This document shows, piece by piece, positions 1-64,000 of a stretch of DNA of 64,000 bases. This stretch comes from Bacillota bacterium (GTDB lineage Bacteria > Bacillota > Clostridia > Christensenellales > CAG-917). The notes below the pieces were generated by a model. The model searched no databases, was not told where the DNA came from, and was given only the letters and a program-made list of their open reading frames with translations. Both the position numbers and the translations under genes were made by a program. The stretch covers positions 5,336 through 69,335 of the forward strand of contig JAMPEA010000006.1 of NCBI GenBank assembly GCA_023665365.1, in the 5' to 3' direction. Position 1 is the first letter of the stretch; every line of letters starts with the position of its first letter.

Positions 1-18
1 ATAATGCGCGAGTTTCAT
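1..18 (-). CDS. csn2: Probable 5' end of csn2 (type II-A accessory protein), runs off the window
   Basis: ATG (16-18) overlaps the cas2 TGA (ATGA coupling) and reads MKLAHY. The position after cas9-cas1-cas2 is where csn2 lies in type II-A loci. Only 6 codons are visible. Confidence 0.55.
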
Positions 19-335
19 AGGACCACCAGTCTGCTATCGGAGTTTAAAATGTCGCCGTCATATTGCCCTACGATAAACTCCATTCGAGCGAATTGTTTTT
101 CTGTAACCGTCAAAACTTGTACTAATCCCTTGACAGGTTTATTTTTGCGAATAGCCGCTATCGTACTTCCTACCGCAGTCGCATTTAAAGACAGGTGACA
201 ATAAACAGATTTTTGCATCATAGCAAACCCGTTCTTGATTAAGAACTTATGGAATTTCGTATACTCTCGAACTTCCGAGCTTGTCTCGGTAGGCAAATCG
301 AAAAATAGTATTGTACGCATAAATCTATAACTCAT
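15..335 (-). CDS. cas2: CRISPR-associated endoribonuclease Cas2
   Basis: MSYRFMRTILFFDLP and GFAMMQKSVY are type II Cas2 signatures; follows cas1. Confidence 0.97.
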   Translation of the reverse strand: MSYRFMRTILFFDLPTETSSEVREYTKFHKFLIKNGFAMMQKSVYCHLSLNATAVGSTIAAIRKNKPVKGLVQVLTVTEKQFARMEFIVGQYDGDILNSDSRLVVL

Positions 336-1200
336 ATTTAGGAAAAGTCAACTTGGACACATCGTTTTCAGCCAATGCCTCAAAAACACTGTGAATAAAA
401 ATACTTATTGCATTTATAAGATGATGCTCCTTATCTTTTATTTTTACCGTGCTATTTAAAACGTCCACCAGTTTCATTTTTTCTTCGTGCTCAAACTTTA
501 CTCCGTTAAGCGTCAAAACTTCCCTATCTACAAAGGGTCTGAACGGCTCTATCAAATCCGAGGACAGGTTGAAATGATTGAACACGTTATCGTGGAAAAT
601 ACCGAGTTGCGTCACGTAACCGCAAGCGACCACCTCGCGGTTAATCGCCGACAACAAAATCCCGTAACCATAATTTAATGCCGTATTGATAAGGTTATCT
701 TCGGAGCGAGAAAAATCCAAGCCGAATAGCGCATTAAAATATACCTTAGCGGCATGCGCCTCTCTATTCGTACTGTCATGCGGTTGTACTTCCTGCGCGT
801 ATGAATGTAACAACTCTATTTCTCTATCGTTACTCTCCTTTAAATTTGACATTTGCCCAAGAATTTTAGCTCGTACGATTTCCGCCCAAACAATTCCTTT
901 TATATCGCTTTGCCACCTTATCTGTTCACGCAACTTCCGCGACGTATCGTGAGCGCCGTATAGACTGCAAAGCTCGGCTGTCGGATTGTATTTCTCGTCG
1001 CAGAAAATAACTTTGATTTTCTTTCGCGAGAGTTCGGCAATCAGATATGCAGTCAGCGCAACGGCAGTAGTTTCTATTATAAGCACGGCTATCTCATCTA
1101 AATGAACTCTGGTGGTCTTTTCATCGGTGCGGACCACCATATAGTTCATCTTATAATCGAGCTTGGCTCTGCTGCTAATCACAACGATGCGAAAACCCAT
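325..1200 (-). CDS. cas1: Type II CRISPR-associated endonuclease Cas1
   Basis: 291 aa with NREAHAAKVYF, NTALNYGY, LGIFH and FNLSSDLIEPFRP Cas1 motifs. Confidence 0.97.
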   Translation of the reverse strand: MGFRIVVISSRAKLDYKMNYMVVRTDEKTTRVHLDEIAVLIIETTAVALTAYLIAELSRKKIKVIFCDEKYNPTAELCSLYGAHDTSRKLREQIRWQSDIKGIVWAEIVRAKILGQMSNLKESNDREIELLHSYAQEVQPHDSTNREAHAAKVYFNALFGLDFSRSEDNLINTALNYGYGILLSAINREVVACGYVTQLGIFHDNVFNHFNLSSDLIEPFRPFVDREVLTLNGVKFEHEEKMKLVDVLNSTVKIKDKEHHLINAISIFIHSVFEALAENDVSKLTFPKYEL

Positions 1201-1206
1201 AATGCG

Positions 1207-4200
1207 TCACTCAATAACGATTTTCTTTTCATATAACCCCGTTATGGATTGATAGATAATGCTTATTTTGCCACCAAACGTTTTGTTAAGGCGTATCAGC
1301 CCTACTTGATCGGTACTGCCACCGAATTCTTTGAGTTTGGCATAAATAGCTTTGCACTCAAACGCCTTAATCACTTCACTCAACATTTTACACTGCTCCG
1401 CTATACTAATCGAAACGAACCTTTCTCGGCAATTTATTAAATTCGTGTACACTTTGCCAAACGCTTTCGCATATACATTTGACTTGCACTTTTGTATAAA
1501 TAAGTCGTAAAGATTTATATTATCCTCGGAATTTACGTCGGACAACTCATATTCGCTTATTTCCTTTTTACGTTCTCTGTATATTTCTGCAATTTTCAAA
1601 ACTTTACGCAAATACTTAGTCGTTTCGTAATTGAAAAGCAACTGATTGGCGATTACAAATATAATTTGATTGCCCGTTCTTCCCGATATAAGCAGCCGTG
1701 CGCCGTCGATTTCAAACAGAGTTTTATAGAGTATCTTATTTACTCTTATCTTTGCGATCTCACCATCTTTTGCCCAATATGTTTGAGCGTACGCAAGCGG
1801 GTCCTTTTCATACTCTGTCTTTTGATAAATCAGTACGGCTTCGATAGCAATACGCTTTTCCACACCGCGCTTCGTTTGCTTTTGGTATTCGACAATCGCC
1901 CAATATGCGCCCTTTGCACTATTATAGCCGCCATAAATTGCTGTTTTCCTATCTTTTTTCAACGGAATCAGTTCGTCGTCTTTTTTGACAGGATTGAGAT
2001 TGAATAACTGTCCCTTTTCTTCAAGCGGCATTTGAGTATATAAAACGCTGTTTTTAGACATAGTTTTACGCACGACGTTTATAGTTTCGTCGTCTTTGGC
2101 GTTCCAAGCGCCTCTGACGTAGTATTTATACAGCGCTTCGGGTTTTAGCGAATATTCTTTGTCTTTGAGATGGCGCATAAAATCCGACGTGAACCGCGTA
2201 TCGAAATAATTGCCGACAACGATATTGAGATACGCGTCATGAGCGTGATGGAAATCATTTATGTCTCTGCACTTCAACATATCGAAATGTTGTCTGAATT
2301 CGCTTACGTTTGCGGCTTTGGAATATACTATCTTACTCCCGTTGCCGCTTTCTCCATATATGGTATTGAGAATTTCGGCAACCGCTTTTGTGGATTGCCC
2401 CGTTTCCACCAGCTGACGGTTGATAAATGCGGACAACTCGTCATCTGTGAGTTCAGACGACCTTGTAAGGCGTTCAAACTTGGTTTTAGATATGCAACCC
2501 GCATTCAGTAAAAATTTCCAATACGAGTACATATTGTTTCTAATACCGTCGCCGATAGGATATGTATTGGACTTCTCACGATTGAGTTCCGCCTTGACCA
2601 ATACGAGATTATCCAAACTATCGTCCTTTATTTTGGAACGCGGATAAATGTGATCCAAATCCCAACGGTTTTGGTCGTATAATTCGTTCAAGTCTATACT
2701 TTCGCCCGAATACATACACTTTCCGAATTGGCGATAGTATAAATACAGTTTTTTAGCGCGCAATTTATCATCGCTCATACTATCGACCGATGCTTGCAGT
2801 TTTTTGAATTCGTCCCCGTCGATAAATTTCAGAAGTTCTTTGCTTTGCTTCTTGCAATTTTGATACAAATCCAATAATTGCTGTTTGCGAGAAGTTGTGC
2901 GTTTATTCTTTTTACTTGGGTCGTTTTCTCGCGGAACTTCAACAAAAATTTTACGAGGTTTACTCTTCATCACGTCAACTATCTCGTCAACAATACGCAA
3001 TGCCTGCCATATAGAACGTCTTATTTTGGGCGAAACGTATAGCTCGTCAATCATTTTTAACGGATTTGAAGCTACGCCCGATTTTTTTAGCTTGTATTCG
3101 CGCGCCTTCTTGGCATACTCATAGTTGCCACTAAGCAACTGCATGAGATTGACGTTATGGTTGCGCATCATATCAATAATAGATACGAGTTCGCCCGTGC
3201 CGTCAATTCTGTCAACGTCATAGATTTCGGTCAAAAATCTTTTTGAAAGATTTCCCCAATTTTTGAATTTAAGTGACAGCACGTATTTAACGTCGTCCTC
3301 GCAAAGTTGCGGAACGTTCTCTTTTAGCCATGACCTTAAAATATTTTTCGCGTCGCCGAAAAGCACGACGTGCTCTATTATTGCCTCGACTGTCGCGGGC
3401 GATGTCTTTGCAAGTATGCGCTTCATCTTATGATATGACGATAGCGTGGCATTGAGGGTTTCATCAGTTCCGCTTATCTCGTCGCCTTTTTGCGCATATC
3501 CCTCTGAGATAAGCAAATCTTTAATATCTTTCAATCTAACCTTTCTATTCTTCTCAATGTACAGTCTTTGATATATAAGTTTTTTCGCGTCCACGTCAAT
3601 AGGGTTGCCGTTGAGTTTCAGATTGTTTATTTCATTGAGCACGGCAAATTCGCTATACAACAGCGAATCTCTCGCGATCACGTTGTCGCCAGTATAAGTA
3701 CAAAGCGACTTCATTCTTTCTATAAACTTTCTCGACGATTCTCGCTCGTCTATAATTGACGACCAATTCCACGGATATATCTTTTCATCTTCCATTCCTT
3801 TGTTGCGCACAGCCCAACCATACTGCGAATTTTTGCCGATAGGACCGACGTAATAAGGCAATTTGTAATCGAATATCGAAATGATTTTATTGACTACGCT
3901 AAGTCCGTTCTCATCTTTATCGTTTAAAAACGGCAAATAAGAGGAGGCGTTTTCGAGTATCTTTATAAGCTCCTTTTTGTGCATAGAGTTTGGAATACAA
4001 CCGTTTTCGCTCGTGCGCAACTTAGGCGCAAACGTCCCGTCCTCTATGTGTTGCCACATAACAAAATATTTTTCGTCCGCACCCTCTTTGATTTTGCCGA
4101 GCTTCTCCTTCAAAAACGCACAAAATTCTTCGCTTGTCGTTTTTCCTGTCTTTTCGTCTCCCTTTTTATAGCGGGAATATGCGGCATAATTTTTCAAGCC

Positions 4201-5319
4201 GACCTCTTTTTCCTTGCCGTTCTTGTCTGCTACTTTGACAGCCTTGTATACGAATATCTCTTTGTACAACTCTGCGTCGCATAAAACGTTTCTTACGTAT
4301 TCTTTCAACAGCCTTATATCGTCAGCGTGTTGCTTATATTGCGAAACCTTATATTCGCATAAATAGTCATTTCCCTTTAATATCCTTTCGCAAACTGCTT
4401 TGTCATAGACCGCCTTACCTTTCAAAAGCACTTCGCTTATATCTTCATATTTGTCTAAGCACTCCTGAATTTTATCCTCTGCGTCAGTTACACAAAAGCT
4501 ATCCTTTTCACACTCGCCGAATACGTATATATCTTTGATATTTACGGTCATTCCGACTATCAGCTTTATAAGTGCAGTTATCAAATTCTTTTGAACTGTC
4601 TTGTCCAATTCGCTCTCGCCGTTCGACTTAAAAAGAGATTTCAACCTTTCGGACTTTTCCTTTTTGCCGAGTTTATCATCGCACAGAATTTCTTTTACGC
4701 TATCTATATCTGATATTTCAATAGCCAAACCCAAATCGGATTCTACCGTTTCTTTAAATTGCGTCAACACCTGTTCAAACGTCTGCTCTTCTCCGTCATC
4801 GTCAAGCGAGTACAAAAAATGTCCTCTGCTTTTGATGATATGATACAACGCAAGATACACAAGACGAATGTCATGCGGGCTTGGATTATGTATGAGTTCT
4901 TTTCGCAAATGATAAGCGGTTTTAGTGATTTCGTCCGTGAAATAATTTTTATCCGTATAATTGCTGTCCGCAAAAAGGATAAACTTTGTATCCATATTCT
5001 TGTCAGAACCTATCAACGCGCTGTTTTTCATACGCATAAAAAAGTTCTTATCTATTTTACATATTTCCTCGTCGAAAAGTTCGCGCAAAAGTTGCAATCT
5101 CCACTTTTGCCTTGCCAAACGCCGCCTATTAGTCCTGTTTAATCTTCGAGCTTGCTTCGTCTCTGCCTCGTCAAACAGACGTACGCCCCACATATCCTTA
5201 CCCTTAGCTCGTAAAAGATTGTAGTTCATGTCGCTTACTGCCCATCCCACAGATTCCGTGCCCAAGTCCAGCCCGATATAATAATCCGACATTACGTTAT
5301 TGTTTCCGTTCTTTTTCAT
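1207..5319 (-). CDS. cas9: Type II-A Cas9, ~1370 aa, catalytic motifs intact
   Basis: RuvC-I YIGLDLGTESVGWA, Arg-rich bridge helix, RuvC-II IFVEVPRE, HNH DLDHIYPRS...DNLVLV...N, RuvC-III HHAHDAYL. Start moved from the ORF-track 5385 to ATG 5319, which has a GAGG RBS upstream. Confidence 0.97.
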   Translation of the reverse strand: MKKNGNNNVMSDYYIGLDLGTESVGWAVSDMNYNLLRAKGKDMWGVRLFDEAETKQARRLNRTNRRRLARQKWRLQLLRELFDEEICKIDKNFFMRMKNSALIGSDKNMDTKFILFADSNYTDKNYFTDEITKTAYHLRKELIHNPSPHDIRLVYLALYHIIKSRGHFLYSLDDDGEEQTFEQVLTQFKETVESDLGLAIEISDIDSVKEILCDDKLGKKEKSERLKSLFKSNGESELDKTVQKNLITALIKLIVGMTVNIKDIYVFGECEKDSFCVTDAEDKIQECLDKYEDISEVLLKGKAVYDKAVCERILKGNDYLCEYKVSQYKQHADDIRLLKEYVRNVLCDAELYKEIFVYKAVKVADKNGKEKEVGLKNYAAYSRYKKGDEKTGKTTSEEFCAFLKEKLGKIKEGADEKYFVMWQHIEDGTFAPKLRTSENGCIPNSMHKKELIKILENASSYLPFLNDKDENGLSVVNKIISIFDYKLPYYVGPIGKNSQYGWAVRNKGMEDEKIYPWNWSSIIDERESSRKFIERMKSLCTYTGDNVIARDSLLYSEFAVLNEINNLKLNGNPIDVDAKKLIYQRLYIEKNRKVRLKDIKDLLISEGYAQKGDEISGTDETLNATLSSYHKMKRILAKTSPATVEAIIEHVVLFGDAKNILRSWLKENVPQLCEDDVKYVLSLKFKNWGNLSKRFLTEIYDVDRIDGTGELVSIIDMMRNHNVNLMQLLSGNYEYAKKAREYKLKKSGVASNPLKMIDELYVSPKIRRSIWQALRIVDEIVDVMKSKPRKIFVEVPRENDPSKKNKRTTSRKQQLLDLYQNCKKQSKELLKFIDGDEFKKLQASVDSMSDDKLRAKKLYLYYRQFGKCMYSGESIDLNELYDQNRWDLDHIYPRSKIKDDSLDNLVLVKAELNREKSNTYPIGDGIRNNMYSYWKFLLNAGCISKTKFERLTRSSELTDDELSAFINRQLVETGQSTKAVAEILNTIYGESGNGSKIVYSKAANVSEFRQHFDMLKCRDINDFHHAHDAYLNIVVGNYFDTRFTSDFMRHLKDKEYSLKPEALYKYYVRGAWNAKDDETINVVRKTMSKNSVLYTQMPLEEKGQLFNLNPVKKDDELIPLKKDRKTAIYGGYNSAKGAYWAIVEYQKQTKRGVEKRIAIEAVLIYQKTEYEKDPLAYAQTYWAKDGEIAKIRVNKILYKTLFEIDGARLLISGRTGNQIIFVIANQLLFNYETTKYLRKVLKIAEIYRERKKEISEYELSDVNSEDNINLYDLFIQKCKSNVYAKAFGKVYTNLINCRERFVSISIAEQCKMLSEVIKAFECKAIYAKLKEFGGSTDQVGLIRLNKTFGGKISIIYQSITGLYEKKIVIE

Positions 5320-5368
5320 AATTTGACCTCTGCCTTTTGTATTTTGTTTTTCTATTGAAAAATTTTTG

Positions 5369-5397
5369 TTGACATATTTTCGCAAATGTGTTTCAAT
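5369..5397 (+). promoter_or_regulatory. Sigma-A-type promoter of the tracrRNA
   Basis: TTGACA (5369-5374), 17 bp spacer, TTCAAT (5392-5397) preceded by TG, directly before the anti-repeat. Confidence 0.65.
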
Positions 5398-5402
5398 ATA
5401 CT

Positions 5403-5516
5403 CATCTCAGTTCCTTATGAGACTACATTACAAGTTCAAATAAGCATTATGCGAACTCGTCGTTTAACGAACCACATTGTGTGGATTATCCGCTGATAAC
5501 TCGGCGGATATTTTAT
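5403..5516 (+). ncRNA. tracrRNA, divergent from cas9
   Basis: Anti-repeat-like CTCAGTTCCTTATGAGACTACATTA, then CAAGTTCAAATAA (type II-A bulge/lower stem), nexus hairpin GCATTATGC, short hairpins, and terminator TATCCGCTGA-TAAC-TCGGCGGATA-TTTT. Confidence 0.85.
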
Positions 5517-5610
5517 ATTATTTAAATATTATCATATATGGCGTACCGTTTTCGGTACATCATTTGTGATATATGGAGGCACCTAAATCAGCATCTAAAC
5601 GTCTCTATAA

Positions 5611-5640
5611 ATATAGTACATTTAATTCTAAATTAGTCAA
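5611..5640 (-). promoter_or_regulatory. Candidate cas9 operon promoter
   Basis: Minus strand TTGACT, 16 bp, TACTAT. A transcript from here would run antisense through the tracrRNA. Confidence 0.4.
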
Positions 5641-5963
5641 TGCCAAATTGAAAACTTTTCACAGTTTTTCCATAAAATATAACTCAATCGAGAAATCAAA
5701 TTATTATCTTCGCTTATCATTATAATAAAACTGCTTGACACAAAACAAGTTAAACACAAACTGCACTTTTTATTATTTGAAATGAAAGAGAAACTCGGCG
5801 CACTCAAAAGCATGTACGAGTGCGATAATCCGCTAAAACTCGCAATTTAGACGCGATACGCAAAAACTAAAAAGTAGCCAAAACTCGTGATTTAGATGAG
5901 AGGCGCGAAAGTGACGCTTGAATGACAAGCCTAACGTACAAAACGTACGTGACGAATAAAAAA

Positions 5964-6038
5964 TTTCGGGGTCCCCATAAAATGCCCCAAGGGGTCCCCA
6001 TAAAATGTCCCTATTTTATGGGGTAATTTTTGTGGGGG
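5964..6038 (+). repeat. Family B REP-like hairpin (TTCGGGGTCCCC...GGGGT), one copy nested in another
   Basis: GGGGTCCCCATAAAATG at 5968 and 5991. Related copies at 15486, 27011, 27326, 61692(-), 61914(-), 63200 and 63676. Confidence 0.8.
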
Positions 6039-6040
6039 CA

Positions 6041-6186
6041 AAACACCAAGCAAAAGATTTTTGGGTAATATTTTGAAAAATCTTAGCAAAAATGTTTTGC
6101 GCGGTAGTAACGAAAAAATTTTACTGAAAGGAAAGCACTCACATTTTATATGTGGGAGCTTTCAAAACAGTACATATTTTTTCGTT
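6041..6186 (+). repeat. Family G repeat plus long variable hairpin
   Basis: AACACCAAGCAAAAGATTTTTG...AAAATGTTTTGCGCGGTAG recurs at 63711-63775; followed by a hairpin at 6109-6186. Confidence 0.75.
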
Positions 6187-6206
6187 TGACAAAGCATATC
6201 GCTAAA

Positions 6207-6836
6207 TCAAGAGTTTTGGAGCATGGATTTGACTTTCATCAGGCGCGTAGTAGCCCCGCGCTCGTTCTCGTCCAATTTCATCGTGATATACTTTATAGTC
6301 TCTTCAAGCTGAGGTATCATGACGTATTCGAGGGCGTTGACGCGACGGCGATTGCGCTCGATTTCGTCGGCGAGCATATTGCAGGTTTTTTCCACTTCGG
6401 CGAGCTTTAAGAGTTTTGGCAGCAGAGTGGACAGCGACGCGACAGCGCTGTCGAGCTCGCTCGTGACCGACGCAAAGGAATAGGGATAAAGCTCCTGCGT
6501 GCCATTGTTGATGATTTCAAATACGGGGACTTCGACGCTCATCACGTTTTGCGAGGATACGTTGAGTTCCACCTTAGTGCCGGGCAAGGCAATCGCTTCC
6601 TCGATAACCGCGTCTGACGACACTGCGCGCGCAAGCATAAAGGATTTGAGGGATTCTTGAAGTTCGCCCTCGACCTCCTCTCTGAGGCGCTTGTTTTCGC
6701 GCACGTAAAGCATAAATCTGCGAATCATCTCGTCGGATTTATCTTTTAGCAATTTATGTCCGCGAGTGGCGGTTTTGAGGCGCGTTTTGAGGCGTCTCAA
6801 CTCCATTCGCGTGGGATTGACGTTGAGTTTTGCCAT
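6207..6836 (-). CDS. ntpD: V/A-type ATPase subunit D
   Basis: [17 protein letters not shown] and RRRVNALE motifs. Confidence 0.97.
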
Positions 6837-8221
6837 TACTCGTTCCTCGTTTTATTGTCGAGATACTTTTCGAGATACTCGTCTCTGATACGTTTCAGTT
6901 CGCTTCTCGGGAGCAGTCTAAGCAAGTCCCAGCCGAGGTTTAGGGTCTCCTTGATGGGACGATTTGTATTGAAGCCCTGCGAGATATACTGTTTTTCAAA
7001 CTCGTCGGCGAACTTTGCGAATTTTTTATCCGTTTCGGTGAGCGCGGAGTCGCCCAAGATAGAGCTAAGCTCCTTAGCCTCTTTGCCCTGCGCGTACGCG
7101 CTGAAAAGCTGGTTCATCGTATCGGCGTGGTCCTCTCTCGTCTTGCCCTTGCCGATGCCCTTGTCTTTTAGACGCGACAGCGACGGCATAACGTCGATAG
7201 GCGGAACTATGCCCTTTTTATACAACTCGCGCGAGATGATAATCTGCCCCTCGGTGATATATCCCGTGAGGTCGGGGATTGGGTGGGTCTTGTCGTCCTC
7301 GGGCATAGTGAGGATAGGGATTTGCGTAATCGAGCCTTTTTTGCCCACGATTCTGCCTGCGCGCTCGTACATACTGGCGAGGTCGGTGTACATATATCCA
7401 GGATAGCCGCGACGACCGGGGACTTCCTTACGCGCGGCGGACACCTCGCGCAGCGCCTCTGCGTAGTTGGTTATATCGGTGGTGATGACGAGCACGTGCA
7501 TATCCTTTTCAAACGCGAGATATTCCGCGGCGGTTAGCGCCATACGCGGAGTGGAAATACGCTCGACGGCGGGGTCGTTTGCGAGGTTGATAAACATGAC
7601 CGCGCGCTCGATTGCGCCCGTCTTTCTGAAATCGTTGATAAAGAAATCCGCTTCCTCAAACGTGATGCCGACAGCCGCGAACACGACCGCGAACTTTTCG
7701 TTTTTGCCGAGGACCTTTGCCTGTCTCGCAATCTGAGCGGCAAGCTCGGCGTGCGGCATACCCGACATAGAAAACACGGGGAGTTTCTGTCCGCGCACGA
7801 GCGTATTGAGCCCGTCTATCGCGCTGATGCCCGTTTGAATGAACTCGTCGGGATAGTCGCGCGCGACGGGATTGATGGGCTGACCGTTTATGTCCATCTT
7901 CTTTTCGGGGATAATGGGCGCGCCGCCGTCGCGCGGTCTGCCCATGCCGTCGAAAACCCTGCCGAGCATATCCTCGCTGACGCCGAGTTCGATGCAGTGT
8001 CCCAAAAATCTCGCCTTGGACGTGGACATTTTTATACCCTGCGACGGCTCGAACAGCTGAACGAGCGCTTTGTCCTTGTTGATTTCGAGCACTTTGCCGC
8101 TGCGGATTTCGCCGTTTTCCTGACGGATTTCGACGAGTTCGTTATACTTAACGCCCTCTACGCCCTCGACGAGCATAAGCGGTCCGACAATTTCTCTAAT
8201 GGTGTTGTATTCTTTAAGCAT
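6836..8221 (-). CDS. ntpB: V/A-type ATPase subunit B
   Basis: [27 protein letters not shown] and [16 protein letters not shown] motifs. Confidence 0.98.
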
Positions 8222-9987
8222 CAGAATTCCTCCCTATCGCCGACTAACTCGGACATCTCTTTTTTGATTTCGCCGAGGATTTCGTCGAATTTGGATATTT
8301 CCGCCTCCGGGATATACTTCGCCCTGCCGATTTGTTCTCTGACGGGCAATTCGAGAATGTCCTCGATGTCCACGTTTTCGTCGAGGGCTTCGCTTGCGAG
8401 GCGGTCGAATTCGAGTATCAAGCGCATCATAAGCTGCTGCTTTTGAAGCGAAGTGTACGTATCCACCTCGTGGAACGCGTTTTGGTGCAAGTAGTCCTCT
8501 CTTATGGACTTTGCGGTTTCCATAGTAAGTCTGTTTGCGGGAGACAGCGCGTCCATGCCGACGAGTCGCACGATTTCGTCGAGCTGAGCCTCCTCCTGCA
8601 AGATGCGCATACACGCGGCGCGTAAAGACATCCACTCGTCGCCGACGTGTTCGCCGTACCAATCGCCGAGCCTGTCCGCGTAGAGCGAATAGCTTTGTAT
8701 CCAGTCCACCGCAGGGAAGTGACGCTTGTAGGCGAGCGATGCGCTAAGCCCCCAGAACACCTTGACAATCCTCAAAGTGGCTTGCGCGACGGGTTCGGAC
8801 AAGTCGCCGCCGGGAGGCGACACCGCGCCGATAGCCGTGATAGAGCCGGTCACGTCCTCGCTTCCGAGCACCTTGACCATGCCTGCGCGCTCGTAAAACT
8901 CGGCAAGACGGGAGCTGAGGTATGCCGGATAGCCTTCCTCGCCGGGCATCTCTTCGAGACGACCCGACATCTCGCGGAGCGCTTCCGCCCAGCGCGAGGT
9001 GGAGTCCGCCATAATTGCGACCGAGTAGCCCATATCTCTGAAATATTCCGCAATGGTTATGCCCGTATAGATGGAAGCCTCGCGCGCCGCGACGGGCATA
9101 TCCGAAGTGTTTGCGATAAGCACCGTGCGCTTCATAAGCGGCTGACCGCTACGCGGGTCGATAAGCGCGGGGAACTCGTTTAAAACGTCCGTCATCTCGT
9201 TGCCGCGCTCGCCGCAGCCCACGTACACGATAATATCCGCGTCCGCCCATTTTGCGAGCTGATGCTGTACGACGGTCTTTCCGCTTCCGAAAGGTCCCGG
9301 GACTGCCGCAACGCCGCCCTTTGCTATTGGGAACAGCGTATCTATAACCCTCTGCCCCGTGACAAGCGGGGTGAGCGGCGATAATTTTTCTTTATAAGGT
9401 CTGCCCTTGCGCACGGGCCACTTTTGGAGCATCGTGACGTTTTTATCGCCCGCTTCGGTTTCGACGACGGCGACGGTATCGTCAACGGTGAACTCGCCCT
9501 CTTTGATTTCCTTGATAATGCCGCTTACGCCGTAGGGAACCATAATCTTGTGCGTGATGAGCACGTTCTCCTGCACGGTGCCGACCACCGAGCCGCACTC
9601 CACTCTGTCGCCGACGGCAACCGCGGGCTTAAACGCCCACAGCTTTTCGTGGTCCACCGCGGGGAGATAAACTCCGCGTTCTATTCTGTCGCCCGCCATC
9701 TCTTTGAGCTTTGCAAGCGGACGCTGTATTCCGTCGTAAATGCCCTCGATGAGTCCCGGAGCAAGCTCGACAGAAAGCGGTTCGCCCGTGGAAACCACGT
9801 CCTCGTCCGGACCTAAGCCGCTCGTCTCCTCGTACACTTGAATGGAGGCTTTGTCGCCTCTGAGCTCGATAATCTCGCCGATGAGCTTTTTGTCGCTCAC
9901 CTGCACGACGTCGAACATCTTGCACTCCGCCATACCCTCCGCGATGATGAGCGGACCTGATACTTTTACGATTTTTCCTGTTTTCAT
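8221..9987 (-). CDS. ntpA: V/A-type ATPase catalytic subunit A
   Basis: P-loop [25 protein letters not shown] and EEGYPAYL motifs. Confidence 0.98.
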
Positions 9988-9988
9988 A

Positions 9989-10327
9989 TTAGTCCTCTTT
10001 GTTGTCTGCGAGCACGTTTGTCCCGATAGCCTTTTCGACGTTTGCGTCGATGCCTTTAAGTCCGAGGTTCAAGCTGCCCTCTGCCGACGGTATCGGCACT
10101 ATGACCGGATAAGCGCGCGCCTTATATCTCTTTATATACATTTCCGCTTGAAGCGCGACTTTTTCCGTCACGAAAATGACAGAGTAATTGCGCGCCAAAC
10201 TATGCACGGTTTCCCTTGCTTGAATTTCCCCCTCGACGGGGAACACGTCAACCCCAATCGCCTTGAACGCCAACACGGAGTCCTTATCGCCTACAACCGC
10301 AATCGCACCCTCACGCATATAACTCAC
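9989..10327 (-). CDS. ntpG: V/A-type ATPase subunit F (E. hirae NtpG); start may be 10318
   Basis: [17 protein letters not shown] ... VEKAIG; lies between subunits C and A. Confidence 0.93.
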
Positions 10328-11276
10328 GTATCCTTTCTTTTATTTTGGCTTGGTCAACGCCGTTTTTGATGCCCGCGACCGCGAGCTTTGCCACGCGTAT
10401 CTGCGTGACTTTGGTAAGATAGTACGCCACGATGGGCGCGACGCCGAAAAGGTCGTCCTTTTCGTCCTTCCACATTTTGAGCAAGGCGTTATCGACAGTC
10501 ACTTCGAACGCGACAAGATTGTTTTCGTCAACGGCTTTATTCACCCAATCGCCGTAGTAGGTGCGGCGGCACTTTTCTTTGAGCGCGTCGAGCGACTGCT
10601 CGTATATGGACGGCAAAAAGTCAAGCTCGCCGCCCTCTATAAAGCCCTCGGCAAAATACGCCTTGGACAGTCCCAAACGCTTGCACCTCAAAAACGCGTT
10701 GATATTTGCGGCGTCCGCCTTGACGGTGAAATACTTCCTTTGGATTTTTTCGCTCTTTTTGAAAGTGGAAAAAACGTATTCGTATAACGCCTTATCCGCA
10801 ATGCAATCTACCTTATGCGGAGATACGCTATCTGTCGTAGCAAGTTTTTTAAGCTCGGCGACAGCGTTTGAAAAATGCGCGGGAACGTCGTGTTTGCCGT
10901 CCTGCTCCACCCAGCTTTTCACCTCGTCGAACTCGTATTTGCCGCTCGGAGCTTTGACGGCGGGTTTGCCCGTGACGCTGCTTTTAAACGCGGATTTGAG
11001 ATTTAAAAAGTCATATTCCGCCAAGAACGCGTCGAGCGCTCCGTCCACGTTGAACTCCTTTAAAAACTCTGCGGCGCGCGTCTCCTCCACGCAAAACAGC
11101 GCGTCGAAATCGCCGTCCGCAACGGACGCGCCCGAGCCGAAGCCCATATCCGCAAGCGCCTTAAACGCGGCTTCCGCCGAGGTACAGTCAAGCAGTCTCC
11201 CCACCGATTGCGAGGAGAACAGCGAAGTTTCCATACTCTTGACTCTTGCGTTTTGGTATACGAACTTGTCAGACAT
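10311..11276 (-). CDS. ntpC: V/A-type ATPase subunit C
   Basis: YQNARVKSME N-terminus and [10 protein letters not shown]-terminus; operon position. Confidence 0.92.
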   Translation of the reverse strand: MSDKFVYQNARVKSMETSLFSSQSVGRLLDCTSAEAAFKALADMGFGSGASVADGDFDALFCVEETRAAEFLKEFNVDGALDAFLAEYDFLNLKSAFKSSVTGKPAVKAPSGKYEFDEVKSWVEQDGKHDVPAHFSNAVAELKKLATTDSVSPHKVDCIADKALYEYVFSTFKKSEKIQRKYFTVKADAANINAFLRCKRLGLSKAYFAEGFIEGGELDFLPSIYEQSLDALKEKCRRTYYGDWVNKAVDENNLVAFEVTVDNALLKMWKDEKDDLFGVAPIVAYYLTKVTQIRVAKLAVAGIKNGVDQAKIKERIRELYA

Positions 11277-11277
11277 A

Positions 11278-11853
11278 TCAGCCGAATAATTCCTTTGCTA
11301 TCTGCATTTCGGTTTCCTCGCGCAGAAGCGCGATTTCCACGTCGAAAGTTAGATTTTTATCTACGCCCTTGCCGCGCAAAATCATTCCGTCGAAGTCGCC
11401 GTACTCGTCGGACAGCGTAAGCGAAATGCCCTTGACCGCGCCTACGCCCGCAACGTCGCTTGCGCTTATAAGGTCTTTTTGCCCTTTGCCCAAGGTAACT
11501 GCGTCGCCGTCCTCGGCGACCGCGCCGAGCATAGACAGAAGCAGACGGCGAAGCGTATCGCCGTTAAGCGCGGCGAGTTTTTCGGTCGCGCGCGAATACA
11601 CGCCGTCGAGCAGTTTTGTCTTAGCCGCAAGCATAATCTTTTTCGCGTCAAGTTCGGCAACGGTTTTCGAGCGCGCCTCTATATCGGCGACCATCTTGTC
11701 CGTTTCCGCCTTGTATCTGAAAATGTACGACTTGCAGTACTGCGCCGCCTCTGCGAGTATGTCGTCGGCTTTCGCTTTCTGTTCCTGAACAAAGGAATTC
11801 GCGCGGGTTTTGGCGTCGGATATGATTTTTTGTACGATGCTTTCTTTGCTCAT
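11278..11853 (-). CDS. ntpE: V/A-type ATPase subunit E
   Basis: ESIVQKIISDA, helical N-half, GMIL...NLTFD ending LFG. Confidence 0.9.
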   Translation of the reverse strand: MSKESIVQKIISDAKTRANSFVQEQKAKADDILAEAAQYCKSYIFRYKAETDKMVADIEARSKTVAELDAKKIMLAAKTKLLDGVYSRATEKLAALNGDTLRRLLLSMLGAVAEDGDAVTLGKGQKDLISASDVAGVGAVKGISLTLSDEYGDFDGMILRGKGVDKNLTFDVEIALLREETEMQIAKELFG

Positions 11854-11855
11854 AC

Positions 11856-14373
<2,518 letters not shown>

Positions 14374-14375
14374 TG

Positions 14376-14720
14376 TCAGTCTTGAACGGTTTGTTCGTCA
14401 ATAATATATTTGGCAAGTAGAATTTCTACGACCTTATCCGCACATTCCTCGACGGCGGGCTTTTTTTCCTCGATGAAATACTCGGCGTCCTCGGCGCCTT
14501 TTTTCAAAATTTCGTCGGTCTTTTCGGCGGCGCGTTCGCGTGCGCTTTGCAGGATATTTGCCCTATCCTGCTTACATTCGCCGATAGTGGCTTTCTTCTC
14601 CGCCTCGGCGTCCGCCTCGGCTTTGAGCACGATGTTTTTGCCGCGTTGATAGGCGTTCTTTTGCATCTTTTCCGCCTTTTCCTCGGCTTCTCTCACGTCT
14701 TTAAGCACGTCGTCTATCAT
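14376..14720 (-). CDS. ntpF: V/A-type ATPase peripheral stalk subunit G/H (E. hirae NtpF)
   Basis: Charged coiled coil VREAEEKAE; first gene of the ntp order FIKECGABD. Confidence 0.8.
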   Translation of the reverse strand: MIDDVLKDVREAEEKAEKMQKNAYQRGKNIVLKAEADAEAEKKATIGECKQDRANILQSARERAAEKTDEILKKGAEDAEYFIEEKKPAVEECADKVVEILLAKYIIDEQTVQD

Positions 14721-15166
14721 AGATTACCCTCTTCGATGTCGCTTATCATATCCAATCGCCTCTGATGCCTGCCGCCCTCGTATTCGGCGGTGAACCAAGC
14801 CTCAACGATTTTCTCCGCCTCGGCGGGAGTGACAACTCTGCCCCCGAGCGCGATTATATTTGCGTTGTTGTGATTTTTGGTGAGCTTAGCCATATAGGTA
14901 TTCGTCACGACAGCCGCCCTTATCCCTTTGACCTTGTTTGCGGCAATGGAAATGCCAATGCCCGTGCCGCACATAACTACGCCGAGGTCGCACTCGCCCG
15001 AGGCGACCGCCTTTGCAACCTTCTCGCCGTACAGCGGATAATCGACCGAACTTTCGTCAAAACAACCGAAGTCCTTCACTTCCGCCCCCAAGCGTTCGAG
15101 CGTACTTACAACGCTGTCTTTCAGCACAAAACCGCCGTGGTCGCACCCGATAGCAACTTTAACCAT
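14717..15166 (-). CDS. rpiB: Ribose-5-phosphate isomerase B
   Basis: IGCDHGG, SVDYP, CGTGIGISIAANK, HNNAN and GGRHQRR motifs. Confidence 0.97.
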   Translation of the reverse strand: MVKVAIGCDHGGFVLKDSVVSTLERLGAEVKDFGCFDESSVDYPLYGEKVAKAVASGECDLGVVMCGTGIGISIAANKVKGIRAAVVTNTYMAKLTKNHNNANIIALGGRVVTPAEAEKIVEAWFTAEYEGGRHQRRLDMISDIEEGNL

Positions 15167-15318
15167 AACAAAGCTCCCTAATAATTTAGTTTATTATACT
15201 ACGATAGTTTTTAAAAATCAACTTAAATCGGTTTTCATAGGCTTGATTAAATAAAAATTAAATGTATTATTATGTAATTATATATATAAAAAATATAAGT
15301 GATATAGATAACTATATA

Positions 15319-15700
15319 AGCTGTGCGTCGTGTACTCTAAAATATATAGCCCACCCCTTCCGACTTCGCGGTTTGCAAGGCAATCCCGCTCGTTCGCTTT
15401 GGCTACAAACAATCCACTGGATTGTTTGCTTAACGCGTCGCGCCCTTTGGGCTTTCCATTTCACTTTTTATAGCGCGCGCGTTTCGGGGTCCCCACAAAA
15501 TGTCCCTATTTTGTGGGGTATAGTATCGTCCACTCGACGCTTACAGCGCGAGATTATGCCACTCGTTCGCGGAAATTAAAACAACAATTTTCCGCTCACT
15601 TGTACTCATTCTGGCACTTGGCACTCCCTTCCTCCGCGCCCTGCGCGTCGCGTTCTAAACGTCGTAACAACTTTGCGTCGTGCTCACCCTCACTCAAACT
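15319..15700 (-). ncRNA. Family F structured element, copy 1 (candidate ncRNA or non-autonomous mobile element)
   Basis: Blocks shared with 32047-32470 (46 nt with 1 mismatch; 35 nt identical); covarying hairpin 15569-15595; carries nested family B (15486-15519) and an AAACAATCCACTGGATTGTTT palindrome (15407-15427). Confidence 0.55.
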
Positions 15701-15709
15701 TTAAACCTC

Positions 15710-15896
15710 AAAAGCTCGCGTAAAACTCTGCAATTTAGATACAGTACGCGAAAGGAGCGATTTTATCTTTTTTCAAACCTATAAAAAACTTGCATAAGCG
15801 CGATAAATTATAAATATAAAAGCTCGCGTAAGCGCGATATTTAGATGAAGAACGCGAAAGAGGCGTTTGTTAGCTGTCTCAAATCGCAAAAATTAT
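15710..15896 (+). repeat. Array of truncated family A left arms
   Basis: AAAGCTCGCGTAA...ATTTAGAT...CGCGAAAG at ~15711 and ~15819, a degenerate unit at ~15785, then the full element at 15897. Confidence 0.8.
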
Positions 15897-16043
15897 AAAA
15901 AGCTCGCGTAAACCCTGTAATTTAGATGAGATGCGCGAAAAAGCCCCGTTTCAAGTCGCCTAGTGTACTAACGTACACGACGACGAAGAAACGGGGCTTT
16001 GACAAAGCATATCGCTAAATTACAGGGTTTACGCGAGCTTTTT
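15897..16043. repeat. Family A hairpin element (complete copy A2) overlapping the stop codon of the giant gene
   Basis: Perfect 29-bp outer inverted repeat (15897-15925 / 16015-16043); inner stem AAGCCCCGTTTC/GAAACGGGGCTT; apical GTGTAC/GTACAC. Confidence 0.9.
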
Positions 16044-19000
16044 GAGTTTCGACTTGCGCAACACAAACGCCACCACCGTCCACACAACCGCGATTGCAAC
16101 CAAACTTGCGCCGACGGCAATCAAGATGATTTGCCATAGCGGCATAACGTTTGCTGTGAACTCGACGAATACGAGCGCGCCGAGGTAGTCGGTGGTATAG
16201 GTAATCTTTCCGTCGGCCACGGTGTAGCCTTCAAGGAGTTTGAGCCCGCCGTCTGCGGTGACGGTGTAGATTGCCTTGTCTTTCAAATCGCCGACGGTCT
16301 CGGGGACGGCGACGCTTACTTCAACACTTCCGCCGTTGAGCGTGACGGGCGTATCGTCGCAGTAGATTTCAAGTTTGACGATGGATGAGAGTTTGGCTTG
16401 GTTGTTGATATGCGGCATATACTCGTTGACGTCGCTCCAAAGCCCCAAATCCGTGCCGCTGCCCTTATCCTGCGTAATCTCTTTTGCGACGAGCCTATTT
16501 GCGACGATATTCGAGCCGACGTTGATGCTCGCGTCGGAGGCTTCGACGTTCTTGGTGGTGAGCACGAGTACGCCCTGTGCGCCCACGAGCTTATAGTTGT
16601 TTTCGTCGAGGTCGCCCTTTACAATCTTGATTGAGAAGGGGTATCTGCCTGCGGATGTGATTTCCTTATCGAAGGAAAGCACGGTCTGAGATTTGGGCAG
16701 TTGCAACGCCGCGTCCAATCCCGACATATTTATGATGTCATATGCGATTTCATAGCTCGTCTTAGCGCTGTCGTACTCGGCGGTCAAGGTCTTGACGGAG
16801 GTATTTGGGACTTCCGTATAGCCGACGTTTGAAATAATCACGTCCACAGTAGCCGTCAAAATCTTGTAGGTCACGGCGACCGTATCCGTCGCATAGTTGG
16901 GATAATCGTCCGCGAAGCTACTGTTAAGCTCGATTGTCACGCGATAAGTGCCGGCGTTGCGCATCTCGTCAACGGCTTCGTAGTCTTTGCCGCGCAGGAC
17001 GGCGTAAGAGATATTCACGTGATTTGCGGACAAATCGCAGACGGAGCTAATCATCTTGTTTACGCCCTCGCCGCCGACTTCGTAGGCATAGGGCTTGCCA
17101 TCGTAGTATTTGGAAGTCGTCACAGCCGAGAGTTGCGCGTTCGCTCTTGCAACGAAGATAGAAACTTCGTCGCCGCTAATCCAGAGATTGCAGTATCCGC
17201 GCGGGTCGCCCTCGTCGATTTTGATTGCTCTCCTGACGACGACGTGTCCGACGTACGCGCTGTCGGAAGCGTTTATGACTTCGACGGCTTCGTCGGCGTT
17301 GCCCAAGCCTATTTCGTCGCCCGCGGCGAGCGCGCCGAGAATGAGATTTTTCACTTGGTTGCTGCCGTCGTAGGTGAAGTTGAACGCATTGTTTTCAGCG
17401 CCGCGCAAGGTCAAGCCCGCCATGTCGGGGAGTTTGATTTCAAGCGTGGACGCGGCGGATTTGAACGGATACATTGCGCCGCTTTCGTCGCCCGCGACAG
17501 CGTAGGTCGTCATGACGTTGCCGTCTGCGACCTCGAAGCCCGTGCCGAGAATGACGTTGTAGTTTGAAGATGCATAGTCCGCGTTTTCGGGAGCGAACAC
17601 GCGAGCCGCGTAGATTTCGTCATCGCCGAGCCCGACGTTGATGCCGTCGCCTTTGCTTATAAGCGCGTATTTGTAGGCGGATTGATAGGTGTTGAGGTCA
17701 ACGATTTCGTCGGCATTTTCCGCGCCGAGCATAATCCACTCGCCCGTTGTGAGATTGAGTACGCCCCATCTGACTTCGGGCAGTACGCCTACGAAAGTAT
17801 TGTGCGCGTTTTCGCCTGCCGCGAAGCCCTCGCCGCCGTCCTTATTGAGGTAGAACAGTTCCACGGTCGGGTCGATGTCGCCGTAGGTCTTGGAGTAGTT
17901 TTTGCCTATCGTCAAAGTGCCCGTAGTCGTGACGTAGAGGTCCTTTTGAGCGACGGTGAGAACGCTGTTGCCCTCGGTATTCGTCTCGCTGTACTTGGGC
18001 TGGAACACGAAGTTATCAATCGCGGTGACGGCGAGGTTGTACGTCAGCGAACTTTCGCCCGCTTTGGGGACGGGGTTTTCAAAGGTGACGTTCACTGTGG
18101 GCAACGAGGATACGGACAGTCTTATATAGTATTTATCCAAATCGTTTTGGTTCACTTCGCCGTCGTACTTGTTAAAGCCGTTGAGCGTTTCGCCGTCCTT
18201 GACGATGACGTACATGCTTGCCGCAAAGTCCTTTTTATAATCGGCGAATTTAAAGCCCATCATATCTTCGAACTGTTCGAGCGCCAAGTAGAGTTGTCCC
18301 TCCCACTCGGTCAACAGATACAAGCCGTCGGAATTGGCTTCACTTGTGTTGTTGCCGTGCGCCAAGTAGGTGACGTCGCCGACAATTTTGTTGAGCGCCG
18401 TGCCGTACTCGACGTTGCCGTCGTTGAGGATAGCGTCGATAGGACGTCTTATAATTTCGCCCTTGTGCCTTGCCGGAGTGATATTGTCGTCTATGCTGTA
18501 ATTGAGATAGTCTTTGCTGGTTTCATTGTTTTCGTCGGCAGGACCGATTCCGCCGGGAGTAAACTCAACGTAGTTTGCATAAGTGGAGGAGTTTTCGTAT
18601 TTTGCAACGACTCTGACTACGCTTACGTCGTCGCCGGGGATTACGCCTACGACTCCGCCCTCTATATAGCTGTAATCAACGTCCTCTACGCCGTAGAAGT
18701 ACGTCGTTCCGTCGTACATTTTGGTAAACGCGTCTTCGTTTATCACGTCGATAGCGTCCGAGGAAATGGACAACCCTTTCTGGTTGATTTTGCCGTAGCC
18801 GTTGACGTAGGTCATAGCCGCGGGGAGCGATTTGATGACCTCGGCATCGCTATCGTCATAACCGTCGTATGCGGAATATATCGCGTAGACCTCGCCCACG
18901 TCTTCGAGCGCGTATCTGCCTGCGACCGCGCCCGCCGCGAACGCATTAGCTATTGCGACCTTGTTGTTGTCGTTGATTGCGATATATTTGTCCGCCGTCG

Positions 19001-22000
19001 GGAGCGCGTAGTAGCAATAATCCACGTTATAGTAATTTCCCTCATCGTCCTGCGGCGGGACTTCGCCGTAGTGAAGCACGCCCTCAAAATCGACGTATGC
19101 CAGATAGTCGCCCAAGCCCAAATAGTTGCCGTCGGCATCCTTATATTTTCCGTTATCGTCGGGGGCAATATATTTATCGGTTGTGATAGCAAGCACGTAG
19201 TTGACGATGCGGCTGCTCGTATATGTGCCGAGCTCGGGGTTGAACACAGTGCCCTCTTTGCCGACGACCTGCTCGCCGTCGATGGCGACGTTTTTATCGA
19301 TATAGTAGGCGGTTTTGTCGTAAACCACTACGTCGTATCCGCCGCGCGAGTCCATGCCGATCATCGTTTCTGTTTTCAGCTCGAACTTGACATTGTTGCT
19401 TGCGCCCTCTATCAACGCTTTGCCGTTGTACTCTTTTTCGCCCAAATCGACGGTGAAGCCGATAGGTCTTGGGAGAATGTTTGCGATGCGTGTTCTTTCT
19501 GTCGCGGACAGGAAGTAGTTGTTGAGCAAGTGCTCGTGACCGACCTCTGCGACAAGCTCGAACTTATCGATTGTGACGCGCAGATTCGTACCCACGTTTG
19601 ACCCATTAAACGTGCCGATGGCTTTGATAGAGAGGTACTTTGCCTGCTCCTGCCCATCGTCCTCGATGATGCCGGAGTTTTTAAGGGTAATCTTGACGTC
19701 GGCGGTGTTGTAGCCGTCGTAGACCTTATCCTTGATGACTATATTGTTGTCAAGGACTTTGACTTCCTTGCGGCTGATTGTAAGAACGTCGAACAGCTCG
19801 TAGTCATTTACTTTGTTTTCCTCGCCGATTTCGACGGTGACGTAGCTTCCGTCAACGGTCATACTGTACATGACGTAGTTTCCAAGGTCCACGCCCTCCG
19901 CGAGGAGCTTGACCCCGCGCACGATGACGTCGCGCTTGATGAGATTGCCGTTGTTCTCGTCGATGAGGACGTTTGCATTTTCAACGCCGTCCTTGGAGAG
20001 GAAATATTCGATATCGCCTTCGTTTGTGATTTTTTCAAGCTCGTCCATGAGGTCGAACGTATAGTTTTCGGCGATGAACTCGTAGGTATATTCGTGCCCG
20101 CGGGACGGTTCGACTTTCGCCTTGCCGTTGTACTCTCTGTCCTTAAAGACGACGTTGGGGATGAGTTTCGCCTTGTTTACGGTGACTTTTAACGCGTTGT
20201 CGCCCGAGTAGTAGGCGTTGAGCGCCTCTAAGTCGAGCTTGTAGTTGTCGCTGCTGACGTAAGACTCGTCGGTGATTTCGACGGAATGGTCAATGCCCGC
20301 GTTGACGTTGCCGTCGTTGATTTTAGTGAAGATATTGACGCTTACGATATTGACGTCCTCGTCGGCGAGCGCGCCGTGAGCGAGGGTGATTTCGGTACGT
20401 TTCACGTCCGCTTTCGAGGTGTAATCTTGCGCGACGGGTTTAATTGACACGAAGTCGTCCGCGCCGAGTATCTTTTGCGTGATAGAGGCGGCGAGGTCCT
20501 TGATATTGATGCGCACGCCCTCGTTTTCGATGATGGTGATTTGGATAGTCTCGTCGTAGTACGCGTCGGTATCCTTAATTTCGATACTGCCCTCCTCCTT
20601 GATGCCGGGGAAGTCGAAGAAAAGCGTAATCTCGACGTAGTAGCTATTCACGTCGGCTTTCGGGAATGTCGTGCCGCTGATGAGGTGCGAGGCTGACGTA
20701 CCCCAGAGGCGATACAGCATAGTAGAGCCGCCGTTCGCGTCGGAGCGGTTTTTGATTTGGATATTTTGCGCGTAGATGCCCGTGCCGCCGTCGTAGACCT
20801 TGGACACTGAGAAGTCCGACTTATAAATTGCGATTGCGCCCATGGAAATCGTGATGCGAGCGGATTTTTCGTAGGGCTTGTTGTTGAGGTAGTAGATGAC
20901 GACCTTGACGTTAACGTTTTGGCTGTTGAAGTCGAGTTTAGTAGAGTCGGTGATGAGCGTATCGCCGTTCCACAGCTCGTTTTGGGGGTCGTCGCTCGGG
21001 AGGTTGCTGTCGTTGACGATAGTGCCGAGGCGGTAGTTGTTTGCCGACGAACCTTCGAGGCGGAGATTTGTGAAGATAATGCCTACGTTGGTAGGTTCGC
21101 TCATCGAGCCTACGCCGGTATACACCGCGTCGAAAGCGAGGCGGAGGTCGTCGATAGCCCTTACGAGCTCGCTCGAAAGGTTATAAGCGAGGGTCGCGCC
21201 AAAGTCCACCGTATTTGTGTTGTCGAACGCCCTATTGACGCCGACGAAGTTTTGGACGCGGAGGTTGACGGCTTTCTGCTCGATGACGAATTTCTTTGCG
21301 GTATCGAGCAAAGCTCTGACGGTGAAGCCGCTGTTGGAGCTTGTAAACGCCGATCCGACCGCGAAGCTGTAATAGTCGCCGTTGCCGCCGATGATGAAGC
21401 CGTTGTTGTAAGTTGCGGGGTCGTACTGCTCGCCGAACGCGCGGAAAGCGCCGTTATTTGCGTAGCGACCTCTGACGTAAGCGCCGGAGATGGTGCTTCT
21501 TATATCCGTCCTGCTAATGCCTGCGTAGCTTTCGCCAATGGGGAAGTCCTTGCCGTTGATAGACACGATAACGTAGTCGAAATTAAATCCGCTATCGGAG
21601 TTGCCGTAGATTTTGCTATCGTCTCTATTCGTAGGTCTGATGACAATCTCGACGGGGTTTACTCTTATGGTAAACGTGCCGACGACGACTCTATTTTCGA
21701 GTTCCTCGTTGCCGTTGAGGAGTTTCGCGTCCGAGACGACGACGTTATAGCTGCCCGCGCCGAGGTATCCGTCGGCGAGGTTGACAGTCCACGAAACGTC
21801 TGTGAAATCGGGCATTGTGGGAAGCTCTGTACTCTCGACCAAATAGCCGTTGTCGTGCAGGTATTTATAGGTCAATTCTTTGCCTTGGATTTGTCCGTAG
21901 AGGAAGTCGAGGCTGACGCCGTCCCTTATATTGATGATGACAGCGTCGGGATTGCCGATATAGATATAGTAGATTGCGCCCTCGGCGAGGGTGATAATCA

Positions 22001-25000
22001 TCTCGTTTGTTTCGACGACGTTATTATTGCCGAGGACTATATCGTAGGCATATCCGCCGAAGTAGCCATCGTAGCCCGTGCTCCAAACGCCGTCGCCGCT
22101 TAGCATAAGCAGACCCGCGACCGCGGTTTTAATAGCGTCGGCAAAGGTCACGTCCTTGCTTTCGAGCGCGTAGTCGAGCGTAATGCCGCTTGTATCGGGA
22201 GCGTTATCGGGGTCATACTCGCTATTCAGTTTGACGAGGAACTGCCCGCTTGCGTCGATGCTGACCTGCCTCTTTTGGATTGTAAAGGTCTTGCCCTCGA
22301 CGGAGAGGACGATTTCGTAGTTATTGTTGTTTGTGGTAATGGCGCTTGACGCGTCGTAGGTATACGAGCCGACCGCCTCGCCCGCTGCGCGCGTAATTCT
22401 TCCGCCCGACGAGAAGATGAGGAGTTTATCTTTTTGCTCGATAAAATCATAGCCGTTGAGCAACACCTCTTTTTTGATGAGGTTTTCGATACTGCCTGTG
22501 CCGCCTACGGCGGTAAACCAACCGAACTGCTCCGTGCTTACCGAGAAGTAGATAGCGGGGTCGGAGTTGCCGAACTGTTTAGACTGATCTACTGCCGAGA
22601 CGTTGACCGTCCTTTGCTTGACAGTGTGCTTTATGCCCTCTTTGAACTCAACAGCGTAGTTTTCGCTTACACTCTGATCCTCGTGGCGCACGATAAAGAG
22701 CCTCTCTTGGATTATCTCGTAGATGGCGGCGTCTATTTCGAGAGAATTGCCCCAGTAGGCGGCGTCGAGTTTGAGACTGCCGTCAAGATATTCGCCCGTA
22801 AGCGGCGCTTCGTACTTGCCGTCCGCGTTCAATTCGCCGACAAATCCCGAGATTTCGAATTTGAGCTCGATTTCGTCGCCGTACACGCTTTCGGTTGCGA
22901 CAGGCGTGATTACCACAAGCCCTTGGAGAATTGAGAACTGTATCGGGACGTTGAAGCCTAATTTGTTATCCGTCTCAGACGGCGCAAGGACGAACGCCTC
23001 GTTATATTGTTTATTATTTTCATCAGTATATATATCATCTAAATATATACGAATATAATAAGTGCCGACGTCGATGGGAATTCCGTCAAACTTTACGCCG
23101 CTTTGCGAAGCGTTGTCGAAAGAGGAGTAGAACTCGAATTTGAGATATTCCTTTGCGGCTTCGTCGCTTAAATCCACGTAGTTAAGCATATTGAGCTTGG
23201 TCGCGTCGTAGAATTTGTTTGCGCTCGGAGTTTTTGAAACGATCTTTCTTACGGACGCGGTGAAATTGACGTTGTTTTTCGAGCCGTTCGCGTCAACAGG
23301 AAGCATGTCAAACTTATCGTTGTCGTCGAGCTTGTAAGTGATAGTATACTCGTTGCTGTTCTCGTCGTGCGTGACGGTGATTAGCGATGCGAAGCTGTCA
23401 TCCGCGATTGTAAACGTATTGCCGGACGTGTAATTGTAAAGCAAATTGGTCTCGCCTACGTTGAAGCGGAAAGGCGCGTAGCCGCTGTTGGGCGCGAAAG
23501 TGAGCGTGACGGTGTCGCCGCGCTTAGCCGCATCTATATCGGCAGAAAGAGTGCCGTTTTTGCCGAAGTTATTATCGCCTATAACCGCGTCGAGCATGGA
23601 TGCGCTTACTGTATACTCCGTCACGTCAATGAGCACGTAGTACGAATTGAGCTTTGACACGCGTCCCGACTGGTCCACCGACCAAACGTAGATGACGCGC
23701 ATACCCGCGCCGAGGCTCTGCTTAAACTCGACGTTGAGGTCTACGCTGGATTCCGTGAGTTCGTCGAGCGTGTAAATTTTGAGCGTATCGAGGTTAGTGC
23801 TGCTCAAAATCGAGTTTATATATTCCTCTGATTTATCGATCGCAAGCCCTTTATACGCCTTCTCCATATCAAAGACTGTGCCGAATTTTTCAAACGCCTC
23901 GACGGTATTAAGATATTTAACCGCTATGAAAACGCCCATTTTCGTATTAAAGGAGCTGTTTGCAACTACTGAATCATAGAACGAAGAAAGCGTGGCGCTT
24001 AGCGCATAATTATCAGTTTTCCACTTTTTGTTTGCCGCGTCGAACTTATAAAGCAGAGTATGCGTTTCCTCGTTGCTATTTGCCGCGAGGTAGCCGTCCG
24101 AGCCGTCGCTCAGCGTCGGAGTGTCGGGGTCAATGCGGTCGATGAAGATGCTTGCCTTTCCCTTGGATGCCGCTTTTTTTAAAGAGGGGTCGCCTTCCAT
24201 ATCCGCCACGCTCGCGTATGCGACCGTCGATATATCGAAAGCCGTCCTCCAAGCGACCGTCGGAAACGCGCCGCTTTCGTTGCCCTCGAATGTCACTACG
24301 ATAGTGCCGACGTAATTTTTGGCTGCGGCATAATACTCTACGCTATATGTGAAGTAAACGTCTGTTATATCAAGCTCTGTCACAACGTCCGACAAGGTAA
24401 TTTGCCCTGTTTCGTCATCTTTATTAGTGCCAATCAACCCGTTCCCTTGGTCGCTTTGGGTATAAAGTTTAAGATTGCCCTCTCTGTCGAAGCAAAGTAT
24501 ATATACCTTTTCGTTTTTATCCGTAAATTTGATTGTATTTCCCGAGAAGTTGATTGCCGAGACAGTGAACGTCAACGTAGTGTCGCCCATTGCCCAAACG
24601 CCGTCGGTATCCTTGGTTTGGAATATATTTTCCTGCGATATTGTTTCCGTATTGTCGGTTGTTTTGACCGTTGCATTGACCGAATAATCCGAGCAGTCGT
24701 CGTAGTCAACCTTGACGTAGTACGTGCTTGACGTTGAATTAAATCTGCCCGACGCGTCTATCATATAAAAGTCGAAACGATAGTAGCCTGCGCCTGTCGC
24801 GCTGACCCCCTGCGGACTGCTTACGTTATAATCGGTTGATTTATAACCCTTTGCCTTGCCTGTTTCAAAGTCGTATTCAAATTTCGAAAAAGAACCGTAG
24901 CCTAACGGCAACATTGTAGATTGACTCTTTATTGAGCTATACTTTGTATATCTGGAATTGGTCAAGCCGCTTATTGTGTCGGCGCGTTTAACGGTGTAGA

Positions 25001-26849
25001 ACCACACGTACGGCGCGTCGTCGTCGGCTTCGGGCACAGTGACGGTAGCAGAAAACTTCTTTTGCTTATACCATTTCGTATCTGTCCTTTGAAGCGCGGT
25101 AGTAGTGGTTGCCACGTATGAGTAATCGCCCGCAAGCGCTTCGAGCGTGGTGTCTCCTTTGACTTCTGACAAATCGATGCCGCTGAACGTTACGTTAGAC
25201 TCGCACGTGCCGTTGCCGTAGTCTTTGACCGTAATTTTCAATTCGACGTTTTGCAACGCGTATAGGTACACTCTCACACGCGCCCTGTTAAACTTGGCGA
25301 CCACAAGATATCCGACAACAGTATTCGCCACTCCGTTTACTTTTCCCTTAATTTCAACCCGATCGCACATATTGGTTGAATCCACCGAGTTTGTGTTAGA
25401 CGCAGTAATCTTTGTATCGTACATATACTGCGTAGTCGCAGATACAGTATCGCTTCCGATTGTGCCGGAAACCGCAATGGATTTTATGCCGGAAGCCACT
25501 TTTGTCGCAGTCTTAACGTCGGTATCCGCCGACCAGCCGTTAGTGGCGTCGTACGTATATCCGCCGATACCCATATACTTCCTTACGTCGGCGGTTGACG
25601 TGTACGTAGACGTGTTGAATGCGCCGCTTGACGCCGTGCCTGCCGAGTAGTTATAAGTATCGGCAAAATCTATCTCGGCGCTCTTGTAATACTTTGTAGA
25701 TACGCTATCTTTTCCGATAGTCTTTGTTAGCTCTTCCGACGTATATGAATTCAAAGTCCAGCCGGCAGACGGATTGCCCTTATCAGCAGCCTTTTCAAGG
25801 TCGCTTTGGAGGATTTGATAATAAACGGGCCAATTACTGTTGGGAGTCGGACGATATGGCGTATAAAGCTCGCACGCCTTCTTGGCGTCTACGTCGGTAG
25901 CATTGCCCGTAAGCTCGTGCGTCGTCTTGTCCTCGCCAAACACCGTGCTCATTTTGACAGGATGTCCGCCGTCCTTGATTGAAGTTGAAGCACTGTCTGC
26001 GGCATTGGATAATGAGAGCGTAAAGGTCAGACTGATGGATTCTATGTATATGTATCTATCATATCCTACACCCAAAGTAGACTTTTTCGGCCAATCCATG
26101 CCTATACATATCCCCAAAAACTTGTTTCCTGTGCTGAGCGTTGCGTCGCTTGCAGTATATGTCGTATTAGAAGTTTCCTTTTTAGTTGCGTCAGTTGTAT
26201 AGCCCCTAAGGGTAGTCTCTAATCCGCTTGACGCCGGCATTTTGTTAATGCCAAACGCTTTGTACCACACATTATTTGTATATCTATTTTCTACTACCTT
26301 AAATGAAAATTTTGCCTTGACAGTAATATTGCTATTGTCAATCATTTGGCACAAAAAGTCGCTTAACTCGTAAAACAAGAATAACTGAGCATCATATGGA
26401 TCGACAGCCTTTTCAACGCGAACCTGCCATTTGCCCTTTTGATTTTCTCTGCCTGTTAATTTTGGATTTCCGCCAGATTTAATAAGGACTTGGTTTGTTT
26501 GAGTCGGCGTAACTTCATTAAAATTGTCCGTAGCCGTCCAAGACGTTTTCGTAGTCGTCGTGCCGGGGAAGGTGCTTGTGAAATCTGTATATTTCAACGC
26601 GCCTTTTGCACCCGTGATGGTTTCGGGCACGCCGCCGAGAATAGTACCTTTATCTCCCGACGAATAGTTGCCGTCATTATTTTCCGCCGACGCAACGTTG
26701 TCTAAGCCGTTATTCGCAAAATCACCGTTATTCGTATTAGGCGCAAACGCCAACGTGAGACTGAATGCCAGCGCAAAACACATTGCTACGGCAACAAGCG
26801 CCATCACCTTGATTGCGCCCTTTTTCTTCCACGTCTTGCTTTCTCTCAT
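16029..26849 (-). CDS. Giant (3606 aa) cell-surface protein with MBG/YDG-type repeats and a C-terminal membrane anchor
   Basis: N-terminal signal (KKKGAIKVMALVAVAMCFALAFSLTLAFA); repeated KVYDG/KMYDG/KEYNG and KIYGNSD/KTYGDIDP motifs; C-terminal TM helix followed by RKSKLKK. Confidence 0.85.
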   Translation of the reverse strand: MRESKTWKKKGAIKVMALVAVAMCFALAFSLTLAFAPNTNNGDFANNGLDNVASAENNDGNYSSGDKGTILGGVPETITGAKGALKYTDFTSTFPGTTTTKTSWTATDNFNEVTPTQTNQVLIKSGGNPKLTGRENQKGKWQVRVEKAVDPYDAQLFLFYELSDFLCQMIDNSNITVKAKFSFKVVENRYTNNVWYKAFGINKMPASSGLETTLRGYTTDATKKETSNTTYTASDATLSTGNKFLGICIGMDWPKKSTLGVGYDRYIYIESISLTFTLSLSNAADSASTSIKDGGHPVKMSTVFGEDKTTHELTGNATDVDAKKACELYTPYRPTPNSNWPVYYQILQSDLEKAADKGNPSAGWTLNSYTSEELTKTIGKDSVSTKYYKSAEIDFADTYNYSAGTASSGAFNTSTYTSTADVRKYMGIGGYTYDATNGWSADTDVKTATKVASGIKSIAVSGTIGSDTVSATTQYMYDTKITASNTNSVDSTNMCDRVEIKGKVNGVANTVVGYLVVAKFNRARVRVYLYALQNVELKITVKDYGNGTCESNVTFSGIDLSEVKGDTTLEALAGDYSYVATTTTALQRTDTKWYKQKKFSATVTVPEADDDAPYVWFYTVKRADTISGLTNSRYTKYSSIKSQSTMLPLGYGSFSKFEYDFETGKAKGYKSTDYNVSSPQGVSATGAGYYRFDFYMIDASGRFNSTSSTYYVKVDYDDCSDYSVNATVKTTDNTETISQENIFQTKDTDGVWAMGDTTLTFTVSAINFSGNTIKFTDKNEKVYILCFDREGNLKLYTQSDQGNGLIGTNKDDETGQITLSDVVTELDITDVYFTYSVEYYAAAKNYVGTIVVTFEGNESGAFPTVAWRTAFDISTVAYASVADMEGDPSLKKAASKGKASIFIDRIDPDTPTLSDGSDGYLAANSNEETHTLLYKFDAANKKWKTDNYALSATLSSFYDSVVANSSFNTKMGVFIAVKYLNTVEAFEKFGTVFDMEKAYKGLAIDKSEEYINSILSSTNLDTLKIYTLDELTESSVDLNVEFKQSLGAGMRVIYVWSVDQSGRVSKLNSYYVLIDVTEYTVSASMLDAVIGDNNFGKNGTLSADIDAAKRGDTVTLTFAPNSGYAPFRFNVGETNLLYNYTSGNTFTIADDSFASLITVTHDENSNEYTITYKLDDNDKFDMLPVDANGSKNNVNFTASVRKIVSKTPSANKFYDATKLNMLNYVDLSDEAAKEYLKFEFYSSFDNASQSGVKFDGIPIDVGTYYIRIYLDDIYTDENNKQYNEAFVLAPSETDNKLGFNVPIQFSILQGLVVITPVATESVYGDEIELKFEISGFVGELNADGKYEAPLTGEYLDGSLKLDAAYWGNSLEIDAAIYEIIQERLFIVRHEDQSVSENYAVEFKEGIKHTVKQRTVNVSAVDQSKQFGNSDPAIYFSVSTEQFGWFTAVGGTGSIENLIKKEVLLNGYDFIEQKDKLLIFSSGGRITRAAGEAVGSYTYDASSAITTNNNNYEIVLSVEGKTFTIQKRQVSIDASGQFLVKLNSEYDPDNAPDTSGITLDYALESKDVTFADAIKTAVAGLLMLSGDGVWSTGYDGYFGGYAYDIVLGNNNVVETNEMIITLAEGAIYYIYIGNPDAVIINIRDGVSLDFLYGQIQGKELTYKYLHDNGYLVESTELPTMPDFTDVSWTVNLADGYLGAGSYNVVVSDAKLLNGNEELENRVVVGTFTIRVNPVEIVIRPTNRDDSKIYGNSDSGFNFDYVIVSINGKDFPIGESYAGISRTDIRSTISGAYVRGRYANNGAFRAFGEQYDPATYNNGFIIGGNGDYYSFAVGSAFTSSNSGFTVRALLDTAKKFVIEQKAVNLRVQNFVGVNRAFDNTNTVDFGATLAYNLSSELVRAIDDLRLAFDAVYTGVGSMSEPTNVGIIFTNLRLEGSSANNYRLGTIVNDSNLPSDDPQNELWNGDTLITDSTKLDFNSQNVNVKVVIYYLNNKPYEKSARITISMGAIAIYKSDFSVSKVYDGGTGIYAQNIQIKNRSDANGGSTMLYRLWGTSASHLISGTTFPKADVNSYYVEITLFFDFPGIKEEGSIEIKDTDAYYDETIQITIIENEGVRINIKDLAASITQKILGADDFVSIKPVAQDYTSKADVKRTEITLAHGALADEDVNIVSVNIFTKINDGNVNAGIDHSVEITDESYVSSDNYKLDLEALNAYYSGDNALKVTVNKAKLIPNVVFKDREYNGKAKVEPSRGHEYTYEFIAENYTFDLMDELEKITNEGDIEYFLSKDGVENANVLIDENNGNLIKRDVIVRGVKLLAEGVDLGNYVMYSMTVDGSYVTVEIGEENKVNDYELFDVLTISRKEVKVLDNNIVIKDKVYDGYNTADVKITLKNSGIIEDDGQEQAKYLSIKAIGTFNGSNVGTNLRVTIDKFELVAEVGHEHLLNNYFLSATERTRIANILPRPIGFTVDLGEKEYNGKALIEGASNNVKFELKTETMIGMDSRGGYDVVVYDKTAYYIDKNVAIDGEQVVGKEGTVFNPELGTYTSSRIVNYVLAITTDKYIAPDDNGKYKDADGNYLGLGDYLAYVDFEGVLHYGEVPPQDDEGNYYNVDYCYYALPTADKYIAINDNNKVAIANAFAAGAVAGRYALEDVGEVYAIYSAYDGYDDSDAEVIKSLPAAMTYVNGYGKINQKGLSISSDAIDVINEDAFTKMYDGTTYFYGVEDVDYSYIEGGVVGVIPGDDVSVVRVVAKYENSSTYANYVEFTPGGIGPADENNETSKDYLNYSIDDNITPARHKGEIIRRPIDAILNDGNVEYGTALNKIVGDVTYLAHGNNTSEANSDGLYLLTEWEGQLYLALEQFEDMMGFKFADYKKDFAASMYVIVKDGETLNGFNKYDGEVNQNDLDKYYIRLSVSSLPTVNVTFENPVPKAGESSLTYNLAVTAIDNFVFQPKYSETNTEGNSVLTVAQKDLYVTTTGTLTIGKNYSKTYGDIDPTVELFYLNKDGGEGFAAGENAHNTFVGVLPEVRWGVLNLTTGEWIMLGAENADEIVDLNTYQSAYKYALISKGDGINVGLGDDEIYAARVFAPENADYASSNYNVILGTGFEVADGNVMTTYAVAGDESGAMYPFKSAASTLEIKLPDMAGLTLRGAENNAFNFTYDGSNQVKNLILGALAAGDEIGLGNADEAVEVINASDSAYVGHVVVRRAIKIDEGDPRGYCNLWISGDEVSIFVARANAQLSAVTTSKYYDGKPYAYEVGGEGVNKMISSVCDLSANHVNISYAVLRGKDYEAVDEMRNAGTYRVTIELNSSFADDYPNYATDTVAVTYKILTATVDVIISNVGYTEVPNTSVKTLTAEYDSAKTSYEIAYDIINMSGLDAALQLPKSQTVLSFDKEITSAGRYPFSIKIVKGDLDENNYKLVGAQGVLVLTTKNVEASDASINVGSNIVANRLVAKEITQDKGSGTDLGLWSDVNEYMPHINNQAKLSSIVKLEIYCDDTPVTLNGGSVEVSVAVPETVGDLKDKAIYTVTADGGLKLLEGYTVADGKITYTTDYLGALVFVEFTANVMPLWQIILIAVGASLVAIAVVWTVVAFVLRKSKLKKLA

Positions 26850-26927
26850 AATCTTCCCTCCAACAAAATCTCCCCAGATTTTATTTGGCTTTTGCCCTCA
26901 TTGAGGTCGTCCCAAAACCCCTTAAAA

Positions 26928-27060
26928 TTCGTCACCCAAAGGAGCGAAGCGACGCGGCAATCCAGAGAATTTGCAAGTAAATGATTAACATTCTGGATTG
27001 CTTCACCATCGGAGTCCCCGCAAAATGTCATTTTGTGGGGTGAATTCCTCGCAAAGGCGG
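26928..27060. repeat. Family C REP-like element (GCAATCCAGA...TCTGGATTGC) with nested family B, in the leader of the giant gene
   Basis: GGAGCGAAGCGACGCGGCAATCCAGA ... TTCTGGATTGCTTC [B at 27011-27041] CTCGCAA. Related pieces at 27336, 29211, 61961 and 63441. Confidence 0.75.
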
Positions 27061-27175
27061 CGATTGATTGAGTTTTGAAACAACTCTATTGCGGGCTGAA
27101 TTTCCCTTATCTTATATAATATATACGCCCGTACACGCACGCGTGCCTCACGCATTATATATCATATGCTATTAT

Positions 27176-27204
27176 ATGATAAACCTATAACTTTCCAATG
27201 TCAA
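27176..27204 (-). promoter_or_regulatory. Candidate sigma-A promoter of the giant gene
   Basis: Minus strand TTGACA, 17 bp, TATCAT. Confidence 0.5.
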
Positions 27205-27223
27205 TAGTAAATTTTTTACAATG

Positions 27224-27470
27224 ATCCACCTCATCACCGCTCCGCTTGCGCTCTGCGGAGCTTCCCCTCATAGGTGAAGCCATAGTATGGATATTGTGTC
27301 CCTCTGTCCGTTAGCCCTCCCCTTCGGGGTCCCCGATGACGAAGCAATCCAGAAAAGCCCTCCCATTGAGGGGAGGGTGTCACGCAGTGACGGGTGAGGT
27401 GTCAATTTAATCCACCTCATCACCGCTCCGCTTGCGCTCTGCGGAGCTTCCCCTCGTAGGTGAAGCCATA
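27224..27470. repeat. Family D REP-like cluster (61-nt direct repeat plus inverted partner)
   Basis: 27224-27284 and 27410-27470 are identical except for one base; between them lies CCCTCCCATTGAGGGAGGGTGTCACGCAGTGACGGGTGAGGTG, related to 61875-61960 and 63474-63512. Confidence 0.8.
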
Positions 27471-27516
27471 TTATTGATAGGGTCTATCGGCTACCGTTAA
27501 AATCAGACAAAGTCTG

Positions 27517-27619
27517 CGACTTAAAAATGCGTATTTACGCAACTTTGCGACATAAAGTCTTGACAATGCCACTAAACAGTAGTAAACTGTGTACGACTTA
27601 AAAATGCGTATTTACGCAA
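27517..27619 (+). promoter_or_regulatory. Promoter flanked by two identical 26-bp operator-like repeats
   Basis: CGACTTAAAAATGCGTATTTACGCAA at 27517-27542 and 27594-27619; TTGACA (27560), 17 bp, TAAACT (27583) between them. Confidence 0.7.
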
Positions 27620-27639
27620 TTTTAAAACATAGGTGTTTT

Positions 27640-28929
27640 ATGGTTATTGAAAGAGAACGCTATTTAAACAAGCTGATAAAGAAAAAGGAAAACGGGCTTA
27701 TCAAGATAATTACGGGCATACGCAGGTGCGGCAAATCGTATCTGCTGTTTGAGCTTTACAGAAAGTATTTGCTTGAAAGCGGCGTTGATGAAAATCATAT
27801 CATATCGCTTACGCTTGACGACGACGAAAATATAAAATACAGAAATCCGTTTGAGCTTGGCAAGTATATCCGAGGCGAAATCAAAGACGAAAAAACCTAT
27901 TACGTTTTTATAGACGAAATACAAAAGGTAGTGAACGTGCAAAACCCGTATATCGAAAACGCCGAGGACAAGGTGGGGTTTGTCGACGTGCTTTTGGGAC
28001 TTATGAAAATAAAGAACGTCGATTTGTACGTGACGGGCAGCAACTCGAAAATGCTTTCGTCGGACATATTGACGGAATTCCGTGGCAGAGGGGACGAGAT
28101 AAGGATAAATCCATTGAGCTACGCGGAGTTTTATTCGGCGACGGAGGATAAGCGGCACGCTTGGCGCGATTATTATACCTATGGCGGAATGCCGCTTGTG
28201 CTGTCTAAGGATACGCACGAGGAGAAAAGCAAGTATCTGAAAGACCTGTTTGCAAACACGTATTTTGCAGACGTGTTGGAGCGCCATAAGATAAACGACC
28301 CCACCGCGCTTGACGACCTGCTCAATATAGTTGCGTCGTCGATAGGGTCGCTCACGAACGCAACAAAGCTGTCCAAAACGTTTAAGAGCGTGAAAAACGT
28401 CAACATATCCCCCAAGACGATAGACGGCTATCTAAACGACTTTATAGACGCGTTTTTGCTTTATAAATCTTTCAAGTATGATATTAAAGGCAAAAAATAT
28501 ATAGAAACTCCGCTCAAATACTATTTTTCGGACGTGGGATTGCGCAACGCGTGGCTGAATTTCAGACAGCTTGAAGAAAATCATATTATGGAAAACGTCA
28601 TATACAACGAGCTCCGCGTGAGAGAGTTTGACGTTGACATCGGCGTTGTCGAATACAATTATAAGGAAAACGGCGCAAGTAAACGCAAGCAGTTGGAAGT
28701 GGATTTTGTCGCCAACAAGGGAAGCAAAAGATACTATATACAATCTGCACTGACGGTTGCAGACGAAAGCAAGCGTGCGCAGGAAACTAATTCGTTGAAA
28801 CGGATTGCCGATTCTTTCAAAAAAATAATAGTCGTAAAGGACGATATAGTGCCTTGGCACGACGAAAACGGCGTACTCTATATCGGCATTGAGGAATTTT
28901 TGCTTGATGAGAATGCAATGGATTTTTAG
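27640..28929 (+). CDS. AAA_14-type ATP-binding protein with DUF4143 domain and a C-terminal nuclease-like motif
   Basis: ITGIRRCGKS Walker A, FIDEIQ Walker B, VTGSNS, YGGMP, KYYFSDVGLRN, ENVIYNEL, EVDFV...YIQ. Start ATG 27640 after an AGGTG RBS. Confidence 0.9.
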   Translation: MVIERERYLNKLIKKKENGLIKIITGIRRCGKSYLLFELYRKYLLESGVDENHIISLTLDDDENIKYRNPFELGKYIRGEIKDEKTYYVFIDEIQKVVNVQNPYIENAEDKVGFVDVLLGLMKIKNVDLYVTGSNSKMLSSDILTEFRGRGDEIRINPLSYAEFYSATEDKRHAWRDYYTYGGMPLVLSKDTHEEKSKYLKDLFANTYFADVLERHKINDPTALDDLLNIVASSIGSLTNATKLSKTFKSVKNVNISPKTIDGYLNDFIDAFLLYKSFKYDIKGKKYIETPLKYYFSDVGLRNAWLNFRQLEENHIMENVIYNELRVREFDVDIGVVEYNYKENGASKRKQLEVDFVANKGSKRYYIQSALTVADESKRAQETNSLKRIADSFKKIIVVKDDIVPWHDENGVLYIGIEEFLLDENAMDF

Positions 28930-28950
28930 GCAGTTTTCGTATATCTAAAC

Positions 28951-29253
28951 AAGTAAAAATGCGCTATTTGGCGCACTGCTTCGTTAGACGAGCACGCGAG
29001 CAACCCAACGTACAAACCAAACGCAACTTAAAAACACGATATTTTGCGTCAGACAAAACAGTTAGTTTGTAAAAACGCGATATTGAGATGAGTGACGCGA
29101 AAGTGCCGCCTGAATTACAAGCCTAACGCACACACTTTACATAAGTAAAAACGCGATATTTACGTTAAACAAAGTAATTAGCTAGTAAAAACGCCACTCT
29201 TTCACGCCAATTCTCTGGATTGCTTCGCCAATAAATTAGCTCGCAATGACGAC
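28951..29253 (+). repeat. Array of truncated family A arms sharing (AA)GTAAAAACGCGATATT, with a family C piece
   Basis: Units at ~28951 (opposite arm), 29028, 29069, 29143 and 29184; family C at 29211-29251. Confidence 0.8.
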
Positions 29254-29381
29254 GTAAAAACGCGATATTTGGATGCAGTACGCGAAAGGGGCGATTTTTT
29301 ATCTCGCCTAACGTACAAGTCGTACGTGACGAGTAAAAAATCGCCCCTGACAAAGTAATGCGCCAAATAGCGCGTTTTTAC
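29254..29381. repeat. Family A hairpin element (complete copy A4) overlapping the pckG stop
   Basis: 19-bp outer inverted repeat with 1 mismatch (29254-29272 / 29363-29381); inner GGGGCGATTTTTT/AAAAAATCGCCCC; apical ACGTAC/GTACGT. Confidence 0.9.
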
Positions 29382-31147
29382 TTTAAGTTGGATTTTAGCG
29401 TATCCAGTTCTGCGCGAAGCTCCTTCGGCAAATCATCGCCGAATTTGGCATAGAACTCCTCAATACCCTCGGCGTCTTGCAACCAAAGCTCCTTGTCAAC
29501 GCTGAGCAGGTTCGCAATATCGGCTTCGGTCATATCCAAGCCTTCGAGATTGATATCCGCGGGGTTGGGGACGTATCCGATAGGCGTTTCGACCGCTTCC
29601 GCAGTGCCTTCCGTGCGGCGGATAATCCAATCGAGCACGCGCAGGTTGTCGCCGAAGCCCGGCCACAGGAAGTGACCCTCGTCGTCCGTCCTAAACCAGT
29701 TGACGTTGAATATCTTCGGGCGTTTCTCAGCCTTTGTGCCCATCTCAACCCAGTGCGCGAAGTACTCCGCCATATTGTAGCCGCAGAAAGGCAACATTGC
29801 CATCGGGTCGCGCCTTACTACGCCGACTGCGCCGCTTGCCGCCGCCGTCGTCTCGGATGCCATAATCGAGCCTACGAAAACGCCGTGGTTCCAATCTCTC
29901 GCCTCGTACACGAGCGGAGCAGTCTTTGCGCGACGACCGCCGAACACGATTGCATCGAGCGGAACTCCCTGCGGGTTTTCAAACTCGTCGGACAGGCACG
30001 GGCAGTTGACCGCAGGCGCTGTAAAGCGGGAGTTCGGATGCGCGCCCTTTACGCCCTCGGCTTGCTCCTTTTCTCCCCAAGGATTGCCCTGCCAGTCAAT
30101 GGCTTTCTTGGGCGGATTTTTGTCAAGCCCTTCCCACCAAACCGTATTGTTTTCAAGATTGTGGCATACATTAGTGAAAATCGCGTTCTTCCTCGTGGAA
30201 GCGAGCGCGTTGGGGTTGGATTTCACGTTCGTGCCGGGTGCAACGCCGAAGAAGCCGTTTTCGGGGTTGATGGCGTACATTCTGCCGTCCGCGCCCACTC
30301 TTATCCAAGCAATGTCGTCGCCGACGGTGTGGACCTTATATCCCTTCTTCGCAAAGACCTCGGGCGGAATGAGCATAGCAAGGTTTGTCTTGCCGCACGC
30401 CGACGGGAACGCCGCCGCGATATATTTCGTCTCTCCGTTGGGCTTTTCAAGACCCAAAATGAGCATATGCTCCGCCATCCAGCCCTCGTGCCAGCCTTGA
30501 TAGGACGCTATGCGCAGCGCGAAGCACTTTTTGCCGAGCAGTACGTTTCCGCCGTACGCAGAGTTGACCGACATAATCGTATTGTCCTCGGGGAACTGGC
30601 AGATATATCTTTTTTCCGCGTCAACGTCCGCCTTGGAGTGCAAGCCGCGCACGAAATCGTCGCTTGCGCCGAGCTGGTCGAGCACCTTTTGCCCTACCCT
30701 CGTCATAATCGCCATGTTGAGCACGACGTAAATCGAATCGGTAAGCTCGATGCCGATCTTCGAGAACGGCGAGCCGACCGCGCCCATCGAGTAGGGGATG
30801 ACGTACATCGTCCTACCCTTCATCGCGCCTCTGTAAATCTCTTTGAGCATCGCGTAAGCCTCGTCTTTTTGCATCCAGTTGTTGGTTGGACCTGCGGTCT
30901 CCTTCTTCTCTGTGCAGATAAACGTACGACCCTCTACGCGGGCAACGTCGTTGGGCAGAGTGCGGTGCAAATAGCACCCCGGCAACAGCTCTTGATTGAG
31001 CTTTATCATCTCGCCCGTCGCAACCGCTTCCGCGCGCAACGCTTCGAGTTGCGCCTCGCTGCCGTCGATAAGCACAACCTTATCCGGCTGACAAAGCGCG
31101 ACGCTTTCGTCTACAAATTTTTCAACGCCTTTGCTGAGAAATTGCAT
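29378..31147 (-). CDS. pckG: Phosphoenolpyruvate carboxykinase (GTP)
   Basis: DVARVE, YGGNVLLGKKCFALR, WMAEHM, FPSACGKTNLAM, VGDDIAW, HPNSRF and VNWFR motifs. Confidence 0.98.
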   Translation of the reverse strand: MQFLSKGVEKFVDESVALCQPDKVVLIDGSEAQLEALRAEAVATGEMIKLNQELLPGCYLHRTLPNDVARVEGRTFICTEKKETAGPTNNWMQKDEAYAMLKEIYRGAMKGRTMYVIPYSMGAVGSPFSKIGIELTDSIYVVLNMAIMTRVGQKVLDQLGASDDFVRGLHSKADVDAEKRYICQFPEDNTIMSVNSAYGGNVLLGKKCFALRIASYQGWHEGWMAEHMLILGLEKPNGETKYIAAAFPSACGKTNLAMLIPPEVFAKKGYKVHTVGDDIAWIRVGADGRMYAINPENGFFGVAPGTNVKSNPNALASTRKNAIFTNVCHNLENNTVWWEGLDKNPPKKAIDWQGNPWGEKEQAEGVKGAHPNSRFTAPAVNCPCLSDEFENPQGVPLDAIVFGGRRAKTAPLVYEARDWNHGVFVGSIMASETTAAASGAVGVVRRDPMAMLPFCGYNMAEYFAHWVEMGTKAEKRPKIFNVNWFRTDDEGHFLWPGFGDNLRVLDWIIRRTEGTAEAVETPIGYVPNPADINLEGLDMTEADIANLLSVDKELWLQDAEGIEEFYAKFGDDLPKELRAELDTLKSNLK

Positions 31148-31439
31148 AATACCTCCTGTGCCTTAGCACGAAAATTATTTTCTTTATTTCTTTTGTTATG
31201 AGATAAATAAACTTTATATATACTTTATTTATCGCACGTCTAAAATGATACAATATTTTCCATTTAATGTCAATATAAAATTGCATTTCACCACTGCAAC
31301 TTGTGGCTCGAAATCGCAACGTACACAACTAATTGATTTTCTCAAAATTCGCGTTTTTTCGCTTGTGTTTATTTCCGCCCGAGTTTAATATAAATATTCG
31401 CCGACACTTTGCGGTTTATTTTTCGGAATGCGGGGTTTT

Positions 31440-31982
31440 ATGTCAAACGATTTGATGTTAGCTAAAACGAATAAGCTCGACAGCAAGGAACAAAAACTTG
31501 TCATTCTTTTCGTGTTCGACAAAATGTCCATTCCGCTATCCGAGGCGACCGTGCTCGATATGTGCACCTCAGACAACAACTGGCTCACCTACATGGAGTG
31601 CAAGCAGTACCTCGCCGAGCTTCTCGACACAAACCTCATCTACCGCGTGCCAAAGGCGAATACGCTCAATCTAACGCAGGACGGCGTTTCCTGCCTAAGT
31701 CTGTTTTATATGCGCATCCCCACGTCCATACGCGACGAAATCGCCGCCTACGTGCGCGAAAACCGCATGCGTTTCAGAAAAAAACAGGAGTATTTTTGCG
31801 ACTACTCCAAAAACGCCGACGGCACCTATACAGTAGTCATGCGCATCGACAACAATACGGGCGCGCTCATGGAGCTTAAAATGGTAGTCTCAAACCGCCA
31901 GCGCGCTATGTATATATACAAAAATTGGCTGGATAAGGCGGCTGGGGTTTATACGATGCTCCAAGAAAACCTCGTAGAGTAA
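31440..31982 (+). CDS. DUF4364 family winged-helix protein
   Basis: KLVILF...IPLS...NNWLTYME..QYLAEL..LI...LTQDG pattern. Start probably ATG 31440. Confidence 0.75.
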   Translation: MSNDLMLAKTNKLDSKEQKLVILFVFDKMSIPLSEATVLDMCTSDNNWLTYMECKQYLAELLDTNLIYRVPKANTLNLTQDGVSCLSLFYMRIPTSIRDEIAAYVRENRMRFRKKQEYFCDYSKNADGTYTVVMRIDNNTGALMELKMVVSNRQRAMYIYKNWLDKAAGVYTMLQENLVE

Positions 31983-32037
31983 AACGTTATAATTTGCGTT
32001 GATACTGCGTTAGGAGCGCTCATATTGAGCGCTCCTA
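31980..32037 (+). repeat. Family A gene-proximal half arm starting at the stop codon, closed by a short perfect hairpin (likely terminator)
   Basis: TAAAACGTTATAATTTGCGTTGATACTGCGTTA resembles the reverse complement of 32628-32660; then TAGGAGCGCTCA-TAT-TGAGCGCTCCTA. Confidence 0.7.
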
Positions 32038-32046
32038 AATTATTTT

Positions 32047-32470
32047 TTCGTCGTACACTCTAAATAAAAAACCCACCCCTTCCCTGCGGGCTTTCCCCTC
32101 CCACTCAAACTTAGACGGGTGCAGTAGCTCCCTCTTTGCTTATTTAAGTGTTCGTCGTTCGCGGGATGGGAAGTCGGCGCGCGCACGCCTGTTATCGTCC
32201 GCTCGACGCTTACAGCGCGAGATTATGCCACTCGTTCGCAGACCAAAAACAACACGGTCTGCTCACTTGTACTCGCAGTAGAGGTGCGACGCGATTGAGC
32301 CTTTGGCTAACAATCGCTACACCCCAACTGCGTCTGGTGCTTGGCACTCCCTTCCTCCGCGCCCTGCGCGTCGCACTCCGAACACAGTGTGCGTCGCGTA
32401 ACACTCTATCAAACCGACGTTATTCTAAACTGCGTAACAGCTGTGCGTCGTGTATGCCAGCTCTCAAACT
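32047..32470 (-). ncRNA. Family F structured element, copy 2
   Basis: Same conserved blocks as 15319-15700 with different inserted hairpins; G-U pairs fit the minus strand; ends AGCCCGC-loop-GTGGGTT-TTTT. Confidence 0.55.
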
Positions 32471-32479
32471 CTCAGTCTC

Positions 32480-32660
32480 AAAACCTTGTAATTTAGATGA
32501 TAGGCGCGAAAAAGCGCTCAAACTTAAAGCTCGTAAAACCTCGCAATTTGCGTTCAGACAAGGAAAAGCCCTGTTGCAGACAAGCCAAGTGTACTAAACT
32601 GTACACGACTTGTCGGCAACAGGGTTTTGACGCAGTATCAACACAAATTGCGAGGTTTTA
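32480..32660. repeat. Family A element (complete copy A3, 32534-32660) at the nitroreductase stop, plus a truncated arm at 32480-32516
   Basis: Perfect 17-bp outer inverted repeat; CAAGGAAA / TGACGCAG loop; inner GCCCTGTTGC/GCAACAGGGT; apical GTGTAC/GTACAC. Confidence 0.9.
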
Positions 32661-33329
32661 ACAGAATTGCCAGGAGAAATTGTCCCTCCCCGCGCCCAAC
32701 TCAAAGTGATACTTGACTATGCCGAGGTCAACCTTGACGAAAAACCCCTTGCCTGCTTTTGCGAATACGTTTCTGCCGTTCACGGAAAATTTGAATTTCT
32801 GCTGATTTAGCGCAGTGGGCGCAAGCAGGGCGCACTTGACCCCGTTTACAAACCATTCGGGGACGTTTTGCACGTCACTTGTGACGTCGTCGAATTTTTT
32901 GCTTTTATGCGGCTTGCCCTGCGTTTCGCCGTAGCCTATCGCAATCACAAGCGCGAGCTTTTCCTCCTTGCTGATTTCAAACGCGCCCTTCACCTTTGAA
33001 AACGTCGCGCCAACCCAACAGGTGTTAAGCCCGAGCGTCTGCGCCAGCAGTACGATTTTCTCGCCGTAGTAGCCGCATTTTTCATATAGGTCGCGAGTAT
33101 TCTTGCCGACGAGCGCGATATAGTTTTTCACTCCGCTAAACTTGCCGTAGCGCGCCTTGATACTGTCAAACGCCTTAGGCTCGTCAAGCACGAGCTGTAT
33201 GTTCAATCCGCTTCGCTTATTGCACTCGTCGATACACTCCAAAAGGCGCGACTTTACTTCGCCGTCTATGGGTTTATCCAAGTATCTGCGCACGGAGTGA
33301 CGCGCGCTTACAGCCTCTAAAATATCCAT
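32658..33329 (-). CDS. Nitroreductase family protein
   Basis: RHSVRRY, GLNTCWVG, IAIGYG, LAPTALNQQ and DLGIVKYHF motifs. Confidence 0.9.
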   Translation of the reverse strand: MDILEAVSARHSVRRYLDKPIDGEVKSRLLECIDECNKRSGLNIQLVLDEPKAFDSIKARYGKFSGVKNYIALVGKNTRDLYEKCGYYGEKIVLLAQTLGLNTCWVGATFSKVKGAFEISKEEKLALVIAIGYGETQGKPHKSKKFDDVTSDVQNVPEWFVNGVKCALLAPTALNQQKFKFSVNGRNVFAKAGKGFFVKVDLGIVKYHFELGAGRDNFSWQFC

Positions 33330-33396
33330 ATTTACCCTCTCTTTAATTACAACTATATTTTGCCCGTATCGGCACTTTATCTTTCAATTTGCGCGC

Positions 33397-33828
33397 TTAA
33401 ACTCTCGATTTGAAAAATTCGAGCGCTTCCTTATATCCCTCGAAGCCCTTGCCGCAAATTGTCTTTTTAGCCGCCATAGACACGTATGAAACGTGCCTGA
33501 ACTCCTCGCGTGCGTAGATGTCGGTTAGGTGCACCTCGACGGTCGGAATATCAACGGCTTTAAGCGCGTCGAGTATGGCAATCGACGTATGCGTATATGC
33601 TCCCGCATTTATTATGATGCCGTCGTATTTTTTATACGCCTGCTGTATAAGATAGACTATCCTGCCCTCGTGATTGGATTGTTCGACGGTGACTTTAAGC
33701 CCCGCGTCTTTGGCGCAGGCTTTGATATACTTCACCAAATCCGCGTAGCTTTTTTTGCCGTACTTGTCCGGCTCGCGTATCCCGAGCATATTCAGATTTA
33801 CGCCGTTAATCACCAAAATCTTTTTCAT
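33397..33828 (-). CDS. aroQ: Type II 3-dehydroquinate dehydratase
   Basis: NGVNLNMLGIREP..YG, QSNHEG, NAGAYTHTS and VEVHLT motifs; ATG overlaps the upstream TGA. Confidence 0.96.
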   Translation of the reverse strand: MKKILVINGVNLNMLGIREPDKYGKKSYADLVKYIKACAKDAGLKVTVEQSNHEGRIVYLIQQAYKKYDGIIINAGAYTHTSIAILDALKAVDIPTVEVHLTDIYAREEFRHVSYVSMAAKKTICGKGFEGYKEALEFFKSRV

Positions 33829-35084
33829 ACTTTCCTCTCTTTCCCGCAAAAATCCGAGACTATTTGCTCGACCGTTTTTTCAATATCGCCGTTGTTGTCA
33901 ACCGCCGCGTCCGCCGCGGCAAGGTATAAAGGCTTGCGCTTTTCGTAAAGCCGCTTTGCGCTTTCTTTATCGGGAGACAGCGGACGACCGTTCGTCGCAA
34001 GTTTATCCGCGTCGCGCTCGATAAGATAGCAGACCCCGTTAGACTTCATAAAAAACACGTTTTTATCGTCGAGTATCACTCCGCCGCCCGTGGAAATCAC
34101 AAGCCCTTGGCGCGCGCATATTCTCTCGACTACCTGTCTTTCAATCTCTCTGAAATACGCCTCTCCGTTCTCCTTGAAAATCTCGGGAATACTCTTCCCC
34201 GCTACGCTTACGATTTCCCCGTCGGTATCGACAAACTGCCGTCCCAGCCTGTCTGCGACGAGCTTTCCTATGGCGCTTTTTCCGCTTCCAGCCATCCCTA
34301 CGAGCACGATGTTGAGGCGCGACTTCGCAAGCTCGCTTATGACGCGTGCCGTCATATCCTCGCCGACTGTCGGCAGATTTCGCGCTTCTTGAAAGAGATT
34401 ATGCGCAACTCGTGCCTGCTCTATCAGCATAGCAAGCCCGTTTGCCGCGTTGACGTTCAGCGCGCGAGCGTCGCGTATCAGCATCGTTTCGAGCGGATTA
34501 TATATACAGTCGAACACTCCTTCGAGTTTTGAGTATCTATTTAGGTCAATCGGCTTATTTAGGGAGTTCGGCATCATTCCTACGGGCGTGGTGTTGATGA
34601 CGACCTGCACGTCTTTTAAATCGTAGCAGTTACCGTAATTTATTTCGCCGCTGCGCGAAACCACGTCTACGCGCGCCGCGCCCTGCGACTTACAAACGTA
34701 TTTTGCAGTCTGACACGTCCCGCCGCTTCCGAGTATCAACACGTTTTTCCCTTTTAGGCGGATATTGCCGCGGCGAAGCGCGTAGCTCATTCCTGCTACG
34801 TCCGTATTGTAGCCGACGAGTTTCCCGCCCTCCGTCACAACCGTATTGACCGCGCCGACCTCTTTCGCGCTATGCGAAACTTCGTCTATTAGAGGCATAA
34901 TCGCCCGCTTATAAGGTATAGTCACGTTGTAGCCGTCGTATTCGCGCGACCTTACGAACTCTGCAAGCGCGTTTTCGTCGGGGAGTTCCGTCACGCCGTA
35001 GTTTTCGCGCCCGAAAGCCTCGTGTATCTCGGGCGAGAGAGAATGCGGCAAGCTCTTGCCGATGACGCAGTATTTTGACATCAC
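33825..35084 (-). CDS. aroE: Fused shikimate dehydrogenase / shikimate kinase (AroE-AroK)
   Basis: HSLSPEIH, NVTIPYK, GAVNT, YNTD and NTTPVGM, then GMAGSGKS, GEAYFREIE, STGGG and RPL. Confidence 0.93.
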   Translation of the reverse strand: MMSKYCVIGKSLPHSLSPEIHEAFGRENYGVTELPDENALAEFVRSREYDGYNVTIPYKRAIMPLIDEVSHSAKEVGAVNTVVTEGGKLVGYNTDVAGMSYALRRGNIRLKGKNVLILGSGGTCQTAKYVCKSQGAARVDVVSRSGEINYGNCYDLKDVQVVINTTPVGMMPNSLNKPIDLNRYSKLEGVFDCIYNPLETMLIRDARALNVNAANGLAMLIEQARVAHNLFQEARNLPTVGEDMTARVISELAKSRLNIVLVGMAGSGKSAIGKLVADRLGRQFVDTDGEIVSVAGKSIPEIFKENGEAYFREIERQVVERICARQGLVISTGGGVILDDKNVFFMKSNGVCYLIERDADKLATNGRPLSPDKESAKRLYEKRKPLYLAAADAAVDNNGDIEKTVEQIVSDFCGKERKV

Positions 35085-36220
35085 ATCTCCTCGTATGCGC
35101 CGAGGAAATTGAAGTTTTCCGCTTTGAGCGCGATATTGGCAAGCAAATTCTGCACCGCTACGTTGCGCACGTCCGCCTCGAAGTCGAAGTAGAAAGTAAA
35201 CTCAAACGGGCTGTTTGGGATTGGTCTTGATTCGAGCTTTGTAAGGTTGAGCCCGAGCGCGCAGAACTTGTTTAGCAACTTATTCAGACTGCCCGCCTCG
35301 TGCGCGAGGTTCAACGTGATGCTTATCCTGTTTGAGCCGTCGTAAATGCGTAGCTTATTTGAAATCGCAATAAACCTCGTGTAGTTGTTATCGCTGTTGC
35401 TTATCTCGGATTTGAGCGTTTGCAAGCCGTATAGCTCGGCGCACTCTCTCGACGAAATGCAGGCTATGTCCTTACGTCCGCTCTCGGCTACGATTTTCGC
35501 CGCGACGGCGGTGTTGTCGCATCCCGTGATTTTTATATCGCCCAAGCCCGCGAGAAACTCACTGCACTGCGAAATCGCTTGATTGTGCGAGACAATCTCT
35601 CTTATGTCCTCCATCTTCACGCCGGGAGCGGCAAGCAGATAGTGCTTAATGCGTAGCTTTATGCTCTTGACAATGAAAAACCTATGCTTGCGCATGAGAT
35701 CGTAAACGTCGATAACGCTCCCCACAGTGCTGTTTTCAACAGGCAAAACGCCGAACTCGCAAAAGCCCTTCTCGACTGCGGAAAACACTCCGTCCCAGTT
35801 TTTGAAGCAGGATATGGAGGAAATAGGGAAAATCTTTTCGGCGGCGATACAGCTGTACGCGCCCTTCACCCCTTGACACGCCACGCTCGCCTGCACGGGA
35901 AACGGTTTGAGTCCGTCTGCAATCGCCAGCTTTATTTCGTCCTTGATTGGGGACGACGCGTCCACTACGCCGTATTGATAAGCCTTGCTTGTCTCGAACA
36001 TAGTTTCAAAAACCTGCTTGCAATACAGCTTCAAATTGTCCGGCAAGCCGACGGTCACGCGGTTTATGATTTCCTTTTCGCGCTCCACGTTGTCTACGGG
36101 CAAGCCCTCTTTGATTTTGTTCTGCGCGATGTCAACAGCGAGGTTCATACGCTCGGCGTACAGCCCTGCGATTTGGTCGTCGATTGCGTCAATCTTTGCA
36201 CGTACTTCTTGTAAATTCAT
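35081..36220 (-). CDS. pheA: Chorismate mutase / prephenate dehydratase
   Basis: RAKIDAID chorismate mutase domain; QGVKGAYS, PVENSTVG, NYTRF and LTKLESRP (ACT). Start 36220 or 36232. Confidence 0.95.
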   Translation of the reverse strand: MNLQEVRAKIDAIDDQIAGLYAERMNLAVDIAQNKIKEGLPVDNVEREKEIINRVTVGLPDNLKLYCKQVFETMFETSKAYQYGVVDASSPIKDEIKLAIADGLKPFPVQASVACQGVKGAYSCIAAEKIFPISSISCFKNWDGVFSAVEKGFCEFGVLPVENSTVGSVIDVYDLMRKHRFFIVKSIKLRIKHYLLAAPGVKMEDIREIVSHNQAISQCSEFLAGLGDIKITGCDNTAVAAKIVAESGRKDIACISSRECAELYGLQTLKSEISNSDNNYTRFIAISNKLRIYDGSNRISITLNLAHEAGSLNKLLNKFCALGLNLTKLESRPIPNSPFEFTFYFDFEADVRNVAVQNLLANIALKAENFNFLGAYEEM

Positions 36221-36355
36221 ATATGTCTCCACTTAAAATTATTTCGTTTTTTATTTATAAGGTTTATTTTAACCGTTATCCTTTATATGTGTCTTTGTGT
36301 ATTGTTTTTTTGCACAAAAGGCACTTAAAAGTACGATTTTGCATAGTTAAACCGC

Positions 36356-37483
36356 CTATTTTATGCTATACAACTCTATTCCGTCGCGCAGTTTAAGCAG
36401 TTCGTCAAGCAGCGCAAGCGACACCGCGCTCTCCACGCAGGGCACTGCGCGAGGCACTATGCAAGCGTCGTGTCTGCCCTTTATTTTCAGCTCCCGCTCG
36501 GTCATAGTTTCAAGCTCGACCGACCTCTGCGCTTTTGAAATCGACGGCGTAGGTTTGATTGCTACTCGCAAAAGCAAGGGCATTCCGTTTGAAATCCCGC
36601 CGTTTATCCCTCCGCTGTGATTGGTGAGAGTTTTCACGTTTCCGCCGCGCACTTCGTATTCGTCGTTCGCTTCGCTTCCGAGCAGTCTCGAAAGCTCGAA
36701 ACCGCTTCCGAACTCCACGCCTTTGACCGCGGGGATTGCATAGACCGCGTATGCGATTTTACTCTCCAAGCCCTCGAACAGCGCGTCCCCGAGCTGTCCC
36801 GTTTCAAGCCCCGTCACAACGCATTCGATAACTCCGCCGACGCTGTCGCCCTCGGACGACGCACGCGAGATAGCCTCAATCATTTTGTCCTTTGCACCCT
36901 CGTCCAATAGGGGGAACGACGAGGATTTTATTCGATTTTCATCGTCGAGGTTGATGCCGTCAAGCGCAACGCGACCGTCTTTATAGCTCTCGCCCTTTAC
37001 GCCTGCAATCTCCGATATATAGGCGCAAACGCGTATGCCCGCGCTTTCAAAGAGTTCCTGCGCAATGCCGCCCGCTATGCACAAAGGCGCGGTCATTCTG
37101 CCTGAAAATCTTCCGCCTCCGCTTGAAATTTTGCCGTCCTTGGCGTACGCCGCATAGTCCGCGTGCGACGGGCGCGGCACGCTTGAAATATTTGCGTAAT
37201 CGCCCTGTCTAACGTTTGCGTTTTTTATGCGCATCTCGATTGTGCCGTCCACGACGTAGCGGTCCGCGCGCTTTGTCAAGCCGCCGACTATTTCGGGCAT
37301 ATCGTCCTCTTTACGCGCAGTAGCCCACGCGTCGCCGTGGCTTCTTCTGCGTTCGAGCAAGCTGTCCACGCATTTAAGCGTAAGCTCGCATCCATATGGA
37401 ATTCCGCCGATTTTCACGCCGATTTCCGGAGCGTGCGATTCGCCGTATATTTCAATTTGAAGTTTTTCAAAATTCGCCTTCAT
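36356..37483 (-). CDS. aroC: Chorismate synthase
   Basis: GESH, RPSHAD, GGGRFSGR, GDSVGG, GGINGGISNG, KPTPSI and GRHD motifs. Confidence 0.97.
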   Translation of the reverse strand: MKANFEKLQIEIYGESHAPEIGVKIGGIPYGCELTLKCVDSLLERRRSHGDAWATARKEDDMPEIVGGLTKRADRYVVDGTIEMRIKNANVRQGDYANISSVPRPSHADYAAYAKDGKISSGGGRFSGRMTAPLCIAGGIAQELFESAGIRVCAYISEIAGVKGESYKDGRVALDGINLDDENRIKSSSFPLLDEGAKDKMIEAISRASSEGDSVGGVIECVVTGLETGQLGDALFEGLESKIAYAVYAIPAVKGVEFGSGFELSRLLGSEANDEYEVRGGNVKTLTNHSGGINGGISNGMPLLLRVAIKPTPSISKAQRSVELETMTERELKIKGRHDACIVPRAVPCVESAVSLALLDELLKLRDGIELYSIK

Positions 37484-37571
37484 TGCAAGCTCCTATTAAA
37501 ACGTGCACGAGTATTGTTTTGATATTTCTATCGTTATGTTTTGCGTTGAAAATAGCACAATCGGCGTTTTA

Positions 37572-38843
37572 TCATTGCAAAATCGACATATTAACCCCGA
37601 TTTGTGCTAAATCCGCAAGGAAGCTCGGATAGGATTTATCTATACATTCCACCCCTCGTATCCTGCTTTCGCCGTTTGAAGCAAGTGCGCAGACAATCGC
37701 GCTCATCGCCATTCTATGGTCGTTGAAACCGTCAATCTCGCAGGGCTTATGCTCCCCTCCTCGCACCGTCAATACGTCGTTTTCATACTCCGTTTCAATC
37801 CCGAACGAGTTTAGCATCTTGCGCACGGCGGCGAGCCTATCGCTCTCCTTGACGCGCAGTCTATCTACGTGATATATGTGCGAGTCGCCCTCTGCAAACG
37901 ACAGCGCGGTTGCCATAATCGGCACTGCGTCCGGACAGTCCTTAGCGTCGAAGTCTATCGCGTGCAGGGTTGATTTTTTTGCGATATAAACGCCGTCACG
38001 CTCCGCTACATCCGCCCCCGCTTGCCTCAATAAGTCAACGACGACCTTATCCCCCTGCAAGGATTTTCCGTCTAAGCCTTTGAGCCTCGTCTCGCCCGCA
38101 AGCGTTCCGAGCGCAAGCATAAAGCCCGCCGACGACCAGTCGCCCTCCACACTCAAATCCGAGGGCATTTTGTAGCTTTGATTGCCTCCTACAAAATATC
38201 CCGTCTCGGTGACGGCTATCTCTATGCCGAACTCTTTAAGCACGCCGAGCGTTATATCCACGTAGCTCTTTGAAACGAAATCGCCCTCGACGACAATTTT
38301 ACTGTCGCCGTCAAGCAGAGGCAAGGCGAAAAGCAACCCCGTTACGTACTGCGAACTGACGCTTCCGTCTATCCTAAACTCGCCCGCGCGCAATGCTCCG
38401 CTTACCCTCAAAGGCAGTTGCGAAACTCCCATTTTTTCGACGACCGCGCCGTGGGCTATAAGCGCGTCAATCAATCCGTCAAGCGGTCTTTCTTTCAGCC
38501 TTCCCTCGCCGTCGAATACGACGTTCGCGCCCAATGCGCAAGCAATGGGCAGTAAAAATCTCAAAGTCGAGCCGCTCTCCCCGGCGTTCAAAACAGGCGG
38601 CAAATCGCAAAACTCCGCTCGGGCGTTTGCATATTCCCGCCCGTCCGATTTAAGCCGCGACGCGATATAGGGCGCTAAACCTTTCAAGCATCTCTCGGTC
38701 GCAAGCATATCCTTTCCGCCGCCGCTTATATCAAGCGTACAGCCCGCAAGCGCCGCGCCTATCATCTTTCTGTGCGCAACTGATTTAGACGGCGGGATTT
38801 GCACTTCGCCGCATACTCGGGATTGGGATATTTTTACGTCCAT
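37572..38843 (-). CDS. aroA: EPSP synthase
   Basis: PSKSVAHR, GESGSTLR, SSQYVTG, EGDWSS, LRVKESDR, DHRMAM and KSYP motifs. Confidence 0.97.
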   Translation of the reverse strand: MDVKISQSRVCGEVQIPPSKSVAHRKMIGAALAGCTLDISGGGKDMLATERCLKGLAPYIASRLKSDGREYANARAEFCDLPPVLNAGESGSTLRFLLPIACALGANVVFDGEGRLKERPLDGLIDALIAHGAVVEKMGVSQLPLRVSGALRAGEFRIDGSVSSQYVTGLLFALPLLDGDSKIVVEGDFVSKSYVDITLGVLKEFGIEIAVTETGYFVGGNQSYKMPSDLSVEGDWSSAGFMLALGTLAGETRLKGLDGKSLQGDKVVVDLLRQAGADVAERDGVYIAKKSTLHAIDFDAKDCPDAVPIMATALSFAEGDSHIYHVDRLRVKESDRLAAVRKMLNSFGIETEYENDVLTVRGGEHKPCEIDGFNDHRMAMSAIVCALASNGESRIRGVECIDKSYPSFLADLAQIGVNMSILQ

Positions 38844-38903
38844 ATGCCTAAATCTACACTTTATCCGCCAAAAAACGCACTGTTAAACTGCGTTTTTGCG
38901 ATT

Positions 38904-39947
38904 TTATATTATTCCTATATAACTTTCAAAGCTATCGAACGTCAGTTTTTTGACGGCGGGATTTCCCATTCCCCTCAAAGTGACGACCGATATTTCGTTT
39001 GACCCCTCCGCCTTTTTATCGACGGCGACCAAACTCATAACGCTTTTATCTATCCGCGGCATCTCGCCGAACCCGTATTTCAAAAGCAATCCGTCAATGC
39101 GGTCGCAATCGTCTTTTGAAAGTTCCCCGTATCTTAAAGCCGCGTGCGCCATAACCGCTATGCCCTTTGCAACCGCAACGCCGTGAGAAACCTCAAAATC
39201 GCTTTGCTTTTCTATCGCGTGCCCGAGCGTGTGCCCGAGGTTTAACAGCTTGCGCAGACCGCTTTCTTTTTCGTCCTCGGCTACTATGTCGGCTTTATAC
39301 TTTGCGCACAGCCGCACGAATTCTTCGAGGTTGCCGTTATCAAGCCCGTCTTTCAATATGTCGTATATTTTTCCGCCAGCAAGACACGCGTACTTTATGC
39401 CCTCGCCGATGCCGTTCTCCCACTCCTTTTCAGGCAGAGTATCAAGCGCGGCAATATCCGCAAGCACGAGCTTGGGCTGATAAAACGCGCCGAGCAAGTT
39501 CTTTCCGAAAGGCAAATCCACGCCGGTCTTTCCGCCAATCGAGCTGTCTATCATCGCAAGCAGAGTGGTAGGCACTTGCACAACGTCTATGCCTCGCATA
39601 TAGGTAGCGGCGGCAAATCCCGCAACGTCGCCGACGACCCCGCCGCCGAGCGCGACGACCGCGTCCGTCCGTTTAAAGCCGCTTTCGCCGAGCGCGGATA
39701 TTATGCCGAGATAGGTTTCGGCTGTCTTGGAACGCTCGCCCGCCTCGAATACGAACGAATGGACTTCGTATCCCGCAAGCGACCGCTTTGCGCTTTCGAG
39801 ATACAGCTTTTGCACGTTAGTATCGGTGACTACGAGAATTTTGTTTGCGCGCGTAACCTTTTTAAGCTCCTCGCCGAGCCTTGCGAGCGCGCCTCTTTCT
39901 ATCAAAATACTATAAGGAGAATTTACTTTGACTTCTATACTACTCAT
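38904..39947 (-). CDS. aroB: 3-dehydroquinate synthase
   Basis: GGGVVGD, PTTLLAMIDSSIGGKT, LLNLGHTLGHAIE and HGVAV motifs. Confidence 0.97.
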   Translation of the reverse strand: MSSIEVKVNSPYSILIERGALARLGEELKKVTRANKILVVTDTNVQKLYLESAKRSLAGYEVHSFVFEAGERSKTAETYLGIISALGESGFKRTDAVVALGGGVVGDVAGFAAATYMRGIDVVQVPTTLLAMIDSSIGGKTGVDLPFGKNLLGAFYQPKLVLADIAALDTLPEKEWENGIGEGIKYACLAGGKIYDILKDGLDNGNLEEFVRLCAKYKADIVAEDEKESGLRKLLNLGHTLGHAIEKQSDFEVSHGVAVAKGIAVMAHAALRYGELSKDDCDRIDGLLLKYGFGEMPRIDKSVMSLVAVDKKAEGSNEISVVTLRGMGNPAVKKLTFDSFESYIGII

Positions 39948-40797
39948 TGTTTTTCTCCTTTAACGCGCTATCGGCGATTTCCTTACAAGCGCTCCCTTGC
40001 GCCAAAATCTGTTTGAGTTTTGCTTCGTCGCCGTCTTTTAGCGCGTCGCTCATCTCTTTTAGTCTGCCCGCAATATCGTCGATGCAGTTTATAAGATTGT
40101 CCTTATTTTGCAAAAACAGCTCTGTCCACATATCGGGATTTAGCCTTGCAACCCTCGTGAGGTCGGCAAAACTGCCCGCCGAATAACCCGCGTGCTCCTT
40201 GGAGTGCGGATTTTGTACGTAACAACTCGAAACCGCGTGCGCGAGTTGTGAGGTGTATGCAATCATCTCGTCGTGGCGTTCCGCCGAGCAGACCTCAACG
40301 CCCTTAAACCCTATTTCGAGCGCCAGCCTATTGAGCAAAGCCACGGGATAAGCGTCGCCGTCTATCGGCGCGAGTATCAGATACGCGCCGTTAAAGAGGT
40401 TGGGCTCAGAGTAATCTATCCCGCTATACTCCCTGCCTGCCATCGGGTGTGTGCCGACGAAATGCAGGGTCGGATACTTCTTTCTAAGCTCGGTCATCTC
40501 GCCGCAAATTATACGTTTAATCCCGCAAGTATCGGCGACGGTCGCGCCGTTTTTCAAAAGCGGACAAATCCGCTTCATCTCGCTTATCGCAATATCGGGA
40601 TTGAGCGCGAATACGACCAAATCGAGATTTTTAAAGTCGCTATCGGCAAGCGCGCGCGTATGCGCGCTAAGCTCATCCGCCCTTTTCAGCACCTCGGTGC
40701 TAACGTCGTATCCGTACACCTCGTGCGAGGTGTATTTCAATATCGCTTCTGCAAGCGACGCGCCGATGAGTCCCATTCCGATTATCGCAATTTTCAT
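39940..40797 (-). CDS. tyrA: Prephenate dehydrogenase
   Basis: GMGLIGAS, HPMAG, HDEMIAYTSQLAH and DLTRVA motifs. Confidence 0.95.
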   Translation of the reverse strand: MKIAIIGMGLIGASLAEAILKYTSHEVYGYDVSTEVLKRADELSAHTRALADSDFKNLDLVVFALNPDIAISEMKRICPLLKNGATVADTCGIKRIICGEMTELRKKYPTLHFVGTHPMAGREYSGIDYSEPNLFNGAYLILAPIDGDAYPVALLNRLALEIGFKGVEVCSAERHDEMIAYTSQLAHAVSSCYVQNPHSKEHAGYSAGSFADLTRVARLNPDMWTELFLQNKDNLINCIDDIAGRLKEMSDALKDGDEAKLKQILAQGSACKEIADSALKEKNNE

Positions 40798-40802
40798 ATT
40801 TA

Positions 40803-41816
40803 TCAGTCGAGCTCTTTGCCCACGACGGGTAGCATCGGGCTAATCGAATCCACAACGTCCTTAAACTGCTCGGGGCGTATGGACTGCGCGCCGTCGCAGA
40901 GAGCGTGCGCGGGGTCGTTGTGCACCTCTATCATAAGTCCGTCCGCGCCTGCGCCGACGGCGGCAAGGCTCATCGGCTTTACAAATCTCGATATGCCGAG
41001 CGCGTGCGACGGGTCAACGATAATCGGCAAATGCGTGCGCTCTTTGAGCACGGGGATTGCAGACAAATCAAGAGTATTGCGGGTGTAGGTTTCATAAGTC
41101 CTTATCCCGCGCTCGCAGAGAATGACGTTCGGATTGCCCTCGGACATAATGTACTCTGCGCTCATAAGCCACTCCTCTATGGTGGCGGCGATGCCGCGCT
41201 TTAAGAGGATTGGGGTTTTGAGTTTGCCGAGCCTTTTGAGCAAATCGAAATTCTGCATATTGCGCGCGCCTACTTGAATGAGGTCAACGTCGATAAAATC
41301 GTCGATATGCTCCTCGCTCATAATCTCGGTGACGATGGGCATACCCGTTTCCGCCTTGGCTTTTTTGAGGAGCGCCAAGCCGTTTACGCCCATGCCTTGA
41401 AAGGAATAAGGCGAGGTGCGAGGTTTAAACGCGCCGCCGCGCAGCAACGTCGCGCCCGCGTTTTTGACTGCGGTCGCCACCTCTATAATCTGATTTTCGC
41501 TCTCGACCGAGCACGGACCGGCGATTATCTGAAAATGCTCCCCTCCGAATTTTTGACCGCCCACGTCTATGACGGAATCCGCAGGGTGAAACTTGCGGTT
41601 GGCGTTTTTATACGGCTCTTGCACGCGGGTGACGCTTTCGACAATATCGAGAGTGCGGATAAGCTCAATATCGACCTTCGTCGTATCGCCGACAAGCCCG
41701 ATGACCGTCGAGTTTGCGCCCTCGCTCATATGTACTTTAAGTCCCAATCCCTCAACCCAGTTGACGAGGTTTTGAATCTGTTTTTGTTCCTGATCTTTTT
41801 TTATAACGACTATCAT
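40803..41816 (-). CDS. aroF: DAHP synthase (type I-beta, N-terminal regulatory domain)
   Basis: AGPCSVE, GGAFKPRTSPY, QVGARNMQN, CERGIR and DPSH motifs. Confidence 0.96.
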   Translation of the reverse strand: MIVVIKKDQEQKQIQNLVNWVEGLGLKVHMSEGANSTVIGLVGDTTKVDIELIRTLDIVESVTRVQEPYKNANRKFHPADSVIDVGGQKFGGEHFQIIAGPCSVESENQIIEVATAVKNAGATLLRGGAFKPRTSPYSFQGMGVNGLALLKKAKAETGMPIVTEIMSEEHIDDFIDVDLIQVGARNMQNFDLLKRLGKLKTPILLKRGIAATIEEWLMSAEYIMSEGNPNVILCERGIRTYETYTRNTLDLSAIPVLKERTHLPIIVDPSHALGISRFVKPMSLAAVGAGADGLMIEVHNDPAHALCDGAQSIRPEQFKDVVDSISPMLPVVGKELD

Positions 41817-42081
41817 AAATCCTCTTAACGTCGCGTTTAACGGCTTAGCGAATGTTTATATAATAATATAATACATATAAAGTATTATAGCAAGATAATT
41901 ATTTTAATTGAAGCTAAAAAATTGCAAAAAGGCTTGAAAAGTCCCTGATTTGTAAAAAATAAAGCTGTTTTTAAACGTTCTCGCTGCTATTTTCAAAATT
42001 TGCAAATCATCCGCGTAAAAACTAAAAACGCACTTTATCGTGCGTTTTCGTCTTATAAAGCCGTTGTTTTGGCAGCTTCGA

Positions 42082-42615
42082 TTATAGTTTGTTTTTGAAA
42101 ATACTGTTTCCGCAAGCGTCAATTCCCACGATAAGAGGAAAGTTTTCGACCTCGAATCTATACATAGCTTCCGTGCCGAGCTCGCCGTAGGCTATAAGCG
42201 TGGAGCTCTTTATACAGTCCGCATAAGTCGCGCCCGCGCCGCCGATTGCGCAAAGATACACTGCCTTATTTCGTACGATTGCATCGTACACGGCTTGCCC
42301 TCTGTCCCCCTTGCCTATGCTTGCGCCGACGCCGTTATCGTACAAGGTAGGCGCGTATTTATCCATGCGCATAGAGGTGGTAGGTCCTGCCGAAAGCGGC
42401 TTGCCGTTTTTGTCGAAGCACGCCCCGACGTAGTATATCGCCTGCCCATCGAGATTGATAGGCAACGCCCCGTCCGACAGTATCGCGTCGTACATTCTCT
42501 TATGCCCCGCGTCGCGCGCGGTGTAGATTGCTCCGTCGAGAAGCACCCTGTCGCCTACGCGCAGTTTTGCAAGCTCCGCCTTATCGAATGGAGCGGTCAA
42601 ACGTATATATCCCAT
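42082..42615 (-). CDS. Fe-S fumarate hydratase (class I) beta subunit
   Basis: TARDAGHKR, GPTTSMRM, IGKG and LGTEA motifs. Confidence 0.9.
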   Translation of the reverse strand: MGYIRLTAPFDKAELAKLRVGDRVLLDGAIYTARDAGHKRMYDAILSDGALPINLDGQAIYYVGACFDKNGKPLSAGPTTSMRMDKYAPTLYDNGVGASIGKGDRGQAVYDAIVRNKAVYLCAIGGAGATYADCIKSSTLIAYGELGTEAMYRFEVENFPLIVGIDACGNSIFKNKL

Positions 42616-42625
42616 ATTTCACCTC

Positions 42626-43462
42626 TCAAAGCGCGACGCTCGATAAGCGCTCCGCATTGCACTGGATATTTACAGCGACGGGAAGCGCCGCTATATGCGT
42701 CGGATACTTGCCTATATGCACCGCGAGCGCGGTCGTATCTCCTCCGAAGCCCTGCGCGCCTATGCCGAGGGCGTTAATATCTTTAAGCAGTTCGCGCTCT
42801 AACTCCGCAAGGGTTTCGTCCTCGCTCGGCGCGCCGATTTCGCGCAAAAGCTGTTCCTTTGCAACAAGCATCGCTTTTTCAGCCGTGCCGCCTATCCCTA
42901 CGCCGACGACTATGGGCGGACATGGCTTTGACCCCGCTTGTTTTACAGCATCTAACACGCTGTTTTTCACGCCCTCGATGCCCGCGGACGGAGTAAGCAT
43001 ATATAGACGGGACATATTTTCGCTTCCGAAGCCCTTTGGCAAAAACGTGATTTTGAGGCTGTCGCCCTCAACAAGCGTGACGTGCGTGACGGCGGGAGTG
43101 TTGTCGCGCGTATTTATGCGGGTGATGGGGTCGAGCACGCTTGCGCGGTAGCCGTTTTCAACGTAGCCCCTGCGCACGCCCTCGTTCACTGCGTCTTGAA
43201 GCAATCCGCCCGAGATATGCACCTCTTGTCCAAGCCTTATAAACACGACCGCCATGCCGGTATCCTGACATACGGGGAGTTTGCGCTCCTTTGCGACCTT
43301 TGCGTTTTCGATGAGCATTTCGAGCGCGAATTTTGCGTTTTTGTCGTTCTCTTTGTCATATGCCTCCTGCATCGCGCGCGAGCAAGACGGAGTGAGCCGC
43401 GTGCACGCCTCGGTGAGCCCGTACACCGCATCGACTATTTGATTGTAAGTTATTTCTCTCAT
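42626..43462 (-). CDS. Fe-S fumarate hydratase (class I) alpha subunit
   Basis: PVCQDTG, PKGFGSEN, PCPP..VGVGIGG and HIAALP..NIQC motifs; divergent from malic enzyme. Confidence 0.92.
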   Translation of the reverse strand: MREITYNQIVDAVYGLTEACTRLTPSCSRAMQEAYDKENDKNAKFALEMLIENAKVAKERKLPVCQDTGMAVVFIRLGQEVHISGGLLQDAVNEGVRRGYVENGYRASVLDPITRINTRDNTPAVTHVTLVEGDSLKITFLPKGFGSENMSRLYMLTPSAGIEGVKNSVLDAVKQAGSKPCPPIVVGVGIGGTAEKAMLVAKEQLLREIGAPSEDETLAELERELLKDINALGIGAQGFGGDTTALAVHIGKYPTHIAALPVAVNIQCNAERLSSVAL

Positions 43463-43573
43463 ATCGAAAATTATAAACTAAAAAACTTATATTTTCAACA
43501 CATTTCGATAATGGTTGTTTTATTTTGCGGATTGTAGTAAAATCTATCTCGGAAAACAAAATCGGAGAAAGCT

Positions 43574-44743
43574 ATGGATTATCAAAAACTCTCGCTTGAA
43601 AAGCACTTTGAATGGAAAGGCAAACTCGAAATGACATCGCGCGTCAAGGTGGACGGCAAGGACGCGCTTTCGCTTGCGTACACCCCCGGGGTCGCCGCGC
43701 CCTGCCTTGCGATAAAGGACAATCCCGATTTGTCCTACTCGCTGACCCGCCGCTGGAACACCGTAGCGGTGGTGACGGACGGCTCGGCTGTGCTCGGGCT
43801 TGGCAATATCGGACCGCTTGCGGGAATGCCCGTCATGGAGGGGAAATGCGTGCTGTTTAAGGAGTTTGCAAATATCGACGCAATCCCGATTTGCCTCGAC
43901 ACGCAAAACGTAGATGAGATTGTTGCGACCGTCAAGGCAATATCGCCGAGCTTCGGCGGCATAAACTTGGAGGACATCTCCGCGCCCCGTTGCTTCGAGG
44001 TGGAGCGCAGGCTAAAAGAAATCTGCAACGTTCCCGTCTTTCACGACGACCAGCACGGCACGGCAATCGTACTTGCCGCCGCACTCAAAAACGCACTTAA
44101 ACTACTCAAAAAGGATATATCAACTGCCCGTTTGGTCATAAACGGCGCAGGAAGCGCAGGTATCGCCATTGCGGAATTTTTGCTTCTTTTAGGCGCAAAA
44201 GACCTCGTTGTGTGCGACAGGCTCGGCATAATAGACGAGACGGATAAATTCAACTGCGCGCAGAATGCGCTTGCAACGCGTACAAATCCGCGCGGAGTAA
44301 AAGGCACTCTTGCAGACGCTGTAAAGGGCGCGGACGCGTTTATCGGCGTAAGCACCAAAGACGTACTCTCACAAGATATGGTTCGCTCTATGGCAAACGA
44401 GCCAATCGTATTCGCAATGGCAAATCCCTCGCCCGAAATCATGCCCGAGCTCGCGCTCGAAGCGGGCGCACGCGTAGTCGCGACGGGGCGTAGCGACCTG
44501 CCAAATCAGATAAACAACGTGCTTGCGTTCCCGGGGATATTCAGAGGCGCACTCGACACGAGGGCAAGCAGTATAAACGAGCAGATGAAAATCGCCGCAT
44601 CCCAAGCACTTGCCGAACTGGTCGGCGACGAGGAGCTTTGCGACACGTACATTTTGCCAAAAGCGTTTGACCCGCGCGTAGCTCCCGCAGTTGCAAACGC
44701 GGTCGCCGCCGCCGCAAAAGCGAGCGGAGTAGCAAGAATATAA
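43574..44743 (+). CDS. NAD(P)-dependent malic enzyme
   Basis: AYTPGVA, TDGSAVLGLG, PVMEGK, NLEDI, FHDDQHGT and NQINNVLAFPG motifs. Confidence 0.96.
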   Translation: MDYQKLSLEKHFEWKGKLEMTSRVKVDGKDALSLAYTPGVAAPCLAIKDNPDLSYSLTRRWNTVAVVTDGSAVLGLGNIGPLAGMPVMEGKCVLFKEFANIDAIPICLDTQNVDEIVATVKAISPSFGGINLEDISAPRCFEVERRLKEICNVPVFHDDQHGTAIVLAAALKNALKLLKKDISTARLVINGAGSAGIAIAEFLLLLGAKDLVVCDRLGIIDETDKFNCAQNALATRTNPRGVKGTLADAVKGADAFIGVSTKDVLSQDMVRSMANEPIVFAMANPSPEIMPELALEAGARVVATGRSDLPNQINNVLAFPGIFRGALDTRASSINEQMKIAASQALAELVGDEELCDTYILPKAFDPRVAPAVANAVAAAAKASGVARI

Positions 44744-44765
44744 AAATATATTTTGATTTAAAAGT

Positions 44766-44797
44766 AAAAACACAGCCGATTGCGACTGTGTTTTTTT
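44766..44797. terminator. Bidirectional intrinsic terminator
   Basis: AAAAACACAG..loop..CTGTGTTTTTT between convergent genes. Confidence 0.75.
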
Positions 44798-44814
44798 GTT
44801 ATCTCATATCTTTA

Positions 44815-45351
44815 TTATCCGTTCATTGCCTTGGCAAGTTTTTCAGCCTGTCTTTGAATTTGATTCTCGTTATAATTTTCAATTGCGCTGTTTATCATAT
44901 TTTTAACTTTGGCGCCGTTTTTAATCCCATCAAAATTGTGAACGTTTTTATCTCCGCTACCCGATATATGTATGCTGTTATAGTTTAAAAGTCTGCCCCA
45001 GAACGTAGCGTTTATGGTGACGGTATCAATCTTATCTAAGCGCAAATCCACGACGTGTATTGCCACTACACCCGACTTACCTATTATTCGCCTGTCCGTA
45101 ATTGCAAGTTCATTGCACTTAATACGTATGACTGCAACCAAAACGGGCAAAATTGACAGTATGAGCAAAACCACGCCGAAAACCGTGGCAATAGTATGGA
45201 TTTCCCCATTATTAGCCACTACAAAGCAACTAATAGCAAATATCAGTATCAGCACCGACCAAATGATTTTAGGCACCGCTTTAAGTAAACTGAATTTTAC
45301 TGTTCCGAGAATTTTTTCATCGGGCATAAGATTGTTTTTTGCATAACTCAT
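44815..45351 (-). CDS. Membrane protein with a bacterial PH (bPH_2-like) domain
   Basis: Two TM helices, then ELAITDRRIIGKSG...LDKIDTV...GRLLNY; AT-rich. Confidence 0.75.
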   Translation of the reverse strand: MSYAKNNLMPDEKILGTVKFSLLKAVPKIIWSVLILIFAISCFVVANNGEIHTIATVFGVVLLILSILPVLVAVIRIKCNELAITDRRIIGKSGVVAIHVVDLRLDKIDTVTINATFWGRLLNYNSIHISGSGDKNVHNFDGIKNGAKVKNMINSAIENYNENQIQRQAEKLAKAMNG

Positions 45352-45377
45352 AAAAAGACCTCGCTTGTTTTTTTATA

Positions 45378-45433
45378 ATTATATTAGGTCATTTGACCTA
45401 TGTCAAGACTTTTGACCTAATCGCTAATATAAT
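45378..45433. promoter_or_regulatory. Divergent promoters with a palindromic operator
   Basis: Minus-strand consensus TTGACA (45401-45406), 17 bp, TATAAT (45378-45383); the spacer holds TAGGTCATTTGACCTA; extra TTGACCT half-site at 45412; plus-strand TATAAT at 45428-45433, just before the XRE ATG. Confidence 0.75.
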
Positions 45434-45439
45434 TCGATT

Positions 45440-45637
45440 ATGCCGTATATTGAAATAATAAAGCAGTTTATGATTGAAAACGATATGAGTCAGCAAAAAT
45501 TTGCGGACGCTATCGGTGTTAATCAAACGACCGTCGGTCAGTGGTTGCTCGGCAAAAAGAAGCCGGGATATGACAGCATTATGATGATGTATGAGAAATT
45601 TAAAATCGAACCTAACAGTTTATTCGGAATAGAATAG
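45440..45637 (+). CDS. XRE-family HTH regulator (65 aa)
   Basis: MSQQKFADAIGVNQTTVGQWLLGKKKP helix-turn-helix. Confidence 0.9.
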   Translation: MPYIEIIKQFMIENDMSQQKFADAIGVNQTTVGQWLLGKKKPGYDSIMMMYEKFKIEPNSLFGIE

Positions 45638-45640
45638 TAA

Positions 45641-45665
45641 AAAGCCTCGCGTTTTGCGAGGCTTT
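45641..45665. terminator. Bidirectional intrinsic terminator
   Basis: AAAGCCTCGC-GTTTT-GCGAGGCTTT between convergent genes. Confidence 0.75.
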
Positions 45666-45668
45666 AAT

Positions 45669-46367
45669 TTATAGATTTACATTCAGGAGCTTTGCAAGTT
45701 CGCCTACGTCGCGGGCGAATATCTTTCCGCCGTGGGCGCGCAAAAAATCCTCGTCGCGATAGCCGTAGCAGACGCTTATGCACTTCAACCCCGCTCTGCT
45801 TGCGGCAAGTATATCCGCGTCGCCGTCGCCCACGTACACGGCTTCGCTTTTGTCAACCGACAGCTTTGCAAGCGCGTCGAGGAGCATATCGGGCGCGGGC
45901 TTTAATCTGACGCCCTCCCTATCGCCTTCTTGCGCATCAAAAATACCCGAAAACAGCCTGTCGTTGAGCCTCTCGACCGCCTCTTGCACCTTGTTGGATA
46001 CGACGGCGGTCTTGATACCGCGCTCTTTCAACGCGTTCAGCAGTGGTACTATTCCGTCGTAGGGATAGGTATTGTCCTCGCCGTGTTCGATATAAAAGTT
46101 TCTGAATTCCTCGCCGACGGCTTTGCACGCACTTGAAAATTTCTCTTGTCTGTCGGGACTGTCGTCGTCATTGGCTTTTAGGCTATCGGGAATTGCGCGA
46201 GCAATGAGCAATCCCACCCCGTCGCCGATAAAAGACTGCACTTCCTCGCGCGTGCGTTCGCCGTAGCCGCAAGCCCTAAGCGAATGATTTAGCGCGATAT
46301 GCAAGTCTTTTAGCGTATCGAGCAAAGTCCCGTCCATATCGAAAATAACCGCTTTAAAGTCCATCAT
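45669..46367 (-). CDS. HAD-family phosphatase (phosphoglycolate phosphatase-like)
   Basis: FDMDGTLLDT, VVSNK, KPAPD and YVGD motifs. Confidence 0.92.
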   Translation of the reverse strand: MMDFKAVIFDMDGTLLDTLKDLHIALNHSLRACGYGERTREEVQSFIGDGVGLLIARAIPDSLKANDDDSPDRQEKFSSACKAVGEEFRNFYIEHGEDNTYPYDGIVPLLNALKERGIKTAVVSNKVQEAVERLNDRLFSGIFDAQEGDREGVRLKPAPDMLLDALAKLSVDKSEAVYVGDGDADILAASRAGLKCISVCYGYRDEDFLRAHGGKIFARDVGELAKLLNVNL

Positions 46368-46458
46368 AGTTCACCGTCCGCACTTAATATACATTTGTAC
46401 AATAACTTATTATAGCATTTTCTTCATAATCGTCAACAGGCGGGCATAATTTTTGTAG

Positions 46459-47625
46459 ATGAAAAAGTCCTTAAAGACAACCTTTTTATATATAGGGACG
46501 GCGATAGGCGCGGGATTTTCGTCGGGCAAGGAGATAGCGCTGTTTTTCGGAGACGCGTCGCCTTTCAACGTAGCGATTTCGTCGGTGTTTATGGCGCTCC
46601 TATGCGGGCTTTTTCTGATTGTAGGCAAGCTGGGGCTTATGCCCAAAAACAGACTTATGGGGCTATGTATATTTTTCTCGGCAGGCATATCGCTATGCTC
46701 CATGTGCGCGGGCGGAGAGTTTGTGATGCGCTCGATGACGGGCTTGCCGATGCTGGGGCTTGCTATGGCGATACTCGGCGCGATAATCGTAATCCTCGGC
46801 ATAGAAAAGATAAAGTTTGTAAACACGATTATAGTCCCCCTCATCGTCGTATGCGTGGCTATGATATTTTTCAAGCTCGACCCGCAAAATCACACGTTGC
46901 CCTTCAATATCGCAAAGCCGATTTTGTATAGCGGACTCGACGTGCTGCTTGGCGGAGTGATAATCTCCGAGGAAGGCAAAAAGATGAGCTATAAGGAGAT
47001 ATTTCTCACCTGCGGATTTATCTCCGTTTGTCTGTTCGCCCTGCTGTTTATGCTCCAAACGGTGGTTTTAGCTGACGAAATAGGCACTTCAATGCCCGTT
47101 TTAGCGGTTTCGGAAAAATTCGGACTTAAAGCCGCGTGCGGAGTTTTGATTGCGGGCGCGATATTTACGACGCTTGTATCCTCCCTAAAAATCGCGTCCG
47201 ACCGCATATCGGGCGCGCTTGCGAGCACGAAAAAACTCGCCAGATTCGGCGAGCGAGATTATCGCGCGATAATAGTATTCGGCTGTCTTGTTATCGCCTA
47301 TCCAATAAGTTTCGTAGGCTTCGACAATATTGTAGACACTATGTATCCGTTTATAAGCTGGTGCGGAATAGCGCTGACCGCGATAGTGTTTTTGCGTCTG
47401 CTTGCAAGGTGTATCAGGCGCGCGCTGTCAGTGATTGTAGTCAAAAGAAACGTCAGTCGTGACAGTCGCACCCGTCATGATGCGAATGGTCGTGATGACA
47501 ATCACACTCGTCGTAGTTGTGGTGGCAGTCGCAATCGTCATCGTCGCAGTCGTCTTGACGCTCGTCGTCTGCCCAAAGCCCCTCGAAGGGCGATTTGCGG
47601 TCGTCCTCCTCGTCCAAACCTTTGA
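46459..47625 (+). CDS. YkvI-like polytopic membrane protein, with a C-terminal extension overlapping the convergent gene
   Basis: YIGTAIGAGFSSGKEI..FF, AIFTT and VGFDNIVDTMYP motifs; many hydrophobic segments. Confidence 0.8.
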   Translation: MKKSLKTTFLYIGTAIGAGFSSGKEIALFFGDASPFNVAISSVFMALLCGLFLIVGKLGLMPKNRLMGLCIFFSAGISLCSMCAGGEFVMRSMTGLPMLGLAMAILGAIIVILGIEKIKFVNTIIVPLIVVCVAMIFFKLDPQNHTLPFNIAKPILYSGLDVLLGGVIISEEGKKMSYKEIFLTCGFISVCLFALLFMLQTVVLADEIGTSMPVLAVSEKFGLKAACGVLIAGAIFTTLVSSLKIASDRISGALASTKKLARFGERDYRAIIVFGCLVIAYPISFVGFDNIVDTMYPFISWCGIALTAIVFLRLLARCIRRALSVIVVKRNVSRDSRTRHDANGRDDNHTRRSCGGSRNRHRRSRLDARRLPKAPRRAICGRPPRPNL

Positions 47626-48067
47626 GGTAGCGATAAAGCGGGTCGTCGGAAAAATCCTCTTTTAAGTCGAAATCTCCGCCGAGCTCCTCAACGGCGTTGC
47701 GCAGTTCCATATACTCGTTGTAGTTGGGCTCGTACTCGTCGCAGAACGTCTTTAAAACCTGTATGCCCTGTTCGTCGCCGTAGCTCCCGATGAGCTTTGC
47801 AAACAGCGCGACGTCCTCGCCCTTATAGAGGTAGCTTACAAGCCCCATAAAAATCGCCTTGTTGCCCTTGTACTGCGCAAGCACTTCCATGAGCATCTTG
47901 CCCGTGTCGCCGTCGAGCGAATAGGATTTTTTAAGCATCTCGTCCACGATTTCGTCGCAGTCTTCGAGCAGATATTCGTACGCTTCGAGGCGCACGTTAT
48001 AAGGAATACTCTCGTCGAGCATAGTATCGAGCATTTCAAGCATTTGTTCTCTATTCTTTTCCGTCAT
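47453..48067 (-). CDS. Acidic helical hypothetical protein with a Cys/His/Asp-rich tail
   Basis: Host-like codon usage, overlaps the upstream TPR gene; tail DCDCHHNYDECDCHHDHSHHDGCDCHD. Confidence 0.8.
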   Translation of the reverse strand: MTEKNREQMLEMLDTMLDESIPYNVRLEAYEYLLEDCDEIVDEMLKKSYSLDGDTGKMLMEVLAQYKGNKAIFMGLVSYLYKGEDVALFAKLIGSYGDEQGIQVLKTFCDEYEPNYNEYMELRNAVEELGGDFDLKEDFSDDPLYRYLKGLDEEDDRKSPFEGLWADDERQDDCDDDDCDCHHNYDECDCHHDHSHHDGCDCHD

Positions 48068-49754
48068 CGTCGTCTCCGAAAACTATTTTATAATATTTGT
48101 CATAGAGTTTTTCGTTAAGGTGGTATCTTTCGATAACGCTTTCGCGGGTCTCGTCCTCCTCGTAGACGTAGGCGAGGAACACCCCTACGAGCGTATCCGC
48201 ACTGCGCACTGAGCTTAGCTTTTCTCTGGATTTATTGGAGTAGACAGCCTTGCCGTCGGCGTTTTTATCCACTATGCCGTTGATGAGCCTGACGAGCCGT
48301 CTGAGATAAAAGTTGGGGTCCTCGTCGGTGAAAATAATATCCGCTATGCTCAAAAGCGTTGCCGATTGCACGGTGGACGGCATATAATGCATCGCCCTTG
48401 GCAACATAAACTCGATATGCTTAAATCTATCCTGCGCAACTATATCGAATTCCACAGGATGAATCCCGTCGTTGAGCATTGTAAACGCGTCGATTATCGC
48501 GTTCATCACGCCGTAGGGCAACTCGCCTAAGACAAGGCAGTTTTGCAAAATCTCGCTCGCCCGCTTATAGAAAACGAGGCGCGCGAGCAATGCGTTTTGC
48601 AGGGATTTATTTGCGTTTTCAAACGCCCACAGCACGTAGTAGTCGAGGTTGTCGCCGACCGCGGTATGCGTCTTATCGAACCTTGCGAGTTCGTCGTCGC
48701 TCATAAGCATTATTTCGCGCAACACGCTAATATTGCGCATACAGCCGCTTTGAGGGAGGATTAGGCTATAATCCACCTTGTCGGGATTTTTGGCGAACTC
48801 TTGAAGATAGTAAAATGCGGGAGCGTCCTCGCCGTAAATCTCGTTCAGGTCGCTCATGACAGCCCTTGCCGCGTCGCGCTGACCGATATTGTAAAGCGCC
48901 TGCGCGTACCAAATCATAAGCCGCCTCGAACTGTGAAATTTTGGGCGTTCGTTGAGGGTCTTGATGATTTTGACGATGTCGCCGTGCATATTGAGGCTCA
49001 CCGCCACGGGAAGAACCATAAACATACTTTCAATGTCGTCGTCGGCGATTTTTTCGAGGACAGGGCGCACGACTTCGAGCGCCTCTTTCTCACGATTTTT
49101 CATAATATATGCGCTTGCGAGAGTGCATCTGATTGCCGTACTGTCCCGTCCCTCGTCAATCTTGCGCTCCGAAAACGCTATAAGCGCGTCCACATCGTTA
49201 GCCATAGAAAACAGCACGAGCTTGGATTTTGCCGACAAGTCGCCGTACTCCTCGGGAATTCCGTCTATGATATTCATAGCCGCCGCCACATCGCCGCCGC
49301 TTCCGAGCTCGTACGCCTTGGAAATCAGACGGTCGTAATACTCCTCTGTCGGAGGATAGGAAAGATATAGGTCGGGGACGGTCTCCATATCCTCGTCGAG
49401 AATACGGTCGAGGGTGTCGATAATGTCAATCTCTTTGTCGTCGGTGTAGTACATTGCGACCTCGGGCAAATCGAGGTGCAAAAAATTGAGCGCGAGCTGA
49501 CGGCGCAGATGAGTATTTTCATAATCCCTGCTTTCGTGCAAACCTTTAAAGATGGTTTTGTTTGCGAGCTCGAATTCGCTATCGTCGCTAAACAAACAAC
49601 CCAGCACGCCATATGCGATCACCGAGCGCTTATTTTCTTTAAGCGCGCTTCTCGCGTAACGTGCCGAGCCGATAATATCGCCCTTCTTGTACTTTTCAAG
49701 CGCAAGGTCAACGAACTGTTTCGAGCTTAGATTGAAGTCGAGGATTTTTGCCAT
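48051..49754 (-). CDS. TPR-like helical repeat protein
   Basis: 567 aa with TPR-like segments (AYGVLGCLF, TLASAYI, YAQALYNIGQRDAA). Confidence 0.7.
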   Translation of the reverse strand: MAKILDFNLSSKQFVDLALEKYKKGDIIGSARYARSALKENKRSVIAYGVLGCLFSDDSEFELANKTIFKGLHESRDYENTHLRRQLALNFLHLDLPEVAMYYTDDKEIDIIDTLDRILDEDMETVPDLYLSYPPTEEYYDRLISKAYELGSGGDVAAAMNIIDGIPEEYGDLSAKSKLVLFSMANDVDALIAFSERKIDEGRDSTAIRCTLASAYIMKNREKEALEVVRPVLEKIADDDIESMFMVLPVAVSLNMHGDIVKIIKTLNERPKFHSSRRLMIWYAQALYNIGQRDAARAVMSDLNEIYGEDAPAFYYLQEFAKNPDKVDYSLILPQSGCMRNISVLREIMLMSDDELARFDKTHTAVGDNLDYYVLWAFENANKSLQNALLARLVFYKRASEILQNCLVLGELPYGVMNAIIDAFTMLNDGIHPVEFDIVAQDRFKHIEFMLPRAMHYMPSTVQSATLLSIADIIFTDEDPNFYLRRLVRLINGIVDKNADGKAVYSNKSREKLSSVRSADTLVGVFLAYVYEEDETRESVIERYHLNEKLYDKYYKIVFGDDDDGKE

Positions 49755-49757
49755 TTG

Positions 49758-50888
49758 TTATTTTTTCTTTTTCTTTTTTGGGTTTTGATAACGTACCTGC
49801 TGCTTTTTTTGCTTTTTCTTTGCAGTGCCGCCCGCGCCGACGTAATCGCTGTGACCGCTTTTCTTTGCGAGCTGACGCTGTTTTTGAAGCTCCGCCCTAT
49901 CGGTCGTCTCCTTGCGGATATGGCACTTTGTCATTCCGCGATTTGCCATTGCGACAAACACCTGCGCGTAGAGATTGCAACCTATAAGCGCCATAACGAC
50001 GTATACGACTATGCCTACGACCGTGCCGCTGACGCCCATTATCAAAAATGGGATTGCCGAGGCGATGCCTACGATAGCCACCATTATGGGATTGTTGACA
50101 ATGAGCACTATCGCGTTTTTAATCGCGCCGAAAAAGGACAGCTCGTACGTGCAGATGAGAGACAGCGTCACCATAGGCAAAAGCATAAGCGGCGCGCCGA
50201 ATATCCAGCTGAAAACGACCGCGCAGTACGCGCCCGCGTCCGCAACGCCCAAGGTCTGCTGAGCAAGCAGATACATAAGCGCGGTTATCATCGCGCAACC
50301 CACGAGCACCATCACTGTGACGGTGATTAAAAACTGCCACCAATACTTTGCCACGCCGTACCAAAACGTCTTTACGGTCTTTGAATAGTAGTTTTGAAAA
50401 TAACTGCGTTTTGCGCAATAGAAATTGCCCGCAAGCCCTATCGACCCTAATATCAACGCCGCGCCGAGCATAAGTATAATCGGCTCTTTGACCTCCCAAA
50501 TGAGGCGGGCTATGCTGTTATCGAGGCTGTCGCCGCCGCCGGGGAAGCCTATGCCCACGTTGCCCATAAAGTTGAACGAGCCGCCGAGCACCAAATCCTC
50601 GAAATAGGACGCAAACCAAGCGAACAGCACTATGAACGGAAGCGTAAAAAGTATGAAAAACAGCGAGCTCTTAAACAGAGTGGAAAGCTCCCCTCTTAAC
50701 ACCTTAAACGCTCTGCCGAAGAAGGTATCGGGATATTCCTTGACGGGACGCGCCTCCGCAAGCCCCGCGACGAGTATCTTTTGCGGCTCCTCGGGCTCGG
50801 TGCGCACGGGTGCGTCGGTATATAATTTTGCGAGCAACAGCTTTTTTGGCGCTCGCGCCTGTGTAGGTGCGGTGTTTTGGTTTGCCAT
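49758..50888 (-). CDS. Hypothetical integral membrane protein with a basic C-terminal tail
   Basis: About 6 hydrophobic segments and a Lys-rich tail; first gene of a 3-gene operon. Confidence 0.75.
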   Translation of the reverse strand: MANQNTAPTQARAPKKLLLAKLYTDAPVRTEPEEPQKILVAGLAEARPVKEYPDTFFGRAFKVLRGELSTLFKSSLFFILFTLPFIVLFAWFASYFEDLVLGGSFNFMGNVGIGFPGGGDSLDNSIARLIWEVKEPIILMLGAALILGSIGLAGNFYCAKRSYFQNYYSKTVKTFWYGVAKYWWQFLITVTVMVLVGCAMITALMYLLAQQTLGVADAGAYCAVVFSWIFGAPLMLLPMVTLSLICTYELSFFGAIKNAIVLIVNNPIMVAIVGIASAIPFLIMGVSGTVVGIVVYVVMALIGCNLYAQVFVAMANRGMTKCHIRKETTDRAELQKQRQLAKKSGHSDYVGAGGTAKKKQKKQQVRYQNPKKKKKK

Positions 50889-51094
50889 AGCAACTCCTTT
50901 ATACAGTAATAACTATATATAGATAGATTATACAATAAAAAGAGACGCTTGGCAAATCAAATAATCATTATATTTGCAAACGCGCCAAGCACCTTAAAAG
51001 ATTGCGAGGAATAGTATACATTGATATATGAAAAAGCAAACGCGACGTAAACGCGATGTTACGCTGAATACATAAATAATCGACAGGAGTGAAT

Positions 51095-52105
51095 ATGAAA
51101 AAATTTAACATCGCAGTCGTAGGCGCTACCGGAATGGTAGGCGGCAAGTTTCTCGAAGTATTGACGGAGCGTAAGCTCCCCGTTGAAAATTATTATCTGT
51201 TTGCGTCCTCAAAAAGCGCGGGCAGGCAGATAGACTTTATGGGCTCGCCCCACACGGTAATCGAACTGAACGAAGAAAACGTCCTTGCGCTTAGCGGAAA
51301 GATAGATTTCGCGCTATTCTCTGCGGGCGCGGCGGTGAGCCGCGACTATGCTCCGCTATTCGTAAAGGCGGGCGCGACGGTCGTGGACAACAGCTCGCAG
51401 TGGCGTATGTATAACGACGTGCCGCTCGTAGTGCCCGAGGTCAACCCCGAGGACGTATTGTGGAATAGAGGCATCATTGCAAATCCGAACTGCTCGACGA
51501 TACAGGCGGTCGTCGCGCTAAAACCCTTGCAGGACGCGTTCGGGATAAAGCGAGTGGTGTATTCCACCTATCAAGCGGTTTCGGGCGCGGGAGTCGCGGG
51601 ATATAACGACCTAAAAGAGGGCGTAAACGGCGTCCCGCCAAAAAAATTTCCTCAACCCATAGCGTACAATATGCTCCCGCATATCGACGTGTTTATGGAG
51701 GACGGCTACACCAAAGAGGAGTGGAAAATGATTGCCGAAACCCGAAAAATCCTCCACGACGACGCGATGAAAGTCACCGCTACGGCAGTGCGAGTGCCCG
51801 TGTATTTCGGACACAGCGAGTCGATAAACGTCGAGTTTGAAAGACCTTGCGCGAGAGAGGATATTTTGAACGCGCTAAACGCCGCGGCGGGCTTAATCGT
51901 ATTGGACGACCCCGCGAATAGCGTATATCCCACGCCCCTGCTCGCAGAAAATCGTGACGAAGTATTTGTGGGGCGTATCCGCATAGACGACAGCTTGGAC
52001 AGCGGCGCAAATATTTGGGTCGTCGCAGACAATATCCGCAAGGGCGCGGCGACTAACGCCGTGCAGATTGTGGAACTTCTCATCAAAAACGCATTGGAGG
52101 GTTAA
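51095..52105 (+). CDS. asd: Aspartate-semialdehyde dehydrogenase
   Basis: VVGATGMVG, DNSSQWR, NPNCST, STYQAVSGAG, GHSE and DNIRKGAA motifs. Confidence 0.97.
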   Translation: MKKFNIAVVGATGMVGGKFLEVLTERKLPVENYYLFASSKSAGRQIDFMGSPHTVIELNEENVLALSGKIDFALFSAGAAVSRDYAPLFVKAGATVVDNSSQWRMYNDVPLVVPEVNPEDVLWNRGIIANPNCSTIQAVVALKPLQDAFGIKRVVYSTYQAVSGAGVAGYNDLKEGVNGVPPKKFPQPIAYNMLPHIDVFMEDGYTKEEWKMIAETRKILHDDAMKVTATAVRVPVYFGHSESINVEFERPCAREDILNALNAAAGLIVLDDPANSVYPTPLLAENRDEVFVGRIRIDDSLDSGANIWVVADNIRKGAATNAVQIVELLIKNALEG

Positions 52106-52106
52106 A

Positions 52107-52955
52107 ATGTTTAAAGGCGTGGCAACCGCACTGATAACACCTTTTACAAACGATAATAAAGTGGACGCAGACAGCCTGAAAAGGTTGCTTGAATATCAGC
52201 TTTACGGCGGCGTAAACGCGGTCGTTGTCCTCGGCACTACGGGCGAGCCCGCGACGATGACGCAAAGCGAAAAGGCGCAAGTCGTCGAGTGCGCGCTAAA
52301 AACCGTGGGCGGAAAGATACCCGTAATCGTAGGCGCAGGGTCAAACGGCACGCAGTCGGCTAAGGACGCGTGTAAGTTTTTTGAGGGACTTGGCGCGGAC
52401 GCACTGTTGGTCGTAACGCCCTACTACAACAAATGTACGCAGGACGGGCTAATCTGCCACTATACGGAGATTGCAAACGCTACGAATCTGCCTATAATCT
52501 GCTACAACGTTCCGGGGCGCACGGGCGTGAATATGTTGCCCGCCACGTTTAGCAGAATTGCGGATATAGACAACGTTTGCGCGATAAAGGAAGCGAGCGG
52601 AAATATGGAGCAGATTTGCGAATGTCTGCGGCTTGCCGAGGGCAAAGCGGAGGTATATAGCGGAGACGACGCGCTGACAGTGCCCGTAATGGCGATGGGC
52701 GGCGCGGGCGTGATAAGCGTAGCGAGCAACGCCTATCCGAAATACGTATCCGAAATGACGAAAGCGTTTTTTGAGGGAGACTTGAAAAAGGCGAGCGCGA
52801 TGCAAAAGGAGATGCTTCCCTTTGTACGCGCCCTGTTTGCAGAGGTCAACCCTATCCCTATAAAGCGCACGCTTAGCGCGCTCGGATTTTGCGAAAACGT
52901 ACTGCGCCTGCCGCTTACGCCCTCGAAAAGCGATAAAGCGGCGCTTATGAATTAA
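52107..52955 (+). CDS. dapA: 4-hydroxy-tetrahydrodipicolinate synthase
   Basis: LGTTGE, PYYNK, YNVPGRTG, IKEASG, SGDD and NPIPIK motifs; ATG 52107 after GGAGG. Confidence 0.97.
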   Translation: MFKGVATALITPFTNDNKVDADSLKRLLEYQLYGGVNAVVVLGTTGEPATMTQSEKAQVVECALKTVGGKIPVIVGAGSNGTQSAKDACKFFEGLGADALLVVTPYYNKCTQDGLICHYTEIANATNLPIICYNVPGRTGVNMLPATFSRIADIDNVCAIKEASGNMEQICECLRLAEGKAEVYSGDDALTVPVMAMGGAGVISVASNAYPKYVSEMTKAFFEGDLKKASAMQKEMLPFVRALFAEVNPIPIKRTLSALGFCENVLRLPLTPSKSDKAALMN

Positions 52956-52983
52956 GTGAAATGACGGAATGCCGACATTAAAA

Positions 52984-53094
52984 CACCCCCTTAAAGATTA
53001 AGGGGGGTTGGGGGTTTTGAGGAGTTTTCGGGTAAAGGGGTTGTTAAGGGGGTTAAGGGCGGACTCGGAAAACAGCCCTTACCCCCTTAGTAAT
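52984..53094 (+). repeat. Family E G-tract-rich repeat, copy 1, between convergent genes
   Basis: GAGGAGTTTTC...TAAGGGGGT..AGGGCGGACTCGGAAAACAGCCCTTACCCCCTTA recurs at 61761-61868 and, inverted, at 63521-63630. Confidence 0.85.
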
Positions 53095-56000
53095 CTAGTC
53101 TTGATTTGTCGCCGCGCCCGAGATTTGCGGTTTTTGGGCGAGCGAGGTGCATCCGTCAAACGCCGTCGATACGATTTTATCAAGTCCGTTAGAGTCGCTG
53201 AAACCGAATATCGCAAGCCCCGAGCATCCGCTGAACGCACTTGCGCCAATCGATTTGAGCGAGGACGACACAATCACCGACGTGATATTTGCATTGTCGA
53301 TAAACGCCTGTCCGTCAATCGAAGTGATGGTATACTCAACTTCATCGTCACCCTCGCCGAGCGTAATTGACGCGGGTATCACAACGTCGCCGCTGAACGA
53401 GGACGCTTGTCTTGCGACAGCCGCGGTATTGTTTGAAGCGTCAAGCACGTAGCGAATTCCGCTTTCATTGTCGATATAATATATCCTGCCGTCGTCGGCG
53501 ACTTCATTCGTATCGCAATTCCAAACGATAGGACACTTATAGCCGTTCCAGCTGTCCCAATTTTCGGAGGGCTTATCGAAGTGGCAGTAAATCGTAAGCG
53601 CTCTGCACACTGCGAACGCGGCAAGCTCTACTTTCAAACTACCCTTATCGTCGTTATAGAGGTCGAAGCGCGTGAGGCTTGTGGCTTTATTAAACGCCCA
53701 TTGCGCTATATATTTCACATTTTTGAGCTCGCCCTTTACGGTTTTCAAAGCGTAGCACTCCTTAAACGCATATGATTCAATCTCGATTATGCCGCTATGC
53801 AAAGTGACCTCTTCAAGCACGTTACAGCCGTCGAACAATCCGCTTTGGATTATTGTGACTTTCGTATTTTTGCTGAGGTTTATCTCTTTCAGTCCCGTGT
53901 TTTGGAATGCCATAGCGCCAATGTTTTCAAGCGAACTCGCCTCGGAAAGGTTTATCCTTTCGAGGGAGATACAGCCGCTGAACGCCTGCTTGCCGATAGT
54001 AACGAGGCTTGACGGCACGCGGCTTCGCGCCTTTATCATAAAGTTGTTCTCACTCTTGTAGAAGTGCGGCGTGACGCTATCTTTTGCGTCCTTGACTGTG
54101 ACGGGATAATAAATCGTATCGGGCAGATAGATATCGAGATCTTTTACGACTATGGCTTCAAATGTGAGGTCAACGGCAACAATCCTATAAATCAAGTTGT
54201 TGACGTTTTCGCCGTCGCTTTGCGCGTCGACATCCGACTCGTCGGGCGTATCGACCTTGAAATCGGCAACCTTATAGTCGCTTGCGATAATCAGCTCTTT
54301 TACGTCGGCATTGTCATACTTGCCTATCGAGGTGAGCTTGACGGGTTGGATTGTCCGAGTGACGACGTTTCCATTATCGTCGGTGATATTCTCTTGATAT
54401 CTGTCGCCGAAAGGAGTGAAGTATTCCTCCCTATCGAGGGTCACTGCGGTTGAATCCGCTTGGACGGCGGTATATACGTTTTTAAGATTTTTACAGCCGT
54501 TAAACGTGTTTACGCCTATACATTTGAGGGTTTCGGGCAGATACACTGCGGTGAGCGATTCCATGCCCTCGAAGATGCCGTCGGCGGTATTCATATCGCC
54601 GATTTGGGTGATGATATACTCTGCTGTCTCGTCCTTATTCGTAAGCAGGTTTTTAGAGGTGATATTGCACTTGCTCGGCAAAACGAGGGTGAGTATTTCC
54701 CTCTTTTCCTCAGCGCTGACGCCTTTTGAGAAGCCCGTGATACAAGCCTCGCCCGGAGCGCCGTTGAAAGGATCTTTCTTAATCTCGTAGTTGAACATAG
54801 TTTCGTCCGCTTCGAGCACGACCGTATAGTAAACCGTGAGCGAAAGCGGCTCGACCGCGTCTATATCCGTATACTTGACCTCAGCGGTGTGCATGCCGAG
54901 CGTCGTAGTGTTGAACGGCGACACGCTGCTGAATACGCTCGACTCGATTTTGACGGCTTTTTCGTTGCCATCCTGCCCAACGAGGTTGAGCGGATAGTCG
55001 AGCAGATATGCCGAAGCGTTTGCGTTGACGGGGATATTTATCGTCTTTGTCTGCCTAATCGCTTTATAAAGCGGCTTATATACTGAATAGGTGTAGTTGA
55101 ACTTAAACGTGCCTATGCCGTAGAAATTCACCTCGATTTGCGCGGTGAACCCTTCGCCCTCCGCGGTGGTGATAAGCCCGCTCACTTTCGAAACGGGAAG
55201 CGTCCTTTCCTCGCCGATTATGTCGATATAGTGGAAAGATATACTGCTGTAATTGTTGTTTTTAAACGCGGGATAGGAGGTGTAGTACGACGGCAATCCG
55301 TCTTGTTTGAGCTGTCCGTCAAGCCCCGTAAACCAACACTTGATATCCTTCTTGTTTTCCACCGTTTCTCTGTCGAGATTTATAAAGTCGTTGGCGTTTT
55401 TATCCTCCACGCCGTCAACAAAATTTTCGTAATTGGTATCTTGATAGCCGTCCTTCAAACTTGTGAATTTGAATTTCGCCAGATTTTGGATAGCATTGTA
55501 AACTGTCACGATAAACACGTCGTCTTTGGCGGGGTCAATCTTGCACTTGTCGGGCGCGGCTTCGTAATAGTAGTACACGGCGTAGTGCTTTGCGTCGGAG
55601 TTTTTCCACTCGGGTTTCCACAAATTCGAATAGTCGTATACGACATCCTTATTGTTTTTATCCTTTACGACGTAGCGGTTTGCGTCCTCGGGAGTTGCCT
55701 CGTCGTCGGGGTCTTGAAGCAGAATGAACGCGAGCTTATTGATGCTTACGTCAAGCGCGTCGTATCTCGTAACGCCCGTCTTGCTCGTGATGACGAGCGC
55801 GTCATTGACGCAACCGACGGGCTTGGGCTTGTCCTTGTTGCTGTTGTCCACGTTTCCGTACGCGTCGGTGAACGGAAGCGTAAACGCCCCTTCCGACACG
55901 TCTGTTTCCTCAGTCGTCTGCATAAGGACTTTTGAAATCTTGTTTGTGTCGATAACTACGGACTCTATGCCCTCTTCTTCAAAGACTTCCTCGTGGAGCG

Positions 56001-59000
56001 TAAACAGATTGACCCACTCCGCCGTAACGCTGTCGCTCGGCGTTAGGTTGGCGTTCGACTTATAAAACCTCAAAGCGCTCATAACGTTTTCGTTGAAGTA
56101 GATTTTCATGCCGCTTCTGAGCGTGCCGTTTGCGTCGGCAAACGCGTACTCGCCTATCGAGGGAGCGTTTCTGAGCTGGGGACGTTGCGTGTTTCCGTCG
56201 GTGGTTACGCCCGTAAGGATGACCTTGCTTAGCATATTCGCGCCGCTAAATGCATAGTCCTCAACGCGCTTCACGCTCGCGCCGATTTGCACCGTCTCGA
56301 AGTATCTTCCGTACTGCCCGAACGCGCCCGAGGCGATAGTCTTTACGTTGTCGGGGACAATCAAATTGACTGCGTTTGCGTCCTGCAAATTGCCGTAGTA
56401 GTCCGTAAGAATGTGGTTGAACACAGTATAAAGCGTCGGATTTTCGGGATTTTCCTTATTTTTTCTCAAAATCGCGGTTTCGGTAAACGCGTTTTTGCCT
56501 ATGCTTTTTATATTTTCCTCGTTGCCGAAAGTGACTTTTTCAAGCAGCGTGCAACCCTTAAACGCCTGCGGAGCGATATGCGTGATTGCGTAGCCCCCGT
56601 TGTCGGCGGGAATATCCGCCGTTGTCGCGGTCTTGTCGATAAATCTGTAATACACGTTGCCGATGACGACCGCTTTTGCAGTCGTGTTATAGAGGCTTCC
56701 GCTCTCGCTTAGGAATGGCGTATCGTCGAAAGCGCTCTCGCCTATATTCAAAAGATTGCTCTGCTTTTGCGCGGAATCCGCCGAGCCGCTTATGACGAGC
56801 GTTTTGAAATGCTCCAATCCCGAAAGCGCATTGTTGCGGATTGTCGTGATAGTTGACGGCAATTTGAGCGTAGTCAACGCCGTGCATCGCTCAAACGCGC
56901 CGCTTTCTATGCTCGTCACGGCTGCCAGCGCGTCGTTATAATCATCCATGCCCTCGCCCTTGTAGTAATGCGCGAGGTCGGATAGGTCGATTTCGGTTTT
57001 CTCGGCGTCGCCGACGTATTTATAAATCATTCTGCCGATGACGATAAACTCCGCGCCGTCGTGGTTGTCGGAATATTTATCCTCGTATGCCGTGCCGTAA
57101 AACGCCCTGTCGCCGATATTCTTTATGGCGTTATCTCTGAGGGGCGGCATCACAATCTCAGTGAGATACGCGTCGCGCGCAAACGCCTCTACGCCTATCG
57201 TCGTGAGGTATTTCGCCGCGCTCAAATCGAGCTTTGTAAGCCCTCTCGCGTTGGAGAGTGCGCGCTCGCCGATTTCGATAATCGGAAGCACTTCGTAGGA
57301 GTCGCCGCTCTTGTTGTAGACCTTTATCTCCTTGGGGATAACGAGGTCGTTGACCGTCCAGTCGCTGATTTGGTCGAGGCGTATGCCGCCCGCAACGCGA
57401 GTGTATCCGTCTTTAAATACTACGTCTATATAGTCGCTTATTTTGTCGAGATATATATCGTCGTAACCGGTTATGCCATTGGCGGGTGCGTCGAACAACC
57501 ACTTTATGTAAGTCACGGGTTGGTCGTCGTTGACCTTGCCGTCCTTGCGGTCGACCTTCTGCGTGCACTGAAAATCCGAGTACAGCTCGTCAATCTTAAA
57601 CGAGTATAACTCGTCATCATCACCGTCAATCTTAAAGTAGTCGCCCTTGACCAATAGCTTTTCTGCGGTCTCGGCGGTGGGATTATAGAGGTCGCTGACT
57701 TTCATCATCACCTGTTTGCCATTGCTGTTGACGGTGACAAGCGCAACGCAGTCGTTGTAGTCCATATCGTACTTGAAGCCCGTAAACGTAATGCGGTTGA
57801 GCTTATGGTCGGACTGCGAAAAGCGCGACGTGCTCTCGACGAGATGCATATTTATCCCCTCCGCAGACACATTGTCCACGTTTACCACGTTGTTGTTTAC
57901 TTTGAGCACATAGTCCTCTATGCCCTCTCTAAACTCGCCGCCCATCGTGTAGACCGTAAGCGAATATTCCTTCAACAGCCAGTGCGCTTCGAGGTTTATA
58001 TCCTCAGTGCCGACCGTGCTCGAAAACCTCCAAAGCATTCCGTTTGCCTTATTATACCAGCCTGCGAAAGTGTATCCGTGATAGAGGTCGATTTGCTCGT
58101 TAGACGGTTGAGGGATAAAGCCCACGCTGCGTTGCACGGCGACGTTGCTATATTTGCCCGTTCCTCCGATAGCAAACACCTTTTCGGGGTCGTCCTCGGG
58201 GTCTACGTCATCTCTGAGTTTCAGATCTTCTTGGGGGAGTTTTATGTCGTAGGTGACTGTAATCACGTCGTCGGTGAACCCTACGCTGAAAGTCTTGTCG
58301 CCGTCCACCGTAAAGGGGAAGCCGCTGCTATTGGCGTTGTACTTCTTCTGCGCAGTATCGTCGTTTATGTACTCGATTGCCTTTTTGTCAACGCGCATTT
58401 GGAAAGCGCGCGTAAACTCCTCCCAACTGTCGAACGTCACGCCCTTTTCGACGTTGACGACAACTTCATCCTGCGCCTTGTTGAGCGTGCCGAAATAGGG
58501 ATAGGCAAGCCCGCCCCCGTTTTTGTCTTGAAGTTTAAAGGTGTATTTTGCAAGCGAAAGCGCGCCGCGGTTTTTGAGGTGGAGGTCAAAAGCGCCCGAC
58601 GCCGTCGTATTGTCGTTTAACTCTGCCGTAACGTGAATTTTGTGATGCCCCGCAACGGATAAATATTGCTTGTCCTCCTCGGCGATCATATCCTCCGAAA
58701 CTCCGCCGTAAGGCACTTCTTTGAGCGCCGCGCCTTCCGCGTTGTAGTAAACGACGGAATACTCCACGTATTTGTCCAGTTTAAACTCGTCTACGTAAAT
58801 GCTGTTGAAAATCGAGGACATCTCGACAGGGAATGTAAATTTAAGTCCCGCCGACGCGTTTGCGGGCAAACTGCCCGCCGCGGACCCGTTGCCGCCTATG
58901 TCGGGATTCGGCTTTGTCAAGGACTGATTGCACGCGACCAGCGAGAACAGCATAACCAAGCCCAGCAACAAAATAAAGACCAAATTGTAGCGTTTTCTCA

Positions 59001-59001
59001 T
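53095..59001 (-). CDS. 1968-aa lipoprotein with BspA-type leucine-rich repeats, an InlB B-repeat-like segment and Ig-like domains
   Basis: Lipobox SLVAC; many IG..AF..C..L repeats; GYTFAGWY...LEAHW motif. Confidence 0.88.
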   Translation of the reverse strand: MRKRYNLVFILLLGLVMLFSLVACNQSLTKPNPDIGGNGSAAGSLPANASAGLKFTFPVEMSSIFNSIYVDEFKLDKYVEYSVVYYNAEGAALKEVPYGGVSEDMIAEEDKQYLSVAGHHKIHVTAELNDNTTASGAFDLHLKNRGALSLAKYTFKLQDKNGGGLAYPYFGTLNKAQDEVVVNVEKGVTFDSWEEFTRAFQMRVDKKAIEYINDDTAQKKYNANSSGFPFTVDGDKTFSVGFTDDVITVTYDIKLPQEDLKLRDDVDPEDDPEKVFAIGGTGKYSNVAVQRSVGFIPQPSNEQIDLYHGYTFAGWYNKANGMLWRFSSTVGTEDINLEAHWLLKEYSLTVYTMGGEFREGIEDYVLKVNNNVVNVDNVSAEGINMHLVESTSRFSQSDHKLNRITFTGFKYDMDYNDCVALVTVNSNGKQVMMKVSDLYNPTAETAEKLLVKGDYFKIDGDDDELYSFKIDELYSDFQCTQKVDRKDGKVNDDQPVTYIKWLFDAPANGITGYDDIYLDKISDYIDVVFKDGYTRVAGGIRLDQISDWTVNDLVIPKEIKVYNKSGDSYEVLPIIEIGERALSNARGLTKLDLSAAKYLTTIGVEAFARDAYLTEIVMPPLRDNAIKNIGDRAFYGTAYEDKYSDNHDGAEFIVIGRMIYKYVGDAEKTEIDLSDLAHYYKGEGMDDYNDALAAVTSIESGAFERCTALTTLKLPSTITTIRNNALSGLEHFKTLVISGSADSAQKQSNLLNIGESAFDDTPFLSESGSLYNTTAKAVVIGNVYYRFIDKTATTADIPADNGGYAITHIAPQAFKGCTLLEKVTFGNEENIKSIGKNAFTETAILRKNKENPENPTLYTVFNHILTDYYGNLQDANAVNLIVPDNVKTIASGAFGQYGRYFETVQIGASVKRVEDYAFSGANMLSKVILTGVTTDGNTQRPQLRNAPSIGEYAFADANGTLRSGMKIYFNENVMSALRFYKSNANLTPSDSVTAEWVNLFTLHEEVFEEEGIESVVIDTNKISKVLMQTTEETDVSEGAFTLPFTDAYGNVDNSNKDKPKPVGCVNDALVITSKTGVTRYDALDVSINKLAFILLQDPDDEATPEDANRYVVKDKNNKDVVYDYSNLWKPEWKNSDAKHYAVYYYYEAAPDKCKIDPAKDDVFIVTVYNAIQNLAKFKFTSLKDGYQDTNYENFVDGVEDKNANDFINLDRETVENKKDIKCWFTGLDGQLKQDGLPSYYTSYPAFKNNNYSSISFHYIDIIGEERTLPVSKVSGLITTAEGEGFTAQIEVNFYGIGTFKFNYTYSVYKPLYKAIRQTKTINIPVNANASAYLLDYPLNLVGQDGNEKAVKIESSVFSSVSPFNTTTLGMHTAEVKYTDIDAVEPLSLTVYYTVVLEADETMFNYEIKKDPFNGAPGEACITGFSKGVSAEEKREILTLVLPSKCNITSKNLLTNKDETAEYIITQIGDMNTADGIFEGMESLTAVYLPETLKCIGVNTFNGCKNLKNVYTAVQADSTAVTLDREEYFTPFGDRYQENITDDNGNVVTRTIQPVKLTSIGKYDNADVKELIIASDYKVADFKVDTPDESDVDAQSDGENVNNLIYRIVAVDLTFEAIVVKDLDIYLPDTIYYPVTVKDAKDSVTPHFYKSENNFMIKARSRVPSSLVTIGKQAFSGCISLERINLSEASSLENIGAMAFQNTGLKEINLSKNTKVTIIQSGLFDGCNVLEEVTLHSGIIEIESYAFKECYALKTVKGELKNVKYIAQWAFNKATSLTRFDLYNDDKGSLKVELAAFAVCRALTIYCHFDKPSENWDSWNGYKCPIVWNCDTNEVADDGRIYYIDNESGIRYVLDASNNTAAVARQASSFSGDVVIPASITLGEGDDEVEYTITSIDGQAFIDNANITSVIVSSSLKSIGASAFSGCSGLAIFGFSDSNGLDKIVSTAFDGCTSLAQKPQISGAATNQD

Positions 59002-59227
59002 ATTTCCACCTTACAGTATACGGGCACACGCGCGCCATACGCGCATATGTGTATATATACTAATACACAATTATATTACAATACTCCAAATAAATTGTCA
59101 ACAGCGATATTGCCGCCAAATTTTGGGCAATCGCAAAATCGGCAATCTAAACGCCTGTTTTTAATATAATTCGCCAATAAAATTTTAAAAATAACTAAAA
59201 AATCACCGTGTTTTCAGCATAAATCAA

Positions 59228-59252
59228 CCCCGCAAACTTGACGTTTGCGGGG
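59228..59252 (-). terminator. Hairpin downstream of the ATPase gene
   Basis: CCCCGCAAAC-TTGAC-GTTTGCGGGG. Confidence 0.6.
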
Positions 59253-59301
59253 CGCAGTCTGTCCTATTTTGCCTATTTAGGCGATAGCTTTCGCTTATAA
59301 A

Positions 59302-60312
59302 TCAGCCGAATATGATTTGTCTTATTTCCCCGTAAATCCTGTCGTTGTTGTCGAAGTCCATCGCGGATATAAAGTATTTTTCCATACCCAGATGGCGCTC
59401 CCTCGCGTTTTCGAGCTGTTCCTCGCAAAAAGCGATTTGAGTTATGACGCCGTTCTTTTCCTCCTCGATTGCCGCGTTCGGCAAAGCGCCCTCGTACACT
59501 CTGAGATTGACGTTTTCGCTCACCTCGTTTTTTAAGTGTCCCGCGTCCGCGACTATTGCGACCGAGCCGTGCACCAATCCGTCAATCACGTTCGGGTCAA
59601 GCGGATTGAGTATCACCGTGCCGCCCTCCGTGTGTCCCGCAAGCTCGTCGAAAAATATTTTTTTCGCCGCCGCGCTTCCGTCCACCTTGAATATGGTTTT
59701 GCCCCTCAAATGGTCGTAGTATACGTTTTCGCCCTTGGGACAGATTGCGTGCGTAAACACCTTTCTCCTTGCGAGTACGTCCTTGCACTTAGCGCGCAAA
59801 TCCGACGCAAGCACCGCCGCGTAAGCTCTGACATTTTCGACTTTCAAGCCCTGCATTTCAAGTTGTATTTGATTGTTAAAATGGCACAAAGCCGACTTTA
59901 AGTGCTGATATGCGCGCATAAAGTACCATTTTTTGTCTTTTGTCAACTTTTCGATGACCTCTTTATGCTCTTTGAGTTTCGCGTGGGAAAGGCTGCTTGC
60001 AAGGTCGTACAAAAAGTCCTTTATCTTCGGCAAATCCGCGCCCGACGCGTGCGGAGCGGTCGCGTCTACGATAGCCGTATCGAGCTGTTTGACGTAAACT
60101 CCGTCAAGGCTCGCGGGGTCGCCCGAGCAGTACCAAAGTTCGTAGTCCAGCCCTCTGCTCTTTGCCTCCGCCGCCACCTTTTTGAGTATGGACGATTTGC
60201 CCGTCCCCGGTCCGCCCTTTAACAGAACAACTTTGTTTTTATTTCTCAACTCCTCGTCGTAGTTGCCGAAAAATCCGTATGCGGTATTGTTTCCAAGAAA
60301 GTATCTTTCCAT
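59302..60312 (-). CDS. Uncharacterised P-loop ATPase (PRK06851-like)
   Basis: YFLGNNTAYGF, LKGGPGTGKS, CSGDPASLDGV, DATAPH and H..MEKYF..AMDF motifs. Confidence 0.8.
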   Translation of the reverse strand: MERYFLGNNTAYGFFGNYDEELRNKNKVVLLKGGPGTGKSSILKKVAAEAKSRGLDYELWYCSGDPASLDGVYVKQLDTAIVDATAPHASGADLPKIKDFLYDLASSLSHAKLKEHKEVIEKLTKDKKWYFMRAYQHLKSALCHFNNQIQLEMQGLKVENVRAYAAVLASDLRAKCKDVLARRKVFTHAICPKGENVYYDHLRGKTIFKVDGSAAAKKIFFDELAGHTEGGTVILNPLDPNVIDGLVHGSVAIVADAGHLKNEVSENVNLRVYEGALPNAAIEEEKNGVITQIAFCEEQLENARERHLGMEKYFISAMDFDNNDRIYGEIRQIIFG

Positions 60313-60326
60313 ATTTCACCTCGCAA

Positions 60327-60410
60327 TATGCTATGACCGCCGCGCGAAAAATTGTGAATGTCTTGCGCGCTCCAAGCCGTAACCTTTGCGGCGCGTATTT
60401 GCATAGCATA
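60327..60410. promoter_or_regulatory. Back-to-back sigma-K/E-like promoters
   Basis: CATAGCATA on the minus strand (60327-60335) and the plus strand (60402-60410), each with an mACm box 17 nt upstream. Confidence 0.45.
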
Positions 60411-60414
60411 CCGT

Positions 60415-61134
60415 ATGGATAACAATAATCTCACTGTGCATCAATCCGACGAAAGAATGTTCTTCCTCGAACGCCTGCTTTTAAAGACGCGCTTCGACGT
60501 TCCCACGCACGTATTCGCGCCCAATATCAACGTTGACGAGGAGACCCTCAAAGGTATAGAGGACGGCGCTCGCATTATCCTCGGCAAATGCACCGACGAG
60601 GCGCGCTCGATTGCCGAAAGCCGCAATATAAAACTGTACAATATAATGAAAGACGAAAAGTTTCAAGCCGTCAACTCCCGTCTGACCGCCGAGGGCGCGC
60701 TGATGGTGATGATTGAACACTCCGTAAAATCCATAAGCGACTGCAACGTGCTCGTGCTCGGCTTCGGGCGTATGGGCGCGGCTGTGGCTAAGCTGTTGAG
60801 CCTGCTAAACGTCTCGCTCGATATAGCCACTACGTCGTCGCTACGTCCCGCCTACGCGTTTGCGAATAACGTAGTCCCCATGCGCGATTTCGACTTCTCT
60901 AAATACGATATAATCGTAAACACCGTGCCCCTCGCCGTAGTGAACGACGCGGAGCTTATGTCTATGCAAAAGAACTCCGTCTATATCGACCTTGCCTCCA
61001 AACCCGCAATCAACCTCGAATACGCAAAGTATCTCGGCGTCGATGCAAACATATATCCCGCCCTGCCCGCAAAAACCTGCCCGTACAGCGCGGCTAAGGC
61101 TATGCAGGAGTACATCTCGGAGGTGATAAAATGA
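60415..61134 (+). CDS. spoVFA: Dipicolinate synthase subunit A (compact)
   Basis: NSRLTAEGAL, VLGFGRMG, IIVNTVP, IDLASKP and PALP.K..P motifs; ATGA-coupled to spoVFB. Confidence 0.85.
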   Translation: MDNNNLTVHQSDERMFFLERLLLKTRFDVPTHVFAPNINVDEETLKGIEDGARIILGKCTDEARSIAESRNIKLYNIMKDEKFQAVNSRLTAEGALMVMIEHSVKSISDCNVLVLGFGRMGAAVAKLLSLLNVSLDIATTSSLRPAYAFANNVVPMRDFDFSKYDIIVNTVPLAVVNDAELMSMQKNSVYIDLASKPAINLEYAKYLGVDANIYPALPAKTCPYSAAKAMQEYISEVIK

Positions 61135-61715
61135 CAAAATTAGGACTTTGTATAACCGGCTCGTTCTGCACGTTTAAAAGCATACTCGATGCCGTTGACG
61201 ACCTTATCGCACACGGCTACGACGTTACGCCTATATTCAGCTACAACGTATCAACCCTCGATACGCGCTTTTTCAAGCAAGCGGATTTCGAGCGGATTAT
61301 AGTTGAAAAAACAGGCAAACAGCCCATAAAGACAATCCCCGATGCCGAGCCTCTCGGCACTTCAAAGGCGCTCGACGTTATGCTCGTCGCGCCGTGTACG
61401 GGCAATACGCTTGCCAAAATCGCGCACGGCATAACGGATACTCCCGTGACGCTTGCCGTCAAAGCTCATCTTCGCAACAATCGTCCCGTCGTAATATTCG
61501 TATCCACAAACGACGCGCTCGGCGCAAACGCAAAGAATATCGGATTGCTTCTCAACACAAAAAATATCTATTTCGTGCCCTTCGGACAGGACGCGCCCCT
61601 TAAAAAGCCCAACTCGCTCGTTGCGGACTTTTCCCAAATCGTCCCCACCTTAGCCGAAGCATTGAATGGAAAACAAATACAGCCTGTAATCACCCCATCA
61701 AATGCGGAGGTTTGA
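61131..61715 (+). CDS. spoVFB: Dipicolinate synthase subunit B
   Basis: ITGSFCT, APCTGNTLAK, KAHLRN, STNDAL, FVPFGQD...KPNSL and QIQP motifs. Confidence 0.96.
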   Translation: MTKLGLCITGSFCTFKSILDAVDDLIAHGYDVTPIFSYNVSTLDTRFFKQADFERIIVEKTGKQPIKTIPDAEPLGTSKALDVMLVAPCTGNTLAKIAHGITDTPVTLAVKAHLRNNRPVVIFVSTNDALGANAKNIGLLLNTKNIYFVPFGQDAPLKKPNSLVADFSQIVPTLAEALNGKQIQPVITPSNAEV

Positions 61716-62000
61716 CAGGGACCCCGTAGGGGATGGCTTTTATAATTTATACCATGTTTCCCCTTAAAGAATAAGGGGGCAGGGGGATATGAGGAGTTTT
61801 CAGGCAAGGGGGTTCATAAGGGGGTATAGGGCGGACTCGGAAAACAGCCCTTACCCCCTTAATAACGTGTGGTTACACCTCACTCGACACTGCGTGTCAC
61901 CCTCCCCGTATTTACCCCACAAAACAGGGACGTTTTGCGGGGCCCCCGAATGGGAGGGCTTTTCTGGATTGCCGCTTCGTTTCACTCCTCGCAATGACGA
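61691..62000 (+). repeat. Left arm of a composite inverted repeat (families B-E-D-C)
   Basis: Same module order, reverse-complemented, at 63441-63708; carries an extra family B insert at 61914-61950. Confidence 0.8.
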
Positions 62001-62032
62001 GTTTCATTCAAGTTGTCTTTGGGTGACGAACG

Positions 62033-63112
62033 TTAGCCGTTATAACCCCAAACAATTTCGGGGTCGTCATCATAGCTGTAACACCAATCATCATCCCAAC
62101 CCGCAGGCTTACTTGCCGCCGCGCAATTTATGGTTGCACTCCTAATTCCGTGATACTCGATTACGGTTATACTTGCAGGAATTGTTATGCTGATAATATC
62201 ATCATTATCAATAGCATACTCGTTGATTTTGATTACGGGCTTACCGTTGTATTCGCTCGGGATAACAACGTTTCTACCCTCCTCCGTTTTGAAATGATAA
62301 CCGTCAACAGCATATCCGCCGTCTATTTCTTCAAATATAAATCCTTCCTTGGTATTTAAATACATATAAACACCGTCATCTTCGTCACGGATATAGCTGT
62401 CAGAAGTATATATTCCTCTTTCTATCTCGTCTCTACACGACTGTAATAAATTATCGGCATCTGCTACATATGTCTGATTTCCATACATATATTCTTCAAC
62501 ACAATTACCCACACTCTGACGAGAAAGCATACTAAAAACAATTCCGCGACTATTAGATGACATAAGTTCGACCATTATGTATTGAGCATTTTTCGGCGCT
62601 TCTAACTTCAAGTTTGATTTGATAAAGTTTAATGCGTTTTTAGACAGCACATTCGACGGAATGGTAGACTTCTTTATCGCGTCATACATTCCCGCTCCCG
62701 ATTGCTTAATCATTATGTTTTCGTCAAATATATATTCAAATTCTCCATCATTGTCATCATGATATTTTTCATAAAATGAAGATGCCTTTTCAGAAGTTTC
62801 AAAAAAGCACAGCGAACATTCTACTTCATCTTCATAATCTATATCGCTTAACAAAACATTAACGAAACCTATCATCTCTCCATCGTATTCAGCATCATTA
62901 TTTTTGTTATACATAGCACACCTAAGTTCTATTTCCGTATAAGAGGTATCATGTGTCAGAACGTAGCCGATTAGATTTTCTACGAGCGGGTCAATGGTAG
63001 GCGAGTCGTCGTTGCCGTCGTTATCTTTATCGCCGCAAGCGACAAACGTAAAGAGGCTGAAAATCAGCACAAGGCATAAGATAATTGCTACAAGTGATTT
63101 TTTGTGTTTCAT
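62033..63112 (-). CDS. AT-rich lipoprotein with a short C-terminal BspA-like LRR cap
   Basis: Lipobox FVAC; VVIPSEYNGKPVIKI, ITIPASITVI and SKPAGWDDDW...IVW. Confidence 0.82.
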   Translation of the reverse strand: MKHKKSLVAIILCLVLIFSLFTFVACGDKDNDGNDDSPTIDPLVENLIGYVLTHDTSYTEIELRCAMYNKNNDAEYDGEMIGFVNVLLSDIDYEDEVECSLCFFETSEKASSFYEKYHDDNDGEFEYIFDENIMIKQSGAGMYDAIKKSTIPSNVLSKNALNFIKSNLKLEAPKNAQYIMVELMSSNSRGIVFSMLSRQSVGNCVEEYMYGNQTYVADADNLLQSCRDEIERGIYTSDSYIRDEDDGVYMYLNTKEGFIFEEIDGGYAVDGYHFKTEEGRNVVIPSEYNGKPVIKINEYAIDNDDIISITIPASITVIEYHGIRSATINCAAASKPAGWDDDWCYSYDDDPEIVWGYNG

Positions 63113-63148
63113 AAAGTTTTTTCTCCTTTATATTTTTTTTGATATACG

Positions 63149-63385
63149 AAAAAGCGGTGACCCCGACGGAATCACCACTGTCTTGGATACGCCCCACTGT
63201 ATTCCCATAAAATGTCACTATTTTATGAGTAATTGTTGCGGAGCGGAGATTCTTATATAACAAGTGCGCTCCGCGAGTTCACCACAAACTTCATGAATTA
63301 AAATCAAAATCCACTTATACGGAAAACACACTTGTTACCTTATGGTAAAAGCAGACCTTGATTTTAATATGAATGTTTGTGGTAA
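63149..63385 (-). ncRNA. Structured 5' leader (candidate riboswitch, attenuator or sRNA)
   Basis: Long hairpin 63279-63385 and hairpin 63238-63274 with complementary loops (TAACAAGTG / CACTTGTTA); terminator 63149-63179 before the AAGGAG RBS. Confidence 0.55.
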
Positions 63386-63389
63386 GCCC

Positions 63390-63418
63390 ATAGTAGCACA
63401 ATACAAGGACATTTGCAA
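63390..63418 (-). promoter_or_regulatory. Sigma-A promoter of the leader and lipoprotein
   Basis: TTGCAA, 17 bp ending TGC, TACTAT (extended -10). Confidence 0.7.
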
Positions 63419-63440
63419 GCGACTTTTAACGTTTCCCCGC

Positions 63441-63708
63441 CGTCATTGCGAGGAACGAGCAATTCGGAACGTCACTCCTGTCGAGGAGGCGTGACACACA
63501 GTGTCGGGTGTGATATAACCACGTTATTAAGGGGGTAAGGGCTGTTTTCCGAGTCCGCACTATACCCCCTTATGAACCCCCTTACCGAAAACTCCTCATA
63601 TCCCCCTACCCCCTTATTCTTTAATGGGGAATTAGCGGTAATATTTTCAACCGCATATACGCCCGCAGGGGCGTAGGGTCCCCATCAAACCTCCGCGTTT
63701 GATGGGGC
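63441..63708 (-). repeat. Right arm of the composite inverted repeat (C-D-E-B on the plus strand)
   Basis: Reverse complement aligns to 61691-62000; the E block is near-identical over ~100 nt. Confidence 0.8.
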
Positions 63709-63710
63709 GT

Positions 63711-63851
63711 AACACCAAGCAAAAGATTTTTGCGTAATGTTTGTAAAACCTTAGCGAAAATGTTTTGCGCGGTAGAAACTCGAAAATGCTCGTGGCATCT
63801 TCGTGCTTTTCAAAAAGAAAAGCACGTCATGCCGACGTGCATTTTCGAGTT
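63711..63851 (+). repeat. Family G repeat plus long hairpin ending in a stop codon
   Basis: Matches 6041-6107; hairpin AACTCGAAAATGC...GCATTTTCGAGTT (63777-63851). Confidence 0.75.
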
Positions 63852-63999
63852 ATCTTGCATCTTTCACGCCTTGCTCCGTGCCGGCGTAAACAATCTTTTC
63901 ATATCTGTGAACTGCGGGCGTAAGCAGGGTCATTGTTTTAAACGACTCCTCTGCTTCCTTTGCCGCGTCAAGCGTCTCATACCAAATTACCGCAACGTA
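63850..63999 (-). CDS. 3' end of a gene entering from the right (probably a small lipoprotein-type hypothetical)
   Basis: Own translation: YVAVIWYETLDAAKEAEESFKTMTLLTPAVHRYEKIVYAGTEQGVKDAR-stop; open to the window edge. Confidence 0.65.
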   Translation of the reverse strand, partial: YVAVIWYETLDAAKEAEESFKTMTLLTPAVHRYEKIVYAGTEQGVKDAR

Positions 64000-64000
64000 A

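Follow-up and report, generated by a model that had tools for sequence, protein, structure and literature searches.

Family F, a probable new family of modular structured interspersed repeats in a genus of gut Clostridia, with a candidate triple-helix domain

What kind of element is the folded, non-coding sequence at positions 15319-15700 of the window, a 64,000-nucleotide stretch of a Bacillota genome, and why does it recur at 32045-32470? The preliminary description had taken it for a two-copy element and a candidate new class of non-coding RNA. Its reading of the letters was accurate: 15525-15570 matches 32194-32239 at 45 of 46 positions, in agreement with the repeat families D12 and D13 listed for the window, 15617-15651 is identical to 32340-32374 over 35 nt, and the hairpin between these blocks conserves an A-rich loop while its stem changes from GCGGAAATT/AATTTTCCGC in copy 1 to GCAGACC/GGTCTGC in copy 2. 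The picture of a non-coding, multi-stemmed element with a conserved core, into which optional stem-loops are inserted at fixed points, was likewise borne out. The genome, however, holds about 30 copies instead of two, and the element, which we call Family F, is best classed as a new bacterial family of structured interspersed repeats, not as a new ncRNA class.

The number of copies found depends on the probe. Copy 1 as a BLAST query gave 89 matches in its own genome (1.59 Mb in 58 contigs), an nhmmer profile of the canonical form gave 54, of which 21 represent canonical copies over their full length and about 19 run up to a contig end, and a covariance model of the 53-position core, termed R1, gave 27 copies. 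Because about 19 of the 54 profile matches lie at contig ends, the family is one reason for the broken assembly. The copies are about 300-450 bp long and modular, and they share 70-93% identity in a mosaic fashion, with optional hairpins that come and go at fixed points; gene conversion, and not recent movement, could explain part of this pattern. As had been predicted, no known RNA family accounts for the element: Rfam 15 gave no match at gathering scores over the whole window, including T-box, riboswitches, 6S, tmRNA, RNase P, OLE, ROOL/GOLLD and ribozymes, and a search at E<=10 over 15100-16100 and 31950-32750 placed nothing inside the element. No published description of Family F was found in the literature searched, the supplements of the microbiome RNA catalogue PMC8040213 lying outside that search.

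Comparison with the canonical profile and with the other copies of the genome shows that copy 2 is typical and copy 1 atypical. Read 5' to 3' on the minus strand of the window, which is the G-rich strand, copy 2 has the conserved block of its 5' domain (32340-32374), followed by an optional hairpin module that is missing from copy 1 (32291-32317), the central domain (32223-32272; R1 match G000:C55:37558-37607), a pyrimidine tract that we call C (32157-32173), a purine tract B (32091-32106), a small GC hairpin (32082-32090) and a second purine tract A (32072-32081), which mirrors tract B. The GC hairpin joins tracts B and A, and its place is taken by a CCGG-N6-CCGG hairpin in other subfamilies. 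This copy sits between convergent genes, directly past a bidirectional terminator hairpin at 32010-32038. Copy 1, a variant subfamily member of about 380 bases whose probable folding strand is again the minus strand, shares the conserved, purine-rich block of the 5' domain, which includes a small GC hairpin (15617-15651), and a central domain (15554-15605; R1 match G000:C55:20889-20940) that consists of a variable stem of 7-8 bp with a conserved U-rich loop, alongside which lie tandem G.A mismatches and outer pairs. It also carries, on the same strand, an optional hairpin module that is present in some copies only and whose stem varies by compensation (15533-15552). Tract A is retained at 15350-15359, both partner tracts B and C being absent, and model positions 56-148 are replaced by an alternative module (15363-15484) that is common to about five other copies and contains a palindrome at 15406-15428. 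The difference is also visible in BLAST depth, with most of copy 2 lying under 16-34 matches and positions 61-180 of copy 1 under 5-7.

Two further insertions illustrate the modular build. At 15486-15518 copy 1 contains a nested palindrome of a different repeat family, D4, over which the BLAST depth reaches 53 matches. This family, of the GGGGTCCCC...GGGG type and 33-35 nt long, recurs in the window at 5968-6025, 63198-63232 and 63675-63709, has about 53 BLAST matches in the genome and is nested in Family F copies at two different points. In addition, a hairpin module of about 50 nt (GCGATTG…CAATCGC type) lies between the central domain and tract C at the loci L047, L093 and L094 and in other relatives, and at another point (32291-32317) in copies of the own genome, which suggests that modules shift within the element.

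The compensatory change noticed between the two copies is real and far above chance. In a set of 31 distinct copies drawn from many species, pairing in the central hairpin stands at 95.5%, compared with 82.5 +/- 1.1% in shuffles, none of the 500 reaching the observed value, and 8 of its 13 pairs have changed on both sides; one of the changing pairs of the central domain is an outer pair, on the far side of a tandem G.A. When the partner was slid by 1-3 columns, pairing fell to 25-50%. The preliminary description had staked its element on covariation in a larger alignment, and this covariation is strong. RNAalifold, applied to the whole alignment of 66 sequences, predicted the central hairpin alone. 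The conserved structure in Family F is real, but covariation in a repeat does not separate RNA from single-stranded DNA.

As for the strand that folds, all 21 canonical copies form a more stable structure on the G-rich strand, with a mean difference of 14.8 kcal/mol, and copy 2 has a folding z-score of -4.2 there, vs -3.2 for the opposite strand. The invariant U.G pair, like the tandem G.A pairs, can exist on the G-rich strand only. The complement of the strand that was originally written out thus folds better and fits the non-canonical motifs, and the folding strand is probably the G-rich one, the minus strand of the window.

Beyond the central hairpin, the G-rich strand can form a long helix, P1, in which the pyrimidine tract C pairs with the purine tract B, which lies downstream at a distance of about 50-110 nt. 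P1 and the third tract were scored sequence by sequence, since bulges put the subfamilies out of register and make a single column-wise structure impossible. This helix covaries as well: cognate partners of P1 gave a mean of -17.9 kcal/mol vs -13.3 kcal/mol for non-cognate ones (33 types, 890 combinations), and the pairs comprise 345 Watson-Crick and 18 G.U pairs. P1 alone would be almost equally stable on the opposite strand (-17.0 kcal/mol). In every subfamily, past the small GC hairpin, tract A repeats tract B in reverse order: the mirror match between A and B averages 8.9 of 11 positions for cognate tracts, vs 7.1 both for non-cognate tracts and for a direct-order control, and 6.55 +/- 1.18 for shuffled sequence. 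On the G-rich strand the tracts are arranged in the order C, B, small hairpin and A, which is the class II order of pyrimidine, purine and reverse-Hoogsteen purine, as intrastrand triplexes of that class are defined, from 5' to 3', in the account of PMC4666352.

This arrangement raises the possibility that tract A is laid back on P1 as a third strand. When the third strand is set antiparallel to the purine strand, 375 of the 490 cells in 49 haplotypes are canonical triads (C-G*G, T-A*A and T-A*T), a code that, as described in PMC2532714, is that of antiparallel GA/GT triplexes. The mean per haplotype is 7.65 of 10, vs 5.43 for non-cognate combinations and 4.60 +/- 1.45 for shuffled third strands. 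Moreover, one concerted three-way change, from G*G-C to T*A-T, separates two subfamilies: the pyrimidine tract changes from TCTCCC to TCTTCC, the purine tract from AGAGGG to AGAAGG and the third strand from AGAGGG to AGATGG. The loops fit the class less well. Loop 2 is a hairpin of 9-15 nt and loop 1, from C to B, is about 50-110 nt long, whereas class II motifs have short loops between their tracts, of 1-6 nt in ITxF and 0-10 nt in Hoyne et al. Since the purine-rich, low-complexity background is high and the independent co-changes amount to a handful, an intrastrand class II purine-motif triplex in Family F is a possibility that we hold tentatively, and one that we would sooner expect to fail than to stand. 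Purine-motif triplexes are reported in PMC4666352 not to form in RNA, and the triplex, if real, would point to single-stranded DNA on the strength of that report. Copy 1 has persisted without tracts B and C, so that these tracts are not essential for a copy to persist.

Two other structures for the same tracts were discarded. A G-quadruplex on the G-rich strand does not agree with the subfamilies in which the tracts are interrupted, where the G-runs are not kept. A Watson-Crick switch between tract A and tract C, of the terminator/antiterminator kind, would have 8 bp in the canonical form and, by hand inspection, only 4-6 bp in the others.

Family F is restricted in its distribution. With its two best-kept blocks as queries, BLAST detected it in 17 of the 24 further species of the genus examined and in none of 16 genomes from other families. 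R1 was positive in 41 of 52 genomes of the genus, with 1-27 copies each, including 9 copies in a closed, single-contig genome of 1.6 Mb, and negative in all 149 genomes from the order's other genera. When 185,579 species, each represented by one genome, were scanned for an exact pattern, 63 stretches came back, mostly from records of uncultured Clostridia, Clostridiales or 'Christensenella sp.' MAGs, with a few odd labels (Bacteroides, 5; Butyrivibrio, 1; plain 'bacterium', 2). The records that could be cross-checked are the same small-genome Clostridia MAGs, and the locus labelled Butyrivibrio obtains a score identical to that of a locus of the genus, so that this label at least may be a binning label. 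The pattern had no match in a viral collection.

Within the genus, the sites of insertion differ between species. Among 28 sites of relatives with an identifiable orthologue in the own genome, the latter has a copy within 300 nt in 2 and in the same arrangement in 1. The spacer between purB and purA provides a clear case: in the own genome the purB stop and the ribosome-binding site of purA are set apart by about 385 nt of additional sequence, made up of the element and its flanks, while none of the 29 loci of other species (from 41 genomes, all having purA) shows a family match between the two genes, and only 2 of the 29 have any family match, at a distance of over 1 kb from the purA start in both. 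Elsewhere this spacer, in 15 loci with a located start, is mostly about 25-45 nt long and roughly 70-110 nt in four. With its sites not conserved, the family is insertional and undergoes turnover from species to species. A new ncRNA class had been envisaged; 1-27 copies per genome, restriction to one genus, sites that are not conserved between species and a position next to housekeeping genes of unrelated function speak against a dedicated ncRNA gene. At the level of strains, three public runs, which are contig sets of one study, yielded neither an empty site nor junctions over 14000-33900. Their contigs end at the repeats, at 15379/15995 and 32006/32631, in every run, including that of a strain about 2-4% diverged, and the listed joints connect repeat to repeat.

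The family shows few of the usual marks of a mobile element. The word TGCGTCGTG is indeed present at 15324-15332, the G-rich-strand 3' end of copy 1, and again at 15674-15682, as had been reported; its suspected role as a bracketing direct repeat is to be revised, since it is a consensus found at both ends of most copies, including 32444 at the end of copy 2, and not a variable target duplication. The element ends thus carry the direct repeat CGTCGTG(TA), and the sole inverted pair is CGTCG/CGACG, of 5 nt, beyond which no terminal inverted repeats were found there. No obvious target-site duplication was seen in the flanks just outside the consensus ends, the purB-purA spacer being too diverged for junctions to be placed. 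Family F nonetheless shares with MITEs its multiple copies, its non-coding nature and its presence/absence polymorphism.

Candidate partners for its movement were sought without success. The own genome, which is 99.5% complete, has no match to the Y1 transposase (PF01797) or to TnpB (PF07282), and across the genus Y1 is present in 10 of 41 family-positive and 2 of 11 family-negative genomes, indicating no association. The only reverse transcriptase of the own genome (L124, G000:C38:1985-2644, 364 aa) is of the DGR type by its motif, with an adjoining ORF for an Avd-like four-helix protein and a split serine recombinase nearby, and no Family F copy lies beside it. It had been suggested that copies might contain or flank an ORF for a recombinase, transposase, reverse transcriptase or nuclease; the four Y1 loci and the RT locus examined have no copy beside them. 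Y1, TnpB and the reverse transcriptase as partners, and carriage by phages, were set aside after these searches of the own genome, of Y1 in the genus and of the viral collection.

The orientation of the copies relative to genes is far from even, with the reservation that the counts rest on crude gene calls. Among 27 copies, 13 lie between tandem genes in the same orientation and 2 in the opposite one, 3 between divergent genes, 4 between convergent genes, and 5 are cut by contig ends. The G-strand 3' end faces the start of a co-directional gene in 23 of 36 cases, often 15-100 nt away, and the genes concerned are functionally unrelated (aspS, argS, carB, purA, upp, uvrA, polA, mnmG, trmL, uppP and rpiB); the remaining 13 point at the end of a convergent gene, in most cases with a terminator hairpin in between. 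Of 35 copies, 24 have their G-rich strand on the locally G-skewed strand and 23 have it on the main coding strand, a bias weaker than that of the orientation relative to the immediate neighbours. A consensus scan for sigma-70-type promoters and for terminators found nothing inside the element, and rpiB, which lies downstream of copy 1, has a good promoter of its own at 15221-15193.

We consider it rather probable that Family F is a genus-specific, non-coding and non-autonomous structured interspersed repeat, whose sequence is constrained by the fold of one strand, comprising the hairpin, P1 and possibly the triplex. The family would have spread to intergenic sites, including spacers within operons, with turnover between species, while its sequence would be kept by the fold of what is most likely the G-rich (window minus) strand, that is, the central hairpin with its tandem G.A flanks, P1 and perhaps the second purine tract laid back on P1 as a class II triplex. 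This fold might be recognized by a host or trans-acting function during copying, probably as single-stranded DNA. Copies might survive mainly when they are co-oriented with their neighbours and are carried in leaders and intercistronic RNA, where the hairpins may, as a side effect, alter the processing or stability of the mRNA. A bolder version, which we put forward as doubtful, is that a selected intramolecular purine-motif triplex of the 3' domain, formed in G-rich DNA displaced during replication or transcription, enables copying or recombination without a transposase, with the central G.A-flanked hairpin serving as the docking site of a host protein. If true, it would be the first bacterial triplex with three-way covariation behind it, and the first to be linked with the spreading of a repeat.

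The most serious competitor is that the copies are dispersed functional RNA elements, such as cis-acting leaders, intercistronic regulators or small RNAs, which are transcribed from the G-rich strand and control the downstream genes; this is the idea of the preliminary description with the strand reversed. It would explain the strong covariation, the better folding of the G-rich strand and the co-orientation of 13 vs 2 in tandem contexts, and also the many copies that end 15-50 nt from a start codon and leave space for a ribosome-binding site only, the terminator hairpins that follow copies in convergent regions, and the purine-rich SD-like sequence with one anti-SD-like pyrimidine tract. Against it stand sites that are not conserved between species, downstream genes without a common pathway, a copy number between 0 and 27 among close species, and an identity among copies of one genome far above that of independent riboswitch or T-box leaders. 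No promoter was seen inside the element by a simple scan, no Rfam family matches it, and the triad code fits the purine motif, which the account of PMC4666352 reports not to form in RNA. We regard the functional-RNA account as unlikely.

Another possibility is a mobile insulator cassette, which would stop and restart transcription by a terminator-like G-rich fold, a T-rich tail and an outward -10-like hexamer (TAnAnT). The 3' ends in the own genome do run through a T-rich stretch into TA[GAT]A[GA]T and ACACGACG, with positions 1, 2, 4 and 6 of the hexamer kept and positions 3 and 5 varying, but this hexamer has neither a -35 element nor an extended -10, the consensus scan finds no promoter, and relatives often have TAGGGT or AAGGAG-like words in its place. 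Several genes start 15-50 nt beyond a copy, with no space for another promoter, and the copy in the purB-purA operon is inserted co-directionally; rpiB, on the other hand, has its own promoter at 15221-15193, and the PIT elements of E. coli have neither promoter nor terminator activity as far as they are described in PMC4666352. Such a cassette seems quite improbable to us. Even less credit is due to the idea that the copies are decayed ends or fragments of an autonomous IS, integrative element or phage, the coding part of which would be missing from these draft genomes or unassembled in them. The many copies at contig ends could mean that something is missing beyond them, yet the closed 1.6-Mb genome has 9 copies, the loci examined showed no copy beside a transposase-like gene, and 21 full-length copies have ordinary genes as their neighbours on either side. 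In favour of the idea, a single gene lies between inverted copies in two cases (C14:1058/2856 and C54:50678/52791); against it, the viral collection is free of pattern matches and Y1 is not associated with the family. We judge this origin very improbable.

Taken as a structured interspersed repeat, Family F is best filed as nearest in kind to the modular repeats of the BOX or bcr type, with a candidate triplex domain of the BoxC/PIT kind. BOX elements are intergenic, often near gene starts, have a predicted stable fold and lack a transposase of their own, features in which Family F is alike, and their effects on expression and on neighbouring genes are documented. The repeats of the Bacillus cereus group known as bcr are genus-level elements of 100-400 bp with mobile and more stable sub-groups, some families of which show compensatory changes that preserve the fold, and here too Family F is alike; bcr1 has MITE features in the form of a target duplication. 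No such features were found in Family F, and the sequences of the two are unrelated. Family F is similar to MITEs and Correia-type elements, REP/RAYT elements and the PATEs of IS200-IS605 in being short, non-autonomous, multi-copy and hairpin-forming and in differing by presence or absence between relatives, but searches of Family F revealed no terminal inverted repeat beyond CGTCG/CGACG, no target duplication that varies and no DDE or Y1 enzyme linked to it. Like BOX of Streptococcus pneumoniae, the subject of Croucher et al. (2011, PMC3049150), it is a modular interspersed repeat of Firmicutes with optional sub-units, although the sequences and modules are unrelated and Family F is larger, with a triplex-type domain.

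The triplex domain is to be compared with the BoxC/PIT/TMECO elements of E. coli (Hoyne and Maher; Holder et al. 2015, PMC4666352). In these accounts the elements are, as in Family F, interspersed, non-coding and G/C-rich, with three tracts on one strand in the class II order of pyrimidine, purine and mirror purine and a mixture of C-G*G, T-A*A and T-A*T triads, and they vary strongly in copy number between close relatives. In contrast to the loop of TMECO, given there as 3-6 nt, the first loop of Family F is about 50-110 nt long and contains another hairpin, so that a finder limited to loops of 1-6 nt would miss the family. Its triplex tracts form one domain of a 300-450 bp composite, unlike those of BoxC/PIT as described in the same source, and its hosts belong to a genus of Clostridia and not to the Proteobacteria; the likeness is one of motif, no sequence similarity having been seen. 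The BoxC/PIT idea rests mainly on in vitro work, while in Family F the candidate triplex is proposed from co-variation. Dozens of diverged copies per genome in about 40 species amount to a natural mutational series, whose three-way co-variation supports the intrastrand triplex idea and makes the relevance of triplexes in cells testable by comparative means.

Family F also bears on matters outside its own mechanism. It accounts for the breaks that draft genomes of this gut genus show at one recurrent kind of place, and its insertion in operons and just upstream of housekeeping genes makes it a probable cause of differing expression among closely related gut strains. For RNA discovery it is a warning: compensatory change and good folding z-scores arise in interspersed repeats too and are insufficient alone to define an RNA gene.

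Other repeats accompany Family F. A family listed as D1/D2/D5, with hairpins of up to about 145 nt, occurs at 15713-16046, 5835-5964, 29072-29341 and 32481-32660, usually on the 5' side, with respect to the G-rich strand, of Family F copies; one unit has a promoter-like ATTACA-18-TATAAT at 15921-15892. D8, a 91-nt repeat rich in G-runs, is found at 53003-53093 and 61775-61865 with 87% identity, and on other contigs it directly borders many Family F copies at their right end, as though repeat modules were joined in larger composite arrays. Past the G-strand 3' end, a module of about 40 nt (…TTCTGGATTGCTTCG…GCAATGACG) is present in copies on contigs C4, C9, C12, C44 (102973), C45 and C54 (15584), and we take it to resemble a hairpin repeat that is widespread in other phyla.

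Copy 1 and the accompanying hairpin repeats lie directly downstream of an open frame of 3606 aa (16029-26849, minus strand), one D1/D2/D5 hairpin being placed directly past its stop at 16029. This frame contains the internal nucleotide repeats D3 and D6, and in the related strain of run X3 it is the most diverged part of the stretch. Tandem repeats follow, namely a pair of 70-nt units with 96% identity (27224-27293 and 27410-27479) and 43-nt repeats at 27512-27631; the summed contig depth in the bin with these repeats is about 8x the baseline, suggesting another multi-copy family. Further along, an open frame of 589 aa on the minus strand (29378-31147) and one of 574 aa on the plus strand (29477-31201) overlap almost fully, and one of the two is presumably a shadow frame.

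What the first reader, a model, noticed from the sequence alone, without database searches (positions are those of the whole stretch)
15710..16043. Arrays of truncated A arms: locus-specific outer stem, cores shared between loci
Seen: distal to each complete A element are partial left arms that repeat that locus's own outer stem: AAAGCTCGCGTAA here (15711, 15819, 15899), AAAACTCG at 5835/5880, GTAAAAACGCGATATT at 29069-29254, AAAACCT at 32480/32535. The cores that follow differ within a locus but match other loci, e.g. 15742 CAGTACGCGAAAGGAGCGATTTT vs 29275 CAGTACGCGAAAGGGGCGATTTT. Here the outer stem mirrors the gene's last codons (AAAAAGCTCGCGTAA = K-K-L-A-stop). Inference: new cores are repeatedly written into the same gene-end site, the outer arm is re-copied each time and older copies are pushed outward, giving a polarised insertion record. 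Caveat: a similar AAAGCTCGTAA occurs at 32526, so the element may instead have supplied the gene end.
Basis: partly seen in the sequence, partly recalled or inferred. Interest (0 to 1): 0.8.

Follow-up and report, generated by a model that had tools for sequence, protein, structure and literature searches.

The report
Stop-codon-docked hairpin repeats with remnant arrays
An uncultured gut Clostridia bacterium carries about sixty copies of a 130-base hairpin-forming repeat that sits on the stop codon of ordinary genes, and behind many full copies lie half-copies that look like leftovers of earlier occupants, so these gene ends appear to be overwritten again and again by an unknown copying process.

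Summary
AAAGCTCGCGTAA occurs at 15711, 15819 and 15899 (+) and once inverted at 16029-16041, against 0.34 expected. The inverted copy is the last codons of a 3606-aa gene.

Twenty orthologues keep this K-K-L-A/I/V tail, with or without an element.

The "A element" is a roughly 130-nt rod-like quasi-palindrome with 62 non-overlapping copies in a 1.59-Mb genome. It always has one orientation. In 36 of 45 gene-proximal ends it starts on a TAA stop codon.

Of 24 distal partial hits, 22 keep the distal terminus and lack the gene-proximal half. Cores are shared between loci. Outer stems diverge faster than cores yet stay complementary.

In a tight clade of sister species the gene-proximal copy was replaced, and a remnant of the older type lies distal to it.

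No Y1, TnpB, DDE or rve transposase was found. My best reading is serial gene-proximal overwriting with hairpin-templated re-copying of the arm. The mechanism is inferred, not shown. At least one unit is a plain local duplication. Earlier scan notes on other genomes describe comparable stop-codon hairpins.

The parts
15897..16043 (-). Complete A element (a-type core) in gene orientation. It is a 147-nt hairpin whose stem runs 12 nt beyond the family's usual TAAAC...GTTTA ends.
   Evidence: 29-nt perfect arms. MFE -91.8 kcal/mol, z -14.7. Covariance-model hit of 126.7 bits.
16029..16043 (-). Native last codons K-K-L-A plus the TAA stop of the 3606-aa ORF. They form the outermost 5' arm of the hairpin.
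   Evidence: Translation. The tail is conserved in 20 of 20 orthologues.
16029..26849 (-). 3606-aa ORF with no Pfam match, a C-terminal hydrophobic stretch and a basic tail. It is conserved across the genus.
   Evidence: 44 of 52 genus genomes match its C-terminus.
15818..15869 (-). Fragment unit 2: mirror of the gene tail (15818-15831), outer stem GCGCGAT, and the left half of a c-type core cut after GAGGCGTTTG.
   Evidence: 100% identical over 31 nt to C13:9961-9991. Profile positions 4-58.
15785..15817 (-). Degenerate unit 1b (AAAAAACTTGCATAAGCGCGATAAATTA), a likely local tandem duplicate of the start of unit 2.
   Evidence: Direct-repeat family D2, 72%. A contig of the diverged strain in run X3 joins 15788 to 15823, skipping 34 nt, side 46.
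15703..15764 (-). Fragment unit 1: mirror of the gene tail (15710-15723), outer stem AACTCTGCA, and the left part of a b-type core.
   Evidence: 94% identical to C22:76506 and C57:28856. Profile positions 4-49.
5834..6218 (-). atpD-end locus. A fragment (5834-5868) lies distal to a complete element (5879-6218) that is split by a roughly 230-nt insert of B-type hairpins. The gene's last codons and its TGA lie inside the outer arm.
   Evidence: Comparison with the G023 orthologue.
29028..29381 (-). PEPCK-end locus. A complete b-type element (29254-29381) starts on the TAA stop. Distal to it are units at 29186, 29145, 29069 (d-type) and 29028 (A2-type), all with outer stem (G/T)TAAAAAC(G/A)CGAT.
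   Evidence: The site is empty in the closest species.
32480..32660 (-). Nitroreductase-end locus. A complete A2 element (32526-32660) starts on the TAA stop, with an f-type fragment (32480-32517) distal to it.
31979..32040 (+). The 5' part only of an A2-type element on the TAA stop of the DUF4364 gene, followed by a simple hairpin and a T run.

Best explanation
The A elements are a family of gene-less, roughly 130-nt rod-shaped hairpin repeats. They are spread patchily through this order of gut Clostridia. Each sits at the 3' end of a gene, always in the sense orientation, with the stop codon as the first bases of the outer stem. I read them as 3'-end modules (terminator or transcript-end hairpins) that are copied between gene ends.

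A gene end that is already occupied gets overwritten from the gene side. A new core is installed next to the stop codon. The distal half of the previous occupant survives further out, without its gene-proximal half.

The distal arm of the new copy is then made, or corrected, by copying the gene-proximal arm as a reverse complement. This is fold-back or quasi-palindrome template switching. At some genes the copying runs on into the last codons. That is why each unit at 15710-16043 carries a mirror of the native K-K-L-A-stop tail.

What is shown:
- the family itself, its docking on stop codons and its single orientation;
- the polarity of the fragments;
- shared cores with faster-changing but still complementary outer stems;
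- the native origin of the gene tail;
- turnover between sister species, with the older type lying distal.

What is inferred:
- transcription and a terminator role;
- a copying mechanism without a transposase;
- that successive units record successive events.
For: Family and docking: there are 62 non-overlapping copies. Of 45 copies with a gene-proximal end, 36 have an open frame of at least 80 codons whose stop lies -4 to +5 from the element end. All 36 stops are TAA, while the genome uses TAA in 543 of 1024 long frames. No copy shows the opposite orientation with a frame of 150 codons or more.

Outside this genome: the same family is found in 23 of 151 genomes and 17 of 95 genera of the order. 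There, 15 of 21 hits are again docked on TAA, TGA or TAG stops that lie inside variable outer stems.

Polarity: 22 of 24 distal partial hits start at model positions 3-12 and end at positions 32-87.

Cores against arms: among 32 pairs with core identity of at least 0.90, the core averages 0.94 identity and the outer stem 0.83 and 0.78. The arms nevertheless pair in 267 of 297 positions. Same-locus outer stems are more alike than chance, p = 0.006.

Native tail and its mirror: searches show the tail is native. A mirror of at least 12 of 15 bases lies directly after the element in two unrelated lineages, G000 and the G009 clade.

Turnover: G042 has a new type proximal and an old-type remnant distal. 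G012 is a hybrid in which a new 5' arm and core are joined in register to the resident 3' arm. The PEPCK stop is occupied in G000 and in G057/G063 but is empty in the closest species.

Strain level: the contig of the diverged strain matches from exactly 16029 and is unlike the window beyond that point.

Age: fragments are more diverged than gene-proximal copies, p = 0.013.

No transposase: PF01797, PF07282, PF01609 and PF00665 were not found in a genome that is 99.5% complete.

Template switching is described as a source of reverse-complement copies and of stem repair (abstract of PMC8794818).
Against: - No read, strain pair or experiment shows an overwriting event in progress.
- Arrays with four core types at a site that is empty in the nearest species could arise in one complex multi-template event.
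- Several arrays have fragments whose outer stem differs from that of the complete copy. This fits whole-element insertion better than arm re-copying.
- Template switching does not explain how a naive stop codon is first colonised, nor why almost all copies sit on stops rather than on other A-rich intergenic sites.
- Conserved asymmetric features look like a recognition surface for a protein that I did not find: a U.G pair in 31 of 33 copies, a 2-nt bulge and the invariant ATTT/AAAT.
- Strand asymmetry of folding energy is weak: 23 of 33 copies, p = 0.09.
- The simple terminator scan does not call the element.
- The genome is a 58-contig assembly in which repeats break contigs, so a repeated transposase gene could be missing.
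Confidence: 0.45

Rival explanations
1. An enzyme-driven mobile element. A trans-acting recombinase or nuclease, unrecognised here or missing from this assembly, recognises the folded hairpin and inserts whole elements at stop-codon-proximal sites. Repeated insertion at the same site, followed by deletion of the older copy's proximal arm, then gives the arrays.
For: The apical and internal-loop features are strongly conserved and asymmetric: invariant ATTT/AAAT, a U.G pair in 31 of 33 copies, and a bulge. The distribution across 17 of 95 genera is patchy. Near-identical copies lie at unrelated loci. Two complete copies stand in tandem at C47 and in G022. Fragments with their own, different outer stems are seen. 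Five Xer-like tyrosine recombinases and three serine-recombinase matches are present.
Against: No Y1, TnpB, DDE_Tnp_1 or rve gene was found, and the only GIY-YIG match lies in a 641-residue open frame. None of the recombinases passes a curated cut-off for an integron integrase, and none was linked to an element. Outer arms vary between copies with near-identical cores, which is unlike terminal repeats bound by a transposase. No direct target duplication is visible at the ends. This model does not explain the mirrored gene tail.
Confidence: 0.25
2. Local tandem duplication followed by ectopic gene conversion. The distal half of one resident element was duplicated by slippage, which keeps the locus-specific arm and the tail mirror. 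The cores were later converted from other family members. On this reading the array is not a chronological record.
For: Unit 1b resembles the start of unit 2, and a contig of a diverged strain lacks it. The identical tail mirror and arm are repeated at 15710/15818/15898 and at 29069/29145/29254.
Against: The fragments have different lengths and cut points, at model ends 32 to 87. At 15710-15911 the true outer stems between the mirror and the ATTT differ. A half element offers homology on one side only, so core-only conversion is hard to picture. The G042 remnant is of the type still complete in sister species.
Confidence: 0.15
3. RNA-mediated copying. The terminated 3' hairpin of the transcript is reverse-transcribed and inserted. 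Incomplete cDNA gives copies that lack the 5' part, as with LINE elements.
For: In transcript direction every fragment keeps the 3' end and lacks the 5' end. In many copies the copied unit carries a short distal tail (CGAG, CGAGCTTT) beyond the palindrome, as a terminated transcript would. One reverse transcriptase gene exists.
Against: That reverse transcriptase sits beside a bAvd-like gene and looks like a diversity-generating retroelement. No endonuclease partner was found and there are no target duplications. No RNA data are available. The model does not explain locus-specific arms.
Confidence: 0.07
4. The half-copies are functional. Alternative 3' partners for the gene-proximal arm would give a switchable structure, in the manner of an attenuator.
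For: The right arm can pair with 15818-15842 at 80% and with 15703-15724 at 86%.
Against: Arrays are absent from about half of the occupied loci. They vary between close species and are more decayed than complete copies.
Confidence: 0.05

Closest known systems
REP / BIME / REPIN elements with RAYT transposases (the title and abstract start of PMC2817692 and PMC3733652 were seen in the listing; the rest is recalled)
   Same: Gene-less palindromic repeats that lie just after genes, often in mosaic clusters with other small repeats. Hairpin structure is kept by paired changes. Solitary half-units occur.
   Different: Here the unit is a single 130-nt rod with conserved internal loops, not a pair of 20-40-nt units. 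No Y1 transposase is present. The element has one strict orientation, the stop codon lies inside the stem, and there are polar rows of distal halves.
Bacterial MITEs such as ERIC/IRU (127 bp), Correia/NEMIS and RUP (recalled; PMC2759123 and PMC3184786 were seen only in the listing)
   Same: Similar size and an imperfect palindrome. They lie in transcribed intergenic DNA and can supply gene ends, as at atpD here.
   Different: There are no conserved terminal repeats, because the outer arms vary between copies. No target duplication is visible, and no parent insertion sequence or transposase was found. Placement on stop codons is near-exclusive.
Quasi-palindrome template-switch mutation (Monttinen and Loytynoja 2022, PMC8794818, abstract read; abstract starts of PMC7202029 and PMC13100816 seen in the listing)
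   Same: A known replication error that writes a reverse-complement copy of one arm onto the other. It makes stems perfect and can lengthen them. This fits the 29-nt perfect arms and the mirrored gene tail.
   Different: It is known as a local mutation process. It is not known to import foreign cores or to build rows of remnants.
Polarised insertion arrays: integron cassette arrays and CRISPR arrays (recalled)
   Same: New units enter at one fixed end and older units move away from it. In integrons the recombination sites are folded hairpins that follow each gene and are conserved in shape rather than in sequence.
   Different: There are no cassettes or spacers between units, and older units are truncated. 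No integron integrase passes its curated cut-off. The hosts are scattered housekeeping genes, not one locus.
Earlier notes of this scan on other genomes: e1-4237135, roughly 128-nt stop-codon hairpins in head-to-tail rows in Alistipes, and the giant-virus stop-docked repeats
   Same: Same size class, one orientation, stop-codon docking and rows of copies.
   Different: No sequence likeness was found (0 windows). Those notes do not report distal-half polarity or mirrored gene tails. They are unchecked AI notes.

Membership tests
REP/REPIN (RAYT-mobilised) | A Y1 (HUH) RAYT transposase gene in the genome | tested here: not met
   PF01797 gave 0 matches in a genome that is 99.47% complete, while the control rings in 6 of 14 known genomes.
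REP/REPIN (RAYT-mobilised) | Short (20-40 nt) GC-rich palindromic units bearing the conserved head tetranucleotide named in the title of PMC3733652 | tested here: not met
   The unit is one 125-132-nt rod with A/T-rich ends of the form TAAAAC...GTTTTA.
MITE | Conserved terminal inverted repeats shared by all copies | tested here: not met
   Outer-stem identity is 0.83 and 0.78 in pairs whose cores are 0.94 identical. Some pairs are as low as 0.44.
MITE | Direct target-site duplication flanking each copy | tested here: not met
   The flanks printed show no direct repeat. At two loci the flank is an inverted copy instead.
MITE | A parent insertion sequence or transposase in the genome | tested here: not met
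   PF01609, PF00665 and PF07282 gave 0 matches. Other transposase families were not searched, and the assembly has 58 contigs.
Integron attC sites / attC clusters without an integrase | An integron integrase, and the conserved 7-nt core sites at both ends of each site | tested here: not met
   The five tyrosine recombinases score 56-106 bits against a cut-off of 265 for the integron integrase model. The element ends do not fit the core-site consensus as I recall it (a recalled consensus, read by eye).
Intrinsic (Rho-independent) terminator | A stable stem followed by a run of T in the sense direction, and transcripts that end there | tested here: inconclusive
   The stem is very stable and is followed by TTTTT at 15897-15893 in sense direction. 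The simple scan does not call it because the loop exceeds its limit. No RNA run is available.
Any Rfam RNA family | A score above the family's gathering threshold | tested here: not met
   There were 0 matches at gathering thresholds in 64 kb. The best sub-threshold match was RF02901 at 26.3 bits against a threshold of 97.
Diversity-generating retroelement target site | A variable repeat at the gene's 3' end matched by a template repeat next to the reverse transcriptase | not tested
   A reverse transcriptase plus a bAvd-like gene lie on contig C38. No search for a template/variable repeat pair was run. The elements lie after the stop of about 40 unrelated genes, which does not fit.

The most novel reading that the evidence does not exclude
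Gene ends in this bacterial order are rewritten by a transposase-free copy-and-overwrite process. A stalled or broken hairpin at the stop codon is repaired from another family member. The nascent strand then folds back and copies the gene-proximal arm, sometimes running on into the last codons. The old occupant's distal half is pushed outward. Each array would then be a readable, polarised history of terminator replacement, comparable in logic to a CRISPR or integron array but built by replication errors.
Probability: 0.25. Interest if true: 0.85.

Novelty: new variant of a known kind. Interest (0 to 1): 0.6.

Why it matters
Small palindromic repeats after bacterial genes have been known for forty years, but how most of them spread is still unclear where no RAYT or transposase is present. 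This family offers an unusually clean set of clues:

- exact docking on the stop codon;
- one orientation;
- cores that move between loci while the outer arms stay local and complementary;
- reverse-complement copies of native coding sequence;
- ordered rows of remnants that agree with the species tree in one clade.

If the rows record successive replacements, they give a way to date and order terminator turnover in uncultured gut bacteria. They would also point to hairpin-templated copying as a way to spread DNA without a dedicated enzyme.

The practical side is smaller. These repeats break assemblies: several contigs of this genome end inside them. They can also change the last residues of proteins, as at atpD.

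Tried and rejected
- **Rfam:** no family matched at gathering thresholds. Only chance-level matches appeared at E up to 10.
- **tRNA/tmRNA:** none found.
- **CRISPR link:** the window holds a type II-A locus. Its 36-nt repeat is unrelated to the element, so this link was dropped.
- **Hammerhead or box C/D readings of the GATGA...GAAA and CTGA motifs:** rejected on topology. The helices stack in one rod.
- **Shufflon or invertible C-terminus:** rejected because the stop codon lies inside the repeat, so inversion would not change the protein.
- **Element-supplied gene tail at 16029:** rejected by the orthologues.
- **Donor flank carried along with the spacers 15765-15832 and 15870-15897:** no other copy of these spacers exists in the genome.
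- **Mobilising genes:** searches for Y1, TnpB, DDE_Tnp_1 and rve found nothing. The only GIY-YIG match lies in a 641-residue open frame, which I take to be UvrC-like from its size alone.
- **Strand preference by folding energy:** weak, 23 of 33 copies, p = 0.09.
- **Strain-level loci in JGI metagenomes:** none encodes a relative of the big ORF's C-terminus.
- **Sequencing runs:** no RNA holder is listed. The three DNA holders are short-contig assemblies from one study that break at the repeats, so no contig spans the array. Several joints (15652 to 15939, 15764 to 15939, 15669 to 15742) have short sides and may come from other copies.
- **Empty-site footprints in G023:** at 81-86% DNA identity the intergenic DNA is too diverged to define an insertion footprint.
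- **Earlier-findings look-up by sequence:** nothing found.
- **Supplementary files of papers:** not consulted.

Full report
**Setting**

The window is G000:C55:5336-69335, from a 1.59-Mb genome of 58 contigs and 48% GC that is 99.47% complete. By its PEPCK protein, the nearest named public records are uncultured Christensenella, Christensenellales and Clostridia gut assemblies. Candidatus Limadaptatus stercoripullorum is 87% identical.

The finding lies between rpiB (14717-15166, -) and a 3606-aa ORF with no Pfam match (16029-26849, -).

**Observation**

- AAAAGCTCGCGTAA stands at 15710, 15818 and 15898.
- A perfect 29-nt inverted repeat joins 15897-15925 to 16015-16043.
- The right arm contains the stop and last four codons of the big ORF, which reads ...LRKSKLKKLA*.

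The 13-mer occurs four times exactly in the window against 0.34 expected. The locus-3 arm GTAAAAACGCGATATT occurs seven times, allowing up to two mismatches, against 0.15 expected. The cores of the truncated units match copies elsewhere at 92-100%.

Three corrections are needed.
1. At this locus the repeated string is a mirror of the gene tail lying outside the usual stem. The true outer stems of the units differ.
2. There is a fourth, degenerate unit at about 15785-15817.
3. AAAACCT at 32480/32535 is the family consensus, not a locus-specific sequence.

**The element family**

A profile built from 17 complete copies finds 72 hits, which reduce to 62 non-overlapping copies: 35 complete, 10 with only the gene-proximal part and 17 with only the distal part. 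Several of these lie at contig ends.

Read in gene direction, the unit has these parts in order:
- the stop codon and outer stem (consensus TAAAACCTTGTA);
- an invariant ATTT;
- a 6-7-bp helix with one conserved mismatch;
- an internal loop (TTTGTCA opposite TTTCGCG);
- a variable helix of 10-14 bp;
- an apical hairpin, GTC-ACGTAC-loop-GTACGT-TA-GGC, with a U.G pair in 31 of 33 copies and a 2-nt bulge.

Of 35 predicted pairs, 26 show double changes that keep the pair. A second core type (A2) shares the ends and the apex.

Both strands fold about equally well. The values are -91.8 and -93.1 kcal/mol for this copy. The sense strand is more stable in 23 of 33 copies, p = 0.09. Folding therefore cannot tell RNA-level structure from DNA-level structure.

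No Rfam family matches.

**Docking on stop codons**

Of the 45 copies that have the gene-proximal end:
- 36 have an open frame of at least 80 codons whose stop lies -4 to +5 from the element end, and all 36 stops are TAA;
- four more have the stop at about 11-12 nt (three TAA, one TGA);
- five have none.

No frame of 150 codons or more ends on the other side of an element. The genome as a whole uses TAA in only 543 of 1024 long frames.

The covariance model R1 finds the family in 23 of 151 sampled genomes and 17 of 95 genera of the order. At most 22 candidates per genome were scored, so these are lower bounds. In 21 hits fetched from 12 of those genomes, 15 again have a frame ending within -15 to +20 of the 5' end. 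The stop is TAA, TGA or TAG and lies inside an outer stem that differs from copy to copy.

**Arrays**

With a permissive search of the 650 nt distal to each gene-proximal copy, 15 loci show extra partial hits. Of 24 same-strand partial hits, 22 start at model positions 3-12, so their distal terminus is intact, and end at positions 32-87. The two exceptions score 1 and 7 bits.

The reverse arrangement, a distal fragment that keeps the gene-proximal end, was not seen. Copies that keep only the gene-proximal part exist, but they sit directly on a stop codon: C14:1013, C41:3234, C44:49574 and window 31979.

Rows of distal halves with a repeated local arm are also visible in other genera, in L077, L078 and L090. 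Tandem second copies, one of them lacking its 5' outer arm, appear in L082, L086 and L087.

**Cores against arms**

Among the 32 pairs of complete copies whose cores are at least 0.90 identical, the nine variable outer-stem positions are only 0.83 (5' arm) and 0.78 (3' arm) identical. Some pairs fall to 0.44. Yet the two arms of each copy pair in 257 Watson-Crick plus 10 G-T of 297 positions.

Fragments resemble the outer stem of the complete copy at their own locus more than those at other loci: 8.1 against 7.2 of 12, permutation p = 0.006, n = 22. This is strong at 29028-29381, at 5834-6218 and at C14:18889. It is absent at C34, C22:102634, C17 and C2:21137.

**The gene tail is native**

The C-terminus of the big ORF is found in 44 of 52 genus genomes. 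All 20 fetched orthologues end in K-L-K/S/Q-K-L/I/M-A/I/V/M/D/L-stop. The covariance model finds an element at the gene end in only 10 of those 20. G054, G052 and G049 have ...KKLA* with no element.

The distal AAAAGCTCGCGTAA copies are therefore reverse complements of native coding sequence.

A mirror matching at least 12 of 15 bases lies directly after the element in G000 and in L037, L039, L040 and L044. On the tree these are two separate lineages. In G000 the palindrome runs into coding sequence only here (12 nt) and at C14:18889, whose gene ends ...LKLI*.

The opposite case also exists. At atpD the protein ends SMLQNS* with its TGA inside the outer arm, whereas G023 has SMLQTQNEV*.

**Turnover between species**

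The bigORF-rpiB synteny is conserved. The tree of the last 450 residues gives (G044,(G017,G012,G009,(G042,G056))) with supports of 100/99 and 99/99 and very short branches.

- G044, G017 and G009 carry one element type.
- G042 and G056 carry another.
- G042 keeps the last 26 nt of the first type, with its own mirror of the tail, distal to the new complete copy and before the shared flank GTATATGGTATTTTT.
- G012 is a hybrid in which a third 5' arm and core are joined in register to the 3' arm of the G042 type.
- In G022 a complete copy is followed by a second copy that lacks only its 5' outer arm.

The PEPCK stop is occupied in G000 (a complete copy plus four units), and in G057 and G063 by a different subtype. 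It is empty in the closest species, G054, G023 and G022. It is also empty in 22 of 23 named loci.

In G023 the DUF4364 and nitroreductase genes overlap by 12 nt. In G000 they are separated by 675 nt of repeats.

**Strain-level hints**

Three runs from one study hold the region as short contigs. In run X3 a strain about 2.6% diverged has a contig that matches the window from exactly 16029 to 17200. Its 63 further letters do not match the window, so the difference begins at the stop codon. Another X3 contig joins 15788 to 15823, removing unit 1b, which is itself a 72% copy of the start of unit 2. These are contigs, not reads, and no contig spans the array.

**Age**

Over the first 32 nt of the core, fragments are less similar to their nearest relative than gene-proximal copies are. 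Medians are 0.91 against 0.95, Mann-Whitney p = 0.013, with 16 fragments and 33 complete copies. The copies are related to one another, so this p value overstates the evidence.

**Search for a mover**

- PF01797 (Y1), PF07282 (TnpB), PF01609 and PF00665 gave no match.
- The only GIY-YIG match lies in a 641-residue frame.
- Five Xer-like tyrosine recombinases are all below curated cut-offs.
- There are three serine-recombinase matches.
- The single reverse transcriptase sits beside a bAvd-like gene, as in diversity-generating retroelements.
- None of these is adjacent to an element.
- Elements that carry an insert carry only B-type hairpins, never an ORF.

**Reading**

The data fit a 3'-end hairpin module that is copied between gene ends and overwrites resident copies from the gene side. 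The perfect arms of the newest copy, the locally constant arms around foreign cores, and the reverse-complement copies of native codons made twice independently are what intra-hairpin template switching produces (abstract of PMC8794818). The import of a foreign core would need a further switch to another copy, or break repair from one.

This is inference. It does not explain the first colonisation of a naive stop codon. The conserved asymmetric loops would also suit an unidentified hairpin-binding enzyme, so I keep that rival at 0.25.

Plain duplication explains unit 1b but not the differing cut points and stems. RNA-mediated copying would explain the one-sided truncation and the short distal tail (CGAG...) shared by many copies, but it lacks a plausible enzyme.

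**Novelty**

The literature searches listed REP/RAYT, MITE and template-switch papers. None of the titles and abstract starts listed describes stop-docked 130-nt rods with polar remnant rows. I read only the listing lines and one abstract, so this is not proof of absence from print. Earlier notes of this scan describe comparable stop-codon hairpins in Alistipes and in giant viruses, with no sequence likeness to this family.

I class the family as a new variant of the known kind "small non-autonomous palindromic intergenic repeats".

Noticed in passing
window 15-5385 (-), with the array on the same contig upstream of the window (C55:1340-4540): A complete type II-A CRISPR-Cas locus. It has cas9 (1392 aa), cas1, a 106-aa ORF in the cas2 position and a further ORF, followed by about 48 copies of a 36-nt repeat. 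It is unrelated to the hairpin family.
   Followed up: partly
window 5966-6040 and 15487-15520; at least 41 copies genome-wide: A second repeat family of about 34 nt (GGGGTCCCC-GCAAAAC-loop-GTTTTGTGGGG). It often stands in head-to-tail rows. It is inserted inside A elements, either just before the GACAAAG motif or, in G022 and G045, in the apical loop. It looks REP-like, but no RAYT gene was found.
   Followed up: partly
window 15617-15700 and 32340-32460: A third dispersed repeat (CTTGGCACTCCCTTCCTCCGCGCCCTGCGCGTCGC...), with at least 25 partial copies in the genome. It lies next to A arrays. ORFs 15262-15579 and 32148-32597, which overlap these repeats, have no Pfam match and are probably not genes.
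   Followed up: no
window 29214-29255: A fourth small repeat (CTTCGCCAATAAATTAGCTCGCAATGACGACG), with at least 12 copies. It is wedged between a fragment and the complete element at the PEPCK end.
   Followed up: no
G000 contig C38:1985-2644 (locus L006): The only reverse transcriptase gene of the genome (364 aa) is followed by a bAvd-like ORF, so it is a likely diversity-generating retroelement. A serine-recombinase fragment lies nearby.
   Followed up: partly
window 16029-26849 (-): A 3606-aa ORF with no Pfam domain, a C-terminal hydrophobic stretch and a basic tail. It is conserved at about 3500 aa across the genus, but its C-terminal 123 residues are only 37-60% identical between species.
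   Followed up: partly
window 31982-32657 compared with G023: The convergent DUF4364 and nitroreductase genes overlap by 12 nt in the related species G023. Here they are 675 nt apart, and the whole spacer is made of repeat families.
   Followed up: partly
window 6207-6220: The V-ATPase subunit D gene ends inside the outer arm of an A element. It is three residues shorter than in G023, so here the repeat supplies the last codons and the TGA stop.
   Followed up: yes
L028 (G054), downstream of the big ORF: This species has no A element. Instead it has two and a half direct copies of its own gene tail (TTAAAAAGCTTGCTTAA) within 70 nt after the stop. Their origin is unknown; they may be a footprint of lost elements.
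   Followed up: no

Follow-up and report, generated by a model that had tools for sequence, protein, structure and literature searches.

We analysed a stretch of 64,000 nucleotides (hereafter the window; G000:C55:5336-69335) from a source genome, G000, of 1.59 Mb in 58 contigs (48% G+C, 99.5% complete). Several genes in the window end in copies of a hairpin repeat, here termed Family A, and all six copies listed in a preliminary description of this DNA were recovered where that description had placed them. Three are full-length and lie on the minus strand. Full copy 1 (15897-16043), recognized by fold and profile, adjoins a giant gene whose 3606-aa product has no Pfam match; the stop codon TAA of this gene (16029-16031) falls within the proximal arm of the element, and the outermost 12 bp of the hairpin pair the last codons of the gene with the distal flank. 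The terminal TAA of full copy 2 (29254-29381) is the stop codon of pckG (29378-29380), and full copy 3 (32534-32660), which carries the second type of unpaired box, ends on the stop TAA (32658-32660) of a TM1586-type nitroreductase gene. A fourth minus-strand copy is interrupted: its distal arm, inner stem and tip (5878-5961; profile match, model positions 5-87) are separated from its proximal arm (6184-6219; profile match, model positions 95-130), which adjoins ntpD, by 222 nt of other repeat families (5962-6183). This insertion lies just inside the GTCA of the proximal arm and comprises GGGGTCCCC hairpin units, one CACCAAGC-type unit and one variable hairpin. Since the ntpD stop TGA (6207-6209) lies within the outer stem, the last four ntpD codons are element sequence. 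Two plus-strand half copies consist of the proximal arm only. One (28951-28993; profile E 1.3e-4) begins 22 nt past the stop of an AAA_14/DUF4143 gene (27589-28929). The other (31977-32021; profile E 0.013) sits on the DUF4364 stop (31980-31982) and breaks off at GTCA, where an ordinary terminator hairpin and its T run (32010-32038) take the place of the inner part of the element. Five of the six copies thus overlap a stop codon and the sixth follows one by about 22 nt, as first described, and Pfam bears out the gene names (ATP-synt_D, PEPCK_GTP, TM1586 nitroreductase, DUF4364).

Profile searches also revealed minus-strand relics that the preliminary description lacked. Behind full copy 1 are two distal-arm relics (15828-15870, E 2.1e-5; 15719-15762, E 0.0014), each followed by a mirrored gene-end flank. 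A degenerate older copy or relics (29067-29184, E 9.7e-6) lie behind full copy 2 and have in common with it a locus-specific outer-stem end, and a further distal-arm relic (32478-32518, E 3.2e-5) lies behind full copy 3.

The window also holds other repeats. A hairpin unit of ~38 nt beginning GGGGTCCCC, with at least 57 exact matches on the plus strand alone, occurs at 5968-6040, 15486, 27031, 27326 and 61933 and on many other contigs, often as two or three units in tandem; it is inserted after the proximal-arm GTCA in four G000 copies of Family A, and in the tip loop of the copies at the giant-gene stop in the related genomes G022 and G042. A unit of ~62 nt beginning CACCAAGCAAAAG and followed by a variable long hairpin (20 sites in G000; 6044-6183 and from 63713 onward in the window) lies at the 3′ ends of genes and tRNA genes (C15, C24, C44) and constitutes a second gene-end repeat family. 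A ~400-nt repeat is often found downstream of Family A stacks (~32060-32480 and ~15440-15700 in the window; also C43:5632, C54:2216, C54:52570 and C22 near 103000); it has no Rfam match at the gathering score, and the ORF at 32148-32597 within it is probably spurious. Directly behind full copy 2, a short motif GTCGTCATTGCGAG ... GAAGCAATCCAGA (29384-29430) recurs on several contigs.

Anatomy and covariation of Family A

Family A, which has not been described before, consists of DNA repeats that form hairpins and occur in gut Clostridia with small genomes. Each element is 125-147 nt long and folds into a single rod hairpin of 50-60 bp. Read in the sense of the adjacent gene, it begins with TAAAAC and ends with GTTTTA; the proximal arm leads into an inner stem that differs among subfamilies, then into a GTAC...GTAC tip and finally into the distal arm. 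The ends are terminal inverted repeats, reading TAAAAC inward from both sides, and the arms pair over ~25 nt. Conserved unpaired boxes (TTTGTCA on one side and TTTCGCG on the other) make the two strands distinguishable. The folding energies of full copies 1, 2 and 3 are -90.7, -66.8 and -67.8 kcal/mol, with z-scores of -17.0, -11.5 and -11.4, respectively, and none of 200 shuffled sequences was as stable; the opposite strand folds equally well.

We aligned 30 full copies, oriented by the sense of the adjacent gene, under a 43-pair structure, in which 89.1% of cells are paired and 31 of the 43 pairs show double changes. The covariation score of 0.471 compares with 0.179 for shuffled alignments (0 of 500 reached the observed value) and drops to 0.08-0.13 when the pairing partners are slid by one to three columns, so that Family A is, as first proposed, a genuine repeat with a conserved structure. 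The tip covariation noted earlier (ACGTAC/GTACGT versus GTGTAC/GTACAC) is exact in all 30 copies: pairs 68-85 and 69-84 are A-U/C-G in 16 and G-C/U-A in 14, and are never broken. The alignment contains at least 11 inner-stem types and two unpaired-box types, and one copy (C5:18384) is a chimera of two inner-stem types. Positions 66 and 89 form a U-G pair in 29 of 30 copies. G-U pairs are more frequent in the sense than in the antisense strand (mean 2.42 versus 1.78 per copy, n = 120, Wilcoxon p = 1.4e-4), and the mean difference in folding energy between the strands, 0.7 kcal/mol, is not significant (p = 0.15). Covariation alone does not demonstrate selection on the fold, because hairpin-templated copying of DNA is also indicated here (see below).

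Family A matches no described RNA family. Rfam at gathering thresholds gave no match in the entire window, and when the E-value limit was raised to 10 for positions 15700-16200, the matches obtained were AaHKsRNA41 at 26.3 bits (threshold 97) and a chance snoRNA hit; the Clostridiales-1 motif, raised earlier as a candidate, was not among them. A literature search on palindromic repeats of Christensenellales found no description of such an element.

Placement at stop codons, orientation and host range

A regular expression for the tip matched 32 sites in G000, and a profile built from them detected 33 full-length copies, several more that run off a contig end, four interrupted copies and ~30 fragments. 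The profile assigns the strand without ambiguity (e.g., 124 bits versus 8.5 bits on the opposite strand). The 33 full copies occur on more than 20 contigs. They stand behind housekeeping genes, either alone or accompanied by relics of their own, and contigs break at copies of the element.

In 24 of the 33 copies, the proximal arm overlaps the end of the ORF running into it by 1-17 nt, and the terminal TAA of the element is the stop codon of that ORF. The distal arm overlaps an ORF end in three of 33; these ORFs are short (74, 91 and 113 aa), all lie in repeat-filled spacers, and are probably spurious. Among the nine unanchored copies, five (one of them the second of a tandem pair) face a gene start, two lack a called neighbouring ORF on that side, and two lie 30 nt and 355 nt past a stop. 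The same asymmetry was seen across species in 124 pooled full copies, that is, the 33 from G000 plus others from loci of other species that were chosen by the tip pattern: with genes called as crude greedy ORFs, in 79 copies an ORF of 100 aa or longer on the proximal side ends with the terminal TAA, in four this is so at the equivalent place on the distal side, and 28 copies have no ORF end of that kind nearby. The bias toward stop codons and the constant presentation of the same arm to the gene on either strand, both first noticed in the window, thus hold genome-wide and beyond. Because the inward reading is the same hexamer at either terminus, a stop codon would be supplied in both orientations, and the demand for one leaves the bias unexplained. 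Moreover, convergent gene pairs carry one copy per gene in opposite orientations (28951/29254 and 31977/32534 in the window; C22:102635/103219), indicating that the rule follows the gene and not the replication strand.

To delimit the hosts, a covariance model (R1) was built from Family A, and up to 77 candidates were scored per genome. R1 matched all 24 sampled genomes of the genus, with 1 to 74 matches each among the candidates scored. Within the family, matches were found in six of 16 sampled genera (10/10, 10/11, 10/10, 2/3, 1/3 and 1/1 genomes) and in none of 22 genomes from the other ten; beyond the family, R1 matched none of the 16 genomes sampled in 16 other families of the order. When species-representative genomes were scanned for the exact pattern, at least 115 stretches were returned; the matches listed are mostly titled Christensenella sp. 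UBA..., Firmicutes bacterium CAG:475 or uncultured Clostridiales/Clostridia, with a few bins among them bearing discordant labels. The tip pattern had no match in viral contigs (IMG/VR), and Family A had no blastn match in phage and plasmid collections.

Variable occupancy and probable footprints of copying

Orthologous gene ends differ in whether they carry the element. At pckG it is present only in G000 among 12 genus genomes having the gene, and the protein ends in ..NLK both with the element and in an element-free relative. At ntpD, three of 30 orthologues are filled (G000, G046 and G005); in each the TGA stop lies within the outer stem and the last three or four codons derive from the element, with the protein as long as that of element-free relatives. 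The giant gene is filled in G000, G022 and G042 and empty in G023 and G041, and the C-terminus ..LKKLA is common to G000 and the empty G041. Behind a further gene, on contig C2, all five nearest species are empty; the protein ends in ..HLYPQ in both G000 and the empty G023, where TAAAAC comes next. By eye, element-free orthologues have ordinary terminator-like hairpins directly after the stop. Pairwise identity among copies has a median of 60% and reaches 97.6%, the maximum being found between different loci. Variable occupancy together with such near-identical copies indicates that Family A behaves as mobile or copyable DNA, and as regards mobility the earlier proposal of a mobile element, putatively one recognized by its structure, stands. 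Family A is both old and still being copied, and it is installed without change in protein length.

Two candidate remnants were considered at orthologous sites. One at pckG in G023, seen by eye, had no profile support and was rejected; the other, at ntpD in G013, reached a profile E-value of only 0.16. The five nearest species have only ~80% DNA identity, so that intergenic DNA cannot be aligned; the TA at both ends of the element is compatible with a target-site duplication, and at this distance no clean duplication could be demonstrated. In three DNA sequencing runs of one study, the assembled contigs break at the repeats and yielded neither a filled nor an empty allele. A metagenome scan with the back-translated end of one host gene returned eight contigs, of which three are a relative's orthologues, all empty, and the rest are unrelated.

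Fragments of the element are strongly skewed in kind: 38 are distal-only and seven proximal-only. Read in gene sense, 31 of the 38 come immediately after another copy on that strand, forming stacks of relics. Truncation points cluster at the tip and at the GTCA site of the proximal arm, and other small repeats insert at the same two places, the GTCA site and the tip loop. A second footprint is the mirrored gene end. Full copy 1 and both of its relics are each followed by the reverse complement of the last four codons of the giant gene, and since element-free orthologues have the same codons without the palindrome, the mirrored flank was copied from the coding end. Complementarity at 10 or more of 16 flanking positions was found in four of 54 anchored copies (those with placeable ends, of 80), compared with 0.001 when flanks were swapped between copies; by eye, mirrored gene ends were also seen at the G000 copies on C14 and C33 and at a relic at the C2 locus. 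Correction of quasipalindromes by templated synthesis is known from Escherichia coli genetics. Relic stacks and mirrored gene ends agree with templated synthesis of this kind, along a folded strand or from copy to copy, and disagree with cut-and-paste transposition.

Copies C18:925 and C9:23544 (96.8% identical) were duplicated together with the end of a gene for one of the giant surface proteins described below. In locus L230 (G041:C17), the last ~27 nt of the giant gene including its stop are repeated directly ~30 nt downstream, and no Family A element is present there.

Machinery that could move the element was sought in G000 and its relatives. The transposase families covered were Y1_Tnp (PF01797) and IS110, neither of which has a match in G000, and DDE_3 and DDE_Tnp_1, which are rare, occurring in one and two of 31 genus genomes, respectively. 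No multi-copy insertion sequence was found in G000, and its long repeats are protein domains. One of these, a 1.1-kb repeat of 82-86% identity, encodes a C-terminal domain that giant surface proteins, several thousand residues long, have in common (C47:4034-5332, C35:7099-8400, C20:8531-9670, C3:11390-12511, C31:2483-3598, C58:42794-43894 and C49:3028-4185). The missing transposase is weak evidence, because metagenome-assembled genomes under-assemble insertion sequences. Ten of the 31 genus genomes, G000 among them, have RVT_1, but copy-rich ones such as G005 lack it, which makes a general retro-mechanism unlikely. At G000:C38:1985-2644, a 364-aa ORF has a reverse-transcriptase domain (69.5 bits).

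Possible roles and origins of Family A

The explanation that we favour, with confidence that is evenly balanced, is that Family A, an interspersed palindromic repeat restricted to one lineage, takes up the terminator slot behind genes, forms the 3′ end of the mRNA and is renewed by templated copying. Its transcription, its 3′-end function and the copying mechanism are what we infer from the genomes. The position of the element, its gene-directed orientation, the boxes, the U-G pair and the excess of G-U pairs in the sense strand point to a role in the upstream mRNA. The element would be transcribed as the last 125-147 nt of that mRNA, and the very stable rod would define or protect the 3′ end, by ending transcription at the short U run, by holding back 3′-exonucleases, or both. 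Orientation would be kept by selection on the strand-specific boxes and the invariant U-G pair of the tip. Spread and renewal would need no dedicated transposase and could proceed by templating from copy to copy, through template switching or gene conversion, where a stop lies in a TAAAA-type context; this would leave 5′-truncated relics downstream and, sometimes, the gene's last codons on the far flank. Alternatively, the complementarity of the arms could be maintained by hairpin-templated copying with no selection on an RNA fold, and the orientation lock could stem from a strand-specific insertion step.

Several observations weigh against this role in the mRNA, among them the equal folding of both strands. 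The U run after the hairpin has 3-6 T, mostly 4-5, and is weaker than that of a textbook terminator; a scan with a terminator consensus (at least 5 T in 8, short loop) did not call the elements. Anchored genes are not significantly poorer in ordinary downstream terminators (2/24 versus 176/1094), nor are they significantly enriched at convergent ends (eight convergent versus seven co-directional, against a baseline of 33% convergent). As for the sites themselves, TAAAAC is not clearly enriched at element-free stops (20 observed versus 14.6 expected).

The leading alternative, which we consider unlikely, is that Family A is a selfish MITE without host function, moved in trans by an unseen or lost transposase that targets TA or TAAAA; gene ends would be its safest landing sites, and wrongly oriented or misplaced copies would have been purged. 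Terminal inverted repeats, the TA at both ends, occupancy that varies at orthologous sites, copies that are 93-98% identical at different loci and the breaking of contigs at copies are all in keeping with such an element, and targets are plentiful, as TAAAA follows 127 of 632 TAA stops of element-free genes. RUP and ERIC, which are TA-targeting MITEs, offer a precedent (PMC2229807). Against this, no matching transposase of the families tried was found in G000 or in 29-30 of the 31 genus genomes, the TA duplication could not be cleanly demonstrated, and the element persists across six genera. Placement exactly at the stop in 64-73% of copies, with native protein length, is far more precise than safe-haven selection predicts, and cut-and-paste would not yield relic stacks or mirrored gene ends.

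Those two footprints would be accommodated by a more radical proposal, which we offer tentatively and rate as improbable: Family A may be a transposase-free, self-renewing gene-end palindrome whose folded hairpin itself primes or guides DNA synthesis. A break at the tip or at GTCA would be followed by copying from another copy and snap-back over the last codons of the gene, so that new copies would be set exactly at the stop and old ones pushed downstream as truncated relics. Templating would keep the arms complementary, and the direction of transcription or translation of the host gene would set the orientation. If true, it would add a new mode of propagation to those described for bacterial interspersed repeats.

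A decidedly less probable alternative is a translation-coupled cis-regulator, in which the terminating ribosome melts the outer stem, exposes or hides a putative nuclease site in the unpaired boxes and thereby tunes decay of the upstream mRNA, as has been proposed for ERIC copies near stop codons in one orientation. In 79 of 124 copies the stem has the stop codon right at its base; the boxes are conserved and differ between the strands; and seven of 15 copies with a large neighbour sit between co-directional genes. For ERIC, orientation is reported to be crucial for ribosome-dependent exposure of an RNase E site (PMC2229807). The nuclease site in Family A is hypothetical, and such regulation overlaps with the favoured explanation of a gene-end repeat and does not exclude it.

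Least probable by far is a folded single-strand recombination site (attC-like or CTX-like) served by a tyrosine recombinase, with gene plus hairpin as an exchangeable cassette: attC sites are imperfect palindromes right after or overlapping an ORF stop, in fixed orientation and more conserved in structure than in sequence, and Family A shares this geometry, with conserved unpaired bases and a variable centre, in a genome with five Phage_integrase matches, but the integron integrase (TIGR02249) is absent from all 31 genus genomes (best score 70.5 bits versus the 265-bit cut-off), copies stand singly, scattered behind core genes (ntpD and pckG among them) with no arrays or cassette-like gene content, their neighbours are syntenic housekeeping genes in element-free relatives, and the termini differ from attC core sites. 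The resemblance to attC that had been pointed out does not amount to integron membership.

Family A is a gene-end repeat of the same kind as TRIT, SPRITE and ERIC, and it stands apart by its strict orientation, exact stop overlap, long modular rod with many covarying subfamilies and two copying footprints. It is about three times longer than TRIT. ERIC copies on or near stop codons, by the 2005 work of De Gregorio et al., reportedly prefer one orientation and have TA as target. Genome-wide, ERIC occurs in both orientations with conserved stems, whereas the stems of Family A are subfamily-specific; its hosts belong to a different phylum, and the two repeats have no sequence similarity. ERIC/IRU, found in Yersinia and other enterobacteria, is a hairpin repeat of ~127 bp; it is transcribed along with the genes on either side, and its effect on the upstream mRNA depends on its orientation (PMC2229807).

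TRIT of Mycobacterium is described as a palindromic terminator motif with 147 copies and a very narrow distance to the stop codon (~-8), for which an extra stem-binding factor was suspected (Gardner et al. 2011, PMC3152330). Like Family A, it is multi-copy, lineage-restricted, conserved in sequence and structure, and overlaps the coding end; unlike Family A, which is orientation-locked, it is described as mostly bidirectional (PMC3152330). Family A also differs in being modular, with at least 11 covarying inner-stem types, in its sequence, which is unrelated to that of TRIT, and in its relic stacks and mirrored gene ends, which that account does not describe for TRIT. SPRITE of Streptococcus pneumoniae is likewise a terminator-like hairpin repeat of a Firmicute; its 30 copies are enriched near the 3′ ends of coding sequences and lie on the leading strand in ~63% of cases, it has an 18-bp stem with a long U-rich tract, no matching insertion-sequence ends and no demonstrable target duplication, and it was proposed to have been co-opted as a terminator (Croucher et al. 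2011, PMC3049150). The terminal repeats of SPRITE, AAAA/TTTT, are very short; its stem and U-rich tract contrast with the 50-60-bp rod of Family A with only 4-5 U, and exact stop overlap and strict orientation are not among the features reported for it there. REP/BIME/REPIN sequences are palindromes of 20-40 bp with GTAG or CGTC tags, located mainly downstream of coding regions, the GTAG type being linked to a Y1 (RAYT) transposase (Di Nocera et al. 2013, PMC3733652). They resemble Family A in being extragenic, in plausibly acting as RNA and in being targeted by other mobile DNA. Family A is no such short palindrome with a terminal tag: it has nested stems over 125-147 nt, where copies contain CGTC it adjoins the tip and does not form a terminal tag, and Y1 transposase is absent from G000.

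REP, ERIC, SPRITE and TRIT have been known for decades, with no agreed account of how they arrive at gene ends or of what they do there. Family A is an unusually clean case, combining base-exact placement, a near-absolute, gene-following orientation lock and many covarying subfamilies with small genomes in which no transposase for it was found, and its relic stacks and mirrored gene ends constrain the copying mechanism. If renewal is hairpin-templated, covariation in multi-copy palindromes would not by itself be proof of a selected RNA structure. The hosts are abundant, uncultured gut Clostridia, in which the R1 covariance model can annotate Family A; if the hairpin is the 3′ end of ~2-3% of their mRNAs, it would matter for annotation, operon prediction and assembly.

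Follow-up and report, generated by a model that had tools for sequence, protein, structure and literature searches.

Family F, a large structured intergenic repeat in one family of small-genome gut Firmicutes

The 64,000-nt stretch of Bacillota DNA analysed here (the window) carries two copies of a repeat, family F, each of them next to palindromic repeats of a second family, A. This raises the question of what kind of element F is, and whether it works together with A. The two F copies that a sequence-only reading of the window had noted were recovered by self-BLAST of positions 31981-32700 and by a minus-strand pairwise alignment with a common core. The genome from which the window comes (G000) has 1.59 Mb in 58 contigs. 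The features used below are the following, in window positions unless stated otherwise.

32047..32470, minus strand: F copy 2, made of linker units, 5' domain, optional hairpin, central domain, 3' domain and 3' motif
32424..32464, minus strand: outer linker unit of F copy 2, hairpin AGCTG/CAGCT with the conserved loop ..ACACGACG.., then GTTACGCAGTTTAGAA
32377..32423, minus strand: inner (second) linker unit of F copy 2, TAACGTCGGTT TGATAGAGTG TTACGCGACGCAC ACTGTGTTCGGAG
32335..32376, minus strand: 5' domain of F copy 2, P1 hairpin (CGCGC AGG GCGCG) and GGAGTGCCAAGCACC segment; P1 covaries across species
32276..32334, minus strand: optional hairpin of about 59 nt in F copy 2, GCAGTTGGGGTGTAGCGATTG...CAATCGCGTCGCACCTCTACTGC, absent from copy 1
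32223..32272, minus strand: central domain of F copy 2, GTACAAGTGAGC-hairpin-GCGAACGAGTGGCATAA, with the highest conservation in family F
32217..32333 (G000:C55:37552-37668): match of covariance model R1 in F copy 2
32202..32221, minus strand: optional small hairpin of F copy 2, CTCGCGCT GTA AGCGTCGAG
32059..32201, minus strand: 3' domain of F copy 2, type 3a0, with C-run TCCCATCCC, G-runs GGGAGGGG and GGGGTGGG flanking the hairpin CCC GCA GGG, and end TTTATTTAGAG
32047..32058, minus strand: 3' flanking motif of F copy 2, GTGTACGACGAA, a partial repeat of the linker loop
32465..32533, minus strand: TTTGAG-type linker and truncated A arm
32534..32660, strandless: full-length family A palindrome (about 127 nt) directly at the stop of a 223-aa gene; self-complementary, 75% over 130 nt
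31983..32046, strandless: A-like arm and terminator hairpin (32010-32038) behind a 184-aa gene
15319..15716 (start and end approximate), minus strand: F copy 1, without the 59-nt hairpin, with another 3' module and a nested small hairpin repeat
G000:C55:20883-21001 (genome coordinates): covariance model match in F copy 1
15717..16046, strandless: truncated A arms and complete A palindrome upstream of F copy 1, abutting the stop of a 3606-aa ORF

Modular anatomy of F

F is about 300-450 nt long and its anatomy reads on the minus strand of the window. It starts with one or two linker units, which are hairpins of about 30-55 nt with GTTACGAAGTTTAGAA after the loop. By eye, the stem of the linker hairpin varies between copies with matching changes on both sides, and the loop is conserved. 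We found 39 occurrences of the linker unit in G000, about 30 of them directly before an F core. In some relatives the 5' domain with P1 is replaced by an unrelated, longer 5' domain. The central domain is near-invariant outside its hairpin, while the 3' domain comes in alternative forms (classes 3a/3a0, 3b and 3c, and forms with a GCGACGCGTTAA module), all of them rich in a C-run and two G-runs. F ends in ..ATTTAGAG, and in 18 of the 21 G000 copies the end ..TTTAGAG is followed by TACACGACG.., a partial repeat of the linker. The linker repeats at the two ends of F are direct and not inverted, and by eye the flanking repeats differ within each copy.

Two inserts had been proposed in copy 2, and they fared differently. 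The pairwise alignment bears out the stem-closed insert of about 59 nt at 32276-32334, where copy 1 has ATT (plus strand); it sits between CCAGA and GAGTAC, with three bases in copy 1 at that point. Of the 21 full-length copies compared from G000, 11 have a long hairpin here, three have a short stub and seven have no insert at all, so the hairpin is a recurrent optional module. In relatives, the TAGCGATTG..CAATCGCG module of this hairpin sits elsewhere within F. The second proposed insert, at 32092-32178, is instead the ordinary 3' domain of most G000 copies (16 sequences were classed so). Copy 1 is the odd one, with a GCGACGCGTTAA-type 3' module, a type to which 16 sequences belong. The small optional hairpin is present in some G000 copies only, with the stem variants CGCT/AGCG and CACTC/GAGTG recognised by eye.

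Truncated F copies are many in G000, and a deletion derivative on contig C2 keeps only P1 and the 3' end. Relatives also carry F-linker-F tandems and arrays in which the 3' end plus linker is repeated, and locus L024 has two further matches. The ORFs that overlap F are short and interrupted by the variable inserts.

Covarying helices and the sense strand

The minus strand of F copy 2 folds with -167.6 kcal/mol (z -4.34; none of 100 shuffles as good) and the plus strand with -141.5 kcal/mol (z -3.96; one of 100 shuffles as good). RNAalifold on the G000 copies alone gave a poor consensus (-42.5 in the sense direction against -29.9 in the reverse), and a covariation scan allowing G-U pairs was swamped by T/G-rich columns. 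For the 5'/central domain (alignment A2, 48 non-redundant sequences), RNAalifold predicted 18 pairs, 10 of which show compensatory change, and 98.0% of the cells are paired, against 21-47% after the partners have been shifted by 1-3 columns (slid-partner control). Double-sided changes are seen in 129 cells versus 39.7 in shuffles, and the covariation score is 0.408 versus 0.162, a value reached by none of 500 shuffles; this shuffle control overstates the significance because the sequences are mutually related. The slid-partner control, together with the many independent pair types, is the stronger argument for the fold. Six of the seven pairs in the central hairpin (83-89/106-112) covary, with 85:110 being GC in 22 sequences, CG in 20 and AU in six, and in P1 the pair 23:37 is CG in 25, UA in 10 and GC in seven, and 19:41 is CG in 33 and GC in nine.

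In the 3' domain the covariation comes from the sister classes 3b and 3c rather than from class 3a0, to which copy 2 belongs. In class 3b (alignment A3, 35 sequences), a long-range helix at 75-90/143-156 is 100% paired, with 81:153 as CG in 30 sequences and UA in five, and a pair added by hand, 90:143, as GC in 26 and AU in nine; over the whole structure 90.8% of cells are paired, against 39-59% for slid partners. Class 3c (alignment A4, 23 sequences) gives a nested four-helix fold of 24 pairs, six of them compensatory. The fold of F is therefore under selection, its helices being kept by compensatory change. A further hairpin proposed after the central domain, AAGAG/CTCTT, was discarded, as only 67.8% of cells pair in that register.

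The sequence-only reading had taken G-U pairs in copy 2 as a sign of a minus-strand RNA with a terminator-like 3' end. The strand is upheld by other G-U pairs found in the covariation alignments: 86:147 is GU in 28 sequences and AU in seven (A3), and UG occupies 121:146 in 22 of 23 and 122:145 in 23 of 23 sequences (A4). These pairs become A-C mismatches on the other strand, so the sense of F is the minus strand of the window. The terminator-like end did not prove general, since the T run is found only in copy 2; scans of the minus strand at F copy 2 predicted neither a sigma-70-like promoter nor an intrinsic terminator. Additionally, conserved G-A/A-G juxtapositions lie beside P1 and the 3' helix with covarying pairs alongside (by eye), a pattern that suggests K-turn-like motifs.

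Distribution, insertion sites and neighbours

In G000, 41 nhmmer matches merged into 39 F loci, the F core anchor occurs 35 times, and covariance model R1, built on the 5'/central part of F, finds 31 copies. The copies inside one genome are 75-95% alike. F makes up roughly 1% of the 1.6 Mb genome, and in three DNA runs containing the window the depth of the F bins is about 10-15 times that of unique sequence. Short-read assemblies of these organisms break at F and its companion repeats, with 16 of the 39 copies beside a contig end; these repeats should be annotated.

When 24 further genomes of the genus were searched by BLAST, 17 had pieces of F, whereas 16 genomes of other families had none. 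With R1, F was found in 46 of the 52 genomes searched from the genus (33 of the 35 that are of good quality), with copy numbers from 0 to at least 69 per genome, the highest counts being lower bounds because 69 was the number of candidates scored. One relative assembled as a single contig has 54 dispersed copies. In an even sample of the order, R1 matched four of 151 genomes, all from the same family, and none of 145 genomes in 41 other families. An exact-pattern scan for the central motif returned at least 106 stretches among genome contigs, the listed ones bearing mostly titles of Christensenella sp. and of uncultured Clostridiales or Clostridia MAGs, and the same scan found none among viral contigs. 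F is limited to one family of small-genome gut Firmicutes.

F is intergenic. With crude ORF calls in G000, the nearest upstream ORF of at least 150 aa is co-oriented with F in 16 of 20 cases and the nearest downstream one in 16 of 25; with small ORFs counted as well, the upstream ORF shares the orientation of F in 18 cases and opposes it in 12, and the downstream ORF does so in 19 and 13 cases, respectively. In the genome assembled as a single contig, 7 copies lie on the plus and 17 on the minus strand below about 780 kb, and 20 on the plus and 10 on the minus strand above it, a split point picked after seeing the list of copies; this flip fits a bias tied to gene or replication direction. Immediately on the 5' side of F there is usually a terminator-like hairpin or a different repeat. 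A chain of S, T and P modules precedes about 9-13 F copies in G000, and unique sequence precedes some others. In relatives, F is preceded by GC-rich terminator-like hairpins or by a Gut-1-like hairpin array (50.3 and 39 bits), and at locus L055 by a sub-threshold T-box-like match (76 bits, gathering score 93).

Orthologous sites differ between genomes in whether they carry F. The convergent pair of the 184-aa and 223-aa genes that flanks F copy 2 is kept in three relatives. In the closest (G023, where the flanking gene is 93% identical in amino acids) no intergenic DNA separates the two genes, and there are about 140 nt of other sequence in G022 and about 590 nt in G041; neither F nor A is found at this locus in any of the three. 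Three further F loci of G000 (on C25, on C33 and at C44:55417) are without F in both G023 and G022. G041 is empty at the first two and has at the third about 413 nt between the flanks, similar in length to F, with no F match listed. Four G000 loci are thus F-free at the orthologous site in the closest relative, and for this reason we regard the copies as recent insertions. The more distant G055 carries a diverged F at the same place as C44:55417, directly after the orthologous stop codon; presence in G000 and G055, and not in the closer G023, requires that F either inserted there more than once, independently, or was lost precisely. The intergenic DNA at the empty sites is too diverged to give insertion boundaries or duplications at the level of single bases. 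By eye, no terminal inverted repeats or target-site duplications were seen at the F copies, the latter being unreadable in empty sites so diverged.

No protein gene accompanies F. We compared 20 loci of three relatives, each with 3-11 kb around F; those that are not orthologous resemble each other in F alone, so no ORF travels with it. Profile searches of G000 found no TnpB (PF07282), no IS200-type Y1 transposase (PF01797) and no IS110 recombinase (PF01548); five tyrosine and three serine recombinases were matched. Above the cut-off, TnpB occurs in one, Y1 in 12 and reverse transcriptase (RT) in 14 of the 52 genomes of the genus. Five genomes with 54-69 F copies (G045, G015, G017, G012 and G051) have none of the three, G054 with 68 copies has RT only, and G192 has Y1 but no F. 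TnpB, Y1 transposase and RT do not track F copy number in the genus. The only RT of G000 lies on another contig, one that ends in an F fragment; we take it from its motifs and an Avd-like neighbour to be DGR-like, and with RT not tracking F across the genus it was set aside as the mobiliser.

Known RNA families gave no match either. Rfam 15 returned nothing for the window at gathering scores, chance-level matches only for the regions of both F copies at E up to 10, and nothing on F itself in eight loci of relatives at E up to 1. At these same limits no known self-cleaving ribozyme (hammerhead, twister, pistol, hatchet, HDV-like or similar) was matched in F. No description of F in Christensenella-like bacteria was found in the literature searched.

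The sequence-only reading noted that both window loci have the same minus-strand order (gene stop, complete A, truncated A arms, TTTGAG-type linker, F), which is correct, and at copy 2 the 3' motif of F continues directly into the A-like arm beside the 184-aa gene. It went on to suggest that F and A may be parts of one composite system, an idea that independence of F from A elsewhere would speak against. Counted over G000, most F copies are independent of A: an A lies within 350 nt upstream of only eight of 35 F copies, leaving 27 without A, and 34 of the 42 A loci have no F nearby. Since most F and A loci stand apart, their linkage is a frequent arrangement and not a rule. The association is directional all the same, with eight A loci upstream in the sense of F and none within 350 nt downstream. 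Read from the sequences, the loop ACACGACG of the linker hairpin is complementary to CGTCGTGT at the centre of A, and the A centre, CGTCGTGTAC-loop-GTACAC, is the complement of both the linker loop and the 3' flank of F. A is a separate palindromic repeat that has a common niche and the GTACACGACG motif with F and is not its obligate partner. The common motif could reflect a shared target, one recognising enzyme, or descent of one repeat from the other. Two identities for A itself were rejected. An integron attC site was considered since A follows gene stops, but the 42 loci are dispersed over many contigs and the arms have no R' core (by eye); a weak Rfam match to AaHKsRNA41 (26.3 bits, gathering score 97) was taken as chance.

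Known systems and possible readings of F

Multicopy structured sequences in intergenic regions have been collected as mobile/repeat sequence candidates (MRSC) in the surveys of the Breaker laboratory, which count 250 of them in 50 genomes, so that the kind is common, and report frequent linkage to genes for a transposase, integrase, nuclease or helicase (PMC11109978). F resembles MRSC and mosaic repeats of the BOX/BIME type in being multicopy, intergenic, modular and of predicted structure. Compared with the MRSC described there, it has no association with a transposase, integrase, nuclease or RT, is much larger (about 300-450 nt) and has exchangeable domains, a long-range multi-domain fold and linker redundancy. 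As far as the literature searched shows, F is of an already known kind and is itself new, unusually large and modular, with no Rfam family.

Among better characterised systems, the HEARO RNA (the omega RNA of IscB) and the omega RNA of TnpB (IS200/IS605) are large, intricate RNAs at the end of a mobile element, present in dozens of copies in some genomes, orphans included, and HEARO proved to be the guide RNA of IscB. F is like them in size, fold complexity and abundance. It differs from HEARO in having no Rfam HEARO match and no common ORF beside it in 20 loci, and from TnpB omega RNA and PATE elements in that TnpB is present in one and Y1 in 12 of 52 genomes, the high-copy genomes not among them. 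F also has no locus-specific guide beyond its end, its 3' flank being the conserved TACACGACG in 18 of 21 copies, and it is unlike the bridge RNA of IS110 because the IS110 DEDD recombinase (PF01548) is missing from G000.

BOX of Streptococcus pneumoniae, BIME/REP of enterobacteria and bcr of the Bacillus cereus group are intergenic, modular and hairpin-rich repeats, often co-transcribed with their neighbours, whose units are simple hairpins of about 35-200 nt. F is likewise chained with small repeats (the A, P, T and S modules); it departs from them by its long-range multi-helix fold and strongly conserved unpaired segments, and G000 has no RAYT-type Y1 transposase. Class C group II introns are structured RNAs that insert just after terminator hairpins in the orientation of the gene; unlike them, F has no Rfam group II match, is too short and encodes no RT, a gene found in 14 of the 52 genomes. 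OLE, ROOL and GOLLD are large non-coding RNAs of Firmicutes, of which the biochemical function is not known, encoded by single- or low-copy genes with fixed neighbours. F shares with them a large RNA-like fold, and is instead dispersed, high-copy and polymorphic in position.

F is thus a multicopy repeat of one bacterial family with helices kept by compensatory change, present or absent at orthologous sites and accompanied by no protein gene. We give a probability of about 55% to the reading that it is a non-autonomous mobile repeat, of which the conserved single-strand fold is copied or recognised, with a putative enzyme as carrier. According to this proposal, the strand of F that corresponds to the minus strand of the window would fold into the conserved multi-domain structure, and F would spread via a single-stranded intermediate, more likely RNA than DNA in view of how large the fold is and of its G-U and G-A content. 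An enzyme acting in trans would recognise the fold. New copies would land behind genes in their orientation, beside terminator-like hairpins, sites at which F may be tolerated and probably co-transcribed. The host family is little studied and the usual mobilising enzymes do not track F there; partnerless structured multicopy RNAs led to new biology before, as with HEARO.

The alternative that survives best, though unlikely, is that F is an RNA module serving the host, either a cis-acting UTR element or a multicopy protein-binding RNA, and that its spread is secondary, by recombination. Such a module might act on the transcript upstream by stabilising or terminating it, or might use the K-turn-like G-A motifs to titrate an RNA-binding protein. 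The co-orientation of the upstream gene (16 of 20 in the tally) and the position of F, directly behind a stop codon or with a T-box-like match on one side and a start codon on the other, would suit it, as would a fold kept across species with exchangeable peripheral domains, and the persistence of F, with no transposase, in 46 of the 52 genomes; that a 300-nt fold has been conserved for so long could just as well mean host function. Nevertheless, the flanking genes are functionally unrelated, and the closest relative is without F at the same loci with no replacement. Copy number runs from 0 to at least 69 within one genus, copies are 75-95% alike within a genome as after a recent burst, and truncated and internally deleted copies exist. 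As a UTR module F would be exceptionally elaborate and would act on dozens of operons.

The sequence-only reading had offered, as an example, F as a structural or guide RNA and A as target or product. In a sharper form, F would be a guide or scaffold RNA of an RNA-guided system and its ACACGACG loop would pair with CGTCGTGT at the centre of A, which we find decidedly improbable. The complementarity of linker loop and A centre, the eight upstream A loci with none within 350 nt downstream, and a size, complexity and copy number reminiscent of HEARO and omega RNAs fit it. Against this, 27 of 35 F copies stand without A and 34 of 42 A loci without F, G000 has no TnpB- or IS110-type gene, Rfam yields no HEARO match, and nothing like a variable guide segment can be seen: the sequence that follows F is conserved and not locus-specific.

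Propagation through a circular or rolling-circle intermediate, driven by a ribozyme or a recombinase, would explain why some copies exceed one unit, with the linker on both sides of F, and why tandem F-linker-F arrays occur. The linker is indeed found before and partly after the F core, and relatives carry both F-linker-F tandems and 3'-end-plus-linker arrays; however, the known self-cleaving ribozyme families remain unmatched at E up to 10 (up to 1 in relatives) and most high-copy genomes are without RT. We consider this route very unlikely. Finally, that F is inert, left over from old duplications and decaying while nothing selects for its structure, is scarcely credible despite the many truncated copies, being contradicted already by compensatory changes above both controls, by orthologous sites empty in the nearest relative and by F in 46 of 52 genomes.

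Beside the preferred reading of a non-autonomous repeat carried by a trans-acting enzyme, we consider a more speculative and rather improbable candidate, in which F is the RNA (about 300 nt) of an undescribed self-propagating system that multiplies without any element-encoded protein. Its partner might be a host enzyme common to the whole bacterial family, or else the RNA's own catalysis. If F movement does depend on a host factor or on the RNA itself, this would be a new route of genome colonisation. The tandem G-A motifs of K-turn type and the exchangeable domains fit such a system, and the conserved ACACGACG loop would select hairpin targets such as the A centre. Terminal redundancy and the tandem F-linker-F arrays are possible traces of a circular or rolling-circle intermediate. 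Furthermore, the C-run flanked by two G-runs in the 3' domain could form a purine triple helix or a switch.

Repeat modules nested in or chained to F

F, the structured repeat without an ORF, carries or adjoins several other repeats, and one of them is nested in the first of the two window copies:

window ~15482-15520: hairpin repeat of ~35 nt, CCCCACAAAAT..ATTTTGTGGGG type, nested in F copy 1

BLAST found dozens of copies of this hairpin repeat genome-wide, on many contigs of G000 (the genome holding the window), and some of them lie inside other F copies, at a GCGTC site. Upstream of about 9-13 of the F copies of G000 (contigs C1, C14, C19, C22, C44, C54, C57, C9 and C42), other repeat modules form a conserved chain, made up of a GC hairpin, a module of the form GTGACAC..GTGTCGGGTG and one of ~110 nt with the layout TAAGGGGG..CCCCCTTA..TAAGGGGG. 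The middle module is missing from some of these chains, exactly between two TAAGGGGG repeats.

Gut-1 RNA is a hairpin array from gut metagenomes, for which we know of no function. An Rfam search of the relatives' F loci matched it on the same strand as F and just upstream of it:

L074:594-675, minus strand: Gut-1 RNA (RF01706) match, 50.3 bits against a gathering score of 50
L062:703-826, minus strand: Gut-1 RNA (RF01706) match, 39 bits against a gathering score of 50

Gut-1 RNA was not detected in the G000 loci tested. It appears to be a further module of the F repeat mosaic.

Reduced and diverged F copies and their neighbors

G000:C2, reverse strand, ~26.6 kb from its end: miniature F
G000:C44:55417-55769 and G055:C8 ~23930-24280: diverged F copies in orthologous place
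L055:51-293, plus strand: T-box-like leader match, 76 bits, below the gathering score of 93

The miniature F retains a linker unit and the P1 hairpin as well as the 3' end (TTTTAGAT TACACGATG), all in between being deleted. The two diverged copies, in G000 and the more distant relative G055, follow one and the same orthologous gene, each directly after its stop codon, and the last codons of this gene resemble the F linker loop in both genomes (TTAGACGATTGA and TTACACGATTGA, respectively); the closer relative G023 has no F after this gene. In L055, a relative's locus, the T-box-like match adjoins F directly upstream, so that F has the riboswitch terminator on one side and the start codon of the gene downstream on the other.

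Reverse transcriptase on contig C38, and features of the window

G000:C38:1757-2851, minus strand: reverse transcriptase, 364 aa
G000:C38:1204-1782, minus strand: ORF, 192 aa, downstream of the reverse transcriptase
window 16029-26849, minus strand: ORF, 3606 aa

The reverse transcriptase is the sole one in the genome, and its contig has an F fragment at its end. Since the 192-aa ORF looks Avd-like, both genes probably constitute a diversity-generating retroelement.

Within the window, the 3606-aa ORF ends directly at the palindromic repeat A upstream of F copy 1. At ~27240-27876, contig depth is elevated by a factor of 5 to 9, and near 29151 (region ~29070-29350) by a factor of about 3; contigs break, and their joints lead to the A/F region. 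The window thus holds further repeat copies.
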